Below, piece by piece: positions 1 through 64,000 of a DNA stretch of 64,000 bases. How positions within the stretch are numbered: position 1 is the first letter of the stretch; each line of letters opens with the position of its first letter. Below the pieces are notes generated by a model. It had not been told where the DNA came from. It searched no databases and saw nothing but the letters and a program-made list of their open reading frames with translations. The position numbers and the translations under genes are program-made. Location: IMG/VR virus record IMGVR_UViG_3300027898_000007; one strand, 5' to 3'. The stretch is from a virus.

Positions 1-3000
1 CATTAGTAAATGTAAAAGTATGGGGAGAACTGAGATTATTTTCTCCATCTGATTGATTAACCGATTGGATACCCGTATTAACTCCGTCTACGTATACTAA
101 GCTACGTATTAGATTCATTACACTACGTAAATCCTTAAAATTAACTTTTAATCCTCCGTCCGTTAATTCTTTTTGTATTTTTTTAGCGGTTTCAGAATTA
201 CTACTAAAAGCTCCCTGAAGAAGTTTAACCACAATATCGGTATTTTCCTTACCTAATTTATTGATGGTAATACGAGAAAGACCGTAACTTCCATCTGGTA
301 AAGGAACTGAAGCTAATAATTGACCTTTATTTTTAATATCCTTTTTTATTTCTTCTTCATTAAAATGAGTTCTTTCGGTTACTTTTCCTTTAGCTTCCAA
401 AAGATCCATATTATTATCCGGAATTAATAGTTTTACGCCATTGGCTAACTTAGATTTGTCACCCAATCGTTCTAAAAAAGGTCGATATAATGTTTTATGA
501 ATTCCTTCAGGAGTTACTTCGTATTGATAATTCATCCGTCCTCTACTTTTTTTAATAGAAGTAGAAATGGGATTTTCTGGATTTTTAAATAATTGATCTC
601 GTACTTTTAAAGAATTCGCTAAAACAAGGGGGTCTGAGTTTTTACCTGTTTCTTTAATTCTTTTTGATGTGGGGTAATGACCCATAAATTCATTATCTGA
701 TTCTCTGAAAGTTCCCAACATATGAGTATCCTTCTTACTATTGTTTTTATCAAATTTTTCTTTAGTAAGTTCTGGATACACAGATTTAGCTTCTTCAAAA
801 GTCATCGGTCGAATAATAGCTCGTGTATCCTGGGGATAATGGTTATGGGATTCTAACTTTCGATTGAAATTAGGATTTTTAACTTTACTCCCATCAGTAG
901 GATCAATCGTATCGATATTATTTTTTGAATCAAAAGAACTATAGGCTAATTTATTAGGAATATTATCTAAATTATCCGGATTCTTACGCTTTTCTAATTC
1001 ATCTTTAATAAGTTGCCTGTTTTTAGGATTTTTTTCCTGGGATAATAAATTTTCTAAATCTGAATCAGATATTTTAGACATATCGGATAAAATATCTTTT
1101 TTAACTTTAGTATCTCGAATATCCGATTTAGTTTTACTATCTACGTGATCTTCCCAATCTTTTTTTAATCCTTCTAAATCGTTATCGTGAAATAATTTTT
1201 CAAATGTATCATGATCTTCTTTTGTGGGGTTTCGATCTTCTCTCCCATGGATAGCATCTGTTAATTCATCGGTGAGGTCATAAATACCCCGTTTATGAAT
1301 TTTATGTATAATAAAATCATCTAGTAGTGATTCAGTTTCTGAATTAACGCCTAATTTATTTCCTAAATTTTTAATTAATTTACGATCAATTTCTTGTTTT
1401 TGTTCAAAAGGTATTTCACCATTTTCATCTGGTAACAAATCTCGTAAATTCTTACGACTGGTAGCTAATTCTCTCTCAGCGGCTGTTAAAGGCTCACGAG
1501 CATTTTTTATTTTTTCCTGTTTAACATCGTCGTCTAAATTAGGCTCATTACTAATTTCATTTACTTTTTGACCGAATGCTTCTTGTTCGCGATCCACATT
1601 CATTTTTTGACGAAATATTTGATCGATGGTTTCAAATCCTCGATCTTGATTTTCTTTTCTTTTTGCTGGATCAGGTACACTATTCCAGGCTTCTTTATTT
1701 TTATTATAAATATCGTCCAATTGATTTACCCGGTCTACATACGCTTGATGCTGATCATCCGTTAATTTACCATCGGATTTCATCCAATTTAGCGATTTTA
1801 ATACATCATCCGTTTTACCATCAGCTATTTTTTGACGAATTGATTTTTCATCTTTTGATCCGGGAATCATCACCCCAGTCGTTAATCCTAAAATAGCTCC
1901 TGATCCCGCTTCTGTAAAAGCTTTTCTAAAAATATCCTGTTGCGATAATCCTCCGTACAAACCGTTGTATTCGTATTTATCCGCATCATTTTTATGCATA
2001 TTATTATATAATACTTTAGCGGTATCATCTAATGCGGATTGAACTCCCATTTGTAAAGAAGTTTCTCCAGCGGCAGAAATAGCATTACCTAATCGACTGG
2101 TTCCTTCTAGTCCCTTAATGCTCGAATATACTCGTCGAAGTAAATTAGGAGTGATGTCGTTTAAAGCTTTCTCAGTCAATTCCCCACCATGGGCTTTTAA
2201 TTCATCCAAAGCCATTTTAGTTATTTCTTTACTTCCTCCTCCGGTTAAATATTTTGTTAGAACCGTAGGACCTAAAAGTTCTTGAAGACCGCTATTTAAC
2301 ATGCCGATGCTCACTCCCATAATTCCCGCATCTTTTTCCGATAAGCCATTATTCAAAGCTTCTTCGTAAGCTGGGCCAACACTCAGCATAAACATACCTC
2401 CTAAACGACTAGCTAATTCTACGGCTCGTGGACTACGTAATAGTCCTAATGCTTTACCGGATAAACCTATTCCCTTTCCTAAACCGCCAAATTGAGCCAA
2501 AGAAGCTACTCCACTACCTAATCCTTTAAACACACCTTGAGCGCTAAACGGATCCGTTTGATCTTCACTACCCGGTAATTCTTCTTGTTTTGTTGTTTTA
2601 CGAATTTGATTAGCTGTTTTATCTAACCAAGAATCTTGAGACGGATTGAAAATATCTTTAACTGCTTGGGCTGTTCCGGTCACAATATTAGCGGTCGATC
2701 CGATACCATTAGAAAATCCATCTGAAAAAGATCGTAAAAAATTAGAAGAGAAATCTTTTGGTCCGTATGTACTCACTGTTTGATTGAGATCTTGTTCATC
2801 TTTAGGACTAAACGGAACCAATGTGGGAATATCATTAGGATTACTCGGATCATGAAATACTTTGAATTGTTTGCTAGTAAATCCAGGACTAATTAATTGA
2901 TTAAAGCCTGGAATTTCGGAAAAATAATTTTCAGCTTCAGCTCGTTTACTTTGAGCGGTAGTATCTGGATTATTAGGATCTGAATCATTAGCGTATCCAG

Positions 3001-3409
3001 TAGTTTGTCTAGCTAATCGTTTCGTACCATTCTTATCTACAATAGGAGCATTGCCTGTTATAATATCCCATAAACTAGCCGGATCCAAATTACGAGTATC
3101 CAAAGGCTGACCTGATGGATCATGGGGATTAGGAATAAACCCGTTAAGATTAGCTTGATGAAAAGCCGCTTGTTGCTCTTGAGTATTAATTCTGGGCTGG
3201 GCTTCCACATTTAAATCAGGTAAGGAAACTCGCGGAGTATTTTGTAAATTAGATGGTTTGTTATATAACTGGTATAACGGATCTTTTTCAGCATCTGTTG
3301 GTGAATACCCCGATGTTGTGTCTTTATGACCTGCAAAAAACCGAACTAATGGATCAGATTCACTCGCATAAATATCGTCCCCAACATCTATTTTTCTTTT
3401 TTTGCCCAT
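1..3409 (-). CDS. Giant virion cargo/ejection protein, N-terminal >=1136 aa, 3' end outside window; position matches the virion RNA polymerase-type cargo genes of crAss-like phages
   Basis: ATG at 3409 overlaps the TAA of the upstream gene (TAATG). Starts MGKKRKIDVGDDIY. No stop in the stretches translated by hand, including the last codons at base 1. Gly/Ala-rich hydrophobic segments (GVFKGLGSGVASLAQFGGLG, EAGSGAILGLTTG). No RNAP catalytic motif seen in the visible part. Confidence 0.75.
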   Translation of the reverse strand, partial: MGKKRKIDVGDDIYASESDPLVRFFAGHKDTTSGYSPTDAEKDPLYQLYNKPSNLQNTPRVSLPDLNVEAQPRINTQEQQAAFHQANLNGFIPNPHDPSGQPLDTRNLDPASLWDIITGNAPIVDKNGTKRLARQTTGYANDSDPNNPDTTAQSKRAEAENYFSEIPGFNQLISPGFTSKQFKVFHDPSNPNDIPTLVPFSPKDEQDLNQTVSTYGPKDFSSNFLRSFSDGFSNGIGSTANIVTGTAQAVKDIFNPSQDSWLDKTANQIRKTTKQEELPGSEDQTDPFSAQGVFKGLGSGVASLAQFGGLGKGIGLSGKALGLLRSPRAVELASRLGGMFMLSVGPAYEEALNNGLSEKDAGIMGVSIGMLNSGLQELLGPTVLTKYLTGGGSKEITKMALDELKAHGGELTEKALNDITPNLLRRVYSSIKGLEGTSRLGNAISAAGETSLQMGVQSALDDTAKVLYNNMHKNDADKYEYNGLYGGLSQQDIFRKAFTEAGSGAILGLTTGVMIPGSKDEKSIRQKIADGKTDDVLKSLNWMKSDGKLTDDQHQAYVDRVNQLDDIYNKNKEAWNSVPDPAKRKENQDRGFETIDQIFRQKMNVDREQEAFGQKVNEISNEPNLDDDVKQEKIKNAREPLTAAERELATSRKNLRDLLPDENGEIPFEQKQEIDRKLIKNLGNKLGVNSETESLLDDFIIHKIHKRGIYDLTDELTDAIHGREDRNPTKEDHDTFEKLFHDNDLEGLKKDWEDHVDSKTKSDIRDTKVKKDILSDMSKISDSDLENLLSQEKNPKNRQLIKDELEKRKNPDNLDNIPNKLAYSSFDSKNNIDTIDPTDGSKVKNPNFNRKLESHNHYPQDTRAIIRPMTFEEAKSVYPELTKEKFDKNNSKKDTHMLGTFRESDNEFMGHYPTSKRIKETGKNSDPLVLANSLKVRDQLFKNPENPISTSIKKSRGRMNYQYEVTPEGIHKTLYRPFLERLGDKSKLANGVKLLIPDNNMDLLEAKGKVTERTHFNEEEIKKDIKNKGQLLASVPLPDGSYGLSRITINKLGKENTDIVVKLLQGAFSSNSETAKKIQKELTDGGLKVNFKDLRSVMNLIRSLVYVDGVNTGIQSVNQSDGENNLSSPHTFTFTN

Positions 3410-5001
3410 TAGTTTTCAACTGTTTTGGATTCTGGTTTTTCGTCTTGATAAATACTGCTTTCGATATTTCCTAACTTATTTTGTGAACCAAATGTAGCGG
3501 CTCTTTTAGCTTCTATATCTTTCTGTCTTAATTGATTTTGAATAATTCGATTCATATTTTGTTTTTCGAGTCCAGTAGCTTTATGATAACGATTAATAAA
3601 TTCATTGCTAAATTTAAAGTTTTTTAATGAATTTGTTAATTGCTCTTTACTTAAATGTTGAGATGGATCTTCCGGTACACTACTACTATAATCGGCTCCT
3701 AAGAATTTTTCAGATTGATCTCTACTTAAAGGTACGTATTCTGAACTACCATCGTGATTTCTATAAACAGTAACCGCTTGGGGTTGAATAATAAATTGAT
3801 CTTTTGTTCCCCAATTACCATACGTAATTCCCGTTACCGGATCTTTATGTATTTTCTCACTCATGGTATTACCTGTATGTCCGGTAACATCACCATCTTG
3901 ATCCAATGTAACTAATTGACCTATTAAATTACGAGGACCATCTTGAATGACTCCCATAACCGCATCATATAAATGTTTACCGCCTGTAATAATTGTTGGT
4001 TTTTCAGTTAAAGATAAATCAGCGTGACCATCTGGTCCTACATGCCAATGAGGACCTGAGATGGGTTGTAAATCTACATTTCTATTATAAGGTACGGTAG
4101 ATTTACCAAAAGTATAATGAGAAACTACACGATTTCCAGTAACGTGTTTGCCCAATAATCCCGCATTATTGAATTCGTTAGATTCATTAAATCCTGATTG
4201 ACTTTCATCTAATGTAGGAGCATGAAGGAAACCTACATCATTTTGAGCTATTGACGCTTTTACATTCGGGTCTGAATTAGGATCATATTCTTGATGAGCG
4301 TAATTTTTAAATCGATCCATGATGGCTTTAGTAGCCCAATCTCTTCTTTGAGATGGATCAATACCTAACGTAGATGCGTGTTGATACGCTTGTTTATAAA
4401 TATCGCTATTAGGATTGATGGCTCTAGCGATTTGATTATTGAGATTAGCGTGGTTTGATTTAACCCCATTTCCATAATCATCAAAACCCGCTTTTGATCC
4501 TAAATGATCTATTTGCTCAATATAATCTAATTTTTTGGCAAACTGATTAGGAATAACAATATTTCCACTTAGATCTACCGCTTTCCCATTAGCGAATGGA
4601 TCAGCGTAAGGAACTCCTTCGGAATTCAATTTTTGAACAATTTTTTGATTAGCTAAATAGGCTTGGTTATATTTATTGTTTTGTGAATATAAAGGATCAT
4701 TTACATAACGAGCGTATAATTCTTGTCGTTTTCGTTTACCTATGGGATCCGTCCAATCCGGATATTGATTGTATACTTCTTCGCTTTCTTTTTTAAATTG
4801 ATTGGCTTTATCCAATAATTTATTTTGAATATCCGGACTATAACTTGTCATGTTGGCTAAAGCCGAATTAGTAGCTGCATTTTGTTTTTCCTGGGTATCG
4901 TAATCTTGTTGATCGGCTTGTGCAACTCTCCCAATCGTATCTAATGGAATAGGTACGTATTGTTCAAGAGGTTGGTCTATAGGCGTTTGATATCTATTCA
5001 T
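3409..5001 (-). CDS. Putative virion cargo protein (530 aa)
   Basis: N-terminus MNRYQTPIDQPLEQYVPIPLD resembles crAss cargo proteins; lies between cargo protein 1 and the giant ORF. Confidence 0.6.
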   Translation of the reverse strand: MNRYQTPIDQPLEQYVPIPLDTIGRVAQADQQDYDTQEKQNAATNSALANMTSYSPDIQNKLLDKANQFKKESEEVYNQYPDWTDPIGKRKRQELYARYVNDPLYSQNNKYNQAYLANQKIVQKLNSEGVPYADPFANGKAVDLSGNIVIPNQFAKKLDYIEQIDHLGSKAGFDDYGNGVKSNHANLNNQIARAINPNSDIYKQAYQHASTLGIDPSQRRDWATKAIMDRFKNYAHQEYDPNSDPNVKASIAQNDVGFLHAPTLDESQSGFNESNEFNNAGLLGKHVTGNRVVSHYTFGKSTVPYNRNVDLQPISGPHWHVGPDGHADLSLTEKPTIITGGKHLYDAVMGVIQDGPRNLIGQLVTLDQDGDVTGHTGNTMSEKIHKDPVTGITYGNWGTKDQFIIQPQAVTVYRNHDGSSEYVPLSRDQSEKFLGADYSSSVPEDPSQHLSKEQLTNSLKNFKFSNEFINRYHKATGLEKQNMNRIIQNQLRQKDIEAKRAATFGSQNKLGNIESSIYQDEKPESKTVEN

Positions 5002-5010
5002 AGTCGAAGA

Positions 5011-8000
5011 TTATTGAGCGAGAAAAGGAGTAACATAATCGTTGGAATGAAGTCCATATACAGCTCCTAAATGATTGTATACGTGATTTAAAATAGCTTG
5101 ATCATATTGAGCTTTTAATGCGTTTTGTTTATCATTTAAATTACTAGCTATGATTTGACTTAATCCCGTTCCAATAGAATTTCTAGCGGCTCCTTGGTTA
5201 CGAGCATTATCATCATTAATTCGATAATTGTATTGATTAGCTATATTGTTAGCATTCACACGTTGGTTACCTAGTTGATTGTATAATCCGGCTCTTGTAC
5301 TTGCGTTTTGATTGTTGTATTGATTCGCCTGGAATTGAGCATTTCCTAACTGATTCAGAGTATTTGCATATACGTTATTTTTATTAGCTCTGCCTACTGA
5401 ACTGGAATTACTTCTTTGATCAATATCATTATATTGACCCTGGGCATTTAGTAAATACTGTTGTCTAATATTTTCAAAATTAACATTTTGAGGCATATTT
5501 CCAATCACTTGACCTTCGTATGGATTATATTCTGGAGCAATTTGTTTTTCTTTATCAGCATATAAACCTTGACCAATATTATATAAAGCGGGAGTTATTT
5601 TACTAATATGGTCTGCAATTTGACCGAATGATAAAGAATCACTTGGAGCGGATTTAAATTTTAATGGGGTATTATCTTGAGGAATGTTTCCATTCACCAC
5701 ATTAGGAATAGGTAAATTCGGTGAAGGATTATAAATTGAATTGACAGGAATAGATTTGGAATACGAATTTCTGTCGCTTTTTCCCCCGTTAACTGTTACG
5801 GTAGGTAATTCAGGATCTGAAGAATCTAAATAAGGTCCTCCATCCGCAAAATTTGTATTTTGATGTTGTTTAATCAATTGTTTCATAATTCCTGGATCAT
5901 ACCCTTGAACCGGATGTAATGGCGCATGAGCTGGTAAGTCACCAACCACAGGCTTAACTCTACTCATAACATCATGATTTACCCACCCTTGATACGTAAA
6001 AGGAGCGGGAACCGATGGGGAATTTAATAAAGGAGAATTTGTTAAAAAATCAAAAGGTACATCAGTATTTGCCGATGCGGGGTATCCGGTAGGGGAAGAA
6101 GTAGTATTTCCCCCCATATCATATTTAGGTACAATATAGGATCCTCGTTTGTAGTTGCCTTCTTCTTTTTTATTTTTATTCGCTATGATGTTTCGCATTA
6201 TACTTCCTTTTAAAATAGTATCGTTATTTTTATCCGCTAATTTGTATTTTTTAGCGTCTTTGCGAGTAATGATAAATTCACCGGGAGTTGCTTTTACAAA
6301 ATTACCAGCGGGTTCTATATCTATATTTTTAGCGTGTTTTTCGTATTTAGTTCCGCTTAAAGGATTTAATCCTGAATATTCTTGTAAAATTTTACCTGAT
6401 TTCGGATCAATTCGCAATTCTCCTTTTTCAATATCGATGTAATTTGCTCCTTCATTTTCTCCCTCACTTACTGCTTCATTTTCACCTCCCATATCAAATT
6501 TAAAAGGATTCGTAAATTGACCTCCCATACCAAAAGCATATGGACTATTGTCAATTACGTATTCTCCATTTGACCCCATTTTAGTGGGTGTATTTCTCCA
6601 ATTAGGATTGCTATTCATTCCCGGTTTAGAGGGAATAACTGCTGTGGGACCAGCCGAACGATAAAAGTTATTTTCTGTACCATTCATAGAATATTGAGGA
6701 GTAATCCGTAAATCATTTGGATGAAGCAATCCTTGACCTTTTAATTCCATGGTTTGTTTATCAAGTCCATCTAAATTTTTAGATGCTTGATTATACATAT
6801 TTGCTAACTCTTTTTTATTATTATAAAATGTGTTATTCTTTAAAGGTACTTGGATGGTTGAATTATTACTAGGTTTAGTTTTTGAGTTTTTTGTTCCTCC
6901 TGGTTGAGAATCTAATTCCCCACCCATGTTGTAAACAAAACTTCCCATTGCCATTTGTAGACCATATGGGTCATTATCAACAGAAGTGGCTCTTGTGTTG
7001 ATATTATTCGACATTTTCCTAGAATTCTTAACTCCGGCTTCCGTTAATGTTTTTTGTTCACGATTTGCTCCTATTAATCCAGTAACTCCTCCTAAAACGG
7101 CTCCTGCTGCTGCTCCGATGGGTCCAAATTCCGCACCAGCTGATGCTCCGGATAATGCTCCTGTTCCTATTTTAGAACCATAATTTACTTTACCCGTATT
7201 TGCTGAATCGTCTGGTGGAAGAAATCCCGCTAATAAACCTGCTCCAGCACCAATTCCTTTACTTAAAGGACTATCTCCATCTGTAATCCAAGAACCATCT
7301 GCGTATGGTTTATCTGAACGATTATTTTTTAATTGATAATATAAATTAGGTGGTAATAAAGTTTGTTGTTCTTCGCTTGTGGGAGTATGTGCTTGACCAT
7401 AAACAGTTGATCCCACTACATTACTCATTTGCTCCTTTTGATTGTTAGCGTCATTTTCATCATCCATCATATCCATATAATCCATGTCCGCATTTTTAGG
7501 TGGACGAACGGGAGGAATAACTGATGATTGAGATCTTTTTAAGTATTGAAGAGGACTTAAATTATTTTTAGAGGCTACGTTTAATTGACCGGATGCCAAT
7601 TTACGTTTTGCTCCAGCATACCCTTCCAAATGTATTATTTTAGCTAAATCAGAATCCGATAAATTATTACCAAGTCCTTCTTGTCTTAATATTTTTACAC
7701 GAGGTAATACTTGATTTACTAGGTAATGATCCATGAAATCTTCCTGAGCCTGGGGATTCGCTAAGAATTGTTGTTTAGATTTTACGCCTGTGAGTTGAGC
7801 AATTTGTTTTCCCCATTGACTCCAAATAAATTGATATTTACCTGCGGCTGTGGATTTTTTACTAGTGGCATTATAACGACCTCTCGATTCTACTTGAGCA
7901 ATATCCGCTTTTATCTTAGCTAGGTTAATTCCTCCTTTTTTAGGGGAAGGCGAAGGAGTATTTTCTTCTTCGTTTTTTTCATAATTATTTACAGATGGTT

Positions 8001-8067
8001 GCTCACTACCGTCATTTTCTTGATCTTCATCTTCCTCATAATCATTTTCGTTGTCATATAGGCTCAT
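5011..8067 (-). CDS. Cargo protein 1-like ejection protein with N-terminal lysozyme-like domain and glycine-zipper segment
   Basis: IAQVESRGRYNA...TAAGKYQF is a lysozyme-like fold signature; GALSGASAGAEFGPIGAAAGAVLGGVTGLIG; Q/N-rich helical C-terminus; directly downstream of the muzzle gene. Confidence 0.7.
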   Translation of the reverse strand: MSLYDNENDYEEDEDQENDGSEQPSVNNYEKNEEENTPSPSPKKGGINLAKIKADIAQVESRGRYNATSKKSTAAGKYQFIWSQWGKQIAQLTGVKSKQQFLANPQAQEDFMDHYLVNQVLPRVKILRQEGLGNNLSDSDLAKIIHLEGYAGAKRKLASGQLNVASKNNLSPLQYLKRSQSSVIPPVRPPKNADMDYMDMMDDENDANNQKEQMSNVVGSTVYGQAHTPTSEEQQTLLPPNLYYQLKNNRSDKPYADGSWITDGDSPLSKGIGAGAGLLAGFLPPDDSANTGKVNYGSKIGTGALSGASAGAEFGPIGAAAGAVLGGVTGLIGANREQKTLTEAGVKNSRKMSNNINTRATSVDNDPYGLQMAMGSFVYNMGGELDSQPGGTKNSKTKPSNNSTIQVPLKNNTFYNNKKELANMYNQASKNLDGLDKQTMELKGQGLLHPNDLRITPQYSMNGTENNFYRSAGPTAVIPSKPGMNSNPNWRNTPTKMGSNGEYVIDNSPYAFGMGGQFTNPFKFDMGGENEAVSEGENEGANYIDIEKGELRIDPKSGKILQEYSGLNPLSGTKYEKHAKNIDIEPAGNFVKATPGEFIITRKDAKKYKLADKNNDTILKGSIMRNIIANKNKKEEGNYKRGSYIVPKYDMGGNTTSSPTGYPASANTDVPFDFLTNSPLLNSPSVPAPFTYQGWVNHDVMSRVKPVVGDLPAHAPLHPVQGYDPGIMKQLIKQHQNTNFADGGPYLDSSDPELPTVTVNGGKSDRNSYSKSIPVNSIYNPSPNLPIPNVVNGNIPQDNTPLKFKSAPSDSLSFGQIADHISKITPALYNIGQGLYADKEKQIAPEYNPYEGQVIGNMPQNVNFENIRQQYLLNAQGQYNDIDQRSNSSSVGRANKNNVYANTLNQLGNAQFQANQYNNQNASTRAGLYNQLGNQRVNANNIANQYNYRINDDNARNQGAARNSIGTGLSQIIASNLNDKQNALKAQYDQAILNHVYNHLGAVYGLHSNDYVTPFLAQ

Positions 8068-8085
8068 TAAATATAAATATTTTTA

Positions 8086-11000
8086 TTATCTGATAGATTT
8101 TCGGAACTGGGTAGATACAAAGTTAATTAAAAATTTGCTATTGTCCAAATTATTCTTACTGAAACGAATAACAAAATAATTATCTCTAAATCGTCCGCGT
8201 TGATACCATGGTTTATTAGTATTTAATATGGAAGTATTTATTACTTTATCAATAGGATAAACCGATTGAATAATAGACCAATTATCTGTAAACATTTGAG
8301 CGGATTGATTGCTATTTGTCACATCTAAAAATTGATTAATAGACCAAATTTTTTCTTTTTTAGTTAAGTTGGTATTTACAATTAAAGAAATAATTCCGCT
8401 ATTTTGAAATTCATTATATACCATAAATTGATCAAAAAAAGAATTACCCCGTAATTTATCTACACCAGACCCAGTATATGATTCTAAACTTACTTGAATA
8501 GAATCGGTTACTTTTACATCTTGAGGATAATCATTGGCTACTATTTCTATTATAAATGGGTATTGGGTATTAAAATAATAGCCTGGAACACCACTATTTG
8601 AAATTTGAACAGAACTCGTATTTTGTTTTAATAAGAAATTAGTAGGGTGATGAAGATAATTGTTTGGTAAATAACTGTGGAAAGATGCCCATTGTTCCAA
8701 TTGAGGAATGTACGATAATGTAAAACTCTTATTAATAAATGTAGATGTATCCGAAAAACTAAGTGAATTCGCAGAATTCGTTAATTTACCATTCTGAGTA
8801 TAAATATCAGTACTACCGTAGGTTGTGTTAGGATTGTAAATTCCTTTGTATCGGGTAATATCCACTAAATTGTAATCTAATTTAGTTACTAATAATCGAT
8901 TATGTTCTTTATCCCATCCGCACGTATATCCCACATTATTAAGAGGATTATCAAATCCTGATCCTTTTTTCAAATCCGGAATTTGATTATATAAACTAAT
9001 GGCTCCATTTAGTTGGAAGAATTCTTTAGCTCCTTGGTACGTGATATCTTTTAATTGATCGTTAAATAAAATAACGGATTTTTTATTTTTATCAACAAAT
9101 AAATACCCATAAGGTGTTTCAACAATAGACCACTTGCTAGATGTTCCTGAATACCCTCCATCAATCGATAATACTTCTTTTGGCTCTAATCCAAAAAATG
9201 TTCCAGTTCCAACAGCAATATCCGTAGTTGTACTATTTTGTAAATTATAATTAGAACCATAGACATCAAATAAACTATCACGAGTTAAAGCAAATATCCT
9301 TTCGTACTTCGTAAACAATCCGGTTATAGGTCCTCTATTTTTAGGAAGATCTCGATAATCATTAGCTAAAAATGTTCTCCAATAATCAACCGTATCTTCT
9401 GATAAAGATTGTTGAGAATAAGATATACGAGTTAAATATTGAAGAGTTGAAGTGGTGACTAATGCTTGATTCGACGTAATAGTATTAATTTGAGTCGGGC
9501 CAAAATTCTGTTTCGAATATTTCTTATTATAGTCGTCATTTATTTTCAAATAATTATCATATGCGAAATTGTTTTGAATCCAAGTATCTGCTTGACTACC
9601 ATAAACATCTTTCGGGTAATAACTCGCCCCATTTATTCCCTGGGTAAGTCTCATTCGATAATTTAAACTCGATTCACAAGGAAACGAACTAATTCCCGCC
9701 ATATACACTTGAAAAATAGATCCGGCTGTACTAGTAGCGTCATGATAATAATTAGAATACGCGGTTCGTTTAATGGAATACATATCAATAAACGTATCCC
9801 CAATAATACCGCTGGGGCTGGTGGTAAGATACCCACTACCGTTTACAGATAAATTATCACACGTGAGTCCTAAATATTCATATTGTAATCCTAATGTTGA
9901 TCCGTATTGTGAAACATTAGCTGATTGTAATGAGCCGTAATAATATATTGCGTTGTTTTGACTGTATCCTGTAATTCCGGTGGGGGCAGAACTTTGAAAT
10001 TGAGCCAACTGATTAATTGTTCCACGGGGACCATATGGGGAAATTCCTTGTTGACTGGACGTAGGGCTATCTCCATCGTATTTATCATATACAGGATGAG
10101 CAAAATTTCCACCTGAAACGGCATTCGTAATAAATGTGGTTGAATTTTCAGAACCGTAATCACTAAAATCTGGAGAAACTGAATGCAATAATTCGACCAA
10201 AGTTCCTGATTCTCTCAGTATTCCATAATAAGGCATCGATATATTACCCACATTAGATTGAGATAAAATCGCGTTATATGGAACATAAGTTGCCCCTTGA
10301 ACTCCATAATAAAATTTAGTTACTCCGGATCGAGAATCCATATTATTAAACACACAATCCCCCATAAAATGAGGAACTTGAACTCCATTAGCTGCTCCTT
10401 GGTTGTAGGTATTGTATGTATTAGCGTTATAGTTGTTACTATTAATACTAAAAGCCGTTGGATTTTTATACCAATTTACATTTCCTTGGAGTCTATTTTC
10501 TAATAAAGCCTTATTAACGGATAAGACGGGTTTGTCGTTATTATCCGCTTTCGCATCAGTATCCGGACTATGGAAAAAAAGTATTGTCTTGTTTTCGTTT
10601 TGGTAGGTTGCTCCATTTAATTGTTGAGTATTCGGACTAGGTAATGACAAATCACTAGGATCGGAAATTTGTTGAGTATTTCCTTGGGATCCTCCGTAAT
10701 AAAATAAATTAATTTTAGTATTTGAGTATTGAGCAATATTCTGTTGAACCGCTGACGCATTATTAGTAAACTGGGGACCAGATGCCGTAGAACTAAATCC
10801 GGGATTAACATCTTGAGGTATTGTGGAAAAAGGACTTGCAGGTACTACATAACGAGGTAATTGAGTAGGTCCGTTCGTAGTACTATTGGATGTATACTGA
10901 ACATCCCCTCCGCAAAAAGCGGTGCGACTAAAAGCTCCTTTTGCGATAACTGATTTATTTTGAGGTAAATCACGAGGAGTCATGTAAAATTTGATCAGTT

Positions 11001-12615
11001 TTACTTGATTAGCAATGGCTGATGGTAATTGAATATTACTAAACGTTAATGCTATGTAATTGGCATACATTACATTTCCACTATACGTGATAATAGGTAA
11101 TGATGTAGAGCTTGGGATTCGATGATGACGAATTAAATTGGGTATATTTCCACTTGGACCATATGATCCGGAAGTAGGATAATCGAAACCCGATGGATAT
11201 TGAATAGTGGATTCCCAATAATTTAAACGGTTACCATTTCCATCCGTATAAAATGTATCTCGATTTTGCCAATTAAATGTATTCGTATTAGTAGAACTAT
11301 CATAATTTGTGTTTACATCTGATGCGATATAACTTCTTCCTGGAATATGATATACTTGAGTTTCTAAACCAGAATTAAGAACAAAAGCAATTCCTAATGA
11401 ATATACTTCTCCTCTCATAACATTTAATGTGTATTCAGACACACTAGGGTCAAAACTTACATATTGATAATCGGTTAATTGATTATTTAATACGGATGGA
11501 ACATTGGCTTGAACTACTTTCGGTACAACCGTATATGTAACGACTATGTTATTAGCGTATTGTTGGTAACGTAGTACTGTTTTATCTTGTTTTGTATTGG
11601 CAATCAATAATCGATTTTCTTTCTGAGCAATTACTTCCGATCCGTAATAAATACTAGGGTCTACCGTTACAGCACTAATTCCTTGATTATTGGCTACTGT
11701 GTTTTCATAACCCGTATACGTATAACTCATCGTATTTCCTGTAATAGGAATAGATTGAATACTCGCTACGGAACTTACTTGATTAATTGTTTTAACGACT
11801 ACTAAATCAAATTGAGGATAATTTAAATCTAAATCTCGTAAATTGAGAGTAATTGTTTTACTAGTTAAAGTTGTACCACTAATGTCTCCGTCAAATAAAC
11901 CGAAATTACCTTGGTTTGTTGAATTTAGTAAATCTTTATTAATATAAACAGGTTTACATAAACCGAATATGTTTGTCGTAGAATAATTTTGAAAACGATA
12001 TTGAATAGCAAATTCGTATGTTCCGGAAGTCAAATTTCCCCCAATATCACTTACTTGAATGGATGAAATAATAGCCGGGGAATAACTAGGGGATAGCGAT
12101 AATTGTTCTATGGGAACACAGGGTTGGGAAACACCTAAAGCGATTTGAGATAACGCGTAATCTATATTTAAGGAACTATCATTATTTAATCCATCTACCC
12201 AATAAATAATTCGCTGATTTAAATAATTAAATTTATACGTTCCGGTTATTTCATTAGTAGATTGGAAATTAAGTAAGGGGGTAGAATAAACTAAGGTTGC
12301 TGTAGAAGCATCTAAATCAATTAAATATATGGAATTAAAAACTGAAGAATTAGTATCTAAATTTTTAACAAAAAATACATATTGATGAACGCCTAACCAA
12401 ATATTACCAACTAGTAAACAAGGTGAAGGTAATCCGGTTAAAGTTATATCCTGGGAACCATTTTCATTTTCCAAAGTGCTACCATTAATAATCGGATCGT
12501 TTTTAATGGCGTTTAAAGCATACGAATAACTATCTTTTTTCTGAGTTTGTTTTGCTTGATTCAGAATTAAGCCATGGGTAAATACTTGATGGGATTCATT
12601 ACCTTTTGCACTCAT
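8086..12615 (-). CDS. Tail stabilization/muzzle protein (P22 gp10-like, crAss Tstab)
   Basis: 1509 aa; N-terminal YSYALNAIKND and YWVDGLNN; C-terminal WASFHSYLPNNY and RGRFRDNYFVIRF; position after tail tubular gene. Confidence 0.8.
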   Translation of the reverse strand: MSAKGNESHQVFTHGLILNQAKQTQKKDSYSYALNAIKNDPIINGSTLENENGSQDITLTGLPSPCLLVGNIWLGVHQYVFFVKNLDTNSSVFNSIYLIDLDASTATLVYSTPLLNFQSTNEITGTYKFNYLNQRIIYWVDGLNNDSSLNIDYALSQIALGVSQPCVPIEQLSLSPSYSPAIISSIQVSDIGGNLTSGTYEFAIQYRFQNYSTTNIFGLCKPVYINKDLLNSTNQGNFGLFDGDISGTTLTSKTITLNLRDLDLNYPQFDLVVVKTINQVSSVASIQSIPITGNTMSYTYTGYENTVANNQGISAVTVDPSIYYGSEVIAQKENRLLIANTKQDKTVLRYQQYANNIVVTYTVVPKVVQANVPSVLNNQLTDYQYVSFDPSVSEYTLNVMRGEVYSLGIAFVLNSGLETQVYHIPGRSYIASDVNTNYDSSTNTNTFNWQNRDTFYTDGNGNRLNYWESTIQYPSGFDYPTSGSYGPSGNIPNLIRHHRIPSSTSLPIITYSGNVMYANYIALTFSNIQLPSAIANQVKLIKFYMTPRDLPQNKSVIAKGAFSRTAFCGGDVQYTSNSTTNGPTQLPRYVVPASPFSTIPQDVNPGFSSTASGPQFTNNASAVQQNIAQYSNTKINLFYYGGSQGNTQQISDPSDLSLPSPNTQQLNGATYQNENKTILFFHSPDTDAKADNNDKPVLSVNKALLENRLQGNVNWYKNPTAFSINSNNYNANTYNTYNQGAANGVQVPHFMGDCVFNNMDSRSGVTKFYYGVQGATYVPYNAILSQSNVGNISMPYYGILRESGTLVELLHSVSPDFSDYGSENSTTFITNAVSGGNFAHPVYDKYDGDSPTSSQQGISPYGPRGTINQLAQFQSSAPTGITGYSQNNAIYYYGSLQSANVSQYGSTLGLQYEYLGLTCDNLSVNGSGYLTTSPSGIIGDTFIDMYSIKRTAYSNYYHDATSTAGSIFQVYMAGISSFPCESSLNYRMRLTQGINGASYYPKDVYGSQADTWIQNNFAYDNYLKINDDYNKKYSKQNFGPTQINTITSNQALVTTSTLQYLTRISYSQQSLSEDTVDYWRTFLANDYRDLPKNRGPITGLFTKYERIFALTRDSLFDVYGSNYNLQNSTTTDIAVGTGTFFGLEPKEVLSIDGGYSGTSSKWSIVETPYGYLFVDKNKKSVILFNDQLKDITYQGAKEFFQLNGAISLYNQIPDLKKGSGFDNPLNNVGYTCGWDKEHNRLLVTKLDYNLVDITRYKGIYNPNTTYGSTDIYTQNGKLTNSANSLSFSDTSTFINKSFTLSYIPQLEQWASFHSYLPNNYLHHPTNFLLKQNTSSVQISNSGVPGYYFNTQYPFIIEIVANDYPQDVKVTDSIQVSLESYTGSGVDKLRGNSFFDQFMVYNEFQNSGIISLIVNTNLTKKEKIWSINQFLDVTNSNQSAQMFTDNWSIIQSVYPIDKVINTSILNTNKPWYQRGRFRDNYFVIRFSKNNLDNSKFLINFVSTQFRKSIR

Positions 12616-12617
12616 TA

Positions 12618-13418
12618 TTAATATGAAGAATAATTACCGTAATGGGTATTAGATGAAAAATCAGTAGGTAAGGTTCTATTTAAATCCGCGAAGAAATTAT
12701 TAGAAGCTGTTAGATTAGGTTTTAATGACAAATACTGTTTGGCAATATTAATCATATTATTTAAATCAGGAGATTTTGCTTCGGCTCTAGCTTGTTTACA
12801 TTTTCTCCACCAATCTTGTTCAATTTTTTCATACATTCCTGAAGTAATTTTTCCCCTGAGCCATTCAATATAATACAGCTTATATACAATATATCTAAAA
12901 ACAGCTTCTTTAAATTCTTGATTGTCCGGGATCATGGGCCAATTTTCTTCATCTAATTGTCTAGCCGTGTATCCTATTATGATTTCGCCTTCGGGAAAAG
13001 ATGTTCTGATAATGCGACCTTCAATACTATAATTGGCAGTAGCCCAATTAACATTATTAAGATTACCAACAAAAACAGAATTGTAAAGACTTGCTTCATT
13101 GATGATGGAAGTGTTAGTATTAGTAACTATGTTACGTCTATGGGTCGGACCAAAAATATCAGAAGATCTTTTTAAAGGATAGCCATTATAACTAATCATA
13201 TTAAGCCCAGCAAAATCCGGGGGTAAGATTCCAGAATAATTATCAACACATATCTTTAATGTTTTTGTTACATATTGTTCAAATGTTCCAATATAATCCA
13301 ATGCTTCAGCTACCCATTCTACCATATCACCAATTCGATCTTCTTCTTTAAGATCTAAATCACGATATACTTTAGCTAGGATTTGTTTAACTGATACAAA
13401 GTTTCCATATAAGGCCAT
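12618..13418 (-). CDS. Tail tubular/ring protein (crAss Ttub, P22 gp4-like)
   Basis: VSVKQILAKVYRDL, EWVAEALDYIG, RTSFPEGEIIIGY, PMIPDN; between IHF and muzzle genes. Confidence 0.75.
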   Translation of the reverse strand: MALYGNFVSVKQILAKVYRDLDLKEEDRIGDMVEWVAEALDYIGTFEQYVTKTLKICVDNYSGILPPDFAGLNMISYNGYPLKRSSDIFGPTHRRNIVTNTNTSIINEASLYNSVFVGNLNNVNWATANYSIEGRIIRTSFPEGEIIIGYTARQLDEENWPMIPDNQEFKEAVFRYIVYKLYYIEWLRGKITSGMYEKIEQDWWRKCKQARAEAKSPDLNNMINIAKQYLSLKPNLTASNNFFADLNRTLPTDFSSNTHYGNYSSY

Positions 13419-13909
13419 TAATCAAAATATTTAATACATTTACCGTTTTCTTTAGCTGCTTTAGCTAAAGCTCTTTGGTTTACCCTTGCTGGTATAAAAC
13501 AATAATACGATTTGTTTTTTACGATCATATCTCGTTTTCCCCAAAAAAATTTATAGTAATATTCATTACTATGGGAATTTAAATGATGAGTTATAATACC
13601 TGTTTTCTTCCAGGTTCCCCAGTCTACTTTTAATCGGTTAAGAATTATCTTTTTCTTTTTAATTCTGAAATATCCCAATCGAAAAGGTAAATCAACTATT
13701 TCTCCATCTATTAAAGCTTCAGATAAATTTTCATTAAATTTTTGACATATTTGTCGATATAATGATCTGTCAATATACCATTTAGATTTTTTGTCTAAAT
13801 CCTTAACGTAATACTGATATGCTTGAAATAATGTTAGTTGTTCTGTTAATTGCTCTTTTTGAATTAGTTTTTTAGGGTATATTTTTTTCTTATTTTCTGA
13901 AGTTTCCAT
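13418..13909 (-). CDS. IHF/HU-like DNA-binding protein
   Basis: FNENLSEALIDGEIVDLPFRLGYFRIKKK matches the HU/IHF core; conserved crAss position. Confidence 0.7.
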   Translation of the reverse strand: METSENKKKIYPKKLIQKEQLTEQLTLFQAYQYYVKDLDKKSKWYIDRSLYRQICQKFNENLSEALIDGEIVDLPFRLGYFRIKKKKIILNRLKVDWGTWKKTGIITHHLNSHSNEYYYKFFWGKRDMIVKNKSYYCFIPARVNQRALAKAAKENGKCIKYFD

Positions 13910-13913
13910 GATA

Positions 13914-14624
13914 TTATTTTTTTCTCACTTCTGATGTTATTTCATCTAATCCAGACGATCCGTCATTTTTGGTATCATTAGGTAAAGCTAACTTCAAATC
14001 TAATTCGTTTTCTTTGATTGCTTTTGTTAAAATAGTAATCATATATTCACTCATAGGATATGGTTCTTCTTCATAAACAATAGCACAATTACTTGTTCCT
14101 GTATTGGCGTTTTTAAATTTCCAGACATCTCTGGGATCTTGAAACACTCCCTCGACCCATAAGCTCGTAATAGGGAGCTGATCACACCCCGATACATATA
14201 TTCTATTGTCTCTGAAATAACTTCGCTTCCTAGAGCTTGTATAAGGGTTATACCGCGACCAATGTGAAGCATATGAACGACTAGAAAAATCAAACGGTGA
14301 ATTCCTATCTAATCCTCCAATATAAGTAAATAAATCTCGATCGTTGGTCTCTAATGGATTCGGAATCATACTCACGGATGCCAATATATCTCCGGCTGGG
14401 ATTAAGGGATTGTCGGTTATATTTTGACGGATCATAGGAACGGGTCCTAAATTTTGAATAACATTAGACGATAATTGTTTCTTTTTATCTATGTCTTGTT
14501 TAATCAATCTAGCTCTCCAGGTATTAATCATAAACTCAAATTGACGATTGCTAACTTTATAATCGTTAGAATAATCGTTTATTTCATTTTTGAGAATATA
14601 AATAATTTCATTGAGAGTCGCCAT
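13914..14624 (-). CDS. Ring/head-tail connector protein
   Basis: MATLNEII...RQFEFMINTWRARLIKQ and VEGVFQDP resemble crAss ring proteins; synteny. Confidence 0.65.
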   Translation of the reverse strand: MATLNEIIYILKNEINDYSNDYKVSNRQFEFMINTWRARLIKQDIDKKKQLSSNVIQNLGPVPMIRQNITDNPLIPAGDILASVSMIPNPLETNDRDLFTYIGGLDRNSPFDFSSRSYASHWSRYNPYTSSRKRSYFRDNRIYVSGCDQLPITSLWVEGVFQDPRDVWKFKNANTGTSNCAIVYEEEPYPMSEYMITILTKAIKENELDLKLALPNDTKNDGSSGLDEITSEVRKK

Positions 14625-14627
14625 TTA

Positions 14628-15179
14628 TTAAAATAATTTTTTAAATCGAGCTATTAATATCAAAATCCCTAATCCAATAATAGCCAATATAATCCATTTT
14701 ATTTCTTTGGCAATATTTACTAAATTTTGCCAAAAATTTGGAACATGATTCACCACTTTAGCAATTTTAACAGAAGTAGTTAAACTGTCACTTTTTATTT
14801 TTTCTTTTTCTTGTAATAATTTAAAAACTCTGATTAATGAATCCTGGGTTACACGTAATTTATGATTTTCTAATGATAAACTTTTAAACTGTTTATTATC
14901 GGTACTTTGATGGTCAATTACTTGCACTTTTTCAACAAAAACCGTGTCTCCATGAACTCGCACTCCGATGCTTTTATCATCATTATAATGAATACCTGAT
15001 CCTTTAATAAGGATTGTATTTTTTACTGGATGAATAAGAGTATCTATATCGTGACGAATAATGGATTCTGATGAAACAAACTTATGAGTACCACAAGCTA
15101 CCATGTCAATTATCCAACAAACTACTACAATGATTAAAATATAAAATCTAATTGATCGAATATTGTTATTTTTTTTCAT
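14628..15179 (-). CDS. Putative unimolecular spanin
   Basis: Basic N-terminus, hydrophobic stretch and lipobox-like MVA-C, then a C-terminal TM helix (WIILAIIGLGILILIA) with basic tail. Confidence 0.55.
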   Translation of the reverse strand: MKKNNNIRSIRFYILIIVVVCWIIDMVACGTHKFVSSESIIRHDIDTLIHPVKNTILIKGSGIHYNDDKSIGVRVHGDTVFVEKVQVIDHQSTDNKQFKSLSLENHKLRVTQDSLIRVFKLLQEKEKIKSDSLTTSVKIAKVVNHVPNFWQNLVNIAKEIKWIILAIIGLGILILIARFKKLF

Positions 15180-15448
15180 GCTTGAGGAGGAGTAGTGGGG
15201 GTTGGGATAACAGATGGATCAACAATTGTTTTATCAATTTTAGCAAACTGAGCTACTACCGCAGCTGTTCCAGCTACAACCGCTAATTTATCTAAAATAT
15301 GACCTGGAATTACCGCGGTTACGCTAGGTTGTTGTTTTACACTTTCAGAAGTAAAACAAATAAGTGCAGCAATCTTTTGTAATTTTTTCCACCACACGGG
15401 TAGTTCGCTTAAAAAACGATCTTTTAATTCTATAAAAAACTTTTTCAT
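15176..15448 (-). CDS. Putative holin
   Basis: 90 aa, two hydrophobic segments, ELPVWWKKLQKIA motif typical of Bacteroidetes phage holin-like proteins; next to spanin candidate. Confidence 0.5.
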   Translation of the reverse strand: MKKFFIELKDRFLSELPVWWKKLQKIAALICFTSESVKQQPSVTAVIPGHILDKLAVVAGTAAVVAQFAKIDKTIVDPSVIPTPTTPPQA

Positions 15449-15449
15449 T

Positions 15450-15824
15450 TTAGTCTTGGATTAATTTTCTTTTTTTGGGTCTTTGTTCTTGATTATACAC
15501 AAGTTTTTGTCTATCTAAACGTTCAATGTTTTTTTTTAAATCGGCTACTTCTTTTCGAGATTCTTGAACCTGGGTAATTAATTCTCTATTTACACTATCT
15601 GTTTTCCGGATATTAACTTCTAAATTAGTCGTTCTAGGTAATACCGTTAACAATTGATCTAATTTGTTATTAAGATTGGCGTATCCAACCCCTAATGCAA
15701 AAATACCCGCTATTATTCCTGCTATGTGATTCCAATTTAATGATGTATCAATGGTTGGGTGATTGTTAGGCGAGTGATTATGTGATTGATTTCCATATAG
15801 TGTTTGTTCGTTATTATCCTCCAT
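15450..15824 (-). CDS. Single-TM coiled-coil protein, possible lysis accessory
   Basis: WNHIAGIIAGIFALGVGY followed by a coiled coil. Confidence 0.4.
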   Translation of the reverse strand: MEDNNEQTLYGNQSHNHSPNNHPTIDTSLNWNHIAGIIAGIFALGVGYANLNNKLDQLLTVLPRTTNLEVNIRKTDSVNRELITQVQESRKEVADLKKNIERLDRQKLVYNQEQRPKKRKLIQD

Positions 15825-16186
15825 TAAGCGATTGGTGTATTGGTTAAAGCGGGTGATATATTAATCATCATATTATTATTTAGTATGGATTTAATTACAA
15901 TAAACAATTCAGAAAAAAGAACGTAATCAGATGTTTGCATCTGAGGATTAAAATAATATTGTCCGTTGGTAGGGTTTTTTAATACCCATTTATCTAAAAA
16001 ATGTTTAAATATGTATAAATTCTGGTAAACTCCATTTAAATAATCCGCATTAAAATCTTTAACTTCTATCCCATTGGTTGTCAAATTCATAATTTTAGTA
16101 GCTAATACGGAATAAGCGTATCGTAAATTAATATATGCTGATTGACAATCGTTAGGTCCCGGATTATTAAATGTTGTAGCTCCCAT
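15824..16186 (-). CDS. Hypothetical protein, probably structural
   Basis: ORF coupled by TAATG overlap within late operon. Confidence 0.45.
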   Translation of the reverse strand: MGATTFNNPGPNDCQSAYINLRYAYSVLATKIMNLTTNGIEVKDFNADYLNGVYQNLYIFKHFLDKWVLKNPTNGQYYFNPQMQTSDYVLFSELFIVIKSILNNNMMINISPALTNTPIA

Positions 16187-16193
16187 TATAAAT

Positions 16194-16796
16194 TTAACAA
16201 GTAGCGGATGAAAATGATAAATTACAAGCTAAAGTTAATAATTGTTGAGCCGTCAATAAATCCCCCACATAAATTTTAGCTTTACTTGCTTCTAAATTAT
16301 TAATTACGTTTTTTATTTTATCTGTAATTATTCCAGGATAATTAAAACTATTTCCATAATTATTAGATTGTTCGCTTAACGTATCTCCAACAGCCGTGCT
16401 AAGATATACGCTCAACGCTAAATTAGCCAAGTTATTCATAGTGTTATATTTACTGGTATAAATTATACTGGTATTTATGGATGAATTTACTCCCGATACT
16501 TGATAAATATACGTTACAGTTACAGTTACTATTAGATCTAATGTCGTCTGGGAACCAAGTACTCCAGTAAAGTATCCGGATACCGTTACCGTATCTTGAA
16601 CACCATCGATTGTTCCTGAATAAGGAAACAAAACAACTTGAGTTATTCCGTCGAAACGAGTTAACGTAACCGTTCTTCCTACAAATGCCGATTTACTTAT
16701 CGATCCTAATGTTGATCCATATACAGAAGTATCGGTAACTAATAAATCAGTTCCGTTATTAACTGTTTGAACTTGAATAGATGGAGTAAAACTCAT
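16194..16796 (-). CDS. Hypothetical virion protein, possible tail hub
   Basis: MSFTPSIQVQTV...LLVTDTSVY beta-rich N-terminus and helical C-terminus ending in Cys. Confidence 0.4.
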   Translation of the reverse strand: MSFTPSIQVQTVNNGTDLLVTDTSVYGSTLGSISKSAFVGRTVTLTRFDGITQVVLFPYSGTIDGVQDTVTVSGYFTGVLGSQTTLDLIVTVTVTYIYQVSGVNSSINTSIIYTSKYNTMNNLANLALSVYLSTAVGDTLSEQSNNYGNSFNYPGIITDKIKNVINNLEASKAKIYVGDLLTAQQLLTLACNLSFSSATC

Positions 16797-16818
16797 TTAA
16801 ATATTTATTGTTATGTTT

Positions 16819-16826
16819 CAAATATA
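16819..16826 (-). promoter_or_regulatory. Bacteroidetes -7 promoter element TATATTTG
   Basis: Matches TAnnTTTG; in the intergenic gap just upstream of 16796; TTAG 20 nt upstream. Confidence 0.55.
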
Positions 16827-16855
16827 CAAATATTTACAATTAATTCCTAATTAAT

Positions 16856-19800
16856 TTACACGCCAATAGGGCAAGATGTAGTATTTAAAGTAGGAGCTAC
16901 GTAATTAATATCAGTACTCACATTGGGTTTCGTAACTAAAACTCCGTTATTATAAACTAGTCCGGATCCGTTTGTATAATACTGTTGTAATAACGTATAT
17001 CCTAATTTACCATCATTAATAAATGTATTAGGATATTTAATTTCGGTCCAACTCGCACTATCGTAATTAGCTGCGTAAATACCCGAAGCTGCGTTTGAAT
17101 AGGCTACGTCTAAAGGAGCATTTCCAGCCATTCCCGTATTGACAATGGTTCCGTTGTTTAATGACGGATTAATTTGATAAATATTAGATCCTTGACGACT
17201 AGCTATGTAAATAGAAGAAGTTTGAGGTAAATATTCAGCGTTACCTGCTGGAGTAGGTAAACTCAAAGTATTGATGATTGTGTTGTAAGTCGGATTTGCT
17301 GGATTTGTATCAATTACATATACAGATTGTGCGTTTTGAACTGGAACAAACATAGTACGAGTGGCTGGAAAATAAGCAGGTTTTCTTCCAGTATCGCCTG
17401 TTGGTGAAGGTAAAGTAAGGGTGGCAAAAGCGGTTGTGCCTGTGGGAGATACCACATTTACTCTTACTACTCGATTGATTCCTGTGTTACCATCAACAAA
17501 ATATAAATTACCCGTGGTTGTATCTTCAGCTACTGAAGTTGGATATGACCCGGTGGCTCCGTTTGTAAATGAAATCAAACCTGCGGCTGTTCCTGACAAT
17601 GTTAGTTTCTGAGCATAATATTGTGTGGGGCCATAAGGTACAATAAATAAATTTTGATATTGAGAATAGAATAATCCAATCGGAGTATTTGAAGCAATAG
17701 CGGTATTGAGGGCTGTTACTGCATAGGTGGATGGATTTATAGAATATAAACCTTTTTGTTGATCTAATAAATAAATCATCGACCCCACTTGAACTAAACT
17801 TCTAGGTGAAGTAAATCCAGTTATAGTTTGAATAATCGTGTTGTACGTACTTGTGTTAGCGGGATTTACATCTAAAACGGAAACAGTACTGGTTCCACCT
17901 GATGCTGGAGTAGTTGTTGCGCTATTATAATTTGCAAAAAAAGCTCGATTGGTTGTTTGATCAATCACTACGGAATAAGGATAGCTTAATCCTCCTCCGG
18001 ATGCTCCGGAGTTTACAACTTTTTCACAATAGGCTGATCCGGGATTTACTTGCCATCCCGTAGGCCCATAACCTGAGCAAGTACATAATTGCCAATTACC
18101 TGCAAAATCTCTAATGTAAACTTGTTTTGTATTTACTTGCGCCCAATTTCCAGAAGCTGTTTTTATAAAAGAATTACATAAGTCTTCCCAAGTATTACTA
18201 GCGGTTTGAACATACACTTTAGAAATGGGAGTTAAAGCACTAATAGTGTAATAAAATATACCTGATGCTACTGTACCATTACTTACCAATGTGATGTTTC
18301 CAGAAGTAGCTCCTGTTGGAACGGTAGCTATTATTTGAGTAGAATTAATCGTTAAAACAGATGAACAAGCTACTCCGTTTATGTAAACTAAGTTGTTAGT
18401 TAAATTAAAATTAGTTCCGGTAATTGTAAAACTACTTCCTACGATTCCAACTAAAGGGGAAATAGAAGTAACAACTGGAGTTGCTGAAACAGCTGGGTTA
18501 ACTACGACAGTCGTTTGAGCTGCGGCTGTTCCACCATCCGCATCAATTACTGTTATTTGATATACATTAGTTCCTTGGGTTAATCCGGTAACTGAGGTAT
18601 TTTGAGAATTAGGATTAGTAATTGTACCCCCTGCGTTTCCGGATACTTTTGACCAAGTATAACTTGCAATAGTAGAACTACCTCCTGGTGTTCCAGTAGA
18701 GGTTAATGAAACTGTACTTGTGGGTAATTGAATAGTTTGATTACTACCAGCAATGACGCTTGGATTAACAATAACTCCTCCGGCAATAGTAATGGTAGTT
18801 TGACTAAAAGCATAATCTCCATTCCCGTCTATAGCTTCTATTTGAAAAATATAGGTTCCTGATATTAAATTACTTAATGTGGTACTTAATGTATTAGGAG
18901 AATTTATAGTCGCTACACTTGGACCAGAAACTTGAGTCCAAGTGAAAGTGGCGGTTTGACTACTCCCATAAGTAGGTGTTGCAGTAACAGTAGCCGTTGT
19001 TAGACCTGATGATAAATTTTGATTACTTCCCGCGTTAATGCTAATGCCTGATGTTTGATTAGGTATTGCGTTAGTAGCATCTAAATACGTAAACGTTAAA
19101 GTATTAGACCCCGATTGACCATTTATGATAATTCCTACTGTAACAGGTCCTGGACTTAATCCCGATGGAACATTACCTTGAAAATCAATTCCCCCTGATG
19201 TGGTATTTAAAGATGTACTAACTAAAGTAGCTAATACACTTCCGAAATACAATTGAATTTTAGTAATATCGGTTCCAAAATTTTGTCCTCGAATTTGAAA
19301 TTCTTGACCCACTCCACCCAATATAGGGTCAATCGAAGTCATCACTATTTGAGGAGCAGTTACTACAAAAGATACGATATTCGATCCAGTAGAATTACCC
19401 GCTCTAAATACTTGTAAATTATATGTAGCTGGGCTTAAATTAGGTAATATAACAACTAACGTTGTGCCATCTGTACTAACAGAACTTACAGTACAAGCCG
19501 TGGTTCCTAAATTAACCGTATTGTTTGCAGTAGAAGAACTATCGAAATTAGTTCCTGTGATAGTAACGGATGCTCCTCCTCCCGCTGATGTGGGATTTAC
19601 ACCTGAAATAGTGGGAGTTGGTAATGAGCTAAATGAAAACGTTTGACTAGCGTCCGTAGGTGTTCCGGTATTAGCTTGAATGGTTTCAAGAGTATATACT
19701 GTGCCGATTACCGGAGATGTTCCGCCAAAAGAAGCGTAAGCATATGTATCTGAAACTAAGTTTTTATTAACAAATATATTCCCAGTTGATCCTTTTATTT

Positions 19801-19903
19801 GGATACCTCCAAGAGTAGACAATCCCGTACCGTTAATTCCAATTATAGAATTGGCATATAATGGATTCGGTATGGTTAATGATGTGATTACTATTGCGCT
19901 CAT
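16856..19903 (-). CDS. Adhesin-like protein: IPT/TIG domains, two PKD-like domains and a YVTN-type beta-propeller (start revised to ATG 19903)
   Basis: PTISGVNPTSA, MTSIDPILGG, PVVTSISPLVG (IPT); AGSNQ...TWTQVSGP and YTWSKVSG (PKD); VIDTNPANPTYNTII (YVTN-like). ATG overlaps upstream TAA. Confidence 0.7.
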   Translation of the reverse strand: MSAIVITSLTIPNPLYANSIIGINGTGLSTLGGIQIKGSTGNIFVNKNLVSDTYAYASFGGTSPVIGTVYTLETIQANTGTPTDASQTFSFSSLPTPTISGVNPTSAGGGASVTITGTNFDSSSTANNTVNLGTTACTVSSVSTDGTTLVVILPNLSPATYNLQVFRAGNSTGSNIVSFVVTAPQIVMTSIDPILGGVGQEFQIRGQNFGTDITKIQLYFGSVLATLVSTSLNTTSGGIDFQGNVPSGLSPGPVTVGIIINGQSGSNTLTFTYLDATNAIPNQTSGISINAGSNQNLSSGLTTATVTATPTYGSSQTATFTWTQVSGPSVATINSPNTLSTTLSNLISGTYIFQIEAIDGNGDYAFSQTTITIAGGVIVNPSVIAGSNQTIQLPTSTVSLTSTGTPGGSSTIASYTWSKVSGNAGGTITNPNSQNTSVTGLTQGTNVYQITVIDADGGTAAAQTTVVVNPAVSATPVVTSISPLVGIVGSSFTITGTNFNLTNNLVYINGVACSSVLTINSTQIIATVPTGATSGNITLVSNGTVASGIFYYTISALTPISKVYVQTASNTWEDLCNSFIKTASGNWAQVNTKQVYIRDFAGNWQLCTCSGYGPTGWQVNPGSAYCEKVVNSGASGGGLSYPYSVVIDQTTNRAFFANYNSATTTPASGGTSTVSVLDVNPANTSTYNTIIQTITGFTSPRSLVQVGSMIYLLDQQKGLYSINPSTYAVTALNTAIASNTPIGLFYSQYQNLFIVPYGPTQYYAQKLTLSGTAAGLISFTNGATGSYPTSVAEDTTTGNLYFVDGNTGINRVVRVNVVSPTGTTAFATLTLPSPTGDTGRKPAYFPATRTMFVPVQNAQSVYVIDTNPANPTYNTIINTLSLPTPAGNAEYLPQTSSIYIASRQGSNIYQINPSLNNGTIVNTGMAGNAPLDVAYSNAASGIYAANYDSASWTEIKYPNTFINDGKLGYTLLQQYYTNGSGLVYNNGVLVTKPNVSTDINYVAPTLNTTSCPIGV

Positions 19904-21690
19904 TATTGTACGAATATTGGAGTACCAGTTAAAATTAATTTTTGACCTTGAAAACTTTGATAAGGATAACTTGACCAATAGATAAATCCATTATTAGGAA
20001 CATAAGAAGCATCCCAATTCCAAATTTTTGAAAAAGATATTCCCGATGGAATAGTGTAAGTTATTGATCTCCCCACGTTAGTAAATGTAGTATTTTGACT
20101 ATTTTTAAGAGTTTGATTTCCTGCTACCAAACTTTCATCTGCATCCCCTGTACATTTAGCCCAAAGAACGTATCTTGTAACTCCTGTTGTGGAATTGGTG
20201 AATGCTCCGCCATCACAAGTTGATGGTAAGTTTAAAGCCGCTGATTTAGTAGCATCGTAATCATATCCGTAAAATAAATTAGCATGGGTAGTCATAGCTA
20301 CTCCTGATGGTTTTTTCTGAAATTGAGAATAAGATGTGTGATTAGATAAAAAGAAATATTTACCCATTGATCCGTTCGGATCTCCTGGATTATTGGCGTT
20401 ATTAGGTAAAACTACATTGTCTGTTTGTGCGTAATAATAAACCTGTCTAATTCCATTTCGTTGAGCTATTACAGCAATTTTAGTATCATAATTTCGTTCA
20501 ATTTCGTAACTACCAAATGTAGCCCATGTATTGAAAGATGTATATGAAGGTAAGTCTGTTTCCGTACATATAAAGAACTTAGCTGGATATTTAGTTCCAT
20601 CATATCCATATTGAGCTAAATATGCTTTAAATCCATTTAAAGAAGCTAAAAATATATTACAAGCATTATCTGAATTCGCTAATCTATCTGTTCGATTGGT
20701 GGTATTATTATAAGTACTCCAAGAATAACCTGGGTAATTATGAAAATCAATTGCATCAAAATAAGCTCCTCCGAAATTAGGGTATAAGGAAGATTTTGTA
20801 CCTGATCCTTTAGTAGGATCTCCTGTAAAATCAGAACCAGGGTTATCTGTATTAGTTAGTAAAAAATGTAAAAATCCAGGATAACCAATTCCACCCGTAA
20901 GTACAATACAATTTGGATAATAATGATGAGCGACTTCGTATGTTATTCGTAACATACGAATGTAAAAATATGCTGGACAATATAAATTATGCATGTCTTG
21001 AGGAGCAGGTACACCTAATGTATCAATAATACCTGTACCAGAATAATCAAATATATCCGGTTCGTTCCAAACTGAAAAATATCTTACTCCTCCTTTTGGA
21101 GTGGCTTGTTGACCATATGTGAGAACGAAATTTTTAACATATCTAACCATAGGACTAACTGTATCTGGAGAACCATCCGCGTTCCAAATATTACCGTTAT
21201 TGGTTGAATCATAAAGATTTCTAAATACTAAAGAATGATATGGTGAATGAGTATTGCCCGTGGCTACTGGATTATTATAAACTCGTTTATCTAAGTTTCC
21301 ATCTGACACAGTATTCATGAAACAAGCAATATCACTCATTCCTCCTTGATTACCATAAAATAAATAATTAGCTTTATGAATAGCCCAGTTAGGTTGACCA
21401 TTAGGTAAAGAAAATAAATAATATTGATCCTCAAAATCTCCTAATCTTTCTGATTTAGCCCCCAAGTCTCTAGCAATATGGGCTTGAATAGAATCTTGAT
21501 AATTAGGATAAAATAAGCCATGGGCTGTGAAAGCGGGATCTGATCCATCTCCATAAAATTGAGCATTAATACCGTAAGCATAATGTGATGTGGTAGCTGA
21601 AGGAATAAACGTGTTAGCTGTAAACGTAGGAGCTTGACCATTCACGTACAGTGAACAAATCAATAAAATGAACAATACTATTTTTTTCAT
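19903..21690 (-). CDS. Secreted clan GH-A glycoside hydrolase (GH39/GH5-like TIM barrel)
   Basis: Signal peptide MKKIVLFILLICSLYVNG|Q; acid/base motif WNEPD; FDAIDFHNY; nucleophile motif ICTETD. Confidence 0.75.
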   Translation of the reverse strand: MKKIVLFILLICSLYVNGQAPTFTANTFIPSATTSHYAYGINAQFYGDGSDPAFTAHGLFYPNYQDSIQAHIARDLGAKSERLGDFEDQYYLFSLPNGQPNWAIHKANYLFYGNQGGMSDIACFMNTVSDGNLDKRVYNNPVATGNTHSPYHSLVFRNLYDSTNNGNIWNADGSPDTVSPMVRYVKNFVLTYGQQATPKGGVRYFSVWNEPDIFDYSGTGIIDTLGVPAPQDMHNLYCPAYFYIRMLRITYEVAHHYYPNCIVLTGGIGYPGFLHFLLTNTDNPGSDFTGDPTKGSGTKSSLYPNFGGAYFDAIDFHNYPGYSWSTYNNTTNRTDRLANSDNACNIFLASLNGFKAYLAQYGYDGTKYPAKFFICTETDLPSYTSFNTWATFGSYEIERNYDTKIAVIAQRNGIRQVYYYAQTDNVVLPNNANNPGDPNGSMGKYFFLSNHTSYSQFQKKPSGVAMTTHANLFYGYDYDATKSAALNLPSTCDGGAFTNSTTGVTRYVLWAKCTGDADESLVAGNQTLKNSQNTTFTNVGRSITYTIPSGISFSKIWNWDASYVPNNGFIYWSSYPYQSFQGQKLILTGTPIFVQ

Positions 21691-21956
21691 TATTTTTTAT
21701 TCGTTTTAAAAGAATTATATAATTGTATTGTAGTAGCTAAAGCAGCTTCTTTCTGTTTAATGGATCTTTCTAACCCCATGTATATTTCAGGATTTTTATC
21801 TTTTAAGTGTAATTTTTGAAGTTCTTTATAATGAGTAATTAATAATTTTAACTCATGTATATTAGAGGTATCCGATTTAGAAGAACTTATAGTTTGTGCT
21901 GATAATTTAAAAACACAAACCACGAGTAACAATAAGAAACTAAATGTTTTTTTCAT
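21690..21956 (-). CDS. Small secreted protein
   Basis: Signal peptide MKKTFSFLLLLVVCVFKLSA|Q followed by a short helical body. Confidence 0.6.
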   Translation of the reverse strand: MKKTFSFLLLLVVCVFKLSAQTISSSKSDTSNIHELKLLITHYKELQKLHLKDKNPEIYMGLERSIKQKEAALATTIQLYNSFKTNKK

Positions 21957-21972
21957 TTACTTGAATGTTTAA

Positions 21973-22638
21973 TTAACCTGCTATGTATATATCCCCACGA
22001 TAAAAAGTACCTGTGGCGGGTGGAGTTGATCCGGAAGGACCTACTAAAATTTGTTGTCTGGGTCTAACAGCTATTGTGTAAGTAGACGCATCTAAAACCA
22101 TATCGTATACTCCGTTACTGTCTCCATATAAATTAGGAAGAGTTTGAAAAGTTAAACCACCAACCGTTATTGGTAAATTAGTACTAGATCCTCTATTAGT
22201 AACAATTTGTAAAGTATCGGTGTTTGGAGTAACTACTGTAGTTCCTCCACCTCCGGACGATGCAATGGTTATCCCACTTGAAGACGGAGTAATAGTGATA
22301 TTAGCCCCCGCAATAATATTTGATTGTAATATTGATATGAAAGCCCCTGTTAAAGAAAATAAAAAAGACCAAGTAGCTGTTGTGCTATTGTAAACATAAA
22401 TATTGGATGTGAGTACATCTAAATAATGAGAATACTGAGTAATGTCTACAGGTGGATATTGTGCTTGGGGTAAACCTTGACCAGGCCAAAATTTACCCCC
22501 TATACTATTAATAATAGAATTGTATAATCCGGAGTACAGCGATGTAAAATTGTTCTGTTGAGCAATTGGGCTACAACCACAGGTTGAACAACCTGAACTA
22601 TTCCAAACTGAAGTAGGATCTCCGCATATATTACACAT
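21973..22638 (-). CDS. Putative tail-fibre-associated protein with Cys-rich N-terminus
   Basis: MCNICG...CSTCGC; GQGLP...YLDVLTSNIYVY...W module also found at the tail fibre N-terminus. Confidence 0.45.
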   Translation of the reverse strand: MCNICGDPTSVWNSSGCSTCGCSPIAQQNNFTSLYSGLYNSIINSIGGKFWPGQGLPQAQYPPVDITQYSHYLDVLTSNIYVYNSTTATWSFLFSLTGAFISILQSNIIAGANITITPSSSGITIASSGGGGTTVVTPNTDTLQIVTNRGSSTNLPITVGGLTFQTLPNLYGDSNGVYDMVLDASTYTIAVRPRQQILVGPSGSTPPATGTFYRGDIYIAG

Positions 22639-22646
22639 TTATTATT

Positions 22647-23147
22647 TTATTTAGCCATAAGTACTCGTATGTTTTTAATTTCATCTAAAGTCAATACATC
22701 TTTGAAATATAATTCCGATAACTCTTTATATCGCCTATTTACCAATCCGTCAAGTATTTTACCGTTAGCTTCATCCCATTTCATCCAATTGTGAATAATG
22801 TGATCGTGATCGTTTGGATTTAGGTTAATGGTTTTTAAAACGCTTGATGTAGCAAAGCCATGCATACCTATATTATAATTTAAACAAATAACTGCGTCAT
22901 ATTGATTCTGAGTAAGTACTGACGTAATTAATTTGTTAACTGAAATTTCTCTTTTTTGAACATCTAATAAAAGATATTTTAAAGCTTGATCTTTAGTAAT
23001 TGTTTGATTTTGTGTTACAAAACGTCCATCCGGATAAATAATAGTTCCGTATCCAATGGTCCAAACACCTTTAGAATCACGATAACTTTTTTCCTCAAAT
23101 GTTTCCCATTCTCCTAATTTACTCAGCCCGTTTTGTGAAAATTTCAT
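22647..23147 (-). CDS. Endolysin, GH24 phage lysozyme
   Basis: E-x8-D-x5-T triad (ETFEEKSYRDSKGVWTIGYG), LTQNQYDA, YNIG, GLVNRR. Confidence 0.9.
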   Translation of the reverse strand: MKFSQNGLSKLGEWETFEEKSYRDSKGVWTIGYGTIIYPDGRFVTQNQTITKDQALKYLLLDVQKREISVNKLITSVLTQNQYDAVICLNYNIGMHGFATSSVLKTINLNPNDHDHIIHNWMKWDEANGKILDGLVNRRYKELSELYFKDVLTLDEIKNIRVLMAK

Positions 23148-23154
23148 ATTTTTA

Positions 23155-23553
23155 TTATTTGGTTAGAATAGGAAATAAGAAAATAATTAACATGGGGGAT
23201 AAATTCGGTAATTTCTCGATTTCAGAAAAAGAAAACGTTTGTAATCCTTCTACATCCACTAAAGCGTTATTCAAAGGATTCAATTTATTTAAAATTTCAT
23301 CTTTTTTAGTTATGGCTTCTGACGATCCGTTTTCTACCTCTTTTTCTAACTGAGCTAATTCGGCTTCTGACCCGACTTGATCATTTTTTGTTATTAAATA
23401 GTTTTTTATCGATTTTTCTAAAACCAATAAATTTTGAACTATTTTAATTGAAGTAGCGGTTTCGTATGTGTTTCTATCTTCAGCGGGAACACTATTTTGA
23501 AGAATAACTAATCCTTCACTTAAATTTAAAATTTGCAAATTGGTCAATTCCAT
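23155..23553 (-). CDS. Hypothetical protein, possible fibre assembly chaperone
   Basis: 132 aa helical acidic ORF directly after the tail fibre gene. Confidence 0.35.
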   Translation of the reverse strand: MELTNLQILNLSEGLVILQNSVPAEDRNTYETATSIKIVQNLLVLEKSIKNYLITKNDQVGSEAELAQLEKEVENGSSEAITKKDEILNKLNPLNNALVDVEGLQTFSFSEIEKLPNLSPMLIIFLFPILTK

Positions 23554-23583
23554 GGGTTATTTTGTTTTTTTTTATTTAAAATT

Positions 23584-23591
23584 CAAATATA
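23584..23591 (-). promoter_or_regulatory. Bacteroidetes -7 element TATATTTG
   Basis: Exact TAnnTTTG upstream of 23553. Confidence 0.55.
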
Positions 23592-23638
23592 TCGAATTAA
23601 ATTGAAATATTAAAATTTAATTTGATATATTTTTACAA

Positions 23639-26600
23639 TTAGAAACTAGATAATATATACCATACTGTATTTGTTGGATCCCAAACAATACATAACCTGG
23701 ATCCTCCTGATGACAAAGTATTCAATACCGTAGTTGATCCGGATTGCCCGGTAAAATATTGTTCTATTGATCCAGATGCTGGAGTTAATGTGATCGTTCC
23801 TGTATTTGTCGTAGCCGTTCCTCTGTGAATGTATATTCGTTGAGGATAACTAGGAGTTGTTAAATTGATAGTGATAGCGGTTGACCCATTATTACAAATG
23901 ATCACTTCGTCTGACGTGGATGTGGTATAGTTAGACGTTCCTGTAAACGTCATGTTCATACCTTGACCTTTGGTGATAACTGATCCGTTAAACGTTCCTG
24001 TTTGATATACCATTTGACCAGTACCTAAAGTAGCGGCTGTGGTAGAACCTACTTTAGAAAGTACAATAGCATTAATAGGCATTGTAGCATTACCTAACGT
24101 ACTACCTCCATTAATCCAAATAATACCTGTTCCGTCTGGACTTATATTATTAAAATATAAAACCTGGGAAGTGTTGTTATAATACGTTACGTTTTGATCA
24201 TTATTTAATCCATTTACGGAAAAAGCAACTACTGTGTTTGTACCTTGTTTATATACAGAAGAACTAAATATTTCAAGATTGTATGTACCTGTGGTATCTA
24301 ATCCTGAAAATTGTAATAAAGCCCCTGTTTTAGTTTTAACATATGCCCCTGCGGCTACGTATGATTCAAAACCTGAATTCATAACCGTTGCGGGAATAAT
24401 AGAATTTCCCCAGGTAGTTGTGTTTAATGTGTTATAAGCTGATAATGAACCTGAAAAAGATGTCCAGTTTGCCGTAGCTACTGTACTTATTGTAACTCCG
24501 TTACTTAATGCTTTTGTTACAACTCCTGTACTCGGATTACCCGAAACATCTTGCCATCCAGCAATACTTTGAGCATTAGCGTTAAAATTTATATTCTGAG
24601 TCCAGGCTGTTTGATTACCTATGTTCTGTAATGGTTCTAAATAATATAGTGTGCCATCATAAGTAATTCTAAATAAATCAGTAGCGTTAGAACTAAGGGT
24701 GGGAGGTACAGAACCTACGAATGCATAATTAGCCCAAGTTATTACATAAGTTCCTAAATTTGTTAGTCGTAAATATCGAACTTGACCCGGTTCCATACCC
24801 ACCGGATATCCTATAGTTACGTTAGATGATACTTTGTATGTAAGTTGAGAAGTTGATGTAAAATTAGGATTGATGGTTGAACTAAACGGATATTCTGTAA
24901 GAACTGGTTTTAAATCATCTACTTTACTACTAGCGTTATTAAATAAATGATTTGATATGTATAAGTTACCTGTTAATATTCTCGAACCTGATGATTGAAA
25001 ACCAAATGTTTGAAAAGCCGTTATCATGGTTTGAGCCATCAAAATATGACCTTCTAAGCTAGGGTGAATATTATTACCATTAGACGAATATGCTACGTTA
25101 AATGTTCCTGTACCCGGCATAGCAAGTGGAGTCCATAAATCAATTACATACCCATCATTAGCATATGTATTAATTAATGTGTTATACGATATAATAACCG
25201 CGTTATATGTTAAATCGGGTATGATAGTAGTTAAAATTGGAATGATATTATTATTCAAACAATAACTAATAAATTGTTTTAAATAGTTGGTGAAGTTAGT
25301 TAATCCTTGAGCTGAGTCATTTTTACCCATACTCATAATAGCATAAGTGGGTTTTAAAACACCCATTTGAGTAGTATAATTTGTAATATCTGATATACTA
25401 CCACCAGATTGAGCTAATTGAACGTATCGTTTACCTAAGTTAAATGAGTTAGCCGCTATACGACCATACGCGTTATTAGGATCAGCTGCTGTAGGTACAT
25501 CTAATGTGGTATTAGCAATGGTACAATTATACCCCTGGGTTATACTGTCCCCAATATGAACAATATATGGGTTCAATTGAGTATTGACCATATAGACAAT
25601 ATTTTGATACAAATACGACCCCCCTACCGTACAAATACCTACCCATGTGGGATATGATCCTCCAAAAGAATAAGCCGTTGTAGATAATGCTTGGACGTAT
25701 TTAATGGATGCTGTTCCTGGAGTAGTTGTATTTGTTACAGTAAACGAATATGTAGCGTTATCTCGAACCACACTTAAATTTAAAACATCCCCCGCATTAA
25801 TTGTCAAGGCGTTCACAGAAGTAGCTACTACGTGAGCTGAAGCTACAATAGTCAAAATACCCGTAGAGGTATTAACAACGAATTCTCCGTAAGCCGTTGT
25901 ATTTCCGTAAAATATAGCGGCTCCGCTTCCAACAGTATTTACTTTAACCGTGGATGTTATTTGACATTCTGCGAAATATAAATTCTGAGCGTAATAATAC
26001 ACGTCCGTATATCCATTACTTGACCCGGTAGAAGAAATTCCAGAAGCCGCTGTGTAAGTATACGTTGTTCCACTTGGTGCGTATGTAGTGTAAGAAGTGT
26101 AAGATGTGGTTCCAGAATTCGTATTAAAGTATGAACTTTGATAAATACCAATAGCTCCCGTACCGTTAAAAGGAGTATATCCTAAAGCCGTAATAATATC
26201 CGAAGAACCTACACCAAAACTAGATACTACTCGTCCGTATCCATCAACTGCAAATTTAGAAAAACTAGTTCCGGTAGCGGCTTGAGTGATCGGTTTTAAA
26301 GTAGTTGTTATATTAGTAGTTCCCGAACCCGTTATATCTCCTGTAAGAGTAATGTTTTGATTTCCTGTTAAATATGTACCGTTTAACAATGGAGTTAAAT
26401 CTGAAGTAGTTACGGCTGTATTATTAATAACACGTCCTTTTGTATCTAAGCCAAGTTTAACAAAAGATGTTCCGGAAGATCCTTGGGTAATAGTCGCTAA
26501 TGTTAAAGTGGGAGTTAAAGAAGTAGTTCCTGATGATGATCCGGTAACATCTCCTGTACCTACTGGAGCAAAAGATATAGATTGATTAGCCGTTAAATAA

Positions 26601-28228
26601 GACACATTAGATCCTGCCGTCACCAATCCTTTAGCGTTAACCGTAACATTATTCCAAGTACCAACATTAGCATTTACCACAGGTAATGTTAATGCAATGC
26701 TCGTTGTTCCTGATCCGGAAATATCTCCACTAATGGTAATGCTTTGGTTAGCTGTTAAATAAGATGTATTAGATGCTGCTGTTACCAAGCCTTTAGCGTT
26801 TACGGTGACTGTATTAAAAGTACCTACGTTAGAATTGACAGTAGCTAGTGTTAAATTAGGACTCAATGTCGTAGTCCCACTAGCCGTTCCTGTTAAATCT
26901 CCACTTACTGTAAAAGTTATAGATTGATTACCAGTAAGATAAGAAACGTTAGAAGCTGATGTAACTAATCCTTTTGCATTTACGGTTACGTTGTTCCAAG
27001 TACCCACATTACTATTAACACTAGCTAATGTTAAAGATAACGTAGTAGTTCCTGATCCAGAAGCATCACCTGAAATAGTAATATTTTGATTACTTGTTAA
27101 ATAACTTCCTATTGGTTGGTAAGTAGTACTTGCGGTAGCTGTGGTTAAATACGGGCTTAAAGCACTAGAAGTAATATAATTATTAGGGTTAGTAGAGTTA
27201 TAAGGAACAAACCCTAAAGCACCTGTTACAGCTGTTGAAGTAACAGAAGTTAAATAGTTAGGTAATGTAACATTAACCCATTTAGTGCCGTTATATTGTA
27301 AATATTGAGAACTGGTTAATCCAGATAAACTAACATCGGTAAGAGCAGATAATGTAGTTGATCCTCCACCACCTCCTCCAGAAGCAGCCGCTACGTTGAC
27401 CCATTTGCTTCCATTATATTGCAAAATTTGACCACTTGATAATCCTGTTAATTGAACATCCGTGTGATTAGCAAAAGTGACTGATGTTAAATATGTATTG
27501 GTATTAAACGATCCGTCCTGCATTAAAAACGTGTTTGGACTTCCTCCAGGAACAATAAATTTAGGAGCGGTAATACCGTTTGTAAAAACTGGATTTCCTA
27601 AATAATCAATAGCTAAATAAGTAGTTCCTTTGATTCCTGAAAATCCTTTTGTTCCACCAATTCCTAAAATATATCGATTATTTGTATCTATTCCTTGAGT
27701 CCAAATAGATTGACCTACTCTAGTGAATGCTAAATAATTGTAATTATTGCCGTCTGTAGGATTGATTACGGATAATGTACCGTATGGATCATGAGCTGAT
27801 GAATTTCCCGCTATCGATAATCCTTGAAATAAATACTGAGACGTACCGTTAATAGGGCCACCCATGGTTAACGATCCTCCGATTACTCCGTTTCCGTCAA
27901 TATTAAAATTAGCTCCTGATTGAACTAAAGTACCGTTTAAAATAGCACTTCCTGAACTGATGGTTCCTGATGAAAAATTAATATGACTCAAAGGACTTCC
28001 CCATCCACCATTAATAAAATTATAAATGTTCCCCGTGGAATAATCTACATACCATTTATAAATATCCGTATCTAAAGCGGTTAATGTGGGATTAGCGGTA
28101 GGCACTCCCGTTCCCCAAAAAGTAGCATTTCCTAATACGGCAACTAAATTTTGCCATAAATTATATACGTCTACTTTTGAATAAACTGAATATTTAGGTA
28201 CACATGCTTGATAGGGATTTTGCGCCAT
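23639..28228 (-). CDS. Tail fibre/spike (1529 aa) with stalk repeats and an SGNH/GDSL esterase domain
   Basis: S/T/G-rich; SGNH blocks HIGDSITQG, QSGG, MGKND, NIHPS; LQYNGxKWVNV repeats. Confidence 0.8.
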   Translation of the reverse strand: MAQNPYQACVPKYSVYSKVDVYNLWQNLVAVLGNATFWGTGVPTANPTLTALDTDIYKWYVDYSTGNIYNFINGGWGSPLSHINFSSGTISSGSAILNGTLVQSGANFNIDGNGVIGGSLTMGGPINGTSQYLFQGLSIAGNSSAHDPYGTLSVINPTDGNNYNYLAFTRVGQSIWTQGIDTNNRYILGIGGTKGFSGIKGTTYLAIDYLGNPVFTNGITAPKFIVPGGSPNTFLMQDGSFNTNTYLTSVTFANHTDVQLTGLSSGQILQYNGSKWVNVAAASGGGGGGSTTLSALTDVSLSGLTSSQYLQYNGTKWVNVTLPNYLTSVTSTAVTGALGFVPYNSTNPNNYITSSALSPYLTTATASTTYQPIGSYLTSNQNITISGDASGSGTTTLSLTLASVNSNVGTWNNVTVNAKGLVTSASNVSYLTGNQSITFTVSGDLTGTASGTTTLSPNLTLATVNSNVGTFNTVTVNAKGLVTAASNTSYLTANQSITISGDISGSGTTSIALTLPVVNANVGTWNNVTVNAKGLVTAGSNVSYLTANQSISFAPVGTGDVTGSSSGTTSLTPTLTLATITQGSSGTSFVKLGLDTKGRVINNTAVTTSDLTPLLNGTYLTGNQNITLTGDITGSGTTNITTTLKPITQAATGTSFSKFAVDGYGRVVSSFGVGSSDIITALGYTPFNGTGAIGIYQSSYFNTNSGTTSYTSYTTYAPSGTTYTYTAASGISSTGSSNGYTDVYYYAQNLYFAECQITSTVKVNTVGSGAAIFYGNTTAYGEFVVNTSTGILTIVASAHVVATSVNALTINAGDVLNLSVVRDNATYSFTVTNTTTPGTASIKYVQALSTTAYSFGGSYPTWVGICTVGGSYLYQNIVYMVNTQLNPYIVHIGDSITQGYNCTIANTTLDVPTAADPNNAYGRIAANSFNLGKRYVQLAQSGGSISDITNYTTQMGVLKPTYAIMSMGKNDSAQGLTNFTNYLKQFISYCLNNNIIPILTTIIPDLTYNAVIISYNTLINTYANDGYVIDLWTPLAMPGTGTFNVAYSSNGNNIHPSLEGHILMAQTMITAFQTFGFQSSGSRILTGNLYISNHLFNNASSKVDDLKPVLTEYPFSSTINPNFTSTSQLTYKVSSNVTIGYPVGMEPGQVRYLRLTNLGTYVITWANYAFVGSVPPTLSSNATDLFRITYDGTLYYLEPLQNIGNQTAWTQNINFNANAQSIAGWQDVSGNPSTGVVTKALSNGVTISTVATANWTSFSGSLSAYNTLNTTTWGNSIIPATVMNSGFESYVAAGAYVKTKTGALLQFSGLDTTGTYNLEIFSSSVYKQGTNTVVAFSVNGLNNDQNVTYYNNTSQVLYFNNISPDGTGIIWINGGSTLGNATMPINAIVLSKVGSTTAATLGTGQMVYQTGTFNGSVITKGQGMNMTFTGTSNYTTSTSDEVIICNNGSTAITINLTTPSYPQRIYIHRGTATTNTGTITLTPASGSIEQYFTGQSGSTTVLNTLSSGGSRLCIVWDPTNTVWYILSSF
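26195..27103 (-). repeat. Five ~55-65 aa tail-fibre repeats
   Basis: YLTxNQxITxxGDxxGSGTT...LTL...VTVNAKGLVT, three close copies and two diverged copies. Confidence 0.8.
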
Positions 28229-28255
28229 TCATAGGAATAGGAAAAAAGTTTAGAT

Positions 28256-28289
28256 AAAAAAATAGCCACCTTACAAAGGTAGCTATTTT
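28256..28289 (-). terminator. Intrinsic terminator after the capsid operon
   Basis: Minus strand reads ATAGCTACCTT-TGT-AAGGTGGCTAT followed by a T run. Confidence 0.75.
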
Positions 28290-28311
28290 ATTTTAAATAT
28301 TAAAATTTAGT

Positions 28312-29319
28312 TTATACTAAATCAGAATAAACTGGTCCAATGGTCGGTACTCCAAAGAAACTATCAAAAGCTAATTTAGTAGCACTCGCTGTGGTTGGGA
28401 AGGCAATGATATACGTGATTGGAGAAGAATATCTGGAAAAAACTACTTCTTGACCATTTCCATGGGTAGCTGCTAACTCAATTATCCGTACATCATAAGT
28501 TGTACCTGAAGTGGTGTAATATACTCCTGGATCTTGAGGGAAAGAAGTAAAGTTACTAGCTCCTTGGTAAGCTTGTTGTAATCTTTCCAAAGTATACATT
28601 TGACGATAAGTTCCTTCACCATAACCAATAGCTGTTGCTACTACTGGAGTTGCTCCATAAATAGAATAATAGTTATTGTATCCGGTGTTGTTATAACTAG
28701 ACTGGGTTACTTTTGATTCTACTACGAAATTAATCTGATCTTTAAATTCTGAAGTATTATATCTCGTTGATAAAGCTGAGGTATCTTTAGCCGTTAAAGT
28801 AATAACTGGGCTTGCGTATGAAGCTGTGACTGGAGCATTTTTGTCATTATTTACAGCCAATACTAAAGCTGCGTTAACCGTATCTAAAGTATCAGATGGT
28901 CCAGCCACATAAGTATATTGTTTACGAGCTTGACGATTTTGTAAAATTTCGTGATCTGAAATTTCATTAATAATCAAAGTATATTCGTAGTTAGCGGTAA
29001 CGGTGAAACCAGTATAATTAATGGTCATTACTTTTTGCACCTCAGCTACGTAATCTTGTTTACCATATTTGGTGATATCTTTAGGAGAAAATAATGGAGT
29101 TTTTTGAACTACATAATTTCCAGCTCCACCAATAACAATAGAGACTTTATCTCCCGTTAAATGGTAGTTATAAATATCAGTTGGGGTTGCTAGAGAACCA
29201 TCTCTTTTTACGATGATTACTTCTCCATTTGCTACGTTTCCGATTCCGGAAGCGACTCCTGAAGCTGCTGTTCCAGCAACTAGGACGTTAAATACTCGGT
29301 TGGTTGAATAACTTGCCAT
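28312..29319 (-). CDS. Auxiliary capsid protein (crAss gene 73-like)
   Basis: Position after ring gene in the MCP operon; beta-rich; GEGTYRQMYTLE motif. Confidence 0.6.
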   Translation of the reverse strand: MASYSTNRVFNVLVAGTAASGVASGIGNVANGEVIIVKRDGSLATPTDIYNYHLTGDKVSIVIGGAGNYVVQKTPLFSPKDITKYGKQDYVAEVQKVMTINYTGFTVTANYEYTLIINEISDHEILQNRQARKQYTYVAGPSDTLDTVNAALVLAVNNDKNAPVTASYASPVITLTAKDTSALSTRYNTSEFKDQINFVVESKVTQSSYNNTGYNNYYSIYGATPVVATAIGYGEGTYRQMYTLERLQQAYQGASNFTSFPQDPGVYYTTSGTTYDVRIIELAATHGNGQEVVFSRYSSPITYIIAFPTTASATKLAFDSFFGVPTIGPVYSDLV

Positions 29320-29380
29320 TCATGATTGGGGGTTTTAATTTTAATTTAAGTTTCTATCTAGTTTTATTTGAGGTAATATT

Positions 29381-30088
29381 TTATTCGTTTTCTGATCTGG
29401 ATAAAGCAGGTTGAGTTTGTACTCTTGGAGATTCTATGTTTTCAAGTATCATAGATACTGTTGAATCAATAATCTCATCATGTAATTCTACTGACAAGTC
29501 ACAATTCACATCCACCCCTTGACTTACATATTGTGAGCCTAGTGCTACAGTAGTGGGTTGTCGAACATAATAAGGAATGACTCCTAATATGGTAAAACTT
29601 CCATCGGTGGGAAAATAAATTTTATTTCCTACGATATAGTAAGTGGGTATTTGATTGTAAGATCGATTAAACGGATCTTCTTGAATCGTACTTACTGTAT
29701 CTTGTCGAACTTGGGATCCTGGATTTAATTCCGGAGCGCAATTTCCCACTTGTGTTTGTATATCCAATCGAACTAAAAACCAATAATCTGAGGGTAATGT
29801 ATACGTATATGTCAAATTATCAGGTAGTAAACTTACCGATTGAATACTAGGATTACCACTACCATCGGCTGTAAATTTTGTTACTAACCTAAGATCATCC
29901 GTTCTTTTTTGTGTTTGTTCAAACCCCGTCCGGGCTAGATTATTTCCTGAATACTTTGTTTTGACCAATCGAGTAATGGCTTTGTTTAACCAGTAATCGA
30001 TTTGCTCAGGTTGCATGTATGCGAAACTGTAATCCTGGGTTTTATCTAATTCCAGATTCACCGCATTATGCATATCCAATATGGTCAT
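29381..30088 (-). CDS. Ring/adaptor protein (crAss gene 74-like)
   Basis: EQIDYWLNKA, GFEQTQKRTDDLR, YYVRQP, LHDEIIDSTV. Confidence 0.75.
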   Translation of the reverse strand: MTILDMHNAVNLELDKTQDYSFAYMQPEQIDYWLNKAITRLVKTKYSGNNLARTGFEQTQKRTDDLRLVTKFTADGSGNPSIQSVSLLPDNLTYTYTLPSDYWFLVRLDIQTQVGNCAPELNPGSQVRQDTVSTIQEDPFNRSYNQIPTYYIVGNKIYFPTDGSFTILGVIPYYVRQPTTVALGSQYVSQGVDVNCDLSVELHDEIIDSTVSMILENIESPRVQTQPALSRSENE

Positions 30089-30095
30089 TCACACA

Positions 30096-30938
30096 TTATT
30101 TTTTAGTTTTCAACTCCACATCTTTTTTAAGTCCGATGAGGAATCCTTGATTTTGTGGATCGTTCAAGTAATCAATTACGTCTTGTTCGTCGTTTCCAAT
30201 CATATCATCATTATAATAATACGCTTGACGATTTTTACGTAAAATCTTTAAACTCACACATTGTTTGATAAACAATTTTAAATCTAAATTCTTATCTTCC
30301 ACGAATGACACGAATTTTTCCGGATCATTTTCCATTTCTTTAAATAGCCTGGAAGAAATTACCGCTTCACTTACGTTGTCCGTAATAAGATTGTTTGTAT
30401 ACAATTTTAACAAAGATGTTTTTTGTTCGTAAGATAAATTTGAAAATAGAATACTCGCTTTCAATTTGATTTCGTTTTTTCTATTTTCAATTACGGCATC
30501 TTTTTCATCATCCGTAATCACATATTTAGCTTCGGGCCATTTACCTTCATTGTACTCATCCCAGGAATTTGCTACGTTTTTGTGACCTAATAGGAAATTG
30601 TAACATAATAAATCACTAGCTATTCCTAAATCGAGTTCTTTATCTTTATTGGTCATGATGACCGCAAAATCGTTCCAAAACTCAGACTCTTTGGTTAATT
30701 CTCCTTCATCTTTTCGCAACAGCTTTTCCATTGCGATTTCTTGGTCTCGATCTAACCCGGTGTATAAATTTCCCTTTTTGTCGATATACGGGGAAATATA
30801 ATCTTTACATTGTTTATATCGAACGAACCCCGACCACATATTTTCTGATTTTTGTCGGGGTACGATCTTTACACGTCTACCGGGTTTTAATTTAACACTT
30901 TGATGAATTTTGTATTCTTCTTGGTTTTGAGATGACAT
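30096..30938 (-). CDS. Conserved crAss gene 75-like protein
   Basis: Directly downstream of MCP; FWNDF, KYVITD, ENDPEKF motifs. Confidence 0.65.
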   Translation of the reverse strand: MSSQNQEEYKIHQSVKLKPGRRVKIVPRQKSENMWSGFVRYKQCKDYISPYIDKKGNLYTGLDRDQEIAMEKLLRKDEGELTKESEFWNDFAVIMTNKDKELDLGIASDLLCYNFLLGHKNVANSWDEYNEGKWPEAKYVITDDEKDAVIENRKNEIKLKASILFSNLSYEQKTSLLKLYTNNLITDNVSEAVISSRLFKEMENDPEKFVSFVEDKNLDLKLFIKQCVSLKILRKNRQAYYYNDDMIGNDEQDVIDYLNDPQNQGFLIGLKKDVELKTKK

Positions 30939-30973
30939 AAAAATATATTAATGAAATTTAAAGTTTTTAATAA

Positions 30974-32413
30974 TTAGGATGCGTTACAGATCAATTCTCC
31001 ACATGATAATGGATTTTGAATAGCAATTCCGGTTTCAGCTAAGAAGTGAACTGCATGTCCATCTAAGGTGTTAGAACGAATGTTTGAAACAGAATTCGAA
31101 TGACCCGCATCAGAACTTGCTCCAGCGGTTTGCCACATTACGCTTTCACGATCTCTCTTAGCATATTTCTGAATGTTAGATTTTCCATCATACATACCGT
31201 AATCGATAAAGGTAGCTCTGTACGATTCTAAAGGACGACCTGTGATTGGGTGAAGTTGACGGTTGTGAATTGGATCGTCATAAATTGGCATGTGCATTAA
31301 AGTAATCTCAGTACCATTCAATCCGTAGTAAGAAGTGAATTGACCTTTTAAAGTTAAATCTTGACCTTCTCCAGATACAAAATGAGTATCGATTAATTGG
31401 AAACGATTAGCCGATTGCTTCATAGCTCTGTCAAAAGCATCCATGAAATACTCACCACAAAGAGCCACGAATTTACGTTTACCTTTATCAATCACATTAT
31501 AAGAAAGATCCATCAGGAATTCACGAATAATGTTTTCAGTAAGAACAGTATAGGTTCTTTGGTTAGCAGGAGCAATTTGTTCACGTAAACCAGAACCAAT
31601 ATATACTGGGCGACCGTTTGATCCTTTCATATCCACAAATCCGGTCGGAGTTGCGTTGTAAGTAGAATAGATCATGGCTCTTTCTTGTTCACGATACCAT
31701 TGTTCATAAAAAGTCCATTTTTGAACATCTGTCCACATGGTAGAGGTTTTTCCGGTTTTAGGATCTTTCATCATTACCGCCATTACATCGGTAGAAGCTG
31801 ATCCTGAAATTTCATAGGTTTTACGTTGAGTAGTTAAGTGATTTCTTAACATGAACGGAGTAGCGTAAGTGGTTAATCCGGATTCAGAAGAAAGTTCTTC
31901 GTATGCTGAATAATCTTTGGAAAATTGCGCTCCATTAGCCAATAAGCTTAACGGCATATAAACCGATGGATCCAGAGTAGTTAATTTTAAAGTATAACAG
32001 AATCCGGCTCCTTCTTGATAAGGCTCTTCCATAACCCGTACAGGATAGGCTCTGTTGTCGGGTACTAAAATTTCTCCAACTCCGAAATGTTTTTTAGCCA
32101 ATTTAATACGAAAAGTCATACCATATTGTCCTGGAGTAGACCCTAAATCACCATAATTACCAATTACAGGAACAGGCTCTTCCAAATCCCCCATCAATCT
32201 CCATTGATATTGACGATTATCAATAAATTGAGTTTTTCCAATACCTCCGGTTAAAAGTTGTAAAGGGTTACCGTAATTTACTCCGAAAATAAACGATAAT
32301 ACGTTATTTACGGTTTCCGGTTCAGTTAAGTAAGCCGATGCCAAATTATTGGAATCGGTCATACCCGCTAATTTTTTACCTTGATAGAGTTGTAAATTGT
32401 TTACTGCTGCCAT
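30974..32413 (-). CDS. Major capsid protein (crAss type, HK97 fold)
   Basis: GMTDSNNLA, YQWRLMG, FSKDYSAYEELS, RNHLTTQRK, GSGLREQI; position after portal and scaffold. Confidence 0.9.
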   Translation of the reverse strand: MAAVNNLQLYQGKKLAGMTDSNNLASAYLTEPETVNNVLSFIFGVNYGNPLQLLTGGIGKTQFIDNRQYQWRLMGDLEEPVPVIGNYGDLGSTPGQYGMTFRIKLAKKHFGVGEILVPDNRAYPVRVMEEPYQEGAGFCYTLKLTTLDPSVYMPLSLLANGAQFSKDYSAYEELSSESGLTTYATPFMLRNHLTTQRKTYEISGSASTDVMAVMMKDPKTGKTSTMWTDVQKWTFYEQWYREQERAMIYSTYNATPTGFVDMKGSNGRPVYIGSGLREQIAPANQRTYTVLTENIIREFLMDLSYNVIDKGKRKFVALCGEYFMDAFDRAMKQSANRFQLIDTHFVSGEGQDLTLKGQFTSYYGLNGTEITLMHMPIYDDPIHNRQLHPITGRPLESYRATFIDYGMYDGKSNIQKYAKRDRESVMWQTAGASSDAGHSNSVSNIRSNTLDGHAVHFLAETGIAIQNPLSCGELICNAS

Positions 32414-32441
32414 TCATAATGATGTGTTTGAGGTTTAATTT

Positions 32442-33668
32442 TTATTTTATAAAGTTTCTAAAAGCTTTTACTTCGGCTTCTTTTTTCTCCGATGGTTTAT
32501 TTTCTACTATTGAAGAACTTCCTTTAACCGGAGCGTTAGAGGGTCTACTTAAAATTTCTTTTAACTTTTTAGTAGAAGTTGTTTCTGCTTGTTTGGTTAC
32601 TTTACTGTAATCAAACTTTTTGAATTTTAGAAACGCTAGTTCTACCTGGGTTTGGAGAGGATTGGCTTGAATATCTCGTTGATATCCGGTTAATCCTGAT
32701 TTATCTTTTTTTAATAAATAATTTTTAAATTCTTCCCTCTCTTTATCTTTTACTTCTAATCCGGCTATTTTAGGGGAATCAGTAATAACTTTTTGTAAAC
32801 TGGAGATGTAATTTTTATACTCATCCTCTTTACGTTTTTGCTCCGCTTGTTGCTCAGCAATCATTTGATTGTATTGAGCTTCAGCAATTCGAGCCATTTT
32901 TTTTTGAGCTATTTTAGCTTGTTTTTCAAGCGCGTTAGCATCTTCGTAGGTCTCAATAGTTTCCAAAATATCCTCTGGATCCATTTCTTGACTTTTTAAA
33001 TATTCTCGAATGAGGTATTTTTGATCATCTTTGTTTTCTAAATTCAAAGTACTCAAATCAATAGGTCCTGCTAGGGTTGTTAAAAATTTAGCGGGATCTC
33101 CTCCTCTTTCAATATAATCAACTAGTTCGGAAACTACCGATGGTAATTCATTTTTGTATCGATCAATTTCTCTTGTAATTGTATTTTGAATCGCTTTTTG
33201 AACCCCTTCTTCACTATTTTCAATTTCATCATCATCATTCGCAATCACAATACCCTTATCAGCTAAAAACTTTACGAAACCTTGGTAATCAATATCTCCT
33301 TCTTCATTTGGCTCAGAAGGATCAGTTTCTTTAACTTCCGGGGATTCCTCGGTAGTTGTTTCTTTTTCTTCCGTTGAAGTTTCTACTTTTTTTTCCGTTG
33401 GAATTTCCTCTTTTTCTTTTTCATCATCATCGTCATCACCCCTTAATAAGGCTTCTACGTCTTTCTCAGATAAAGTAGTAATCGTTTTGCTGTTTTGAAT
33501 TGCTTTCGTATCTTCGACTTTATCTTTTAAACTTTGAATTTCTTGTTTTCCAGATTGTACTTCTTGGTTTAAAGTATCCAGTTGATAATTCGGGTCATTC
33601 TCTCGTAGAAATTGTTCTGCTATTGATTCCCCGTCTCCATACAACGTGGTAATTTTTGTTCCAGCCAT
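32442..33668 (-). CDS. Putative scaffolding protein
   Basis: Highly acidic, coiled-coil, between portal and MCP. Confidence 0.65.
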   Translation of the reverse strand: MAGTKITTLYGDGESIAEQFLRENDPNYQLDTLNQEVQSGKQEIQSLKDKVEDTKAIQNSKTITTLSEKDVEALLRGDDDDDEKEKEEIPTEKKVETSTEEKETTTEESPEVKETDPSEPNEEGDIDYQGFVKFLADKGIVIANDDDEIENSEEGVQKAIQNTITREIDRYKNELPSVVSELVDYIERGGDPAKFLTTLAGPIDLSTLNLENKDDQKYLIREYLKSQEMDPEDILETIETYEDANALEKQAKIAQKKMARIAEAQYNQMIAEQQAEQKRKEDEYKNYISSLQKVITDSPKIAGLEVKDKEREEFKNYLLKKDKSGLTGYQRDIQANPLQTQVELAFLKFKKFDYSKVTKQAETTSTKKLKEILSRPSNAPVKGSSSIVENKPSEKKEAEVKAFRNFIK

Positions 33669-33703
33669 AAATTATTTTTTAATTAATATTAAATTTTACT
33701 TTA

Positions 33704-33711
33704 CAAATATA
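33704..33711 (-). promoter_or_regulatory. Bacteroidetes -7 element (TATATTTGTAAA) upstream of scaffold/MCP operon
   Basis: Exact TAnnTTTG; same 12-mer recurs at 36944-36955. Confidence 0.6.
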
Positions 33712-33779
33712 ATGAGTTAAATAAAAATATTTTTATTTATTTAACAAAAAAGCCGAAATACTATAGCGCACTTGGAATA

Positions 33780-36251
33780 TTATGATTGTCCAGGCTTACG
33801 ATTTTTGGTAGCCGACGCTATTTGCGCCCTAGCTACCTCAGCCGCTTTGTCGGCTTTATACTTTTCAGCTTCTATTTTTTTATCCGTTATTCGCTCCATC
33901 AATCGTCTTTCTTCTTCATCATCTTGTTTCTTTTGTTCAAACTTAGCTAACTCCAATTGATCCGGAATGCTATCTTGATTGACATCGTCGTTTTTAGCTC
34001 CTTTGAAACTATTGATTTGAGCGATTTCAATGAGAGCCGCGTTTTTATCTTGTTCTCTTTGATTTTTCTGAGATTCAGTAAATTGAATTTGAGCCAGAGC
34101 AGCTTGTTTATTAGCTTCGATTTGTTGTAATTGATATTGTTGTTGAGTAGCTTGTTCTTCTTGTTTAGCCGCTTCTGATTGCTCAATTGTATTTTTGATT
34201 TCAGCAATCGAATTAGATTGAAGAATAACCGTTGCTTCTTTTAAACTCATTGTACCGGATGCAATAGCTTGATTCGCTAAAGCACGTAAACCTTCTAATA
34301 CTTGGGTATCTCTAGCTTGATTGGATACAAATAATCCATAATCTGCATTAAGAAATTGATCTGAGATATTAATAATCATGCGACTCATATTATCCATAAT
34401 GTAATTAATTTTTTTACCTCCTTCTTTCCAACAATATTTAGCGGCTTCGATTAATCCGGATAATACATTTTTTTTAATTTCATTATGACGATAAAAAATA
34501 GGTTCGGTAACAAAACTAGATTGAACAATTGAACTATGAACGCCCCCTACTGTTTCAGAATTTGCCACACTACCTTGACGTTGATGAGACACTCCGGATA
34601 AATCTTCAATCATACGTTCAATTTTATCAAGTATTGTGATATATTGACCTACTGATTGAGATAAACTCATATCGACCGAAGTAAATTGATTAAAACTAGA
34701 CGTTCTACCTTGACCCATGGACCCAGTTCCTTCTTCAAAACTATTAATAAAAGCCAACCCTACTGAATCGAAATAATACATCCATTTTTCCAAATCCATA
34801 CCTTGAGATTTTGGAATTTGAGCTAAATCCACCACCATTTTCTTACCTTTAGCTTTAGCAATTTCAAGTTCTAATCGATACCAAATAATATCATATAAAT
34901 AAGAACCTGTTTTTAAATAATCAACAAATGATGTATTTCGAGAATTTAGATTATTATATAATCCTCCAAAAAATCCCAATTTACATTCCGATGGATTATC
35001 ATTGGTTCTAAATTGAAGTTCTTTAGGCTTCATATCAATATAAATACCATCTCCGATTTTAGTGCCTGTGTGAACTTCAGATATCCATTTCCATTCTACT
35101 ACTTCTCCAGATTTTGCATTTGGAACATATGTTTCATCCACCACCATTTCTTGTTCTTCAAGATTTTCGTCAAAATATTTTAAAAATCCTACTTTTCGTA
35201 ACGACACCCATTCTAAAATAGCTACTCTAATGTATCCCGTACCATTATGATCTCGAAATTGAGGACGACCATATGTAATTGGAATTCCTCGATCCGTTAT
35301 TCCTCCTTCTCCTAAATTAGAAGTAGACGCTGAAAAATATGTTCCCGTATCTAATATATTCAGTTGTTCTTCGGTTAATTGACTAAAATATTGATTAATA
35401 ATATCGTGAACTTTACAATATTTAATATAAACTCCGAACTGAGCTTTTTCTACTTCATCTGTATCTAATGAAGAATTATAAAAAAAATCAAGAGGGTTAA
35501 TACATTCAACAATTGGTTCTCCATTTTTTGTACCAATATAATAAAATTCACATCCTGAAATTAAACCGTGTTTAAATCCTTTATTAAAAAGAAAATCTAA
35601 ATTTAAATCTTTATGTAGATATTCTAATACTCGATTAGCCGTTACTTCCCTAAGATCATTAAAACTGTAATTTTGATATTTAGCAATTTCTTCCTGGGTA
35701 AAATTTTCAATGGGACTTGGTGGGGTTGGAGATTGGGTATTTGGAGATGATGGGTCTTGAGATGAATCTTGTTGGGGAGAGGGGGGAATTAATCCGGATT
35801 TTTTCATGGATTCAATTAATTCTTGTTCCATGGCTTGAAGTAACATTTCTTTTCGTTGTTCTTCAATTTCAGATACCGCTTCTTCATTTGTAACCACCAC
35901 TTTATATTCAAATGGTTTTTTTATTTCTTCTCCTAACAAAACTTTCATTTTTGGAGAAATAAGATCATGATGTCTTAATTTAGCTGGAAATTCTAAATTT
36001 TCACCATAAGGATGGGTAACGTAATTAAAATCGTTTTCGTTTACAATATTGTTTACTAAATCGTAATTAGCAGCCATATTAGCATAATCTGAAACTTCTC
36101 CAGCTGCATTTGTAGCATATCCTGTGCCTAACGATAAAGGTGTACTTAAATTTAAAAAATAATTAATATTTTGAATATACCATTTTTCATCTTTTTCTTT
36201 TCGAGAAAGTTTTTGAGGAGGATATATACTTGATTGCGATTCGAATCCCAT
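33780..36251 (-). CDS. Portal protein
   Basis: 823 aa; HDLISPKMKVLLGEE, DLAQIPKSQGM, FNQFTSVDMS, SGVSHQRQG. Confidence 0.9.
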   Translation of the reverse strand: MGFESQSSIYPPQKLSRKEKDEKWYIQNINYFLNLSTPLSLGTGYATNAAGEVSDYANMAANYDLVNNIVNENDFNYVTHPYGENLEFPAKLRHHDLISPKMKVLLGEEIKKPFEYKVVVTNEEAVSEIEEQRKEMLLQAMEQELIESMKKSGLIPPSPQQDSSQDPSSPNTQSPTPPSPIENFTQEEIAKYQNYSFNDLREVTANRVLEYLHKDLNLDFLFNKGFKHGLISGCEFYYIGTKNGEPIVECINPLDFFYNSSLDTDEVEKAQFGVYIKYCKVHDIINQYFSQLTEEQLNILDTGTYFSASTSNLGEGGITDRGIPITYGRPQFRDHNGTGYIRVAILEWVSLRKVGFLKYFDENLEEQEMVVDETYVPNAKSGEVVEWKWISEVHTGTKIGDGIYIDMKPKELQFRTNDNPSECKLGFFGGLYNNLNSRNTSFVDYLKTGSYLYDIIWYRLELEIAKAKGKKMVVDLAQIPKSQGMDLEKWMYYFDSVGLAFINSFEEGTGSMGQGRTSSFNQFTSVDMSLSQSVGQYITILDKIERMIEDLSGVSHQRQGSVANSETVGGVHSSIVQSSFVTEPIFYRHNEIKKNVLSGLIEAAKYCWKEGGKKINYIMDNMSRMIINISDQFLNADYGLFVSNQARDTQVLEGLRALANQAIASGTMSLKEATVILQSNSIAEIKNTIEQSEAAKQEEQATQQQYQLQQIEANKQAALAQIQFTESQKNQREQDKNAALIEIAQINSFKGAKNDDVNQDSIPDQLELAKFEQKKQDDEEERRLMERITDKKIEAEKYKADKAAEVARAQIASATKNRKPGQS

Positions 36252-36931
36252 TATGCTGATTTTGAATATATGATCGGATCTAATTTATAATTTAATTTAC
36301 TATGTTTCATTAAATTGTCTTTAGCCCAAAGTGGTTGAAAATTAGTATGATGATTTAAACGAATAATATCTAATTCGGTTTTAGCAGTAGCTAATGGTAT
36401 TATGTGATCTAAATGCCATTTTCCATAATTTTCTAAACTCATTCCTGTTGTGAATTTAGAACTTATATAATCAATAAAATATTGAAAATCACAACCTAAT
36501 ATTTCTATAGTTTTTGAATTTTTTGTAAAATTTTTTTTATTTGCTTGTTTAAAACTGTTTCCTATTCGAGTTCGAATACTACATTTCAATTTAAAAATTG
36601 GATTTGTTTTTTTACGTTGATTAGTGTATTCATTTTTTCTTTTTAAAATTTTTTGTTTATTTTTTTGATAAGATTTTTGTTTTTGCAAACGAACTTGTTC
36701 TTTATTTCTATTTCTATAATTTATTTTTAATTGCTTAATTTTTTCTTTGTTATTTGAAATATAAATTTTTTGTTTTGTTTTTAAAACGTCTTTATTTTTT
36801 TCTTTGTATTGTTTACAACAATTTTTACATTCTCTTCTATAACCACATGATTTTTGTTTATCTTTAGGGAAAGAAATTAGTTCTTTTTCTTTTTTGCACT
36901 TAGTACATATTTTTGTAATGCTGTCCATCAA
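36251..36931 (-). CDS. HNH endonuclease, free-standing homing type
   Basis: N-terminal CxxC...CxxC; WHLDHIIPL...NHHTNFQPLWAKDN. Confidence 0.85.
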   Translation of the reverse strand: MMDSITKICTKCKKEKELISFPKDKQKSCGYRRECKNCCKQYKEKNKDVLKTKQKIYISNNKEKIKQLKINYRNRNKEQVRLQKQKSYQKNKQKILKRKNEYTNQRKKTNPIFKLKCSIRTRIGNSFKQANKKNFTKNSKTIEILGCDFQYFIDYISSKFTTGMSLENYGKWHLDHIIPLATAKTELDIIRLNHHTNFQPLWAKDNLMKHSKLNYKLDPIIYSKSA

Positions 36932-36947
36932 ATTAACTTAGAATTTA

Positions 36948-36955
36948 CAAATATA
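36948..36955 (-). promoter_or_regulatory. Bacteroidetes -7 element upstream of HNH/portal
   Basis: TATATTTGTAAA in the 52-bp gap after terL. Confidence 0.6.
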
Positions 36956-36983
36956 CTAATTTAAACTTAAATATTTAAATTTA

Positions 36984-39900
36984 TTAAATAAACAATTTTT
37001 TTTTAAAAAAGTTATCTACTAAAGCTTCTTTTTGTGCTTCGTGAACAACCACACGATGCATATCGGTAGCCATTAACAGAGCTAAGAAAAAAGCAATAAC
37101 CCGGTCAGTATTGACTTCTCCATCATACGCTATCAATTCTTCCACTAGCGGTATGGATGGAATATTAGTAAGCTGAAGAACGCCAGGGGATAATTCCGTT
37201 TTTAACCAATCGCGCGTCATGATTTCTAATTGCCCTTTAATTTGAGTACTCATATGAATACCATATTTACGATCTACTTTTGAATTAGGGCTGAGAGATT
37301 TGATAATCTGGGGTTGGGGATACAATAAATATAAAGAATTTTTATTTTCCAAATACATTTTTAATCCCGGTTTTTCATTTTCAAATAAAATACGACCGTT
37401 GTAAAATAAAGCCAATTTTCGAGCATTTTCTAAAAAATCTTTTTCTAATTCGGGTCTCCCGGTGTATTCCGCTACCACACAATTACTGGTTTTATCAGCT
37501 GAAATAAATCGTTTATACACAATCATAGACCCTACGGAATTAGATGTACTAGCCTGATCCATGGCATACGGGTCAAGTCCGATAGTATATAATCCAAATG
37601 GAGGATTGGGTATAGGTTGTTCCCATATAGTCACACATCCTTCTTTTTCGTCTTTTTCATAAATTGGAAATTTTAAAGCTCGATTAGACGGTAAAGGATA
37701 TGGTTCGAACTTAACTTCACCATTAGGTAATTGAATTAGTTTACCCTCGACTCCTAACAATTTATCGTCTCGTATGCTTTTTAAATTCGCCAGATGTTCT
37801 TTTAATTCCACTACTGGAAATACGTTTCCTGTGATGGTTAAGAAAGCTTCAGATGGTTTTAACGGTCGATTTTGTAATTCCGAATAAAGAGGTTCCCGGT
37901 TTTTACCTTCGGCTAATTTTTCTCTTTCTTTCATGAGATAATTTAAAGCCGCTACTTCATCGGTAATGCCTTCTTCATTTTTAAAGGCATTTAGTCCCAA
38001 GGTAGCTGGAATAAAATATCCTATTTTACCTCGATTTTCATATTTATCGTCAAAAGCAATACAGTTAAATGCTTCGGGAGAATAAAATATTTTTTGAGCA
38101 GCTTCCGTAGCCCCAGTAGCCATGGCTCCTCCGGTTCCAGTATAATGCAATGTTCCAAATTGTTCGGATCCATTGGCTACCGCTTCTCGCAATTGACCAT
38201 GGACTTCTAGTAAGTTATAACAAAAACCTACCTCATCGATGACGGCATACGAAGGACGAGATCCATTTGCCGCTAAAGGGTTAGCTTGAAAAGATCGATG
38301 GAGAATGGATGACCCCGATCCTTTTTTTACCCAGTTATTACCTTGTTTGTAATCATACAAAGCTTTGATGGCTTTTCCGGAATCCCAAGATCCAAAATAT
38401 AATTTTTTAAAAGGAGATGGGTATTCTCGACCATTGAAGGTAATTTCACCTTTTAAATTATCCAAGCCTAACTGCATTTTTTGCAATAAAGCACTAGAAT
38501 ATTTTGTATCGATGGCAGATATTAACGTTTCAGATTTAGTTCTTTGGTCTGGATCATATTCGGTTTGACCATCAAAAAGAAAATTATAATCTCCTCCTCC
38601 TGCGGCTCGGAAAGAATTATGAGTAACAATATAATCTCCAGCTACAAATAATTTATCTTCATTATCCACTTCAATACAAACTGACGGTTTTATACTAGTA
38701 GGTGTAATATTAGCAATACCTGTTTTACTAATTTTACACGTTTTATAAAAACATTCGTTTTTCCAATATCGTTGTTTTCTTTTTAATTTAAAAATTGGAA
38801 TTTTAGGTTTTAATCCAAATCTATAAACTAATTTATAACCTTTTACCTGTTTTGTGTATACTTTACATCCAATACCTAATGAGTTTACTAGATTATAAAA
38901 ATCTTTAGCTAATTGAGGAATAGTAGTTGTAAACTCAACTTGAGTTAAACCGGAATATCCGTCGGAATCCATCAAACCTTTTAACAATTCCATACGTTGC
39001 TCAATAGAACCGTATAAATAATCATATGGGATATGTTTGTTTTTTATTAAATTTAATTTTTTTAATTTGTTTTTTAAAACATTAAATTGACTATTTTTAG
39101 GAGCATTGATGTTGTAAGTTGGACAATTTTTTGACCCGTTTTGATTTAACGTAATATGTAAATTTTCTTTATCGGCAATTGTATAAACATATTCTATAAT
39201 TTCAGGATCCGTGGTTGTAATTCCTGTATTATGAGCATTGCCGTCACCCAACCACAATCCTAAGTAATAGGGTTCTAATTCTTGTTTTTTTTCCTCATAT
39301 TGAATTGGTTCACAATACTTAACGAAATATTTAGGATCACGTTTACCGTGGGGTCTTAAATACCCTAAATAATTATTTTTTATGTCGTCAATGGATCTAG
39401 TAACTGTTTTTTGACTAGTTGTTCTTAATGTCCATAAATGACCTCCTCCGCATTCTATTGATCTACCGTCTGAAAAAGATACTTGATATTGTAATTGATC
39501 CTTGTAATTAACTTTGTTCAATACTCGTGTGAGTTTACCATCAGCCCCGTAAATATAATCTCCCGGATTAATGTCTTTTATTTTAACAGGCCCTTCTTTT
39601 TTGTAAACTAACGTATTTTCTTCTAAATCTTTGCCATTTCCCCTCGAACCTATTTCTATCATATTCATAGCCCCATGATGGTATAAAGGACGACCTAATT
39701 GATGGGGAAAATTACTACCATTTTGCAAATAATCCATCAATTTATCTTGGGGAATTTCGGGTCCATTTTCAAAACCACTAAATCCTCTAGCTACTAAAAA
39801 CATATATCCCCAAATCCATTCGAGATCTCGGAGATGAGGGGATGCAATAATTTTTTGTTTGGAATTTTTACTTTTATTTAATTCGATTTGAAAATAATTG

Positions 39901-40058
39901 GTGTAAAAATATAATACACCGGGCATAAATTTATTTCCAACCCACATCCCCTCAATACATCGTCTTTTCTCCGTTCTCCAAAACTCAATATATTCCCTGG
40001 TGAGGGGATTAAGTGTTGGAATTTTGGTTAAAAAGGACTGGTTAGAAATAAATGTCAT
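36984..40058 (-). CDS. terL: Terminase large subunit containing an intein
   Basis: Walker A GSRGNGK|S split by intein; Walker B AVIDEVG; coupling motif GTGG; nuclease GLDPY and DRVIA. Confidence 0.92.
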   Translation of the reverse strand: MTFISNQSFLTKIPTLNPLTREYIEFWRTEKRRCIEGMWVGNKFMPGVLYFYTNYFQIELNKSKNSKQKIIASPHLRDLEWIWGYMFLVARGFSGFENGPEIPQDKLMDYLQNGSNFPHQLGRPLYHHGAMNMIEIGSRGNGKDLEENTLVYKKEGPVKIKDINPGDYIYGADGKLTRVLNKVNYKDQLQYQVSFSDGRSIECGGGHLWTLRTTSQKTVTRSIDDIKNNYLGYLRPHGKRDPKYFVKYCEPIQYEEKKQELEPYYLGLWLGDGNAHNTGITTTDPEIIEYVYTIADKENLHITLNQNGSKNCPTYNINAPKNSQFNVLKNKLKKLNLIKNKHIPYDYLYGSIEQRMELLKGLMDSDGYSGLTQVEFTTTIPQLAKDFYNLVNSLGIGCKVYTKQVKGYKLVYRFGLKPKIPIFKLKRKQRYWKNECFYKTCKISKTGIANITPTSIKPSVCIEVDNEDKLFVAGDYIVTHNSFRAAGGGDYNFLFDGQTEYDPDQRTKSETLISAIDTKYSSALLQKMQLGLDNLKGEITFNGREYPSPFKKLYFGSWDSGKAIKALYDYKQGNNWVKKGSGSSILHRSFQANPLAANGSRPSYAVIDEVGFCYNLLEVHGQLREAVANGSEQFGTLHYTGTGGAMATGATEAAQKIFYSPEAFNCIAFDDKYENRGKIGYFIPATLGLNAFKNEEGITDEVAALNYLMKEREKLAEGKNREPLYSELQNRPLKPSEAFLTITGNVFPVVELKEHLANLKSIRDDKLLGVEGKLIQLPNGEVKFEPYPLPSNRALKFPIYEKDEKEGCVTIWEQPIPNPPFGLYTIGLDPYAMDQASTSNSVGSMIVYKRFISADKTSNCVVAEYTGRPELEKDFLENARKLALFYNGRILFENEKPGLKMYLENKNSLYLLYPQPQIIKSLSPNSKVDRKYGIHMSTQIKGQLEIMTRDWLKTELSPGVLQLTNIPSIPLVEELIAYDGEVNTDRVIAFFLALLMATDMHRVVVHEAQKEALVDNFFKKKLFI
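38616..39629 (-). mobile_element. Class 3 intein (338 aa) with LAGLIDADG homing endonuclease
   Basis: Starts DLEENTLV after GK, ends VTHN before Ser; CGGGHLW (block B), LGLWLGDG and LKGLMDSDG (LAGLIDADG), VCIEV (block F). Confidence 0.9.
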
Positions 40059-40074
40059 TCATAAAAATCAAATT

Positions 40075-40626
40075 TTAGATTAAACCTTTGTCGGCTAATG
40101 ATAATTCGGTATCGGCTTTAGCTCCTCCTTCATTTCGCATACCTCTTGCTTTTTCCACTTCATTTTTAGCCAAAGCTAAACTTTTGAATATGTTCACGGT
40201 TCCAGCAATAAATTTATCCAGTTTTTCAGCATTTTCTAAATCATAATCCACACTTTGTAAAAACCGGGTTCTTTTATTGAGTAATTCCTCGATGGTTGAC
40301 AAGTTTTTTTGAGCTGGAGTAGTCGTTAGTTTAACATACATTTCTACTAATTGCTCGTCGAATTTAGGTGTATCCACTAAATAATCTTTATTCAAAATTT
40401 CAATTCGATCTTCAAGTGGTAAATTGAATAATTTTGAATTAGGATCATAACACATCGCAATCCCTATCATCATTTTACTAGACCGATTTTTATCCTTTTC
40501 ATTTTTGTAATAGGATTTAAATGGTTCAAAAACTAAAAATTGAGGATTTAATACCCAAAAATTATCTTGAGTAGGATTACCTATATTAACATACAGGGTT
40601 TCGTGTTCTTTGTTATTGTTACTCAT
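40075..40626 (-). CDS. Hypothetical protein upstream of terL
   Basis: 183 aa ORF, FWVLNPQF motif. Confidence 0.5.
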   Translation of the reverse strand: MSNNNKEHETLYVNIGNPTQDNFWVLNPQFLVFEPFKSYYKNEKDKNRSSKMMIGIAMCYDPNSKLFNLPLEDRIEILNKDYLVDTPKFDEQLVEMYVKLTTTPAQKNLSTIEELLNKRTRFLQSVDYDLENAEKLDKFIAGTVNIFKSLALAKNEVEKARGMRNEGGAKADTELSLADKGLI

Positions 40627-40632
40627 TAACCG

Positions 40633-40917
40633 TTATTTTAAATTCGAATGAGGATCCTGAATAAACTTTACAAATTGATCTTCGTAAAACCAAATGGTTT
40701 TCTTTTTAGCTGAAGAATCTACATATTCCACACATACCACCGTATCTCCTCCATATTTTACTTCTTTTTCAAAACCTTCTTTACTAAGAGCTTGGATATG
40801 AACCAAATCATATAATAAATTATAATCGACTTGGGTATAGTGGTTTTGTTTATTTAGATTCTTGAATTTTTTATTTATTTTTACTTCTAATAACTTAGGT
40901 GAGGTTTGTTCCGTCAT
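40633..40917 (-). CDS. Hypothetical protein
   Basis: ORF in operon. Confidence 0.5.
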   Translation of the reverse strand: MTEQTSPKLLEVKINKKFKNLNKQNHYTQVDYNLLYDLVHIQALSKEGFEKEVKYGGDTVVCVEYVDSSAKKKTIWFYEDQFVKFIQDPHSNLK

Positions 40918-41251
40918 TTGCGATTTTTATAGTAGCTTTAATTTCTTCAAAATAATCATCATAAATCTTCTTTACCTCATCATAAGACTGGGCTATTTTA
41001 TAAGCTGATTCTGTTTCATGAGAATAGATTTGACACATTTTTTTACTGATGGTATTTGTTTCTTCATTTGCAAATGTTTCACATATCTCATCATCTAGGT
41101 AAATAGGGATGATGGTACGAACAACAATATCAGAGCCTACCGTTTCCATGATTTCTTCTTCTTTATTGGTAAGAAGATTTGTTTCGGTCGAGGGTACAAC
41201 GTGATTTACTAATAATTTAAATTCTCTACGATTGTTGATGAGGTGGGTCAT
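40895..41251 (-). CDS. Hypothetical protein
   Basis: ORF in operon. Confidence 0.5.
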   Translation of the reverse strand: MTHLINNRREFKLLVNHVVPSTETNLLTNKEEEIMETVGSDIVVRTIIPIYLDDEICETFANEETNTISKKMCQIYSHETESAYKIAQSYDEVKKIYDDYFEEIKATIKIANDGTNLT

Positions 41252-41546
41252 AATTTGGATCTTCTTCGTCTTTAAGTTTTTTGGCTAAATATTTTTGATA
41301 TCGTTCTCTTTTCTCGTCTAGCTTTTGTTTTCGGAATTTTTTAACTCCGAATTTTCCTAATTTCCATAATACCACCGTTTGAAATTCACCTTGGGAAATG
41401 GTATCATGAACAAAACGAAATTGAGATCGAATAACTTCTTCTACTAAAGAATTGGGGACATTTAAAAATTGACCTTGGGTTTTTTCGATCAATTCTTCAA
41501 AAGGAACTTGATTGGATATGCGACCGGAGTATCTGATAAATCCCAT
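41226..41546 (-). CDS. Second HU/IHF-like protein
   Basis: VEEVIRSQFRFVHDTISQGEFQTVVLWKLGKFGVK. Confidence 0.6.
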   Translation of the reverse strand: MGFIRYSGRISNQVPFEELIEKTQGQFLNVPNSLVEEVIRSQFRFVHDTISQGEFQTVVLWKLGKFGVKKFRKQKLDEKRERYQKYLAKKLKDEEDPNYDPPHQQS

Positions 41547-41548
41547 AA

Positions 41549-41827
41549 TTACGGCTTATCTTTAAAGTTAAGTAAAGTACGTTCTATAAACTCTTTAAAT
41601 TCTTTTAATCCGGTTTCTCCTATTTTAACGGCTTCATAATTAATCCGTTCTTTGGTTTCTGGGTCTGTAAAACATACCCAAACCGATGATTCATTTTTAC
41701 CCAAATACAAATAATCCGTGGAATTTAAAGGAAATATGAGGACATCAAATTTTTTACCCCATCCTAATTTTTTTTGTTTACCTGGTTTAAACCCACAAGA
41801 TATGATTTGTATTCGAGTTAGTGCCAT
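41549..41827 (-). CDS. Hypothetical protein
   Basis: ORF in operon. Confidence 0.45.
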   Translation of the reverse strand: MALTRIQIISCGFKPGKQKKLGWGKKFDVLIFPLNSTDYLYLGKNESSVWVCFTDPETKERINYEAVKIGETGLKEFKEFIERTLLNFKDKP

Positions 41828-42141
41828 TAATTGATTAAATTGAAATTGAACGTAATAGATTCTGAATAAGGATCGAAAGACCTGAGTTTGTTAAAAACTT
41901 GTAATCCTTCTTCCGTATCCGTTAACATTTTTTTATCCCGTAATTTTTTAATGATGTTATTGAGATTAGGAACCGATATTCCGAGAGAAGATGCTCGAAT
42001 TTCACGACTGGTGGTATCCGGGTCACTCAAAAAACTAGCTAGGACTACAATTTCCATATCCGTAAGCCCCAGAACTCCGTTAATCGTTTGAAGGAATGTA
42101 ATATACAACTTATCAGATGTTGTATGGAATGTGAAATTCAT
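41827..42141 (-). CDS. Winged helix-turn-helix protein
   Basis: LTDMEIVVLA...LGISVPNLNNIIKKLRDKKML. Confidence 0.65.
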   Translation of the reverse strand: MNFTFHTTSDKLYITFLQTINGVLGLTDMEIVVLASFLSDPDTTSREIRASSLGISVPNLNNIIKKLRDKKMLTDTEEGLQVFNKLRSFDPYSESITFNFNLIN

Positions 42142-42159
42142 AATTGAGTTTAAAATAAA

Positions 42160-42462
42160 TTATTCAGCGATATTACTACCAGTAATAGTCATTAAATGAT
42201 CTGAAAAGTACATGGCTAGATTCATAAATTTACGATCTTCCGGATAAAGAATCCACGGTATCATTAAAGTCATAATCATAAAATCAGAAAATTGAACATT
42301 TGATGATTCCGGAATATGGATTTTTTCTAAATTTCTAAATAATTTTTTAGCAGCATTAATCACATTATCCAATGTTCTTGTTACCTGTGATTCAATAACG
42401 TGATCAATTTCATCAAATGCTGCATCCAATGTTTTTTTAATGTTAATGTTTAAAATTTCCAT
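42160..42462 (-). CDS. Hypothetical protein
   Basis: ORF in operon. Confidence 0.45.
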   Translation of the reverse strand: MEILNINIKKTLDAAFDEIDHVIESQVTRTLDNVINAAKKLFRNLEKIHIPESSNVQFSDFMIMTLMIPWILYPEDRKFMNLAMYFSDHLMTITGSNIAE

Positions 42463-42464
42463 AA

Positions 42465-43172
42465 TTAAAGTTTAGTTGCGGTTAATTTTTGTTGTTTTTT
42501 CTTTAACCTGTATTGTTTTCCTTTTTCTCGTTTAAGAGTTTTACATTCATCACATCTGCATCCGTAGGTATCGTAAGCAGATATTGACGGATGTGTTCTA
42601 GGTTTAATTGGTTGTATTCTTTTTGACCTACGATATTTTTCTTTTTTAGTTCTCATAAATTCTCGACATTTTTCACATCGACAACCAAGATCGTATGTCC
42701 TATAACTAGGATGAATTTCAACATTTGATAATATTTCTTTTTTTCGTTCTGTTGTTAAATTTTGTTGTTTTTTCTTTTTATATTTTTTAGAATATTTTTT
42801 TTCCGATTCTTTTCTTTTTAAATATAAATTAGTACATTCTTCACAACGACATCCGCGTTTAACATAAGCATTAACCGATGGATGAATTAATCGATTTTTA
42901 TTTTTAATACCAATAGAGTTACACCGTAAATGAGAAAATGCTAAATTATTTACATCCCAAAACATTTCTTTAGGATTTTCAGACCCCATCCAAGCAATTT
43001 TATGCTCGATAGATAATGTGTTAATATCTGTTATTTTTTCCCCACATTGAAAACAAGTATCCATTCCGCATTTTTGCATACAATGGAATAACATCAATTT
43101 CCTAATTTGAATGTGAGATTTTTGTAATGATTGTCCTAAAATTTCATATCCTTTTTTTTGAGAAGGAGTCAT
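42465..43172 (-). CDS. HNH endonuclease with three C-terminal zinc-finger-like repeats
   Basis: CFQC...SIEHK...NLAFSHLRCN, then three HPSxxxY(x)xxGCRCxxC repeats. Confidence 0.7.
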   Translation of the reverse strand: MTPSQKKGYEILGQSLQKSHIQIRKLMLFHCMQKCGMDTCFQCGEKITDINTLSIEHKIAWMGSENPKEMFWDVNNLAFSHLRCNSIGIKNKNRLIHPSVNAYVKRGCRCEECTNLYLKRKESEKKYSKKYKKKKQQNLTTERKKEILSNVEIHPSYRTYDLGCRCEKCREFMRTKKEKYRRSKRIQPIKPRTHPSISAYDTYGCRCDECKTLKREKGKQYRLKKKQQKLTATKL

Positions 43173-43198
43173 ATTTTATGTAATATTTTATTATTAGA

Positions 43199-43270
43199 TA
43201 GCCCTGGGAGGAATCGAACCCCCAACTACGGAAAATGAGCCCGTTCAGATACCATTTCTAACACAGGGCA
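43199..43270 (-). tRNA. Atypical initiator-like tRNA-Met(CAT); CCA not encoded
   Basis: GCCCTG/CAGGGC acceptor stem with U1:U72, TAGA/TCTG D stem, ACGGG-CTCATTT-TCCGT anticodon arm, GGGGG-TTCGATT-CCTCC T arm. Confidence 0.75.
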
Positions 43271-43278
43271 GTGTATTT

Positions 43279-43380
43279 TTATTTTTTTGTTCGTTTTTCG
43301 TGAGCGTAAATTAATACGAAATAAATAATTCCAACTTCTAAAATGATAATGGCTAATTCACTAAAATTAAATTTCATCAT
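43279..43380 (-). CDS. 33-aa single-TM peptide, not in ORF track
   Basis: MMKFNFSELAIIILEVGIIYFVLIYAHEKRTKK; ATGA overlap with upstream gene. Confidence 0.5.
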   Translation of the reverse strand: MMKFNFSELAIIILEVGIIYFVLIYAHEKRTKK

Positions 43381-43529
43381 TTTTTAAACCCCTTCTTCAT
43401 TTTATCGTACTGCTTTTGATCCACCGTAGATTTACTCTTGGATTTAGATTTTCCTTCTTTTTTTGCAATATTAATATTACGATACAAAGAATTAGGCTCA
43501 GCTTTAAGTTCTTTTAATGTTTTTGCCAT
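43377..43529 (-). CDS. 50-aa basic protein, not in ORF track
   Basis: MAKTLKELKAEPNSLYRNINIAKKEGKSKSKSKSTVDQKQYDKMKKGFKK. Confidence 0.65.
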   Translation of the reverse strand: MAKTLKELKAEPNSLYRNINIAKKEGKSKSKSKSTVDQKQYDKMKKGFKK

Positions 43530-43532
43530 TTA

Positions 43533-43676
43533 TTATTTTTTTCCTTTCATGATTTTTCCACCTTTTTTCATCATGCTAGTACCTGGGATCATATTATTTC
43601 CTTTAGGAAGATCATCTCCAATACTCATACCTTTTTTTGGAGCGGGTTTGTTTTCTTTTTTTGCTTTTGTTGCCAT
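43533..43676 (-). CDS. 47-aa Lys/Met-rich protein, not in ORF track
   Basis: MATKAKKENKPAPKKGMSIGDDLPKGNNMIPGTSMMKKGGKIMKGKK. Confidence 0.6.
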   Translation of the reverse strand: MATKAKKENKPAPKKGMSIGDDLPKGNNMIPGTSMMKKGGKIMKGKK

Positions 43677-43683
43677 TATTATA

Positions 43684-43872
43684 TTAATTTTTAAATTTAA
43701 GAGGTCGGTAAATTTTTTGATCTTCTACGTCTCGATCTGTACTGGAACTACCTAAATACATTTGATATTCTCGAATAGTCGAAATTACAAAAATACTAGT
43801 AAATATGCAAATGAATGTTAAAATAAAATAACCAGGAGGAATTGTAAAATAAAAATAGTTTGTTGGGTTCAT
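43684..43872 (-). CDS. Small membrane protein
   Basis: One hydrophobic helix. Confidence 0.45.
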   Translation of the reverse strand: MNPTNYFYFTIPPGYFILTFICIFTSIFVISTIREYQMYLGSSSTDRDVEDQKIYRPLKFKN

Positions 43873-44132
43873 GAGTTGTTTAAATGTAATTTAATAATTT
43901 TTTTGTACTTTTCTTGAAGTTCTTTGGCTTTTTGTTTACCTTCATCAGTTTGAGCATATGCTTCAGACTCTTTCATTTTTTGATAAAATCTTTCAGCATC
44001 TTTACCTGAAACCACATTTGAATAATTATGTTTTTCGTTTTGAACTAATAATTTAAAAAATAAAATACAACCTACTCCAAATCCGGATCCAAAACTTAAT
44101 ATGATCAAAGTTAATGTAATCATCATCATCAT
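43869..44132 (-). CDS. Small membrane-anchored protein
   Basis: N-terminal TM, charged C-terminus. Confidence 0.45.
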   Translation of the reverse strand: MMMMITLTLIILSFGSGFGVGCILFFKLLVQNEKHNYSNVVSGKDAERFYQKMKESEAYAQTDEGKQKAKELQEKYKKIIKLHLNNS

Positions 44133-44229
44133 ATTATTATTTTTTAAATAAAATGTATTTCCAAAGTTTAATGAATTTTGATAGAATCAATCCCCAAGTT
44201 ACTAATAAAAAAAATGAAAATCGATATTA

Positions 44230-44466
44230 TCATTTCTCAACAGTAGATGAAGATAAAACATTACTATCAAACGTTACGTTTTTAATGGCTCGTATTTGGT
44301 CGTTTTTAACGCACCATACCTCTTTACTTTTATCCATGAACACAACCCATATCAAATCATGATCTCGGTTGTAATCGATTAAAACATGGCAAATTCCGGA
44401 TTCTTTTCGATCCACCACATATACTGGAAGAGGTGGATCTAATTGAATCATATGGGGTCCTGCCAT
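44230..44466 (-). CDS. Hypothetical phage protein
   Basis: QLDPPLPVYV...LIDYNRDHDLIWVVF...EVW resembles a small conserved phage family. Confidence 0.55.
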   Translation of the reverse strand: MAGPHMIQLDPPLPVYVVDRKESGICHVLIDYNRDHDLIWVVFMDKSKEVWCVKNDQIRAIKNVTFDSNVLSSSTVEK

Positions 44467-44711
44467 TACTTACTAATTACTCCTTTAATTACGTTAGGAG
44501 CTACGGCTGTATGAACCGAAATTTGGGTTACATTTGGTTTACTTAAAACCGTAGCAATTTCGGTTGCTGTATGAGTCGCTACCGTAGCGGTTTTACCATC
44601 GGCTGAACTCCCAGTATATAAAAATTGTCCTGGATAAGTAGCTAGTCCATTAGTCGGCAAAATGGATTGAACATAATAAGTGTAAGTAGGGTCGTTTACA
44701 GGTGCGCTCAT
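44466..44711 (-). CDS. Hypothetical protein
   Basis: TAATG-coupled ORF. Confidence 0.5.
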   Translation of the reverse strand: MSAPVNDPTYTYYVQSILPTNGLATYPGQFLYTGSSADGKTATVATHTATEIATVLSKPNVTQISVHTAVAPNVIKGVISK

Positions 44712-44725
44712 TCATAATATGGGTT

Positions 44726-44926
44726 TTAGGTTATATTGTTGTGTTTATCTCGTAACTCATAATAATCCATAATGGACAACTCGGTTACGGTTTTTTCTTT
44801 TGCGTCTGGAGAATAACCTACCAAACTATATTTTATTCGTTGGGGACCGGAATGAACCGAATACATAATCGTATAGGTCCAATCCGGTTTGATGTCTACT
44901 AATGATGACGACCGTTCTTTATCCAA
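44726..44926 (-). CDS. Hypothetical protein
   Basis: ORF downstream of promoter. Confidence 0.45.
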   Translation of the reverse strand: MDKERSSSLVDIKPDWTYTIMYSVHSGPQRIKYSLVGYSPDAKEKTVTELSIMDYYELRDKHNNIT

Positions 44927-44948
44927 TTTTCTACTGTTTTATGAATAG

Positions 44949-44981
44949 CAAATATAACTAACAATCCCCAAGTCACACAAG
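44949..44981 (-). promoter_or_regulatory. Bacteroidetes sigma-type promoter
   Basis: CTTG-N21-TATATTTG on minus strand. Confidence 0.6.
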
Positions 44982-45123
44982 TAATGAAAAACAAAATTTC
45001 TATCATTAAAATCGAGAATTAAACATTCCATACGCGATCATTCCCATAGCAATTCCAATGCATATACAAATAATAATTACAAATTCGGCTTGATGCTCGT
45101 ATTCAGTTTTTAGTTTCATAAAA

Positions 45124-45753
45124 TTAATAATCTAACAAAAAATGATTCAAGTCATCTCTAAATTTATCCAATATTAATTGGGCATCATTTCTATTTTCAA
45201 ACCGAGGAAGATATGATATCGTATTTACCACAAAAGTGTGATGACAATACATATCAAACCGGAGTTCCCATTCCTTCGTTTCTAAATTATATTGAATTCC
45301 CCAACCTTCCATACTCAATTCCGATACTACTTTCAATTCCTCATCTTCAATAAAATTGTAGATTTTATTTAAAATGCTATTGGTTTTTTGATGAAACTGA
45401 ACTTTTTCTAATGTTGGGAATACGTTTCTAGCTTTAAATCTAAAATAATCATGTACACTGAGGTTCCATTGCGTTTTGATTATGTCGTTAGTTTCGTTTA
45501 AATAAAAATAATCATCTCCTATATTTGGTTCTACCCGACCTTTTTTCTTTTTTGGTTCAGGTATCTCACCTTCCTCTTTTTGGGGCAATAGTTCTGATAA
45601 AGGAGTTCCATTAATTAAAACGAAATGTTCTGAATCAATAACGTAAGAAACAGAATGCACTATTCCAGAATCTTTTTTTACAATTTCTAATTTAAAATCT
45701 TCCAAAGCTGAAGAAGGAGAAGGGACAGTACTTGATTTTGTTGTGGTACTCAT
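45124..45753 (-). CDS. Hypothetical protein, paralog of 55258..55758
   Basis: GDDYFYLNETNDIIKTQW...ARNVFPT. Confidence 0.55.
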   Translation of the reverse strand: MSTTTKSSTVPSPSSALEDFKLEIVKKDSGIVHSVSYVIDSEHFVLINGTPLSELLPQKEEGEIPEPKKKKGRVEPNIGDDYFYLNETNDIIKTQWNLSVHDYFRFKARNVFPTLEKVQFHQKTNSILNKIYNFIEDEELKVVSELSMEGWGIQYNLETKEWELRFDMYCHHTFVVNTISYLPRFENRNDAQLILDKFRDDLNHFLLDY

Positions 45754-45774
45754 ATATTGGGTTTTTAGTTAATT

Positions 45775-46077
45775 TTAAATTTCGCCATTTAAATACTCTT
45801 CAATCAATCGAGCTGTCGAAATGATCTCAGGTCCGTTTCCTTCGAGATCTTCGTTCCTAGAGCCTAATTTGACCATCTGAGCGATTATACGAATGGATAA
45901 TTCTAACGATAGTTCCCGATTTGATTTTCGGGACATTTTTTTCATCGGTTCGATCCTGTTATCGTCGGGTCGAAAAGGTTCTTGTGTCCAATATTTACGC
46001 GGGTCATCGGTAATACTAACCGTAGATTCTGAAAACCAGCCGTTTTGTTTTAATGGATTATTATTTGTATCAACCAT
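45775..46077 (-). CDS. Hypothetical protein, first gene of leftward arm
   Basis: ORF just downstream of promoter. Confidence 0.5.
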   Translation of the reverse strand: MVDTNNNPLKQNGWFSESTVSITDDPRKYWTQEPFRPDDNRIEPMKKMSRKSNRELSLELSIRIIAQMVKLGSRNEDLEGNGPEIISTARLIEEYLNGEI

Positions 46078-46106
46078 ATTTGAGTTTTTGTATTAACTCG
46101 TGACGG

Positions 46107-46138
46107 TAAAGGTACAAAACAATTTATCAATAACCAAA
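46107..46138 (-). promoter_or_regulatory. Leftward Bacteroidetes-type promoter
   Basis: TTTG-N20-TACCTTTA, one mismatch to TAnnTTTG. Confidence 0.5.
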
Positions 46139-46139
46139 T

Positions 46140-47640
46140 AAATAACGAGTTATAAAACAATTATATCATAACTCATTCATTCTCAAGTATTTAAATTTTT
46201 TGGGGATTTTATAGATTTTGCTTTACCTCATTATTCGTTAACCACTCATAATATCTTTTTAAAAGAAAGGAATAAAGCAATGCCCTTTTCAAATCGGCTC
46301 CGTATATAAGTCCAGGAATATTGTCGAAGTATCCAGTACCCAGTAGGAACAAATTTGAATCGGAACTGATGAGTAATTACTTTGTACGAAGCAGTAGTAT
46401 CTTATCCCCCATCCTGTAATCCATTGGTAACCAGATACTTACAAGTAAAATTTAAAATTTTAAAAATTACGAGTAAGTACCCAGTTGTTTATTTTAAACC
46501 ATTACAGGTCAACGTACTTTGGTATTCTAATTACCCTTTTGTAAACCCAGGATTCTGTATGATCCTATTTGGTACAGTTACCCCTTGGAATCTCCGGACA
46601 CCTGATAGGTAAAGCTAGACCTAGATATCCGGACCATTTAAAATACGAATTTGTTAGATTACGTAGATTAGTTTACAGCCCAAAGATAAACATTAAAAAT
46701 TTAAAATCCAAATTTATTTTAAAAATTACCGAATTTTATCGGATCAGTATCGGGTCATATCGTATCATACCGGATCGGACAGACTTGTCTGATACTGAAA
46801 TACTGATATTGAGATACTAACTAATTTAAATTTTTTAATTTGTGTCAGCGTATAAGTTTACTAAAAATATTGAAAAGTCAACGTATAAGTTTACTTGGTT
46901 ATTACTGGGGGTACTTAATATACCCGGTGGGGTACTGAGGTCTAATAAAGTACCCCCGGTGGATTTTGTGTCACATTTTTGGTATAAATATGGGACAAAA
47001 TTAAAATTTTGATGATGGATTTAAAATTTTTGTATCCGGTTTTTGATGGGGTGTACCCAGCGTAGCTGCCCCCGTCCTGGAAAAAAATTCCCGTTACACC
47101 CCCCTAAATTACAGGTCAAACCATCCCACGAGAAATAAGTAATTCTCTTTATTCTCATCCAAGCCAAATTTTACAGGGTCTCACAGTATTTAATTTGGTA
47201 GTTATGCCTTGTTACAATTCTACTTAACATAATAACAATTATAGGACAAATGGACTAAGCGAGATTCCAAATTTAATTCGGTTAAATCCTAGTACTTAAC
47301 TAGGAGTATTGAGGCTAGAATAAATTTGAAACATAGTAATAATGAATGATTTAACCAAATTTATTTTTACATTTTTGGACTGGGATATAAATTTAAATAC
47401 TTTTATTTAGGCAGCACCACCATCCCCCATCCATAAATAAAACTTATGAATAACCCAGTTTTCATAAATAAAACTTATATCTAATTATAGCCTGGATCAA
47501 CACCTATTCATTTACTTTACACTGTAAACAATAATTACACTAGAATATTTATATCATAATTGTTACAATAAAATACTGAATAAAAATTTGGTGTTACAAT
47601 AATTATTCGTACTATTGTATAACAAATAACAAAAATCAAA
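46140..47640. other. Divergent non-coding control region; possible genome terminus, packaging site or origin
   Basis: Strand switch of all genes; no convincing ORF; several direct and inverted repeats; G-run to C-run switch near 47050-47105. Confidence 0.5.
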
Positions 47641-48027
47641 ATGAAAAATAACCACGAATTTACCAACTTATCAGGTAAAAGTCCTGAATTTATTGAGGCC
47701 TATAATTTAGGTCGTGCGGATGGCTATCAAGCTAGTATCGAGGACAAAAAATATAACGGTTGGACTAATTACGAGACTTGGCGTGTAAAGTTGGAACTAA
47801 TCGACACGGATATTTATCAAAAAGAAATTTTAGAAAATTTTGAATCCCCTGATATTTACGACGTTTCTAAATGGCTTAGAGATTCGGTATTAGAATTAAT
47901 TGATATTCAATGTAATAGTATTGCTTCAGATTATGCGTTCTCTTTTGTCGAAAACGTAAATTGGTCTGAAATAGCAGAACACCTACTTGATGGATTGGAA
48001 TTTCCTAATGAAAACCCGTTCCTATGA
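47641..48027 (+). CDS. Conserved phage early protein (YNGWTNYETW family)
   Basis: KKYNGWTNYETWRV and VNWSEIAEH motifs. Confidence 0.6.
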   Translation: MKNNHEFTNLSGKSPEFIEAYNLGRADGYQASIEDKKYNGWTNYETWRVKLELIDTDIYQKEILENFESPDIYDVSKWLRDSVLELIDIQCNSIASDYAFSFVENVNWSEIAEHLLDGLEFPNENPFL

Positions 48028-48264
48028 AACATTCTATTCATCACCACCACTCCAAAAAAAGTCTAGAATTAAAGGGAATAGAGATGTAAAACTATTTGGT
48101 AACTATAAACCTATCTAACCTAATTTGTTATTCTGTTTAAATTAAGGCTATTTTAAAATAGTTGTAAATATATTTGGATTTAAACGCAAATGCGTTTTTC
48201 TTAGTCTTATAATTAAAGAGCAGATACTCAACTGCGACAATAGAAGCGAAAAGGAGAAAAAAAG

Positions 48265-48822
48265 ATGGCAAACAAAACAACACTTCAAACAATCTGCACC
48301 CAATATTGCAACATTGAGCACAATGATGACAACTATTCAATCGGAGGAGGCTTAGATAGCTCAAAGTTCGCGAGTCGCAGACACGAAGATGCGCGGAATG
48401 ATGAAGGTAAATTAACCCTTGGCGAAGCAACACAACTCTTTAAAAAAGCGACCGAATTAGACACAGATCAAGTAAGAGAGGTAATCGAATATGCCGTGCC
48501 TAATATGGAATGGCATCATGCGGGTAAATTGCCAAAGGCATACGGGGGAGGAATGAAAAAAACATATTTTCTCAATGCAACAGAAATTTGCGATCTAGCT
48601 AAAAATTGGGATGATAACGTACAGAAATTAGAACTTTCAAAAATCGCCAAAAAGAATATAGCAGAAGAAAAAAAGAATTTTGAAGGAAAGAAATTAAACT
48701 TTTTGCAAACCAACGCAAAAAGAGTTGTGAGAGTAAAAAACAAACCAATGTTTTCTGAATATTTTTCAGGATGGGAATTTGAAAGTGAAGAAAAATATCA
48801 CGAATTTTTAAACTTGAAATAA
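48265..48822 (+). CDS. Hypothetical protein
   Basis: EWHHAGKLPKAYGGGMKKTYF motif. Confidence 0.55.
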   Translation: MANKTTLQTICTQYCNIEHNDDNYSIGGGLDSSKFASRRHEDARNDEGKLTLGEATQLFKKATELDTDQVREVIEYAVPNMEWHHAGKLPKAYGGGMKKTYFLNATEICDLAKNWDDNVQKLELSKIAKKNIAEEKKNFEGKKLNFLQTNAKRVVRVKNKPMFSEYFSGWEFESEEKYHEFLNLK

Positions 48823-49055
48823 TGCATAGATTCCTATTAGCCGAAAATCCACAAGCCCCCGAAACAGGAGGCTTGTGGATAATTCACCTGCCTGAGCCAA
48901 TATGTATAATCGAAGCGGTTACAAATGGAGAAAAAATACACGCCAAAAAAGCAATATATACAAATGAGTTTAAGTATATCAATTCTGATGGGATTATTGA
49001 AAATTGGCAATTACGAATCCATCACTATGAGTTTATCGGCTTTGAAAGAAAGTAA
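48822..49055 (+). CDS. Hypothetical protein, possibly C-terminally truncated
   Basis: MHRFLLAENP start resembles longer Bacteroidetes proteins; ends abruptly. Confidence 0.4.
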   Translation: MHRFLLAENPQAPETGGLWIIHLPEPICIIEAVTNGEKIHAKKAIYTNEFKYINSDGIIENWQLRIHHYEFIGFERK

Positions 49056-49096
49056 TATTAATCGAGTATTCCGAATCATCAAAAAACCTAAAAATT

Positions 49097-49948
49097 ATGA
49101 AAAATCCAAACATTAAATTAAATCGCAAAAAATTTATTGAATTATCGGATGGTACTAAATTGTACCAAATCGAATGTACCACATCTTTTTTATTTATTAA
49201 TAAAGGTGAAATAGGGGGATATATTCAATCCGAAGATAATTTGCAGGACAACGCATGGGTCTCTGAAAACGCATGGGTATATGGAAACGCAAGGGTATCA
49301 GGAGACGCACAGGTATCAGGAGACGCATGGGTATATGGAAACGCACGGGTATCAGAAGACGCACAGGTATATGGAAACGCAAGGGTATCAGGAGACGCAT
49401 GGGTATATGGAAACGCAAGGGTATCAGGAGACGCACAGGTATCAGGAGACGCATGGGTATCTGGAAACGCACGGGTATCAGAAGACGCACAGGTATATGG
49501 AGACGCACAGGTATCAGGAGACGCATGGGTATCTGGAAACGCAAGGGTATCTGGAAACGCACGGGTATCAGAAGACGCAAGGGTATTAGGAGACGCACAG
49601 GTATCAGGAGACGCATGGGTATATGGAAACGCAAAGGTATATGGAAACGCACAGGTATATGAAAACGCATGGGTATCAGGAAACGCACAGGTATATGGAG
49701 GATCATGGTTAAAATCCCCACTTCAAATAATAGGAACCCGTCATTTTTTTAATATTTGTAAAGAAGGTTATATTAAAATAGGATGTTACGAAAAAACTTT
49801 TGAGTTTTGGAAAGAAAATTTTAAAAGTGTGGGTGAAAAAGAGGGATATTCCGAATCCGAAATAATAGAATACGGAATGTATATCGATTTAGCTATTAAA
49901 TTATACGAATTAAATTCAAAAAAGGACGAAAATGAAAAATCCAAATAA
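49097..49948 (+). CDS. Hexapeptide-repeat (left-handed beta-helix-like) phage protein
   Basis: LYQIEC...GEIGGYIQSEDNL then [GED][ND]AxV[SY] repeats; C-terminal IKIGCYEKT. Confidence 0.8.
   Translation: MKNPNIKLNRKKFIELSDGTKLYQIECTTSFLFINKGEIGGYIQSEDNLQDNAWVSENAWVYGNARVSGDAQVSGDAWVYGNARVSEDAQVYGNARVSGDAWVYGNARVSGDAQVSGDAWVSGNARVSEDAQVYGDAQVSGDAWVSGNARVSGNARVSEDARVLGDAQVSGDAWVYGNAKVYGNAQVYENAWVSGNAQVYGGSWLKSPLQIIGTRHFFNICKEGYIKIGCYEKTFEFWKENFKSVGEKEGYSESEIIEYGMYIDLAIKLYELNSKKDENEKSK
49247..49696 (+). repeat. 25 tandem 18-bp coding repeats
   Basis: Unit G(G/A)A-(A/G)AC-GCA-NGG/CAG-GTA-T(C/A)N counted by hand; 450 bp. Confidence 0.9.
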
Positions 49949-50159
49949 TAAAATCGAAGAAAATCCTCCTATTAATATCATTATTACAGTAGAAGGTGGA
50001 AATGTTTTATCTGTGGATACTAACGAACTATCCCGTAATTTTAATGTGGTTGTATTAGATTGGGATAATTTTGCTAATGGAGACAAATGGAGTGAAACTC
50101 AATTAGACTGTATAAATCAATTAAACGATCCAAATAACCAATTAACCCAAATTTATTAA
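49932..50159 (+). CDS. Hypothetical protein
   Basis: IIITVEGGNVLSV...VVVLDWDN. Confidence 0.55.
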   Translation: MKNPNNKIEENPPINIIITVEGGNVLSVDTNELSRNFNVVVLDWDNFANGDKWSETQLDCINQLNDPNNQLTQIY

Positions 50160-50164
50160 TCCTC

Positions 50165-50407
50165 ATGAGTAATCATCGAATATCCAGTTTAGAATTTAAT
50201 TTAGAAGTTTGCGCTCACGAATCTATTACACCCGAAGAACACCGAGCCATTTTACGCACTATTCAATACCATTCTATGAGATGTATAAATAACTTAGATA
50301 CCGAAGGCTTCCAGTTCTACGAGGAATTAGAAACGCTATTTAGTAATTATTTATACCAATCCGCATACGAATTATATTCAAATTATATCAATACTCAACA
50401 TTACTAA
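50165..50407 (+). CDS. Hypothetical protein
   Basis: ORF in early operon. Confidence 0.5.
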   Translation: MSNHRISSLEFNLEVCAHESITPEEHRAILRTIQYHSMRCINNLDTEGFQFYEELETLFSNYLYQSAYELYSNYINTQHY

Positions 50408-50420
50408 AAACTAAAAAATT

Positions 50421-50474
50421 ATGCCAAATTGGTGCAGAAATTACGTTCATTTTCCTGATAATGAAAAAACGTAA
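50421..50474 (+). pseudogene. Remnant of an MPNWCxN-family gene
   Basis: MPNWCRNYVHFPDNEKT then stop after 17 codons, preceded by an A-rich initiation region. Confidence 0.45.
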
Positions 50475-50548
50475 AATGATTAATTGGTGGGAAAATATTA
50501 TTGATTTACTACCTAGAACCACTATTAAAAAACAATGGAAAAAAGAAA

Positions 50549-50767
50549 ATGAAAAATAAAAAATATACCTTCGAGTTTGAAATAACTCGATTAGCTACAG
50601 TAGAAGAAAAGGCTAGTTTTACAATCGAAGCCCATTCTGAATGTGAAGCTGAGGAACTTTTACAGGATGCTATTAACTTAGGTTTGGTAGATTTTAAATT
50701 AAATCCCAATAGCTTAGTAATACCTTCTGAACAATTTTATATTGAATCCCGTAACGTTATACTTTAA
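50549..50767 (+). CDS. Hypothetical protein (start revised to ATG 50549)
   Basis: KKYTFEFEI...FTIEAHSECEAEE. Confidence 0.5.
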   Translation: MKNKKYTFEFEITRLATVEEKASFTIEAHSECEAEELLQDAINLGLVDFKLNPNSLVIPSEQFYIESRNVIL

Positions 50768-50778
50768 AACTCAAAAAA

Positions 50779-51021
50779 ATGTTTGACACAAAATATTCAA
50801 GCGAAATCTTATATCCGGCTAAAACAGTTGAAGGTAACATACAACAATACCGAGTTTTATTTAAAGGAGGACAAACCGAAACATTTAGTAATGTAGATTT
50901 GGAAATTAGAGAAGGAATCGCTTTCTTTAAAACAGATACAGTTCATGTGTTATATCCTTTACACGTAATTAATACTATTACTATTTCAGCTTTAAAATCT
51001 AAACAATCATCATCATCATGA
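50779..51021 (+). CDS. Hypothetical protein
   Basis: ORF in early operon. Confidence 0.5.
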   Translation: MFDTKYSSEILYPAKTVEGNIQQYRVLFKGGQTETFSNVDLEIREGIAFFKTDTVHVLYPLHVINTITISALKSKQSSSS

Positions 51022-51064
51022 GTACGACACAAGAATTTGACGAAGATGGTAATTTGTATATTGT

Positions 51065-51538
51065 ATGGAGATAAATGATTTGGTCGTTAAAAAAAATATA
51101 GAAAATCCGAAGGAAGTAATTACCATATATGCAGACGGGGCTTTTCGATTATTATCCAATACGGGAGGAATAGGAATTGTTATGAAATGTGGGAATTATG
51201 AAAAGAAGATCATGAAGAAAATTCAAGCAAGTCAAATTTTAGAAGTTGAGTTATCGGCTATCTTAGTAGCTTTACAAAATATCAAAACAAAAAATTTACC
51301 TATTGAGATTTATTCAGATTCGGAACCCGCTTTACTCCTATTAACTCGTAAACAGACTACTAAAAAAGAACCGTATGTAAAAATTATCGGAGAAATTCGA
51401 AAACTAAGTCGAGATTTACAAATCCACTACTCATGGATTCGAGGTCATAATGGTAATATCGGCAATGAGTTAGCTGATTTTCTATCAAAACTAGCTTTGG
51501 ACAAAGGAGATTTTATGGAAAACGTAATTAACAATTAA
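51065..51538 (+). CDS. rnhA: Ribonuclease HI
   Basis: IYADGA, ELSAI, IYSDS, WIRGHNGNIGNELADFL: all four catalytic acids plus His. Confidence 0.9.
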   Translation: MEINDLVVKKNIENPKEVITIYADGAFRLLSNTGGIGIVMKCGNYEKKIMKKIQASQILEVELSAILVALQNIKTKNLPIEIYSDSEPALLLLTRKQTTKKEPYVKIIGEIRKLSRDLQIHYSWIRGHNGNIGNELADFLSKLALDKGDFMENVINN

Positions 51539-51556
51539 AATTGAATGAATGAATAA

Positions 51557-51874
51557 ATGAACAAACAAGAAAAAGAAACCCAGGATCAAATTATTATAAG
51601 TTTTCTTCTAGGAAAAGAACTTAGGATTGGGAAATACTATACAGACGGAGAGAAGATATACTATCGGGATAAGAATAAACTAGAATTGTCGTTATGTGTG
51701 AGTCGAAGTTCAGAAGGTATTATCCTTCAAACCTCATCTTTCTCAGACAATATCAAACGATTATTTAACTTATTGCCATTCGTAAAAGTAACTCAAAAGA
51801 ACTTTAAGTGGTATTTGAATGGAGAGGAATGGGACGGTAAGCCCCGCCATACTCCGGGCGTGATTTTCAATTAA
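51557..51874 (+). CDS. Hypothetical protein
   Basis: VTQKNFKWYLNGEEWDG C-terminal motif. Confidence 0.55.
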   Translation: MNKQEKETQDQIIISFLLGKELRIGKYYTDGEKIYYRDKNKLELSLCVSRSSEGIILQTSSFSDNIKRLFNLLPFVKVTQKNFKWYLNGEEWDGKPRHTPGVIFN

Positions 51875-51926
51875 TTTTAAAATAAATTTGTAATTTATCA
51901 AATAATACTTTTATATTTACCTCGTT

Positions 51927-52154
51927 ATGAAAAAAATAATAAAATCTATTATCAACTCATTCCGGGACTTTTTTAACCCGGATTATCCCGAAGCCATCAG
52001 CTATTATGAGTGGGTTGCTCAAAAAGAAGAATCTCGAAGCAACCGGGTATTATCAGTAAGGTTATCAAAATATCAACCAGATGATTTCAATACTGTATTC
52101 GAATCACTCAAATATGAACTTCATCAATTTTTTAAAAATTCATTAGATAAATAA
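51927..52154 (+). CDS. Hypothetical protein
   Basis: Preceded by TTTG-N21-TATATTTA promoter-like site at 51887-51919. Confidence 0.5.
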   Translation: MKKIIKSIINSFRDFFNPDYPEAISYYEWVAQKEESRSNRVLSVRLSKYQPDDFNTVFESLKYELHQFFKNSLDK

Positions 52155-52340
52155 ATGGAAATTGTAGAATTAATCCTCGTCATTTCTCTGATTCGAATTG
52201 TTTTCGGATATACGTGTAAGGCTCGGTATTGGTTTTTTCATGACTGGGAGCATAAAGAACTAAGATGTAAAAACTATGGAGGGTGGGGAGCTGATATTAA
52301 AAAAACGTGTAAGAATTGTGGTAAAATTAAGTACTATTAA
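52155..52340 (+). CDS. Small Cys/His-containing protein
   Basis: FHDWE...C...KKTCKNCGK. Confidence 0.5.
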   Translation: MEIVELILVISLIRIVFGYTCKARYWFFHDWEHKELRCKNYGGWGADIKKTCKNCGKIKYY

Positions 52341-52436
52341 AAACCTAAAAAAGTGTTAAAGGAAGTTATTGAGTATTTAAATACCCATACCAAAGAAGAA
52401 GTTGAAGAAATAATTAACCAAATAAATAAAAATCTA

Positions 52437-52808
52437 ATGAAATCAAACATAAAATTTGAAATCGAAGTCGAAGAAAACGACACCGTTGAAATTAGAGTCA
52501 ATGGTGAAGTTAAAAGAACTATTACTCCGGAGTACAAATCAGTAAATGACTTTTGGGATTATAGTGATACAAGTGATACCATTTATTATTTTTCACCTAG
52601 AGAAGAAGATTGTATAGATATTTCATGTAATAAACATTCCGGTATTAGAAAAAACCTCATAAAATCTGGTTTAGGTTTTAAAACAAAACAAAAAATACAG
52701 AGATGGTTAAATCGTCAAGCCTTGCAAATTTTGGTTCTTTTGTTTGTGGAGACGATGCTATTAAGCATTTTGATTATATATTATCAATATTATTTGAATA
52801 GGATATGA
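52437..52808 (+). pseudogene. Hypothetical protein, possibly frameshifted near 52690-52710
   Basis: After GLGFKTK the annotated frame looks unnatural; another frame gives SSLANFGSFVCGDDAIKHFDYILSILFE. Confidence 0.35.
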
Positions 52809-52966
52809 TCGAAAAGTGGTTAGAAGATTTGCGCAATACTCCAAAAGAAAAACTAATTCGAGATTTTAAAAGGTTAAGTAAAAAGTTTCCCAATGGAATG
52901 AATGCTATCGAGTACGCTAAAAAATATTTAGGTTATAAAGAAGAAAATAAAAAATTATCATCATGA
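52805..52966 (+). CDS. 53-aa hypothetical protein, not in ORF track
   Basis: MIEKWLEDLRNTPKEKLIRDF...; ATGA overlaps at both ends. Confidence 0.5.
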   Translation: MIEKWLEDLRNTPKEKLIRDFKRLSKKFPNGMNAIEYAKKYLGYKEENKKLSS

Positions 52967-53337
52967 ACGAAGGACTAGAAAAACATTTTAATTTGTTTAT
53001 TGAAAAAGTAAACGAATTTGTATCGGGAGACATCACCGAAAAGGAATTTAAAGGATGAGTGAGCATTCATGGAATTCCAGATCGAGAGGAATTGATAAGT
53101 AATTGGGATAATTTCAAACAGTATCATGACGAGATTGATTCTTTAGAAGAAGAAAACGTACTTTTAAAAGATGAAATTGCTGATTTAGAAGGAGATGTTA
53201 GGGATTACCAAGATGAGATTCGAGATTTGCAAAAGGAATATGATGATTTAAGTATTCAATTAAGTGATGCTGAAAATGATGTTGCGTGTTTAGAAACCAG
53301 AATTCAAGAATTAGAAGATTATATTTCCGACCTTTAA
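52963..53337 (+). pseudogene. Coiled-coil protein interrupted by in-frame TGA at 53056-53058
   Basis: ATG 52963 is in frame with the 53059 GTG ORF and separated from it only by one TGA. Confidence 0.55.
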
Positions 53338-53345
53338 TTATTTTC

Positions 53346-55247
53346 ATGAATATCACTAAACAAGTCTGGGTATACGATATTGAGGTGTTTCCTAACCTAT
53401 TTACCTGTACCTTCCATTGTACTGAATCCCAAGATAAAAAACGAGAATTCATATTTTTTGGAAACGGAGATTATTCATTTACCAAGTCTAATTTTTTTAT
53501 ATTCTTAGAAGAAGAAGTATCGGGATTAGTGGGGTTTAATAATTTAGCGTATGACTACCCAGTCCTTCATAACTTATTATTAAAAAAGAAAAAGATACTG
53601 AGCGGAATTCGAATGGAAGTATTGACCCGGTGGATATATTTTGTATCCAGGTCGATTATTCGAGCCGAATTTTCTCAAATACCCGAAAAAGAAGTACTGA
53701 TCCCTCAGCTAGATTTATTTACGCTTCATCACTTAGACAATAAAGCAAAACGTTCTAGTTTAAAATCCATTCAAGTGAGTATGGGATGGCCTAATGTGAT
53801 GGATTGTGAGTTACCGTTTGACAAGCCCGTTTTACGTTCGGATATACTCTCGATTATGGAGTATAACGTAAATGATGTTGAGTCTACTGAGGAATTTTAT
53901 AGACGATCATCTGGAAAAATAGAATTACGAAAAGAATTTAGTAAAATGTATAACATCAAATGTCTTAACTGGAATGATAGTAAAATTGGTTCAGAACTAC
54001 TACTTAAACTGTACTCGGCTAAAACGAAGAGTAATCCTCAGACTATTAGAAAACGTAGAACATATCGAAAATCTATTGAGGTCGGTTCTATAATATTTTC
54101 ATATATTGAGTTTAAAACCAATGCTTTTCAAAATTTATTATCATATTTTCGTTCTCAAGTCATCACTAAAACCAAAGGTTCTATTGATTATAGCATACGA
54201 ATTCCTAACCTTACTATTGATTACGGAGTAGGGGGAATTCATGGATGTGTGAATGATCCAGGGGTATATTATTCGGATAAGAAATACATCATCAAAAGTG
54301 CGGATGTGGATAGTATGTATCCATCGATTGCCATCAAAAATGAGTTATTTCCAGCCCATCTGGGACATGAATTTGTATCGGTATATCGAGACATCATGAC
54401 CCAACGTTTAAAAGCTAAGAAAGAAGGAAATAAGATTAAAAACGAAGGATTAAAACTAGCCATCAATAGTGTGTATGGGTTAAGTAACTCCGAGTTCAGC
54501 TACCTTTACGATCCCCAGTTTACCATGGGTATTACCATCAACGGACAACTTCTAATTTCCATGATGGTGGAAAAGTTTTTAGAAGAAAAATGGGAAATTT
54601 TGATGATTAATACGGATGGAATTGAAGTAAAAATTCCTAGGTCAGATGAGATGAAATATCAAAAAATTTGTCGAGATTGGGAGAAAATTACTAAACTGGG
54701 GTTATCCCATAAAGAATACAATAAACTAGTGATTCGAGACATAAATTCTTATTTATCGATAGATACGGATGGAGATATTAAAGTAAAAGGAGCTTTTGAA
54801 ATTGATAAAGAACTGTATAAAGATAATTCTTCTCGGATTGTACCGTTAGCTCTCCAGGAATATTATGTAAAAGGAACGGACCCGGTTAAATTTATTGAGT
54901 CCCATACTAATATCTTAGATTTCTGTAATCGTTTTAAAGCCAATCGAGGATGGTATTCCGAAATTCGTACCGAAGAAGATTTTAAGTTAAAAAAACAACG
55001 ATGTCAAAAAACCAATCGATATTTTATATCTAATCGAGGAGGGTTATACGTTAAAATAAACGAAGAAGATGGTAGAGAATATACTATTGAAGCCAAACAA
55101 AATGTTACTTTGTTAAATATATATAATCCCGAAACCCCTATTACCGAATACGATATTGATTATGATTATTATATTCGAGAAGTTCAGAAGATAGTAAACG
55201 TGATCAATTACAATTATTTTAAAATAAAATTTGCTTATCATAACTAA
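53346..55247 (+). CDS. polB: Family B DNA polymerase, crAss type (start revised to ATG 53346)
   Basis: ExoI VYDIE, ExoII GFNNLAYD, ExoIII YNVNDV, motif A ADVDSMYPS, motif B KLAINSVYG, motif C INTDG. Confidence 0.92.
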   Translation: MNITKQVWVYDIEVFPNLFTCTFHCTESQDKKREFIFFGNGDYSFTKSNFFIFLEEEVSGLVGFNNLAYDYPVLHNLLLKKKKILSGIRMEVLTRWIYFVSRSIIRAEFSQIPEKEVLIPQLDLFTLHHLDNKAKRSSLKSIQVSMGWPNVMDCELPFDKPVLRSDILSIMEYNVNDVESTEEFYRRSSGKIELRKEFSKMYNIKCLNWNDSKIGSELLLKLYSAKTKSNPQTIRKRRTYRKSIEVGSIIFSYIEFKTNAFQNLLSYFRSQVITKTKGSIDYSIRIPNLTIDYGVGGIHGCVNDPGVYYSDKKYIIKSADVDSMYPSIAIKNELFPAHLGHEFVSVYRDIMTQRLKAKKEGNKIKNEGLKLAINSVYGLSNSEFSYLYDPQFTMGITINGQLLISMMVEKFLEEKWEILMINTDGIEVKIPRSDEMKYQKICRDWEKITKLGLSHKEYNKLVIRDINSYLSIDTDGDIKVKGAFEIDKELYKDNSSRIVPLALQEYYVKGTDPVKFIESHTNILDFCNRFKANRGWYSEIRTEEDFKLKKQRCQKTNRYFISNRGGLYVKINEEDGREYTIEAKQNVTLLNIYNPETPITEYDIDYDYYIREVQKIVNVINYNYFKIKFAYHN

Positions 55248-55257
55248 ACAATAAAAA

Positions 55258-55758
55258 ATGGAAATTAATTTAAAAGAAGGCGAAACCATTACGATTAATG
55301 GAATTGTTCACGAATACAAAAACGGTCTTATTTTGTGCTATAAAAGTCAAGAACCCGAAAAACCTAAGAAATGGGTACCGAAAAAAGGTGAAGTTTGTTG
55401 GTTTATAAATTCAACCAATGATTGTCATAATACTTATTGGACTGATCATGAACTTAATCTTGCGAGATTACTAATCGGAAATGTCTACCAAACTGAAGAA
55501 CTAGCCCAAATACAAGCCGATAAAAACGCTTTAATCGCTGAAATATTTAACTATTGCGATGAAAAGGGGTTTGAATTGGCGGGGGCGGAGTATGAGGGAA
55601 GGATTTATTGCTGGTATCATGATAGATATAAAAAGCATTGGGAAAAAGGACAACCATTAGGTTATTTTAACTATTTCTTCCCTAATTTCATTAACGAATC
55701 CGACCGAAACGAAGTTTTTGAGAAATTCAAGGATCAGTTAGACATTTTTAACAAATAA
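55258..55758 (+). CDS. Hypothetical protein, paralog of 45124..45753
   Basis: PKKGEVCWFINS...W...IGNVYQTEELA. Confidence 0.55.
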   Translation: MEINLKEGETITINGIVHEYKNGLILCYKSQEPEKPKKWVPKKGEVCWFINSTNDCHNTYWTDHELNLARLLIGNVYQTEELAQIQADKNALIAEIFNYCDEKGFELAGAEYEGRIYCWYHDRYKKHWEKGQPLGYFNYFFPNFINESDRNEVFEKFKDQLDIFNK

Positions 55759-55761
55759 ATC

Positions 55762-55953
55762 ATGACTATTCAAAACAAATCTTTTCTCAGCAAAATTTCC
55801 CTCTTTCTTTATTTGGCAAGTTTATGGATAATAGATGGGTGTATTTATTTTTTCTATATGCCCAATCGTTGCTCTAACTGGGTTCCTGTTTGCCAATTAA
55901 TTAATTTATATCATGTCGCATGGGCTATTATTAATCATTATTTAAACAAATAA
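55762..55953 (+). CDS. Small membrane protein
   Basis: Hydrophobic ORF. Confidence 0.4.
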   Translation: MTIQNKSFLSKISLFLYLASLWIIDGCIYFFYMPNRCSNWVPVCQLINLYHVAWAIINHYLNK

Positions 55954-55959
55954 AATATC

Positions 55960-56574
55960 ATGAACAAACAACTTATCAATTTAATACTTGCATTAATTGC
56001 TATCGCAATAGGTATAAAAGCATTATACGACAATTTACAGACAACAAAGTCCAATAATCATGCTATCGATAGCTTGAAAACTGAAATAGAGGTTAGAAAC
56101 CAAGTCATTTATCTGATTAAAAAAGATTACAACCTTCAAATGGTAGGAAGGCATACCGATTCGGTTTATTCTGAATATCTTTTTAATATTGACGATACCC
56201 CTAAATTTAGCATTTGCCTTGAAAGTTCAAGTCAAATCAGGGAATTAAGGGAATTAGGGGATTTGACAAGGCAAAAACAATGGAGTTTTGATTGGAGGCG
56301 ATTTTATTATCCTGAGTTTGCTAAATACCATGATTGGAAGTTTGGATGGAATACAGGGAAGCCTAATCAGTTTATTTATGACCCAAGTTTAGGGGCAGGA
56401 AAAGCTAGAGAAATTGATTCGATTGACTATTTTAATAATTTAAAACAATCCGATTATGGCCCGTTTGGGTCGCAAGGGTTAAGCGATCGACGGTTTTATC
56501 CGAATAGCAAAACACCTTATTTTGATTCTATAGCCATTATTCATAATGATTTATTTAAACAACCACTAAAATGA
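55960..56574 (+). CDS. Membrane-anchored hypothetical protein
   Basis: N-terminal TM LINLILALIAIAIGI. Confidence 0.5.
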   Translation: MNKQLINLILALIAIAIGIKALYDNLQTTKSNNHAIDSLKTEIEVRNQVIYLIKKDYNLQMVGRHTDSVYSEYLFNIDDTPKFSICLESSSQIRELRELGDLTRQKQWSFDWRRFYYPEFAKYHDWKFGWNTGKPNQFIYDPSLGAGKAREIDSIDYFNNLKQSDYGPFGSQGLSDRRFYPNSKTPYFDSIAIIHNDLFKQPLK

Positions 56575-56801
56575 GCCAAGAACAATTATTTAAATGGGTT
56601 CCTATTACGGAGGATTTGGAATTCCAGCAAGGAAAACGCTACGATACAAGGACTATAAACGGAATAAGAGAGGTAGGAATTCCCGTCCAAGCGATCAGCT
56701 TAGAAGAGCATGAAAAGGCTGTTAAGGATGCCTATGAAAAAGGGCATGAACATGGTTATAATCAAGCAAATACTTATTTAAATATCAATCTGTATAAATA
56801 A
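56571..56801 (+). CDS. KWVPITE-family protein, copy A
   Basis: Paralog of 60509..60775. Confidence 0.55.
   Translation: MSQEQLFKWVPITEDLEFQQGKRYDTRTINGIREVGIPVQAISLEEHEKAVKDAYEKGHEHGYNQANTYLNINLYK
56682..56776 (+). repeat. 95-bp exact direct repeat, copy 1
   Basis: Identical to 60680..60774. Confidence 0.9.
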
Positions 56802-57016
56802 TGAGCGCACCGAAATTTGAGCCGAAAGTGGGTCAGGAAGTGTGGTTTGAAAACCCTTACGTTGGGCCTGTATTACATGGAAAAGTTACCAAAATTCAAC
56901 TTTCAGAATGTTTTATTTTGGTAGACAACTTTACTTTTAAACAATGGGTAAAACCTTTTCATAAAGTATTTCCCACAAAAGAAGCACTACTAAAAAGTTT
57001 AGAAAATGGAAATTGA
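56801..57016 (+). CDS. Small SH3/KOW-like paralog family member
   Basis: FEPKVGQEVWF...KVFPTKEALLKSL. Confidence 0.55.
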   Translation: MSAPKFEPKVGQEVWFENPYVGPVLHGKVTKIQLSECFILVDNFTFKQWVKPFHKVFPTKEALLKSLENGN

Positions 57017-57179
57017 ACTTGAAAATAAAACGTTTCCTTGCTTATCGGTAAAAGTTAAAACGCGTTCAGACCAAAGAATAACATTAGAAGATAAATTTGA
57101 AAGTTTGATATTGGAAAAATATCAAATCCAGCCTCTAATTGATTTTTTAACCGAAGTAATTAAAGAAAATGGAAATTGA
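57006..57179 (+). CDS. MEIE-family small protein, not in ORF track
   Basis: MEIELENK...IQPLIDFLTEVIKE. Confidence 0.5.
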   Translation: MEIELENKTFPCLSVKVKTRSDQRITLEDKFESLILEKYQIQPLIDFLTEVIKENGN

Positions 57180-57369
57180 AATAAAAATTATAAATGGATT
57201 TGGAGATACAGAATATCTTCCAATAAAAGCAATAGGTGGTGGAGGATTAAAGTTTGATTTTGCTCTTATAACTCCTTTAGAAGTCAAAAGGTTTTATGAT
57301 TTTTTAACCGAAGCACTCAACCAAAACAATAGTGCAACACCCAGCACTATTCAAAAGGAAAATAAATAA
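57169..57369 (+). CDS. MEIE-family small protein
   Basis: MEIEIKI...RFYDFLTEAL. Confidence 0.5.
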   Translation: MEIEIKIINGFGDTEYLPIKAIGGGGLKFDFALITPLEVKRFYDFLTEALNQNNSATPSTIQKENK

Positions 57370-57512
57370 AATAAAGCGTTTAACCCTAACAAGTGCAATT
57401 GAAAGCACTTTTTAAAGAAAGAAAAATGAAAATAAAATTTGAAACTTACTGGGCTATTATAACAATAGCAGGAAACACAGTTAACTATGTCGTTAAATCA
57501 AACTTGAAAAAA

Positions 57513-57829
57513 ATGATAACCTGGAAAAAATGATAACTTGAAAAAAATTTAGTGAGGAATTACCGCCCAATACTGATGAAGAATTTTTAGTTAAAAACCC
57601 CGAAAAAGATTATGGGGATGGAGAATTTGACGATGATATTTATTGGGATGTTTATAGAGGCAAAGAACTTCAAGACAGAAGCCAAAGTATTATGGATGGC
57701 GAATGGCTACCCATCCCTACCGAAAGAATGTTTACGGAGGAGGATGTTAAAAATACCATCATTGATTGGATTGGCGAGCCTATGCCGAATGAAGATCAAA
57801 TTCAACAATACATTAACTTAATTAAATAA
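57513..57829 (+). pseudogene. MITWKKFSxELPP-family gene, copy A, inactivated at its 5' end
   Basis: 17-bp tandem duplication of the start; second copy reads ATG ATA ACT TGA AAA AAA TTT; rest open to TAA 57829. Confidence 0.7.
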
Positions 57830-57832
57830 CCC

Positions 57833-58147
57833 ATGAACTTAAAAGAATTATCACCAAAATATAATTTTGGTCAAGAAATCTGGTATCTTGAGAAAAAATG
57901 GTTTAAAAAATCTTGTATAAAATCAGCTTATATTTATTCCATCACAGTTTGGCAAGAATACTATAATAATACTAATGTAATAATGGCTCGACCGAAAACT
58001 GAAATATTATGTCATGGATATACATTAACTGAAAGTTCTTCAAATCGCAAAGCATACGTATCTCAGTTTTTAGTTGATAGATTTTTTAGAGAAGATCAAT
58101 TATTTTCATCAAAATCGGAATTAATTAAACACATCGAAAAATTATAA
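57833..58147 (+). CDS. SH3/KOW-like paralog family member
   Basis: PKYNFGQEIWYL...QLFSSKSELIKHI. Confidence 0.55.
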   Translation: MNLKELSPKYNFGQEIWYLEKKWFKKSCIKSAYIYSITVWQEYYNNTNVIMARPKTEILCHGYTLTESSSNRKAYVSQFLVDRFFREDQLFSSKSELIKHIEKL

Positions 58148-58151
58148 AAAA

Positions 58152-58183
58152 TTTGCTTATCTCGTAAACTTTACTTACGTTTG
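58152..58183 (+). promoter_or_regulatory. Canonical Bacteroidetes promoter
   Basis: TTTG-N20-TACGTTTG, exact -33/-7 consensus. Confidence 0.8.
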
Positions 58184-58205
58184 ATATATAATAACAAAAA
58201 TCATT

Positions 58206-58415
58206 ATGAAAGTTAGTTTAGATAAGTTGATCCATACTCTCGTCAATTATTGGTCGAATACTCACGACATTATTGAGATTCATAAAACTCGAATCGAGGA
58301 TTGTGAAACAGTCCAGAATTGTAAATTACTATTTGAAGATATGGTGGAAGATGAACGAGCTAATTTATTGATGATTCAATATTGTATAGAAACGATGATG
58401 GATTGGAAACAATAA
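58206..58415 (+). CDS. Hypothetical protein
   Basis: ORF after promoter. Confidence 0.5.
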   Translation: MKVSLDKLIHTLVNYWSNTHDIIEIHKTRIEDCETVQNCKLLFEDMVEDERANLLMIQYCIETMMDWKQ

Positions 58416-58433
58416 CGGAATTAAAACATATTA

Positions 58434-59630
58434 TTGCAAATAATCATGACGATAACGGAAACTGGTAATTGTATAGAAACAAAAGATCAAATGCAACTCA
58501 GGATTGTTAATACTTGGGTTGAAAAAGGATATCGGGGAACTTTTATTGCTGTTACCGGAGTTGGTAAAACTCGTACCGCTATTCGAGCTATTGAACGGTA
58601 TCGAAATTTACATCCAAACGCGTCTGTGATCATTACAGTTCCCACATTATATCTCCAGTCCCAGTGGGAACTAGAACTCAAAAAGTTTCACGTAGAATTT
58701 AATACACGAGTATTGGTTAATAATACCGCTAGTACTCATAAATATGTATGTGATTTATTGATTTGCGATGAAGTCCATACTTTAGGAGCCGAGGGATTTT
58801 TTGAGGTATTTAATACTATCCGATATAACGCTTTATTTTGTATTACGGCTACATTAGAACGATCCGATAATCGTCACCAGTTCATATTAGCTAAATCTCC
58901 TATAATTGCTACAGTCGGCTTAAATGAAGCAATTCGTAACAAATGGGTATCGGAGTTTGAAATCTATAATTTACCCGTACCATTTACCGATAAAGAAAAA
59001 GAAAAATATGATTCCAACCAACGATTGTTTAATTATAACCAATCTTTATTAGGTGGTAAATTTGATGCTTGGAATACTTGTGAAGAATGGAAAAATTCCG
59101 AAGATCCCGAAGAACGTAAAATTGCGTACCGTTTTATGGCTTGTATGAAAGTTCGAACCGGGCTTATTTATAATGCGGAAAATAAAATCCGAGTTACAGA
59201 ACAAATCATTCAAAATTTTCCTCAATCACGAGCCATCGTATTTTGTCAATCGATTAAGTTTGCCCAGGCTATTAACAAAAAAATTGGAAAAAATTCGATT
59301 ATTTATCATTCGGGGTTAACGACTCAGGAAAAAAGAGCTGAATTACAGAAATTTATTGACGGAGAAGCTCGTGTGATATCCAGCGTTAAATCCATGGACG
59401 CAGGAGTAGACATACCCGGATTAGATCTAGGAATTATTGCTTCTGGATCTTCTAAAGAACTTCAAAATACCCAACGAGGAGGACGAGTTATTCGTAAAGA
59501 ACCGGGTAAACAGGCTCGAATTATAAATTTATATGTACCCGATACCCAGGAAGTAAATTGGTTAAAAACCCGACTACAAAAAGTAGAAGGACGGGTTAAT
59601 TGGATTAATAATTTAACAGAAATTTTATAA
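58434..59630 (+). CDS. SF2 DNA helicase (UvsW/XPB-like); start may be ATG 58446
   Basis: TGVGKT, LICDEVH, ITAT, DAGVDIP, QRGGRVIR. Confidence 0.9.
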   Translation: MQIIMTITETGNCIETKDQMQLRIVNTWVEKGYRGTFIAVTGVGKTRTAIRAIERYRNLHPNASVIITVPTLYLQSQWELELKKFHVEFNTRVLVNNTASTHKYVCDLLICDEVHTLGAEGFFEVFNTIRYNALFCITATLERSDNRHQFILAKSPIIATVGLNEAIRNKWVSEFEIYNLPVPFTDKEKEKYDSNQRLFNYNQSLLGGKFDAWNTCEEWKNSEDPEERKIAYRFMACMKVRTGLIYNAENKIRVTEQIIQNFPQSRAIVFCQSIKFAQAINKKIGKNSIIYHSGLTTQEKRAELQKFIDGEARVISSVKSMDAGVDIPGLDLGIIASGSSKELQNTQRGGRVIRKEPGKQARIINLYVPDTQEVNWLKTRLQKVEGRVNWINNLTEIL

Positions 59631-59649
59631 TTTTTATCATCTTCATCAT

Positions 59650-60096
59650 ATGCAACTCAAAATCATTAAAGCTTGGGAAAACAACAAGCATCGTTTGGAA
59701 AATCATTTTAAAGAAATGAAAGGTACTGAAAATCTCAGTTATGGGGAGATTGTTCGATTGTTATTCGAAAAAGTAATTACAGATATAGAAAGTGATGATA
59801 CTTGGGGCGATTTAAATTTTAATTTATCTCAATTAATTGAATTGGATCACGGAAGTTATCAAGGAACTCAAATTTGGATTGTTCCTTTAGACAGATATCA
59901 ACCTGATGTAACGGATTATGTTTACACCCATAATTATTACGGATCATGTTCCGGATGTGATACTTTACAATCCATTTTATCCAATCATGATTATATCGAA
60001 GATGAAGACGAATTTACTTTCACAGAAAAACAAATTCGAGATTTAATGACGTTAGCTCTTCATTTGGTTCAAAATATGAAATTTTTAGTAGGTTAA
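59650..60096 (+). CDS. Conserved phage protein
   Basis: DHGSYQGT...YYGSCSGCDTL. Confidence 0.6.
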   Translation: MQLKIIKAWENNKHRLENHFKEMKGTENLSYGEIVRLLFEKVITDIESDDTWGDLNFNLSQLIELDHGSYQGTQIWIVPLDRYQPDVTDYVYTHNYYGSCSGCDTLQSILSNHDYIEDEDEFTFTEKQIRDLMTLALHLVQNMKFLVG

Positions 60097-60108
60097 ATTA
60101 ACACGTCG

Positions 60109-60273
60109 ATGAAAGAAAACATTTTAAAAGAAATTGAATTACGTCTCCGTTCAATTAGAGATTCTCAGCAAACTATAGTTATTTTGAAAGATCAAATAAA
60201 TAGAGAAGCGGAGAATATTCAAAAATATATTACTTATATTGAAGATACGATAGAAACATTATATACCAAATGA
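60109..60273 (+). CDS. 54-aa coiled-coil protein, not in ORF track
   Basis: MKENILKEIELRL...; ATGA overlap with next gene. Confidence 0.45.
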   Translation: MKENILKEIELRLRSIRDSQQTIVILKDQINREAENIQKYITYIEDTIETLYTK

Positions 60274-60512
60274 ACAAAATTAAAAATTACGAAAATATAA
60301 TTGAGTTTGGGTTTTTAATGACCTGTATAATTTTTATTGTTTTTTCATGCTATTGCATGTTAGAATATTACAGTCAAAAATACAACGGATGGCCTCCTAA
60401 CAAAAATCCATTAATCCCCAAATTGGGACTGTTTTTCATGTGGATTTATGGGATATTGTTGATTTTATGCACGTTTTTATTTATTTCTCTTAAATTAAAT
60501 TGGATAAAATGA
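60270..60512 (+). CDS. Two-TM membrane protein
   Basis: Two hydrophobic helices. Confidence 0.5.
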   Translation: MNKIKNYENIIEFGFLMTCIIFIVFSCYCMLEYYSQKYNGWPPNKNPLIPKLGLFFMWIYGILLILCTFLFISLKLNWIK

Positions 60513-60775
60513 CCACAGAAACACTGTACAAATGGGTTCCGATTACCGAGGAAATGGTATTTGAACCTGGTTATTACCATTTTGCTAAAAACGGATACAT
60601 ACATTACATGGATCACGTTTATTTGAATGATCTTGAAATAAGAAAGAAGAATTCAATCTACGATCCCGCTGTTTTTCTCCCCGTCCAAGCGATCAGCTTA
60701 GAAGAGCATGAAAAGGCTGTTAAGGATGCCTATGAAAAAGGGCATGAACATGGTTATAATCAAGCAAATACTTAA
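60509..60775 (+). CDS. KWVPITE-family protein, copy B
   Basis: MTTETLYKWVPITEE; shares the 95-bp 3' repeat. Confidence 0.55.
   Translation: MTTETLYKWVPITEEMVFEPGYYHFAKNGYIHYMDHVYLNDLEIRKKNSIYDPAVFLPVQAISLEEHEKAVKDAYEKGHEHGYNQANT
60680..60774 (+). repeat. 95-bp exact direct repeat, copy 2
   Basis: Identical to 56682..56776. Confidence 0.9.
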
Positions 60776-60942
60776 TGGAAATTGAAATTGGTAGCAAAAA
60801 TTCATTAGATAAAATTTTTGCAATATGTAATAAAGATAAATTAATTACTATTCGAGAGTATTTTGGAAATTATGTAGAAATTCAACCTGATCAAATCGAA
60901 CAATTAAGGGATTTTTTAACCGAAGTAAAGAAAGAAAAATGA
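60775..60942 (+). CDS. MEIE-family small protein, not in ORF track
   Basis: MEIEIGSK...IEQLRDFLTEVKKEK. Confidence 0.5.
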   Translation: MEIEIGSKNSLDKIFAICNKDKLITIREYFGNYVEIQPDQIEQLRDFLTEVKKEK

Positions 60943-61217
60943 TAACCTGGAAAAAATTTAGTGATGAATTACCGCCGGAAAACACATGTGTTTTTACCCG
61001 TGAACTAGACAAAGAAGATCAAGAATATTGGTATGGCACTTAGCATTATGAAGGAAACATAATTCCAATGAACGAAGAATGGATACCTATTCCTGCTGAA
61101 CCCATGTTTACCAAATCAGAACTCAGAGAAGCCATGAAATTTGGATTAGAAAATCTAAACGGTCATTATTTAGATAATGATACGAGAATTGATCAATATA
61201 TTAACTCAATAAAATGA
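60939..61217 (+). pseudogene. MITWKKFSxELPP-family gene, copy B, with in-frame TAG at 61041-61043
   Basis: Homology to copy A continues past the stop (EWIPIPAEPMFT vs EWLPIPTERMFT; DQYINSIK vs QQYINLIK). Confidence 0.7.
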
Positions 61218-61438
61218 TAAACATACCCTTTCAACCAGGAGATAAAGCTTGGACCATTTTAAATAATAAAATTGTTCAAGAAAAAATTCGTAGTATTTGT
61301 ATTACACTTCACGGTATCATTATTCGATTTTCAGTAGTATTCGCAAATGACAATTTCGACATACTTGACAAAAATGCTGATAAAAATATATATGAAGTAT
61401 TTACTACTAAAGAAGCATTAATCAATAGCCTTAAATAA
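61214..61438 (+). CDS. SH3/KOW-like paralog family member
   Basis: PFQPGDKAWTI...EVFTTKEALINSL. Confidence 0.55.
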   Translation: MINIPFQPGDKAWTILNNKIVQEKIRSICITLHGIIIRFSVVFANDNFDILDKNADKNIYEVFTTKEALINSLK

Positions 61439-61453
61439 AAAACAATAAGTATA

Positions 61454-61690
61454 ATGAAAACAGAAGAAACAAGTACCATTCAACCTTTTAAACCCGGAGA
61501 TCGAGTATTCACAATATTGTGGGATAAAGTAGTGGAAACAGAAATTGTATATATAAAAACGTATTCCGATCCGTCTAAAAATAAAATAGGTTTTGCTAGA
61601 CCGGGATGGTCTGATGGAGAAAAATTTGAAAATGAAGTATTTAGATCAGAAATAGATCTAATAGGTAATTTAATTAGCCAAGCGGTGTAA
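61454..61690 (+). CDS. SH3/KOW-like paralog family member
   Basis: PFKPGDRVFTI...EVFRSEIDLI. Confidence 0.55.
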   Translation: MKTEETSTIQPFKPGDRVFTILWDKVVETEIVYIKTYSDPSKNKIGFARPGWSDGEKFENEVFRSEIDLIGNLISQAV

Positions 61691-62097
61691 TGGAAAAAAT
61701 AAATAACAACAAATTTGTAGTAGAACCTGGAGATCCAGTTTGGGTGGTAACAAGTTTTTATATCAGAAAAGGAATTGTAGCGGATGAAAAATCCCAATTA
61801 GAGCTAGGTCCTCAGTTTATTGCGGTGTTGTTTGAGTATGAGACAGTTTCATCGGTTTATTCTGTGGATAGGGTTTTTCCTTCTAAAAATTTAGCTATTC
61901 GGGTTTTACGGTTTTATAATAGAAAACCACAAACGGTAAATGCGATGATGAATTATGCTATAAAACGACAAGACGTAGCTATTTCAAAACTTCCTCGAAT
62001 CTCCATGTTTTCGTTTCTACCGACTCGTGAAGATTTACGAGTTACATTTTGGAGAATCGTTATTGATCGTATAAAGGAACATTATAATATTTTTTAA
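61690..62097 (+). CDS. SH3/KOW-like paralog family member with C-terminal extension
   Basis: VEPGDPVWVV...RVFPSKNLAI. Confidence 0.5.
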   Translation: MEKINNNKFVVEPGDPVWVVTSFYIRKGIVADEKSQLELGPQFIAVLFEYETVSSVYSVDRVFPSKNLAIRVLRFYNRKPQTVNAMMNYAIKRQDVAISKLPRISMFSFLPTREDLRVTFWRIVIDRIKEHYNIF

Positions 62098-62108
62098 AAA
62101 GATTAATT

Positions 62109-62492
62109 ATGAGTTTAGATATATATTTAAAATCTTTAGTAACAACAAAAGAAGAAGTACGTTGTGATTGTTGTGGTCACGTTTCGATAGAAGAATTTCA
62201 AGAAAATTATTTTCACGCAAATATAACTCACAATTTAGCAGAAATGGCAGATAAATTTCCCGATGGTTATAAATTACTTTGGAGACCTGAAGAATTAGGA
62301 ATTAAAATAGCCGGAGACATGGTGGGTAAACTAGGTTTAATGTTGGATAATATGAAAAGGTATCCGGATGAATATAAAGCTAGTACCCCAACAAACGGAT
62401 GGGGAAATTACGAAGGTTTATTACAGTTTGTAGATCGTTATTTGCAAGCTTGTTTGGAATACCCCGAAGCTATTATTGAAGTTAGTCGATAA
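62109..62492 (+). CDS. Conserved phage hypothetical protein
   Basis: MSLDIYL, NITHNL, NGWGNYEGLLQF. Confidence 0.6.
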   Translation: MSLDIYLKSLVTTKEEVRCDCCGHVSIEEFQENYFHANITHNLAEMADKFPDGYKLLWRPEELGIKIAGDMVGKLGLMLDNMKRYPDEYKASTPTNGWGNYEGLLQFVDRYLQACLEYPEAIIEVSR

Positions 62493-62547
62493 ATATAAAA
62501 ATAAAGGGATTTATATACATGAGTAACCCACGGGTTAGGTTATCTTT

Positions 62548-62853
62548 CTACTGTGTCCTGTAGTTAACAATATATCCGTCAATCAAATTATCGCTATCAA
62601 TATTAACTACTTCGCTCACTAATATTGAATATTCATTTTGAATATCCACTAAAGCATTTTTGACTGTCTTTATAATTTCTTTGGTTGACATATTTGTATT
62701 TATATAAAATTCACCGATAGGAAGTTGTACTAAGGATTCATTTATAAGGGTAGAACTACGGAAACCTTCGTTTTTTAGTTCTACTCTAATCTTTTCATAG
62801 TAAGATTTTGACTTCGATTTTCTAAACTCTATCCGTATAATAAATTCAGCCAT
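62548..62853 (-). CDS. GhoS/DUF2622-like ferredoxin-fold protein, IS passenger (start revised to ATG 62853)
   Basis: MAEFIIRIEF...YEKIRVELKNEGFR...QLPIGEF...ILVSE matches the GhoS-like pattern as recalled. Confidence 0.55.
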   Translation of the reverse strand: MAEFIIRIEFRKSKSKSYYEKIRVELKNEGFRSSTLINESLVQLPIGEFYINTNMSTKEIIKTVKNALVDIQNEYSILVSEVVNIDSDNLIDGYIVNYRTQ

Positions 62854-62926
62854 TTTAGAAAATAGTTTTAAAAATATTTGGATAACCCAACGGTAAGGGT
62901 TATCTTTATACCATAATAGAAAGGGT

Positions 62927-63853
62927 ATGAAAAACAATATTAGCGTATTTGAGTTTTTAAAACAATTTCCTACAGAAGATAGTTGCGAAAAATGGATTAT
63001 GGACGCACGTTGGCCTCGTGGTGTATTTTGCCCGTTTTGTAGCAATCATAGGATTTACCGCTTAGAAACTCAAAAACGTTTTAAATGTGGGAATTGCAGA
63101 AAACAATTTACCGTTAGGACGGGTTCTGTGCTTGCAGAAAGCAAGGTTCCATTACAAAAATGGTTAATGACTACATGGATTTTAACATCACACACAAAGG
63201 GGATTTCAAGCGTTCAGCTTTCTAAAACGCTTGGGGTAACTCAAAAAACGGCTTGGTTTCTTGCTCACAGAATCAGGGAAGCATTTTCAGAAGGTAACGG
63301 AGGTTTGTTTACTGGCATTGTAGAGGCTGACGAAACGTATGTTGGAGGGAAAAATAAAAATCGCCATAAGAATAAAAAAGTAGAAAATTCACAAGGTCGT
63401 AGCACTAAAGATAAAACCGCAGTTATTGGAATTAAACAAAGGGATGGCAGAATTAAAGCGATACCTGTAAATGATACCACAACAAAAACAATACACAGAT
63501 TAATTAATAAAACGGTTGCAAAAGGAACTACAATTTGCACAGATGAATATAGAAGCTATAATCAATTAGCTACTCAAAATTTCAACCATGTAAGAGTAAA
63601 CCATTCGGCGGGTGTTTATGTGGATGGAGTAGCCTCTACTAATAGCCTTGAATCTTTTTGGTCATTATTCAAAAGAGGTTTTATCGGGGTATATCATCAA
63701 ATGAGCCCTGCGCACTTATTTAGATATGTGGACGAATTTACCTTTAGGCATAATTTGGTAAAACTATCTTGTGTAGAAGTCATGAATAAAGTATTTTACA
63801 ATACAAATGCGAAAAGATTAACCTATAAACAATTAACAAATGCCTCCAGCTAA
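62927..63853 (+). CDS. IS1595 DDE transposase
   Basis: Zn ribbon CPFC...CGNC, HTH SSVQLSKTLGVTQKTAW, VEADETY, ICTDEY, TNSLESFW. Confidence 0.93.
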   Translation: MKNNISVFEFLKQFPTEDSCEKWIMDARWPRGVFCPFCSNHRIYRLETQKRFKCGNCRKQFTVRTGSVLAESKVPLQKWLMTTWILTSHTKGISSVQLSKTLGVTQKTAWFLAHRIREAFSEGNGGLFTGIVEADETYVGGKNKNRHKNKKVENSQGRSTKDKTAVIGIKQRDGRIKAIPVNDTTTKTIHRLINKTVAKGTTICTDEYRSYNQLATQNFNHVRVNHSAGVYVDGVASTNSLESFWSLFKRGFIGVYHQMSPAHLFRYVDEFTFRHNLVKLSCVEVMNKVFYNTNAKRLTYKQLTNASS

Positions 63854-64000
63854 AGCAAGAGATATAGAGCCAATTAACGCCTCATTTGAAAATGTTATGA
63901 GGGCTATAGTTGGCGCACCATCAACTGAAATTCAAAAACCTATAATGGTTGTTGATAAGTCATTATCACATATTACGGGAAAGGTACATTGTTCTGATTG
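63840..64000 (+). CDS. Second IS passenger gene, truncated by window edge
   Basis: MPPAKARDIEPINASFENVMRAIVG... overlaps transposase 3' end; open to window end. Confidence 0.5.
   Translation, partial: MPPAKARDIEPINASFENVMRAIVGAPSTEIQKPIMVVDKSLSHITGKVHCSD

Follow-up and report, generated by a model that had tools for sequence, protein, structure and literature searches.

The window (the whole stretch of DNA analysed, 64,000 nucleotides, IMG/VR virus record IMGVR_UViG_3300027898_000007) encodes crAss-type proteins, namely Crass_capsid (E 5e-147), Ring 1, 2 and 3/4 and crAss_MUZ, which places it in the Crassvirales, with an MCP at most 50% identical to those of known crAss-like phages. No lysogeny genes were found in the window, and its source is apparently a virulent, freshwater crAss-like phage. 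On the minus strand lies a cassette of three genes, read in the order small exported protein (88 aa, 21690-21956), predicted GH39-like clan GH-A glycanase (595 aa, 19903-21690; ORF listing, homology and AF2 model) and IPT/PKD/beta-propeller protein (1015 aa, 16856-19903; domain matches, homology and fold). Both junctions are TAATG with a 1-nt overlap, and the IPT/PKD gene has its true ATG at 19903. Rereading the ORFs, junctions and leaders thus bears out the first-pass annotation, which had described two TAATG-coupled genes with cleavable-looking signal peptides followed by Gln (VNG|Q and LSA|Q), the larger gene being coupled in turn to an IPT/PKD/propeller gene. The partner is in the -1 frame relative to the enzyme in all three cassettes checked; a fusion of the two products by -1 frameshifting was rejected, as there is no slippery heptamer and the partner frame in a related cassette (L003, see below) is open for just 4 codons upstream. 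Three exact RNA contigs of 151-229 nt fall inside the enzyme and partner genes, in one freshwater metatranscriptome library for which DNA carry-over is possible.

The mature part of the small protein (68 aa) is Lys-rich with a net charge of +5, and no homologue other than itself was found among 5.8 billion clusters. The IPT/PKD partner, which has no signal peptide, consists of three IPT/TIG and two PKD domains, a fourth IPT-like unit and a C-terminal 7-bladed propeller, YncE/YVTN-like by fold comparison (residues about 640-960), whose tip shares 43% identity with the C-terminal end of a 1697-aa protein from another crAss-like contig. Neither the endolysin gene (22647-23147, minus strand) nor the three small membrane-protein genes (183, 90 and 124 aa; 14628-15824, minus strand), between which the cassette sits, are members of it. 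The endolysin belongs to the T4-type lysozyme family (PF00959, E 7e-34; phrog_7, E 1e-36) and displays no signal or SAR segment and no hydrophobic segment by hydropathy. The membrane-protein genes form a candidate spanin/holin set, and hydropathy gives the 183-aa product an N-terminus resembling that of a lipoprotein and a membrane segment at the C-terminal end. Of the earlier statement that the block lies between endolysin and holin/spanin, the endolysin half stands, while the ‘holin/spanin’ label has predicted membrane segments as its sole basis, with no family match in Pfam or PHROG.

Fold and family of the enzyme

The 595-aa protein matched no Pfam (E <= 0.1), PHROG or NCBIfam model, and phmmer against PDB chains gave no match. 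Its AF2 model (pLDDT 81, pTM 0.86) comprises a (beta/alpha)8 barrel (residues about 30-470) followed by a beta-sandwich (about 470-595), the two running from about residue 30 to the C-terminus. The top PDB matches were all GH-A barrels (Z 19-26), the best being BcGH39 (5jvk; VIA-align Z 26.5, rmsd 3.1 over 364 residues, 16% identity), and PslG was matched with Z 24 over 376-378 aligned residues at 10-15% identity (Foldseek E 2e-16). The 5jvk and PslG alignments span model residues 34-595, that is, the GH39-type barrel together with its C-terminal sandwich. At the sequence level, the Pfam GH39 model PF01229 did not match the enzyme, and the family profile reaches 5jvk solely via the WNEP stretch and the CTD.

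Two motifs carry the predicted catalytic residues. In WNEPD (residues 208-212, 21055-21069, minus strand), N209-E210 come right after model strand 202-207, at the end of beta-4, as predicted acid/base; in ICTETD (residues 374-379, 20554-20571, minus strand), E377, the predicted nucleophile at the end of beta-7, lies with T376 within strand 372-378. WNEPD aligns with WNEPN of 5jvk, and none of N209, E210, T376 and E377 varies among the 30 sequences of a family alignment (A1). Judged from the model, a barrel in which strand beta-4 ends in Asn-Glu and beta-7 in Glu indicates membership of clan GH-A. Hence, two earlier readings survive, namely that the clan GH-A motifs are intact (both located, with the Glu pair invariant on a GH-A fold) and that the protein has no fibre or trimerisation stalk, the model being made of leader, barrel and sandwich. 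The family to which the enzyme belongs is unnamed, found in Bacteroidota and comprises about 390 cluster representatives.

Export signals and cellular relatives

By an n/h/c-region heuristic, the signal peptide of the 88-aa protein covers residues 1-20 (21897-21956, minus strand; Gln +1 at 21894-21896) and that of the enzyme residues 1-18 (21637-21690, minus strand; Gln19 at +1). One leader reads MKK, 13 hydrophobic residues and VNG|Q, the other MKK, an h-region and LSA|Q, and by the same heuristic both proteins display the features of the Bacteroidetes Q-rule (PMC5837995, PMC10653852), i.e., a positive n-region, an h-region of 10-15 residues, small residues at -3/-1 and Gln at +1. In a crude scan of the 77 non-overlapping window ORFs, a signal-like N-terminus was found in five, and only these two had a small-x-small|Q site. 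Moreover, the N-terminus of the enzyme aligns column for column with homologues bearing Por_Secre_tail domains, and the family has a conserved mature start after the leader (Q-x-P-x-[FY]-T-A-[ND]). The N-terminus is hydrophobic in 189 of 214 family proteins, and 162 of these 189 have a small-residue-Gln site, against a background of 24%. All five phage-type copies have Gln19 in spite of their differing leader sequences, the leader being kept among phage copies across 35-54% sequence divergence. On these alignments, the enzyme leader is a genuine-looking Sec/SPI signal with Gln+1, in register with the signals of cellular T9SS cargo. Bacillus phage GH32 enzymes are without the signal peptide that their cellular relatives have (PMC4595243); by contrast with this loss, leader retention in the phage glycanases looks selected.

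The cellular relatives are mostly T9SS cargo and carry CBM6/CBM35, PA14 and malectin modules together with T9SS domains. The T9SS sorting domain (PF18962/TIGR04183) was absent from the window enzyme in Pfam and NCBIfam searches, whereas a cellular homologue (P0014) matched both models; in alignment A1, the window enzyme stops at the sandwich domain, whereas the cellular proteins run on into a linker and the CTD. Around the genes of the cellular family, no association dominated among 122 neighbours from 38 loci, most members being stand-alone genes; GT2 accounted for 3 of the 122 neighbours, and SusC/D was absent among the 25 commonest neighbour families listed for the 38 loci. Seven single-locus look-ups gave mixed contexts (fucosidase nearby in two, ABC sugar permeases beside one, three uninformative), and P0095 alone, an isolated case, abuts a Wzy_C/GT2/GT2/Wzz-like (Wzc-like) locus. 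A PUL or EPS-locus context for the cellular family was consequently rejected, the 38 loci and the seven look-ups providing no substrate clue.

The cassette in other phages

The order small signal-peptide protein, enzyme and TIG/PKD protein recurs in L001, L003 and L060/L061, counted as four phage contexts; beyond the cassette, no protein in common with the window was detectable in them. The four cassette enzymes form one clade (SH-aLRT 99) with a common insertion after a TDNP motif; the first 500 aa of the partner are 33% identical to the partners in L001, L003 and L060, where the positional analogues of the 88-aa protein likewise start with a signal peptide before Gln+1 and are basic in their mature part (+7 to +12). 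Altogether, sequence comparison shows a cassette that is conserved and horizontally mobile between phages. For the enzyme, tblastn against 50,697 phage records gave no match, and an IMG/VR search returned two loci only.

In L001 and L003, the cassette is found between replication (helicase/resolvase/SSB) and packaging (terS/TerL) genes, with no lysis gene among the flanking genes scanned. Endolysin adjacency is, for this reason, not a conserved feature, and linkage to a lysis module was ruled out as a conserved trait. The first-pass annotation had tied the block to the lysis/tail region, which these placements do not support, and had proposed conserved linkage in relatives as a test, which turned out in its favour, as the IPT/PKD gene and the small exported protein stay with the enzyme.

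The enzyme of the temperate phage G001/L009 belongs to another branch, with signal and Gln kept and no CTD, and on this phylogenetic evidence it is an independent capture relative to the four-enzyme clade. G001 also encodes a 235-aa signal-peptide protein that weakly resembles the C-terminal domain of the L001 and L003 partners (E 2e-4 and 0.14).

Discussion

Phage enzymes that cut polysaccharides are normally seen as virion parts acting from outside. Here, since a host-type export signal is kept, the GH39-like enzyme is probably sent into the envelope of the infected cell rather than built into the virus particle. We propose, with our confidence evenly balanced between yes and no, that a mobile accessory cassette supplies the periplasm with a soluble glycanase, which lysis then releases into the surroundings. 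The 595-aa protein would be a retaining GH39-like endo- or exo-glycanase, with E210 as acid/base and E377 as nucleophile, descending from Bacteroidota enzymes that were Sec-exported and then type IX-secreted; the phage copies would have kept the Sec/signal-peptidase-I leader with Gln +1 and lost the T9SS sorting domain. Made late and coupled to the structural genes, the enzyme would cross the inner membrane, be cleaved and probably be pyroglutamylated, and, with the leader kept and the sorting domain lost, it should accumulate as a soluble periplasmic protein. There it could cut the host envelope or nascent surface polysaccharide, by analogy with periplasmic PslG cutting Psl, and lysis would free it with the progeny, so that the same glycan may be stripped from debris and from cells nearby. 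The small basic protein may be exported along with it as a helper, and the IPT/PKD protein, made in the cytoplasm and with an exchangeable tip, would probably recognise the same surface structure. However, without a signal peptide this partner cannot meet the enzyme before lysis, which counts against the explanation of the cassette as a unit. A bolder version, which we regard as rather doubtful, is a split ‘bind and destroy’ pair, in which a cytoplasm-made adhesin with exchangeable tips and a Sec-exported enzyme with its basic helper would address one host surface glycan, the latter stripping it from inside the still-intact infected cell; self-contained, horizontally mobile and transferable between unrelated phage lineages, such a pair would mirror, in a phage, the way haemagglutinin and neuraminidase divide their labour.

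It is unlikely that the enzyme is instead a virion-borne depolymerase, i.e., a tail part perhaps docked on the IPT/PKD protein, with an N-terminus unused for export or serving extracytoplasmic maturation of host-recognition proteins. The window gene does have tail genes around it, and translational coupling links it to the gene of a fibre-like partner, the propeller tip of which recurs in a large putative tail protein from another crAss-like contig. In addition, a fibre-like 453-aa protein of G001 also bears a signal peptide with Gln, suggesting that a phage protein with such a leader may still at times belong to the virion. However, the attachment module, stalk or beta-helix of a tailspike or tail fibre is missing from the AF2 model, no PHROG tail family was matched, and the barrel begins about 12 residues past the predicted cleavage site, leaving no adaptor at the N-terminus and no trimer stalk. 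No leader is present on the fibre proteins of the window itself (the 1529-aa protein and the IPT/PKD protein), the L001 and L003 cassettes lie outside the tail genes, and a cassette moving among unrelated virions is unlikely to retain a specific docking interface.

We give the same low credence to an auxiliary metabolic gene, an extra polysaccharide degrader that would feed the infected cell or act as a public good with no role at the host surface. The modules and T9SS domains of the cellular relatives are those of typical secreted glycan degraders, the fucosidase and ABC sugar permease genes near some homologues point the same way, virus-encoded glycoside hydrolases have been reported from soils (PMC6786970), and the authors of the Cryophage study suggested ‘additional enzymatic capabilities’ (PMC7468147). 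Against this, an enzyme that is without the sorting domain would have no access to external substrate until the cell dies, it is placed in a late, structural operon, and its constant companion is an adhesin-like IPT/PKD protein, not transport or catabolic genes.

Still less probable is an accessory role in lysis, in which the enzyme and the small cationic protein would weaken an envelope layer (an outer-membrane-linked glycan) to finish lysis, the small protein behaving like a membrane-disrupting cationic peptide. The position of the window cassette between endolysin and membrane-protein genes, the arrangement in G001, where a holin-like gene follows the enzyme gene after 0.9 kb and a GH108 endolysin after 2.7 kb, and the strongly basic character of all four small proteins are in its favour; the absence of lysis genes around the L001 and L003 cassettes and the candidate spanin already present in the window are not. 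Moreover, we know of no clan GH-A enzyme that cuts peptidoglycan. Superinfection exclusion or receptor removal only, with a periplasmic enzyme trimming the receptor glycan of the infected cell and blocking later phages, follows the same localisation logic as the periplasmic glycanase and was proposed by the Cryophage authors for phage T9SS cargo (PMC7468147), but is very unlikely, since expression, tied to the structural genes, appears to come late and no lysogeny genes occur in the window (G001 alone being temperate), which leaves little time for exclusion to pay.

The periplasmic delivery of a glycanase has partial counterparts. Cryophage, a 76-kb Bacteroidetes phage with T9SS cargo genes (endoglucanase, GH39 and PA14 protein; Bellas et al. 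2020, PMC7468147), is, compared by description, like the window phage a Bacteroidota phage with a GH39-type enzyme using host export machinery, its cargo genes are flexible and exchangeable, and it has a GDSL-esterase fibre domain, as does the window's 1529-aa protein. However, its proteins, with their T9SS type A sorting domain, are expected at the cell surface, whereas the window enzyme, with a Sec leader only, should stop in the periplasm; unlike the window, Cryophage is described without a three-gene cassette. In Porphyromonas gingivalis prophages, phage proteins obeying the Bacteroidetes Q-rule (PMC10367356) are, like the window pair, predicted substrates of signal peptidase I that would expose Gln, which is read as an adaptation to host secretion; those are five proteins without known function in prophages, whereas the window has an identifiable glycanase in a conserved cassette of an apparently virulent crAss-like phage. 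Given these two publications, the term ‘undescribed system’, for which the first-pass annotation held the locus the best candidate, was too strong.

Among cellular enzymes, PslG of Pseudomonas aeruginosa (PDB 4zn2, 5bx9, 9g17) shares the two-domain GH39 architecture, two catalytic Glu and an extracytoplasmic location, the last predicted for the phage enzyme. When PslG alone is overexpressed, it moves to the periplasm and Psl output declines, the soluble periplasmic form degrading nascent exopolysaccharide (PMC6813494). The gene for PslG belongs to the psl biosynthesis locus, and the protein is mainly retained at the inner membrane; by contrast, the leader of the phage enzyme is short and of the cleavable type, and the gene for that enzyme lies in a phage cassette, outside the polysaccharide biosynthesis locus typical of PslG/BcsZ-type enzymes. 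BcGH39 (BACCELL_00856, Bacteroides cellulosilyticus WH2, 5jvk) shares the WNEP motif and the C-terminal sandwich, and its T9SS domain is matched in cellular family members, but it is a cellular protein. Finally, tailspike and free phage depolymerases and the Bacillus phage GH32 levanases are phage-encoded, cut host-associated polysaccharide (predicted here) and include free soluble forms; they fold in the cytoplasm, the GH32 enzymes without their relatives' signal peptide (PMC4595243), whereas window-type copies keep the leader.

If the delivery of a periplasmic glycanase holds true, crAss-like and other Bacteroidota phages would remodel the envelope from within before lysis via the host Sec pathway, and a stabilised free enzyme would be released after lysis, which is relevant to the means by which abundant Bacteroidota phages deal with capsules and EPS. 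The GH39-like family (about 390 clusters) would be a candidate new CAZy family, and the cassette offers viral proteins on which the Q-rule can be tested concretely.

Genomic setting of the probably exported gene pair

The window belongs to a crAss-like phage: Pfam recognises a capsid protein (Crass_capsid, E 5e-147) and, in the tail, ring proteins 1, 2 and 3/4 together with a muzzle protein. Its capsid protein shows at most 50% identity to any phage record, and the stretch is present in freshwater metagenomes of three or more studies, and two of these studies are possibly the origin of the window DNA. Note that a 1024-aa ORF (36984-40058, minus strand) matches LAGLIDADG_3 and Hom_end at residues 343-412, as would fit an intein within a large gene of the packaging or portal region (previously read as a TerL intein).

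The two minus-strand ORFs proposed by the first-pass annotation, of 88 aa (21690-21956) and 595 aa (19903-21690), were recovered with their TAATG coupling, the stop codon overlapping the ATG of the next gene at each junction; the third gene, encoding an IPT/PKD protein (16856-19903, minus strand), starts with the ATG at 19903 rather than a TTG further upstream. The signal-like N-termini (MKK, a hydrophobic core of 13-16 residues, then VNG|Q and LSA|Q) and the catalytic motifs WNEPD (21055-21069) and ICTETD (20554-20571) were equally found as described. In a crude scan of the 77 non-overlapping window ORFs, five displayed a signal-like N-terminus, and a small-x-small|Gln site was restricted to the 88-aa and 595-aa ORFs.

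Both genes lie within a long late block transcribed from a single strand. Upstream are a 1529-aa fibre protein (23639-28228, minus strand), an endolysin (Phage_lysozyme, 22647-23147) and a 221-aa fibre-like ORF; downstream follow the IPT/PKD gene, a pair of small ORFs and genes for three small membrane proteins (14628-15824). The latter, previously labelled holin/spanin, are a candidate set for these roles on the basis of hydropathy. One of them, of 183 aa (14628-15179, minus strand), combines a lipoprotein-like N-terminus (…MVAC|G) with a C-terminal membrane segment, the layout of a unimolecular spanin, and is a candidate only; a search for a family match returned none. One freshwater metatranscriptome library contains contigs that match the window exactly at 19053-19281, 20688-20838 and 21101-21251, within the genes of the IPT/PKD protein and the enzyme; they hint weakly at transcription and may be DNA carry-over.

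Fold and family of the enzyme

The 595-aa enzyme has no match in Pfam, PHROG or NCBIfam, nor to PDB sequences. Homology searches placed it in a family that comprises 69 clusters at the 90% identity level and, at the 50% level, ~390 representatives; its named records are mainly Bacteroidota (Saprospiraceae, Chitinophagaceae, Cytophagales, Sphingobacteriales), besides a few Myxococcota. Common additions among its members are a T9SS sorting domain and CBM6/35, PA14, malectin, PKD or SH3 modules, and in many cases the enzyme makes up the N-terminal domain of a longer protein (1,400-2,900 aa). The AF2 model (pLDDT 81, pTM 0.86) shows a (beta/alpha)8 barrel followed by a C-terminal beta-sandwich, and its top structural matches are GH39 enzymes (5jvk, Z 26.5, rmsd 3.1 over 364 residues; PslG, Z 24), ahead of GH30, GH79 and GH5 (Z about 20-21). 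N209-E210 and T376-E377 are invariant in the family alignment and lie at the ends of beta-4 and beta-7 in the model, as does the Glu pair of retaining clan GH-A enzymes. Given these structural matches, the placement of the Glu pair and the lack of a sequence match, we call the enzyme GH39-like by predicted fold, yet not a sequence member of GH39.

Probable export without a sorting domain

The enzyme leader aligns with those of T9SS-domain homologues, which must be Sec-exported because they bear such domains, and the residues after it form a conserved mature start, Q-x-P-x-[FY]-T-A-[ND]. Within the family, the N-terminus is hydrophobic in 189 of 214 proteins, and a small-residue-Gln site comes just past it in 162 of the 189 (background of 24% in random 22-residue windows), in agreement with the published Q-rule (PMC5837995, PMC10653852). 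Pfam, NCBIfam and the family alignment detected no sorting domain in the window enzyme, which stops at the sandwich domain. With neither sorting domain nor lipobox, the enzyme should remain in the periplasm until lysis, and we consider it probable that it is exported and not a part of the virion. In addition, Gln+1 does not vary among the five phage-type copies, even though their leader sequences differ. That the leader has persisted across 35-54% divergence and in two independent captures speaks for selection acting on export; Bacillus phage GH32 enzymes, by contrast, have no such leader although their cellular relatives do (PMC4595243).

A cassette shared by unrelated phages

The closest relatives of the enzyme are located on phage contigs in the same order, i.e., small signal-peptide protein, enzyme and TIG/PKD protein, of 75/557/959 aa (L001), 97/563/677 aa (L003) and 79/558/936 aa (L060/L061). 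Terminase_3-type packaging genes occur in L001 and L003, which are distant relatives of one another; outside the cassette, no protein was detectably common to the window and any of the cassette-bearing contigs. In L001 and L003 the cassette is flanked by replication genes (helicase/primase, resolvase, SSB) on one side and terS/TerL on the other, and in L060 an LPD38 protein precedes it. The four enzymes form one clade (SH-aLRT 99) and share an insertion after a TDNP motif.

The nearest cellular relatives of this clade are P0078 (signal-GH-PKD-CTD) and P0095, which has no CTD and adjoins and converges on a Wzy_C/GT2/GT2/OEP-like/Wzz-AAA_31 polysaccharide locus (L063, 105-8503). Gene neighbourhoods of the cellular homologues gave no clue to the substrate; only the setting of P0095 hints that enzymes of this branch might target the polymer made by the cell itself.

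No IPT/PKD protein of any cassette has a leader. These proteins share ~33% identity over their first 500 residues and differ in their C-terminal tips, the window tip being a seven-bladed, YncE/YVTN-like propeller. This propeller is 43% identical to the last 390 residues of a 1697-aa protein of another crAss-like contig (L066, 10001-15992, plus strand), whose gene precedes those of a crAss_MUZ_C protein and an LPD38 giant protein; the match is evidence that crAss-like tail proteins exchange tips, as receptor-binding proteins typically do. A cellular 1840-aa protein (L015, 476-5998, plus strand) fuses a GH39-like domain to PKD arrays 36-40% identical to the phage partners, and this Rosetta-stone type of fusion supports a functional link between enzyme and partner. 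Apart from the leader, no sequence similarity could be detected among the four small proteins; their mature parts comprise 57-78 residues with a net charge of +5 to +12, and their composition suggests that they may be helical.

A temperate 41-kb Bacteroidota phage (L009, IMG/VR UViG 3300037419_002305; integrase, RecT, terminase, portal) carries an enzyme on a separate tree branch, with a Gln-preceding leader and no CTD. It is the last of three consecutive proteins with predicted signal cleavage sites before Gln (2450-6197, plus strand), after a 453-aa glycine-linker, fibre-like protein and a 235-aa protein; a holin-like gene and a GH108 endolysin lie 0.9-2.7 kb downstream of the enzyme.

Proposed function and novelty

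Most probably, the enzyme would be a soluble periplasmic glycanase, set free at lysis and acting on host surface or nascent polysaccharide; to this proposal taken as a whole we give an even chance. PslG is a precedent for working from the periplasm, since, when overexpressed alone, it shifts there and Psl output falls (PMC6813494). Pyroglutamate capping is reported to stabilise extracytoplasmic proteins (PMC10653852) and would suit an enzyme that has to survive outside the cell. The virion is probably already equipped with a carbohydrate de-acylating enzyme, because the 1529-aa fibre protein contains a GDSL/SGNH esterase domain (residues 889-1066, PF13472, E 1e-11); the exported glycanase would then be a second, separate envelope-active enzyme beside this fibre.

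Phage-encoded secreted GH39 has already been published for Cryophage, which also has a variable GDSL fibre domain and whose enzyme bears T9SS domains (PMC7468147); the window enzyme has the Sec leader only. Q-rule-obeying phage proteins are likewise published for P. gingivalis prophages (PMC10367356), and clan GH-A folds are found in other phage proteins too. What is new is the Sec-only, presumably periplasmic version of a phage-encoded secreted GH39-type enzyme, its unnamed family, its second, independent capture by a phage, and a three-gene cassette moving among unrelated phages, one of them crAss-like.

Follow-up and report, generated by a model that had tools for sequence, protein, structure and literature searches.

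Why would a phage carry an initiator-type tRNA whose anticodon loop departs from the bacterial form immediately 3' of the anticodon? The question is raised by the only tRNA gene in the 64 kb stretch of viral DNA analysed here (IMG/VR record IMGVR_UViG_3300027898_000007; in the following, the window). To our knowledge, almost all tRNAs carry a purine at position 37, and bacterial initiators hardly vary in their CAUAA loop. A first-pass annotation had described the gene as initiator-like, had treated it as a one-off and had suggested a nuclease-resistant initiator, a decoy for anticodon nucleases or a decaying pseudo-tRNA. Our analysis places it instead in a recurrent class of phage tRNAs.

ARAGORN calls the gene as tRNA-Met(CAT), and in a search of the whole window the Rfam model RF00005 recovers it with 36.5 bits (gathering score 29, E=5e-4). 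The minimum-free-energy structure computed with RNAfold is a cloverleaf. The acceptor stem GCCCUG/CAGGGC lies beneath a U1·U72 mismatch and carries G2:C71 and C3:G70, which together with the discriminator A73 are determinants for the formylase and MetRS in E. coli. In the Rfam alignment the D stem UAGA/UCUG provides A11:U24 and U10·G25. The anticodon stem ACGGG/UCCGU forms G29:C41, G30:C40 and the wobble pair G31·U39, and it closes the loop CUCAUUU (C32 U33 C34 A35 U36 U37 U38). The variable loop has four bases, the T stem contains a G51·U63 wobble, and the 3' flank reads UCU, so that CCA is not encoded. All 20 stem pairs are intact, and the T loop, the GG of the D loop, U33 and the anticodon are kept.

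The initiator hallmarks listed in the first-pass annotation, i.e. the 1:72 mismatch, A11:U24, G29-G30-G31 and CUCAU, are thus all present in the sequence and the Rfam alignment, as are its U37, U38 and G31:U39 wobble and the missing CCA. It had also reported one extra base before the D stem. Both the Rfam alignment and homology (UGU at the acceptor/D junction compared to UA or UG in relatives) confirm this base, while ARAGORN and RNAfold absorb it in a shifted D stem of 4 bp and 5 bp, respectively, without base 26; the D stem of ARAGORN would give U11·G24 instead of A11:U24. Compared with a bacterial initiator, the gene shows the CAU anticodon after U33 (ARAGORN and Rfam alignment), the absence of a Watson-Crick pair at 1:72, and the G2:C71, C3:G70, A73 and A11:U24 elements. 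It departs at two points: three consecutive G:C pairs at 29-31/39-41 are not formed, since 31:39 is G·U, and A37 and A38 of the CUCAUAA loop are replaced by U37 and U38. A tRNA-Ile2, whose gene also has a CAU anticodon that receives lysidine, was considered and ruled out by U1·U72, A11:U24 and U37. That tRNA has an elongator body with a paired 1:72, pyrimidine 11 opposite purine 24, and A37 for t6A.

Table 1. Positions of the tRNA gene, its anticodon loop and other genes of the phage (window numbering).
Feature	Position	Strand	Evidence or remark
Initiator-like tRNA(CAU) gene, 72 nt, without encoded CCA	43199..43270	minus	ARAGORN, Rfam RF00005, cloverleaf MFE fold, syntenic covarying homologues
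Anticodon loop C32-U38 plus U39, CUCAU-U37-U38-U39	43232..43239	minus	sequence
Anticodon CAU	43237-43235	minus	
U37	43234	minus	
U38	43233	minus	
U39	43232	minus	
HNH endonuclease gene, C-terminal HTH	42465..43172	minus	phrog_23251, 5e-30; phrog_14857
Large terminase (TerL) gene with probable LAGLIDADG intein	36984..40058	minus	PHROG terminase families; Pfam LAGLIDADG_3, Hom_end
Portal gene	33780..36251	minus	phrog_6547, 3e-125; served as probe for relatives
crAss-type major capsid protein gene	30974..32413	minus	Pfam Crass_capsid, 5e-147; identifies phage order

Judged from its predicted proteins, the window is a divergent crAss-like phage. The best portal match among GenBank phages is 35% identical, and no GenBank phage with DNA similarity to the tRNA locus was found. 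The tRNA belongs to a run of small co-directional genes with which the packaging and structural block opens, and TerL starts about 3.1 kb downstream on the same strand. Ten small neighbouring ORFs gave no informative match to PHROG. Scans around the tRNA revealed no terminator and no sigma-70 promoter sites above those in shuffled sequences, the model being that of sigma-70 and not of Bacteroidota or crAss promoters. Across all predicted starts the window lacks a Shine-Dalgarno signal: at positions -20 to -1, G accounts for 1-14% and A for about 50%. Leaders that are A-rich and G-poor, as in Bacteroidota, support a Bacteroidota host. Taken together with the features of the cloverleaf, the gene is, as far as its sequence can tell, a phage-encoded initiator-type tRNA (tRNA-fMet class) of a phage with a Bacteroidota-type host.

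Several other genes of the window deserve mention in their own right. The HNH gene begins 27 nt past the tRNA and probably encodes a homing endonuclease; its location recalls the homing endonucleases in tRNA regions of T4-like phages, and locus L064 has an HNH_2 gene in the equivalent block without a tRNA. The TerL protein comprises 1024 amino acids compared to about 680-734 in relatives and harbours a LAGLIDADG homing-endonuclease domain at residues ~343-412, so that an intein is most likely present. Downstream of the capsid block, a 1529-residue protein (23639-28228, minus strand) with Pfam hits to GDSL lipases/esterases, as annotated in L061, may be a tail-associated depolymerase or esterase.

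Relatives of the window were collected by portal and terminase searches and form a clade of environmental crAss-like contigs; a search with a 183-residue neighbouring protein returned none. We then surveyed 44 distinct loci in which 4 kb or more of sequence precede TerL. An initiator-like tRNA(CAU) occupies the equivalent site in five of them, namely the window, L062 (portal 59% identical to that of the window) and L051, L056 and L191 (about 47%). One further locus, L063, carries a five-tRNA array (Gly, Phe, Thr, Gly, Met; 4923-5351) in place of the single tRNA, and its Met tRNA is of the elongator type (U1:A72, U11:A24, G37). No tRNA lies upstream of TerL in the remaining 38 crAss-like loci, which indicates that the gene is dispensable. 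Two other observations were made among these contigs. A tRNA with the anticodon UCA, called as tRNA-SeC by ARAGORN, is present in the crAss-like relative L259 (2867-2962, minus strand) and may serve as a suppressor of TGA, a type of tRNA that has been linked to the recoding of stop codons in crAss-like phages. The 244-kb contig JGI24890J29729_1000009 contains the terminase locus three times (L185, L186, L187) at a spacing of 92.9 kb and probably represents a crAss-like genome of ~93 kb assembled as a concatemer.

The five independent syntenic copies provide evidence for selection on the molecule. In their alignment 99% of the stem cells pair, and compensatory double changes have occurred in 13 of the 20 pairs. 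The window copy differs from its relatives by four double changes in the acceptor stem alone. None of 500 shuffles matched these pairing and covariation values, and shifted registers paired to at most 54%. Invariant across all five are G2:C71, C3:G70, A11:U24, G12:C23, G30:C40, the anticodon and U37, i.e. U37 was retained while most of the molecule turned over. The loops read CUCAUUU in the window, UUCAUUA in L062 and L191, and CUCAUUA in L051 and L056. The UUU whose conservation the first-pass annotation had proposed to check is kept only in part: U37 is found in 5/5 copies and U39 in some (the window, L062 and L056, and also L654 and L655), but U38 has no counterpart in the close relatives and is matched only by L502, a more distant crAss-like lineage. 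The four closest relatives have A38, followed in two of them by C39, and the region around 31:39 ranges from three G:C pairs (L051, L191) down to G30:C40 only (L056). With its 36.5 bits, compared to 53-61 bits for three of the relatives, the window copy is the least canonical of the group.

These data also bear on whether the gene is decaying, or survives only as a target site, for example one recognised by the neighbouring HNH homing endonuclease. The low score, the inserted base, the three G·U pairs, the four-base variable loop and the abutting HNH gene are what such a remnant might look like. However, every stem pair of the window copy is intact, its differences from the relatives are compensatory, and it retains the T loop, the D-loop GG, U33 and the anticodon. 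Since the four other syntenic copies keep their stems by compensatory changes and keep U37 as well, we reject the pseudogene interpretation as highly improbable. In this light we take the window tRNA for a working variant under selection, as opposed to a gene in decay.

To place the loop among cellular initiators, we scanned one genome for each of 185,579 species with the U37 pattern, which matched in at least 120 places. Among the 120 listed, only 15-17 are tRNAs, and five of ten cellular U37 copies examined adjoin terminase, head-morphogenesis or capsid genes. By this measure U37 is a phage trait that is near absent from cells. One archaeal-type case (L353, 3579-3654) was seen on a Nitrosopumilus MAG chromosome, an initiator-like tRNA with A1:U72 and U37-G38; the large ORF next to it matched no phage family. 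GGGCUCAUAACCC sites were present in 5/5 Bacteroidota genomes checked. Three of them were inspected with ARAGORN and proved to be tRNA-Met genes with the loop CAUAAC, U1·U72 or C1·U72 and no encoded CCA. The 1:72 mismatch and the missing CCA of the window tRNA are thus ordinary for the likely host phylum, and it is the loop that sets an otherwise host-like acceptor end apart.

Among viruses, two initial pattern samples of tRNA(CAU) genes (~90 genes, selecting other subfamilies) yielded no U37 outside the crAss-like relatives. A search pattern with U37 fixed between GGG and CCC matched IMG/VR in at least 118 places, of which at least 107 were confirmed by ARAGORN as tRNA(CAU) genes. These 107 listed genes comprise 72 distinct sequences and 45 clusters at 85% identity; 93 have the 1:72 mismatch, 89 A11:U24 and 98 A73, and 95 are the only tRNA in the fetched locus. 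At position 38, 71 genes have C, 28 have A, and G and U occur in four each. According to a complete scan with a narrower pattern, the broader scan covered ~70% of IMG/VR, from which we extrapolate to ~150 U37 initiator-like genes. They include four further crAss-like lineages with a U37 tRNA upstream of TerL (L655, L441, L502 and L517; portals 30-40% identical), and the L502 loop shares U37-U38 with the window. In an unbiased scan that allowed any base at 37 and 38 (n=106), 97 genes have A37, six G37, three U37 and none C37, and about one third differ from AA at 37-38. The U37 share of phage initiator-like tRNAs is thus roughly 2-3%.

In other phage tRNA species, U37 was found in 9/689 and C37 in 6/689 genes, for example in tRNA-Asp(GUC) with the loop CUGUCUA and tRNA-Glu(UUC) with the loop CUUUCUA (L045, L091, L537, L562, L577, L594 and others). 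Pyrimidine 37 may thus be a broader phenomenon of phage tRNAs, and since it amounts to ~1-2% there, the ~3% in initiators may reflect a generally looser constraint in phages. On a tree built with the loop masked, U37 and purine 37 interchange 44 times compared to about 70-80 times with shuffled labels, and when the loop is disregarded, some U37 genes share 90-94% identity with A37 genes (94% for L478 and L549). This suggests that U37 likely arose several times, in a number that 70-nt sequences resolve too poorly to count.

The best explanation of the gene, to which we assign a probability of roughly 45%, is that it encodes a functional phage initiator tRNA that evades a nuclease. The tRNA would probably be excised from the co-directional transcript, receive its CCA end from the host, be charged by the host MetRS and formylated by the host formylase, and supply initiator during late gene expression. 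In the tRNA-fMet of E. coli, A37 joins the G29-C41 pair in a triple and A38 is paired to Cm32, which gives the loop its initiator-unique shape (PMC2528185). With U37 fixed in the lineage and U38 and U39 added in the window, neither the A37·(G29-C41) triple nor the C32·A38 pair could form. The phage copy could then be a poor substrate for a putative factor, of the host or of a rival element, that targets the canonical initiator loop for cleavage, and initiation would continue while the initiator of the host is destroyed. We know of no initiator-targeting nuclease in Bacteroidota. The first-pass annotation had built its argument on VapC, and enteric and leptospiral VapC toxins do cut tRNA-fMet between A38 and C39 (PMC4105405). 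For the window this argument is weak, because the shared, conserved derived change is U37 whereas the relatives keep A38, two of them with C39, and because the host is of the Bacteroidota type and not enteric. The loop difference itself is present: the phage gene encodes UUU where the Bacteroidota initiators, standing in for the host copy, have AAC. More tentatively, U37 initiators as a class might be a widespread and repeatedly arisen counter-defence, each a private initiator that, with A37 and often also 38 and 39 replaced, escapes host or rival-element factors reading the A37/A38-dependent loop of cellular tRNA-fMet.

A quite different account needs no nuclease. Here the gene would be a working initiator that boosts the supply for late genes, and U37 a frozen accident that is bearable in initiators because bacterial A37 is unmodified and the initiator binds the P site directly. 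The pyrimidines at ~2% in other phage tRNA species, the relaxed loops suggested by the third of initiator-like tRNAs without AA at 37-38 and the patchy presence of the gene among relatives are consistent with this account. Evidence against it is a U37 that is invariant in five lineages while 13/20 stem pairs turned over, that recurs in 45 listed clusters among A37 relatives with the many changes on the tree, and that has no C37 counterpart in the 106 unbiased genes. We regard a tolerated U37 as possible but doubtful. Yet another role for U37, together with U38, could lie in initiation itself, by altering the seating on the 30S subunit, either through the lost A37 triple or through pairing with an A 5' of AUG, in favour of phage mRNAs in Bacteroidota, where translation does without Shine-Dalgarno sequences. 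The A-rich, G-poor leaders of the window would fit, as would the contribution of A37 and A38 to the initiator-specific loop of E. coli (PMC2528185). U37 tRNAs also occur, however, in phages of Proteobacteria that use Shine-Dalgarno sequences. Moreover, A at -1 is not enriched in the window (0.57 compared to 0.45-0.59 at neighbouring positions), and its pooled frequency is 0.43 in five phages with a U37 tRNA and 0.38 in eight relatives without the tRNA. The extended anticodon, in which U37 pairs with A at -1, was set aside since the start contexts show no enrichment, and tuning of initiation in general appears unlikely.

The gene had also been proposed to act as a decoy, i.e. a tRNA-like RNA that titrates a host tRNA-targeting enzyme without serving in translation. 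Viral tRNAs can neutralise defence nucleases (PMC11464382), which gives this proposal a precedent. The loop, the likely recognition element, is however the part that diverges from the host form, whereas the charging and formylation determinants at the acceptor end, which a decoy does not need, are invariant. We therefore consider a decoy very improbable, and a nuclease-resistant initiator is in our view the likeliest reading.

If U37 initiators do serve as a counter-defence, the targeting of initiator tRNA would be a common form of antiphage immunity, most of it still to be discovered, Bacteroidota included. More generally, a U37 that is conserved in a lineage, recurrent and near absent in cells marks the initiator anticodon loop as a place where phage and host are in conflict or where viruses tune initiation in their own way. 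Such genes are labelled plain 'tRNA-Met' in annotation or missed altogether. Cultured phages of Erwinia, Salmonella, Hafnia and Aeromonas have the same loop and make the question approachable at the bench. In the literature we found no description of U37 phage initiators, of a crAss tRNA-Met or of phage tRNAfMet directed against defence systems. Phage tRNAs with altered anticodon loops are known; what is added here is U37 in initiators, conserved in a lineage and recurrent across phages.

It is instructive to compare the window tRNA with these known systems. With bacterial tRNA-fMet, in particular the Bacteroidota form, it has in common CAU, the 1:72 mismatch, G2:C71, C3:G70, A73, A11:U24, G29:C41, G30:C40 and the lack of an encoded CCA, and its U1·U72 is that of the Chitinophaga and Lentimicrobiaceae copies. 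It differs from the Bacteroidota form by U37, U38 and U39 in place of A37, A38 and C39, which results in G31·U39, by compensatory substitutions in acceptor pairs 4-7, by the extra base at the acceptor/D junction and by the four-base variable loop. Differences between phage and host tRNAs are frequent near nuclease cut sites, and mutations in the anticodon loop have been proposed as evasion (van den Berg et al. 2023, PMC10264068); that study also states that tRNA-fMet is generally left out by phages facing VapC. The effectors of PARIS and retrons are neutralised by viral tRNAs (PMC11464382, PMC11555353). Like the window tRNA, the tRNAs in these three studies are copies of a host species that differ inside the anticodon loop, there next to a known nuclease cut site. 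In contrast, they are elongators (Lys, Tyr and others), usually with a purine at 37, while the window tRNA is of the initiator type with U37.

Lone or array-borne initiator-like tRNAs, often near the terminase as in the window, are carried by Stenotrophomonas phage QDWS359 (annotated 'tRNA-fMet'), Pseudomonas phage D3 and Bacteroides LoVEphage. Phage initiator-type tRNA-Met genes mostly have A37 (97/106 in the unbiased sample), and the window belongs to the U37 minority of ~3%. The closest cultured counterparts, which include Ounavirinae and T4-like Aeromonas phages and whose genes are annotated merely as tRNA-Met, have the anticodon arms CCAGU-UUCAUUA-UCUGG (Erwinia phage phiEa21-4 and Salmonella phage SB18), CAAGA-CUCAUUA-UCUUG (Hafnia phage Zyzzx) and CCAGA-CUCAUUA-UCUGG (Aeromonas phage AS-zj), the latter being identical to the arm of the crAss-like L056. 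Their initiator status is less clear because several have A1:U72 or no GGG run, and unlike the window tRNA they encode CCA and belong to phages of Proteobacteria. They share with it U37, in a loop of the form YUCAUUA, and as in L062 and L056 their 31:39 position is weak (U·U) or A31:U39.
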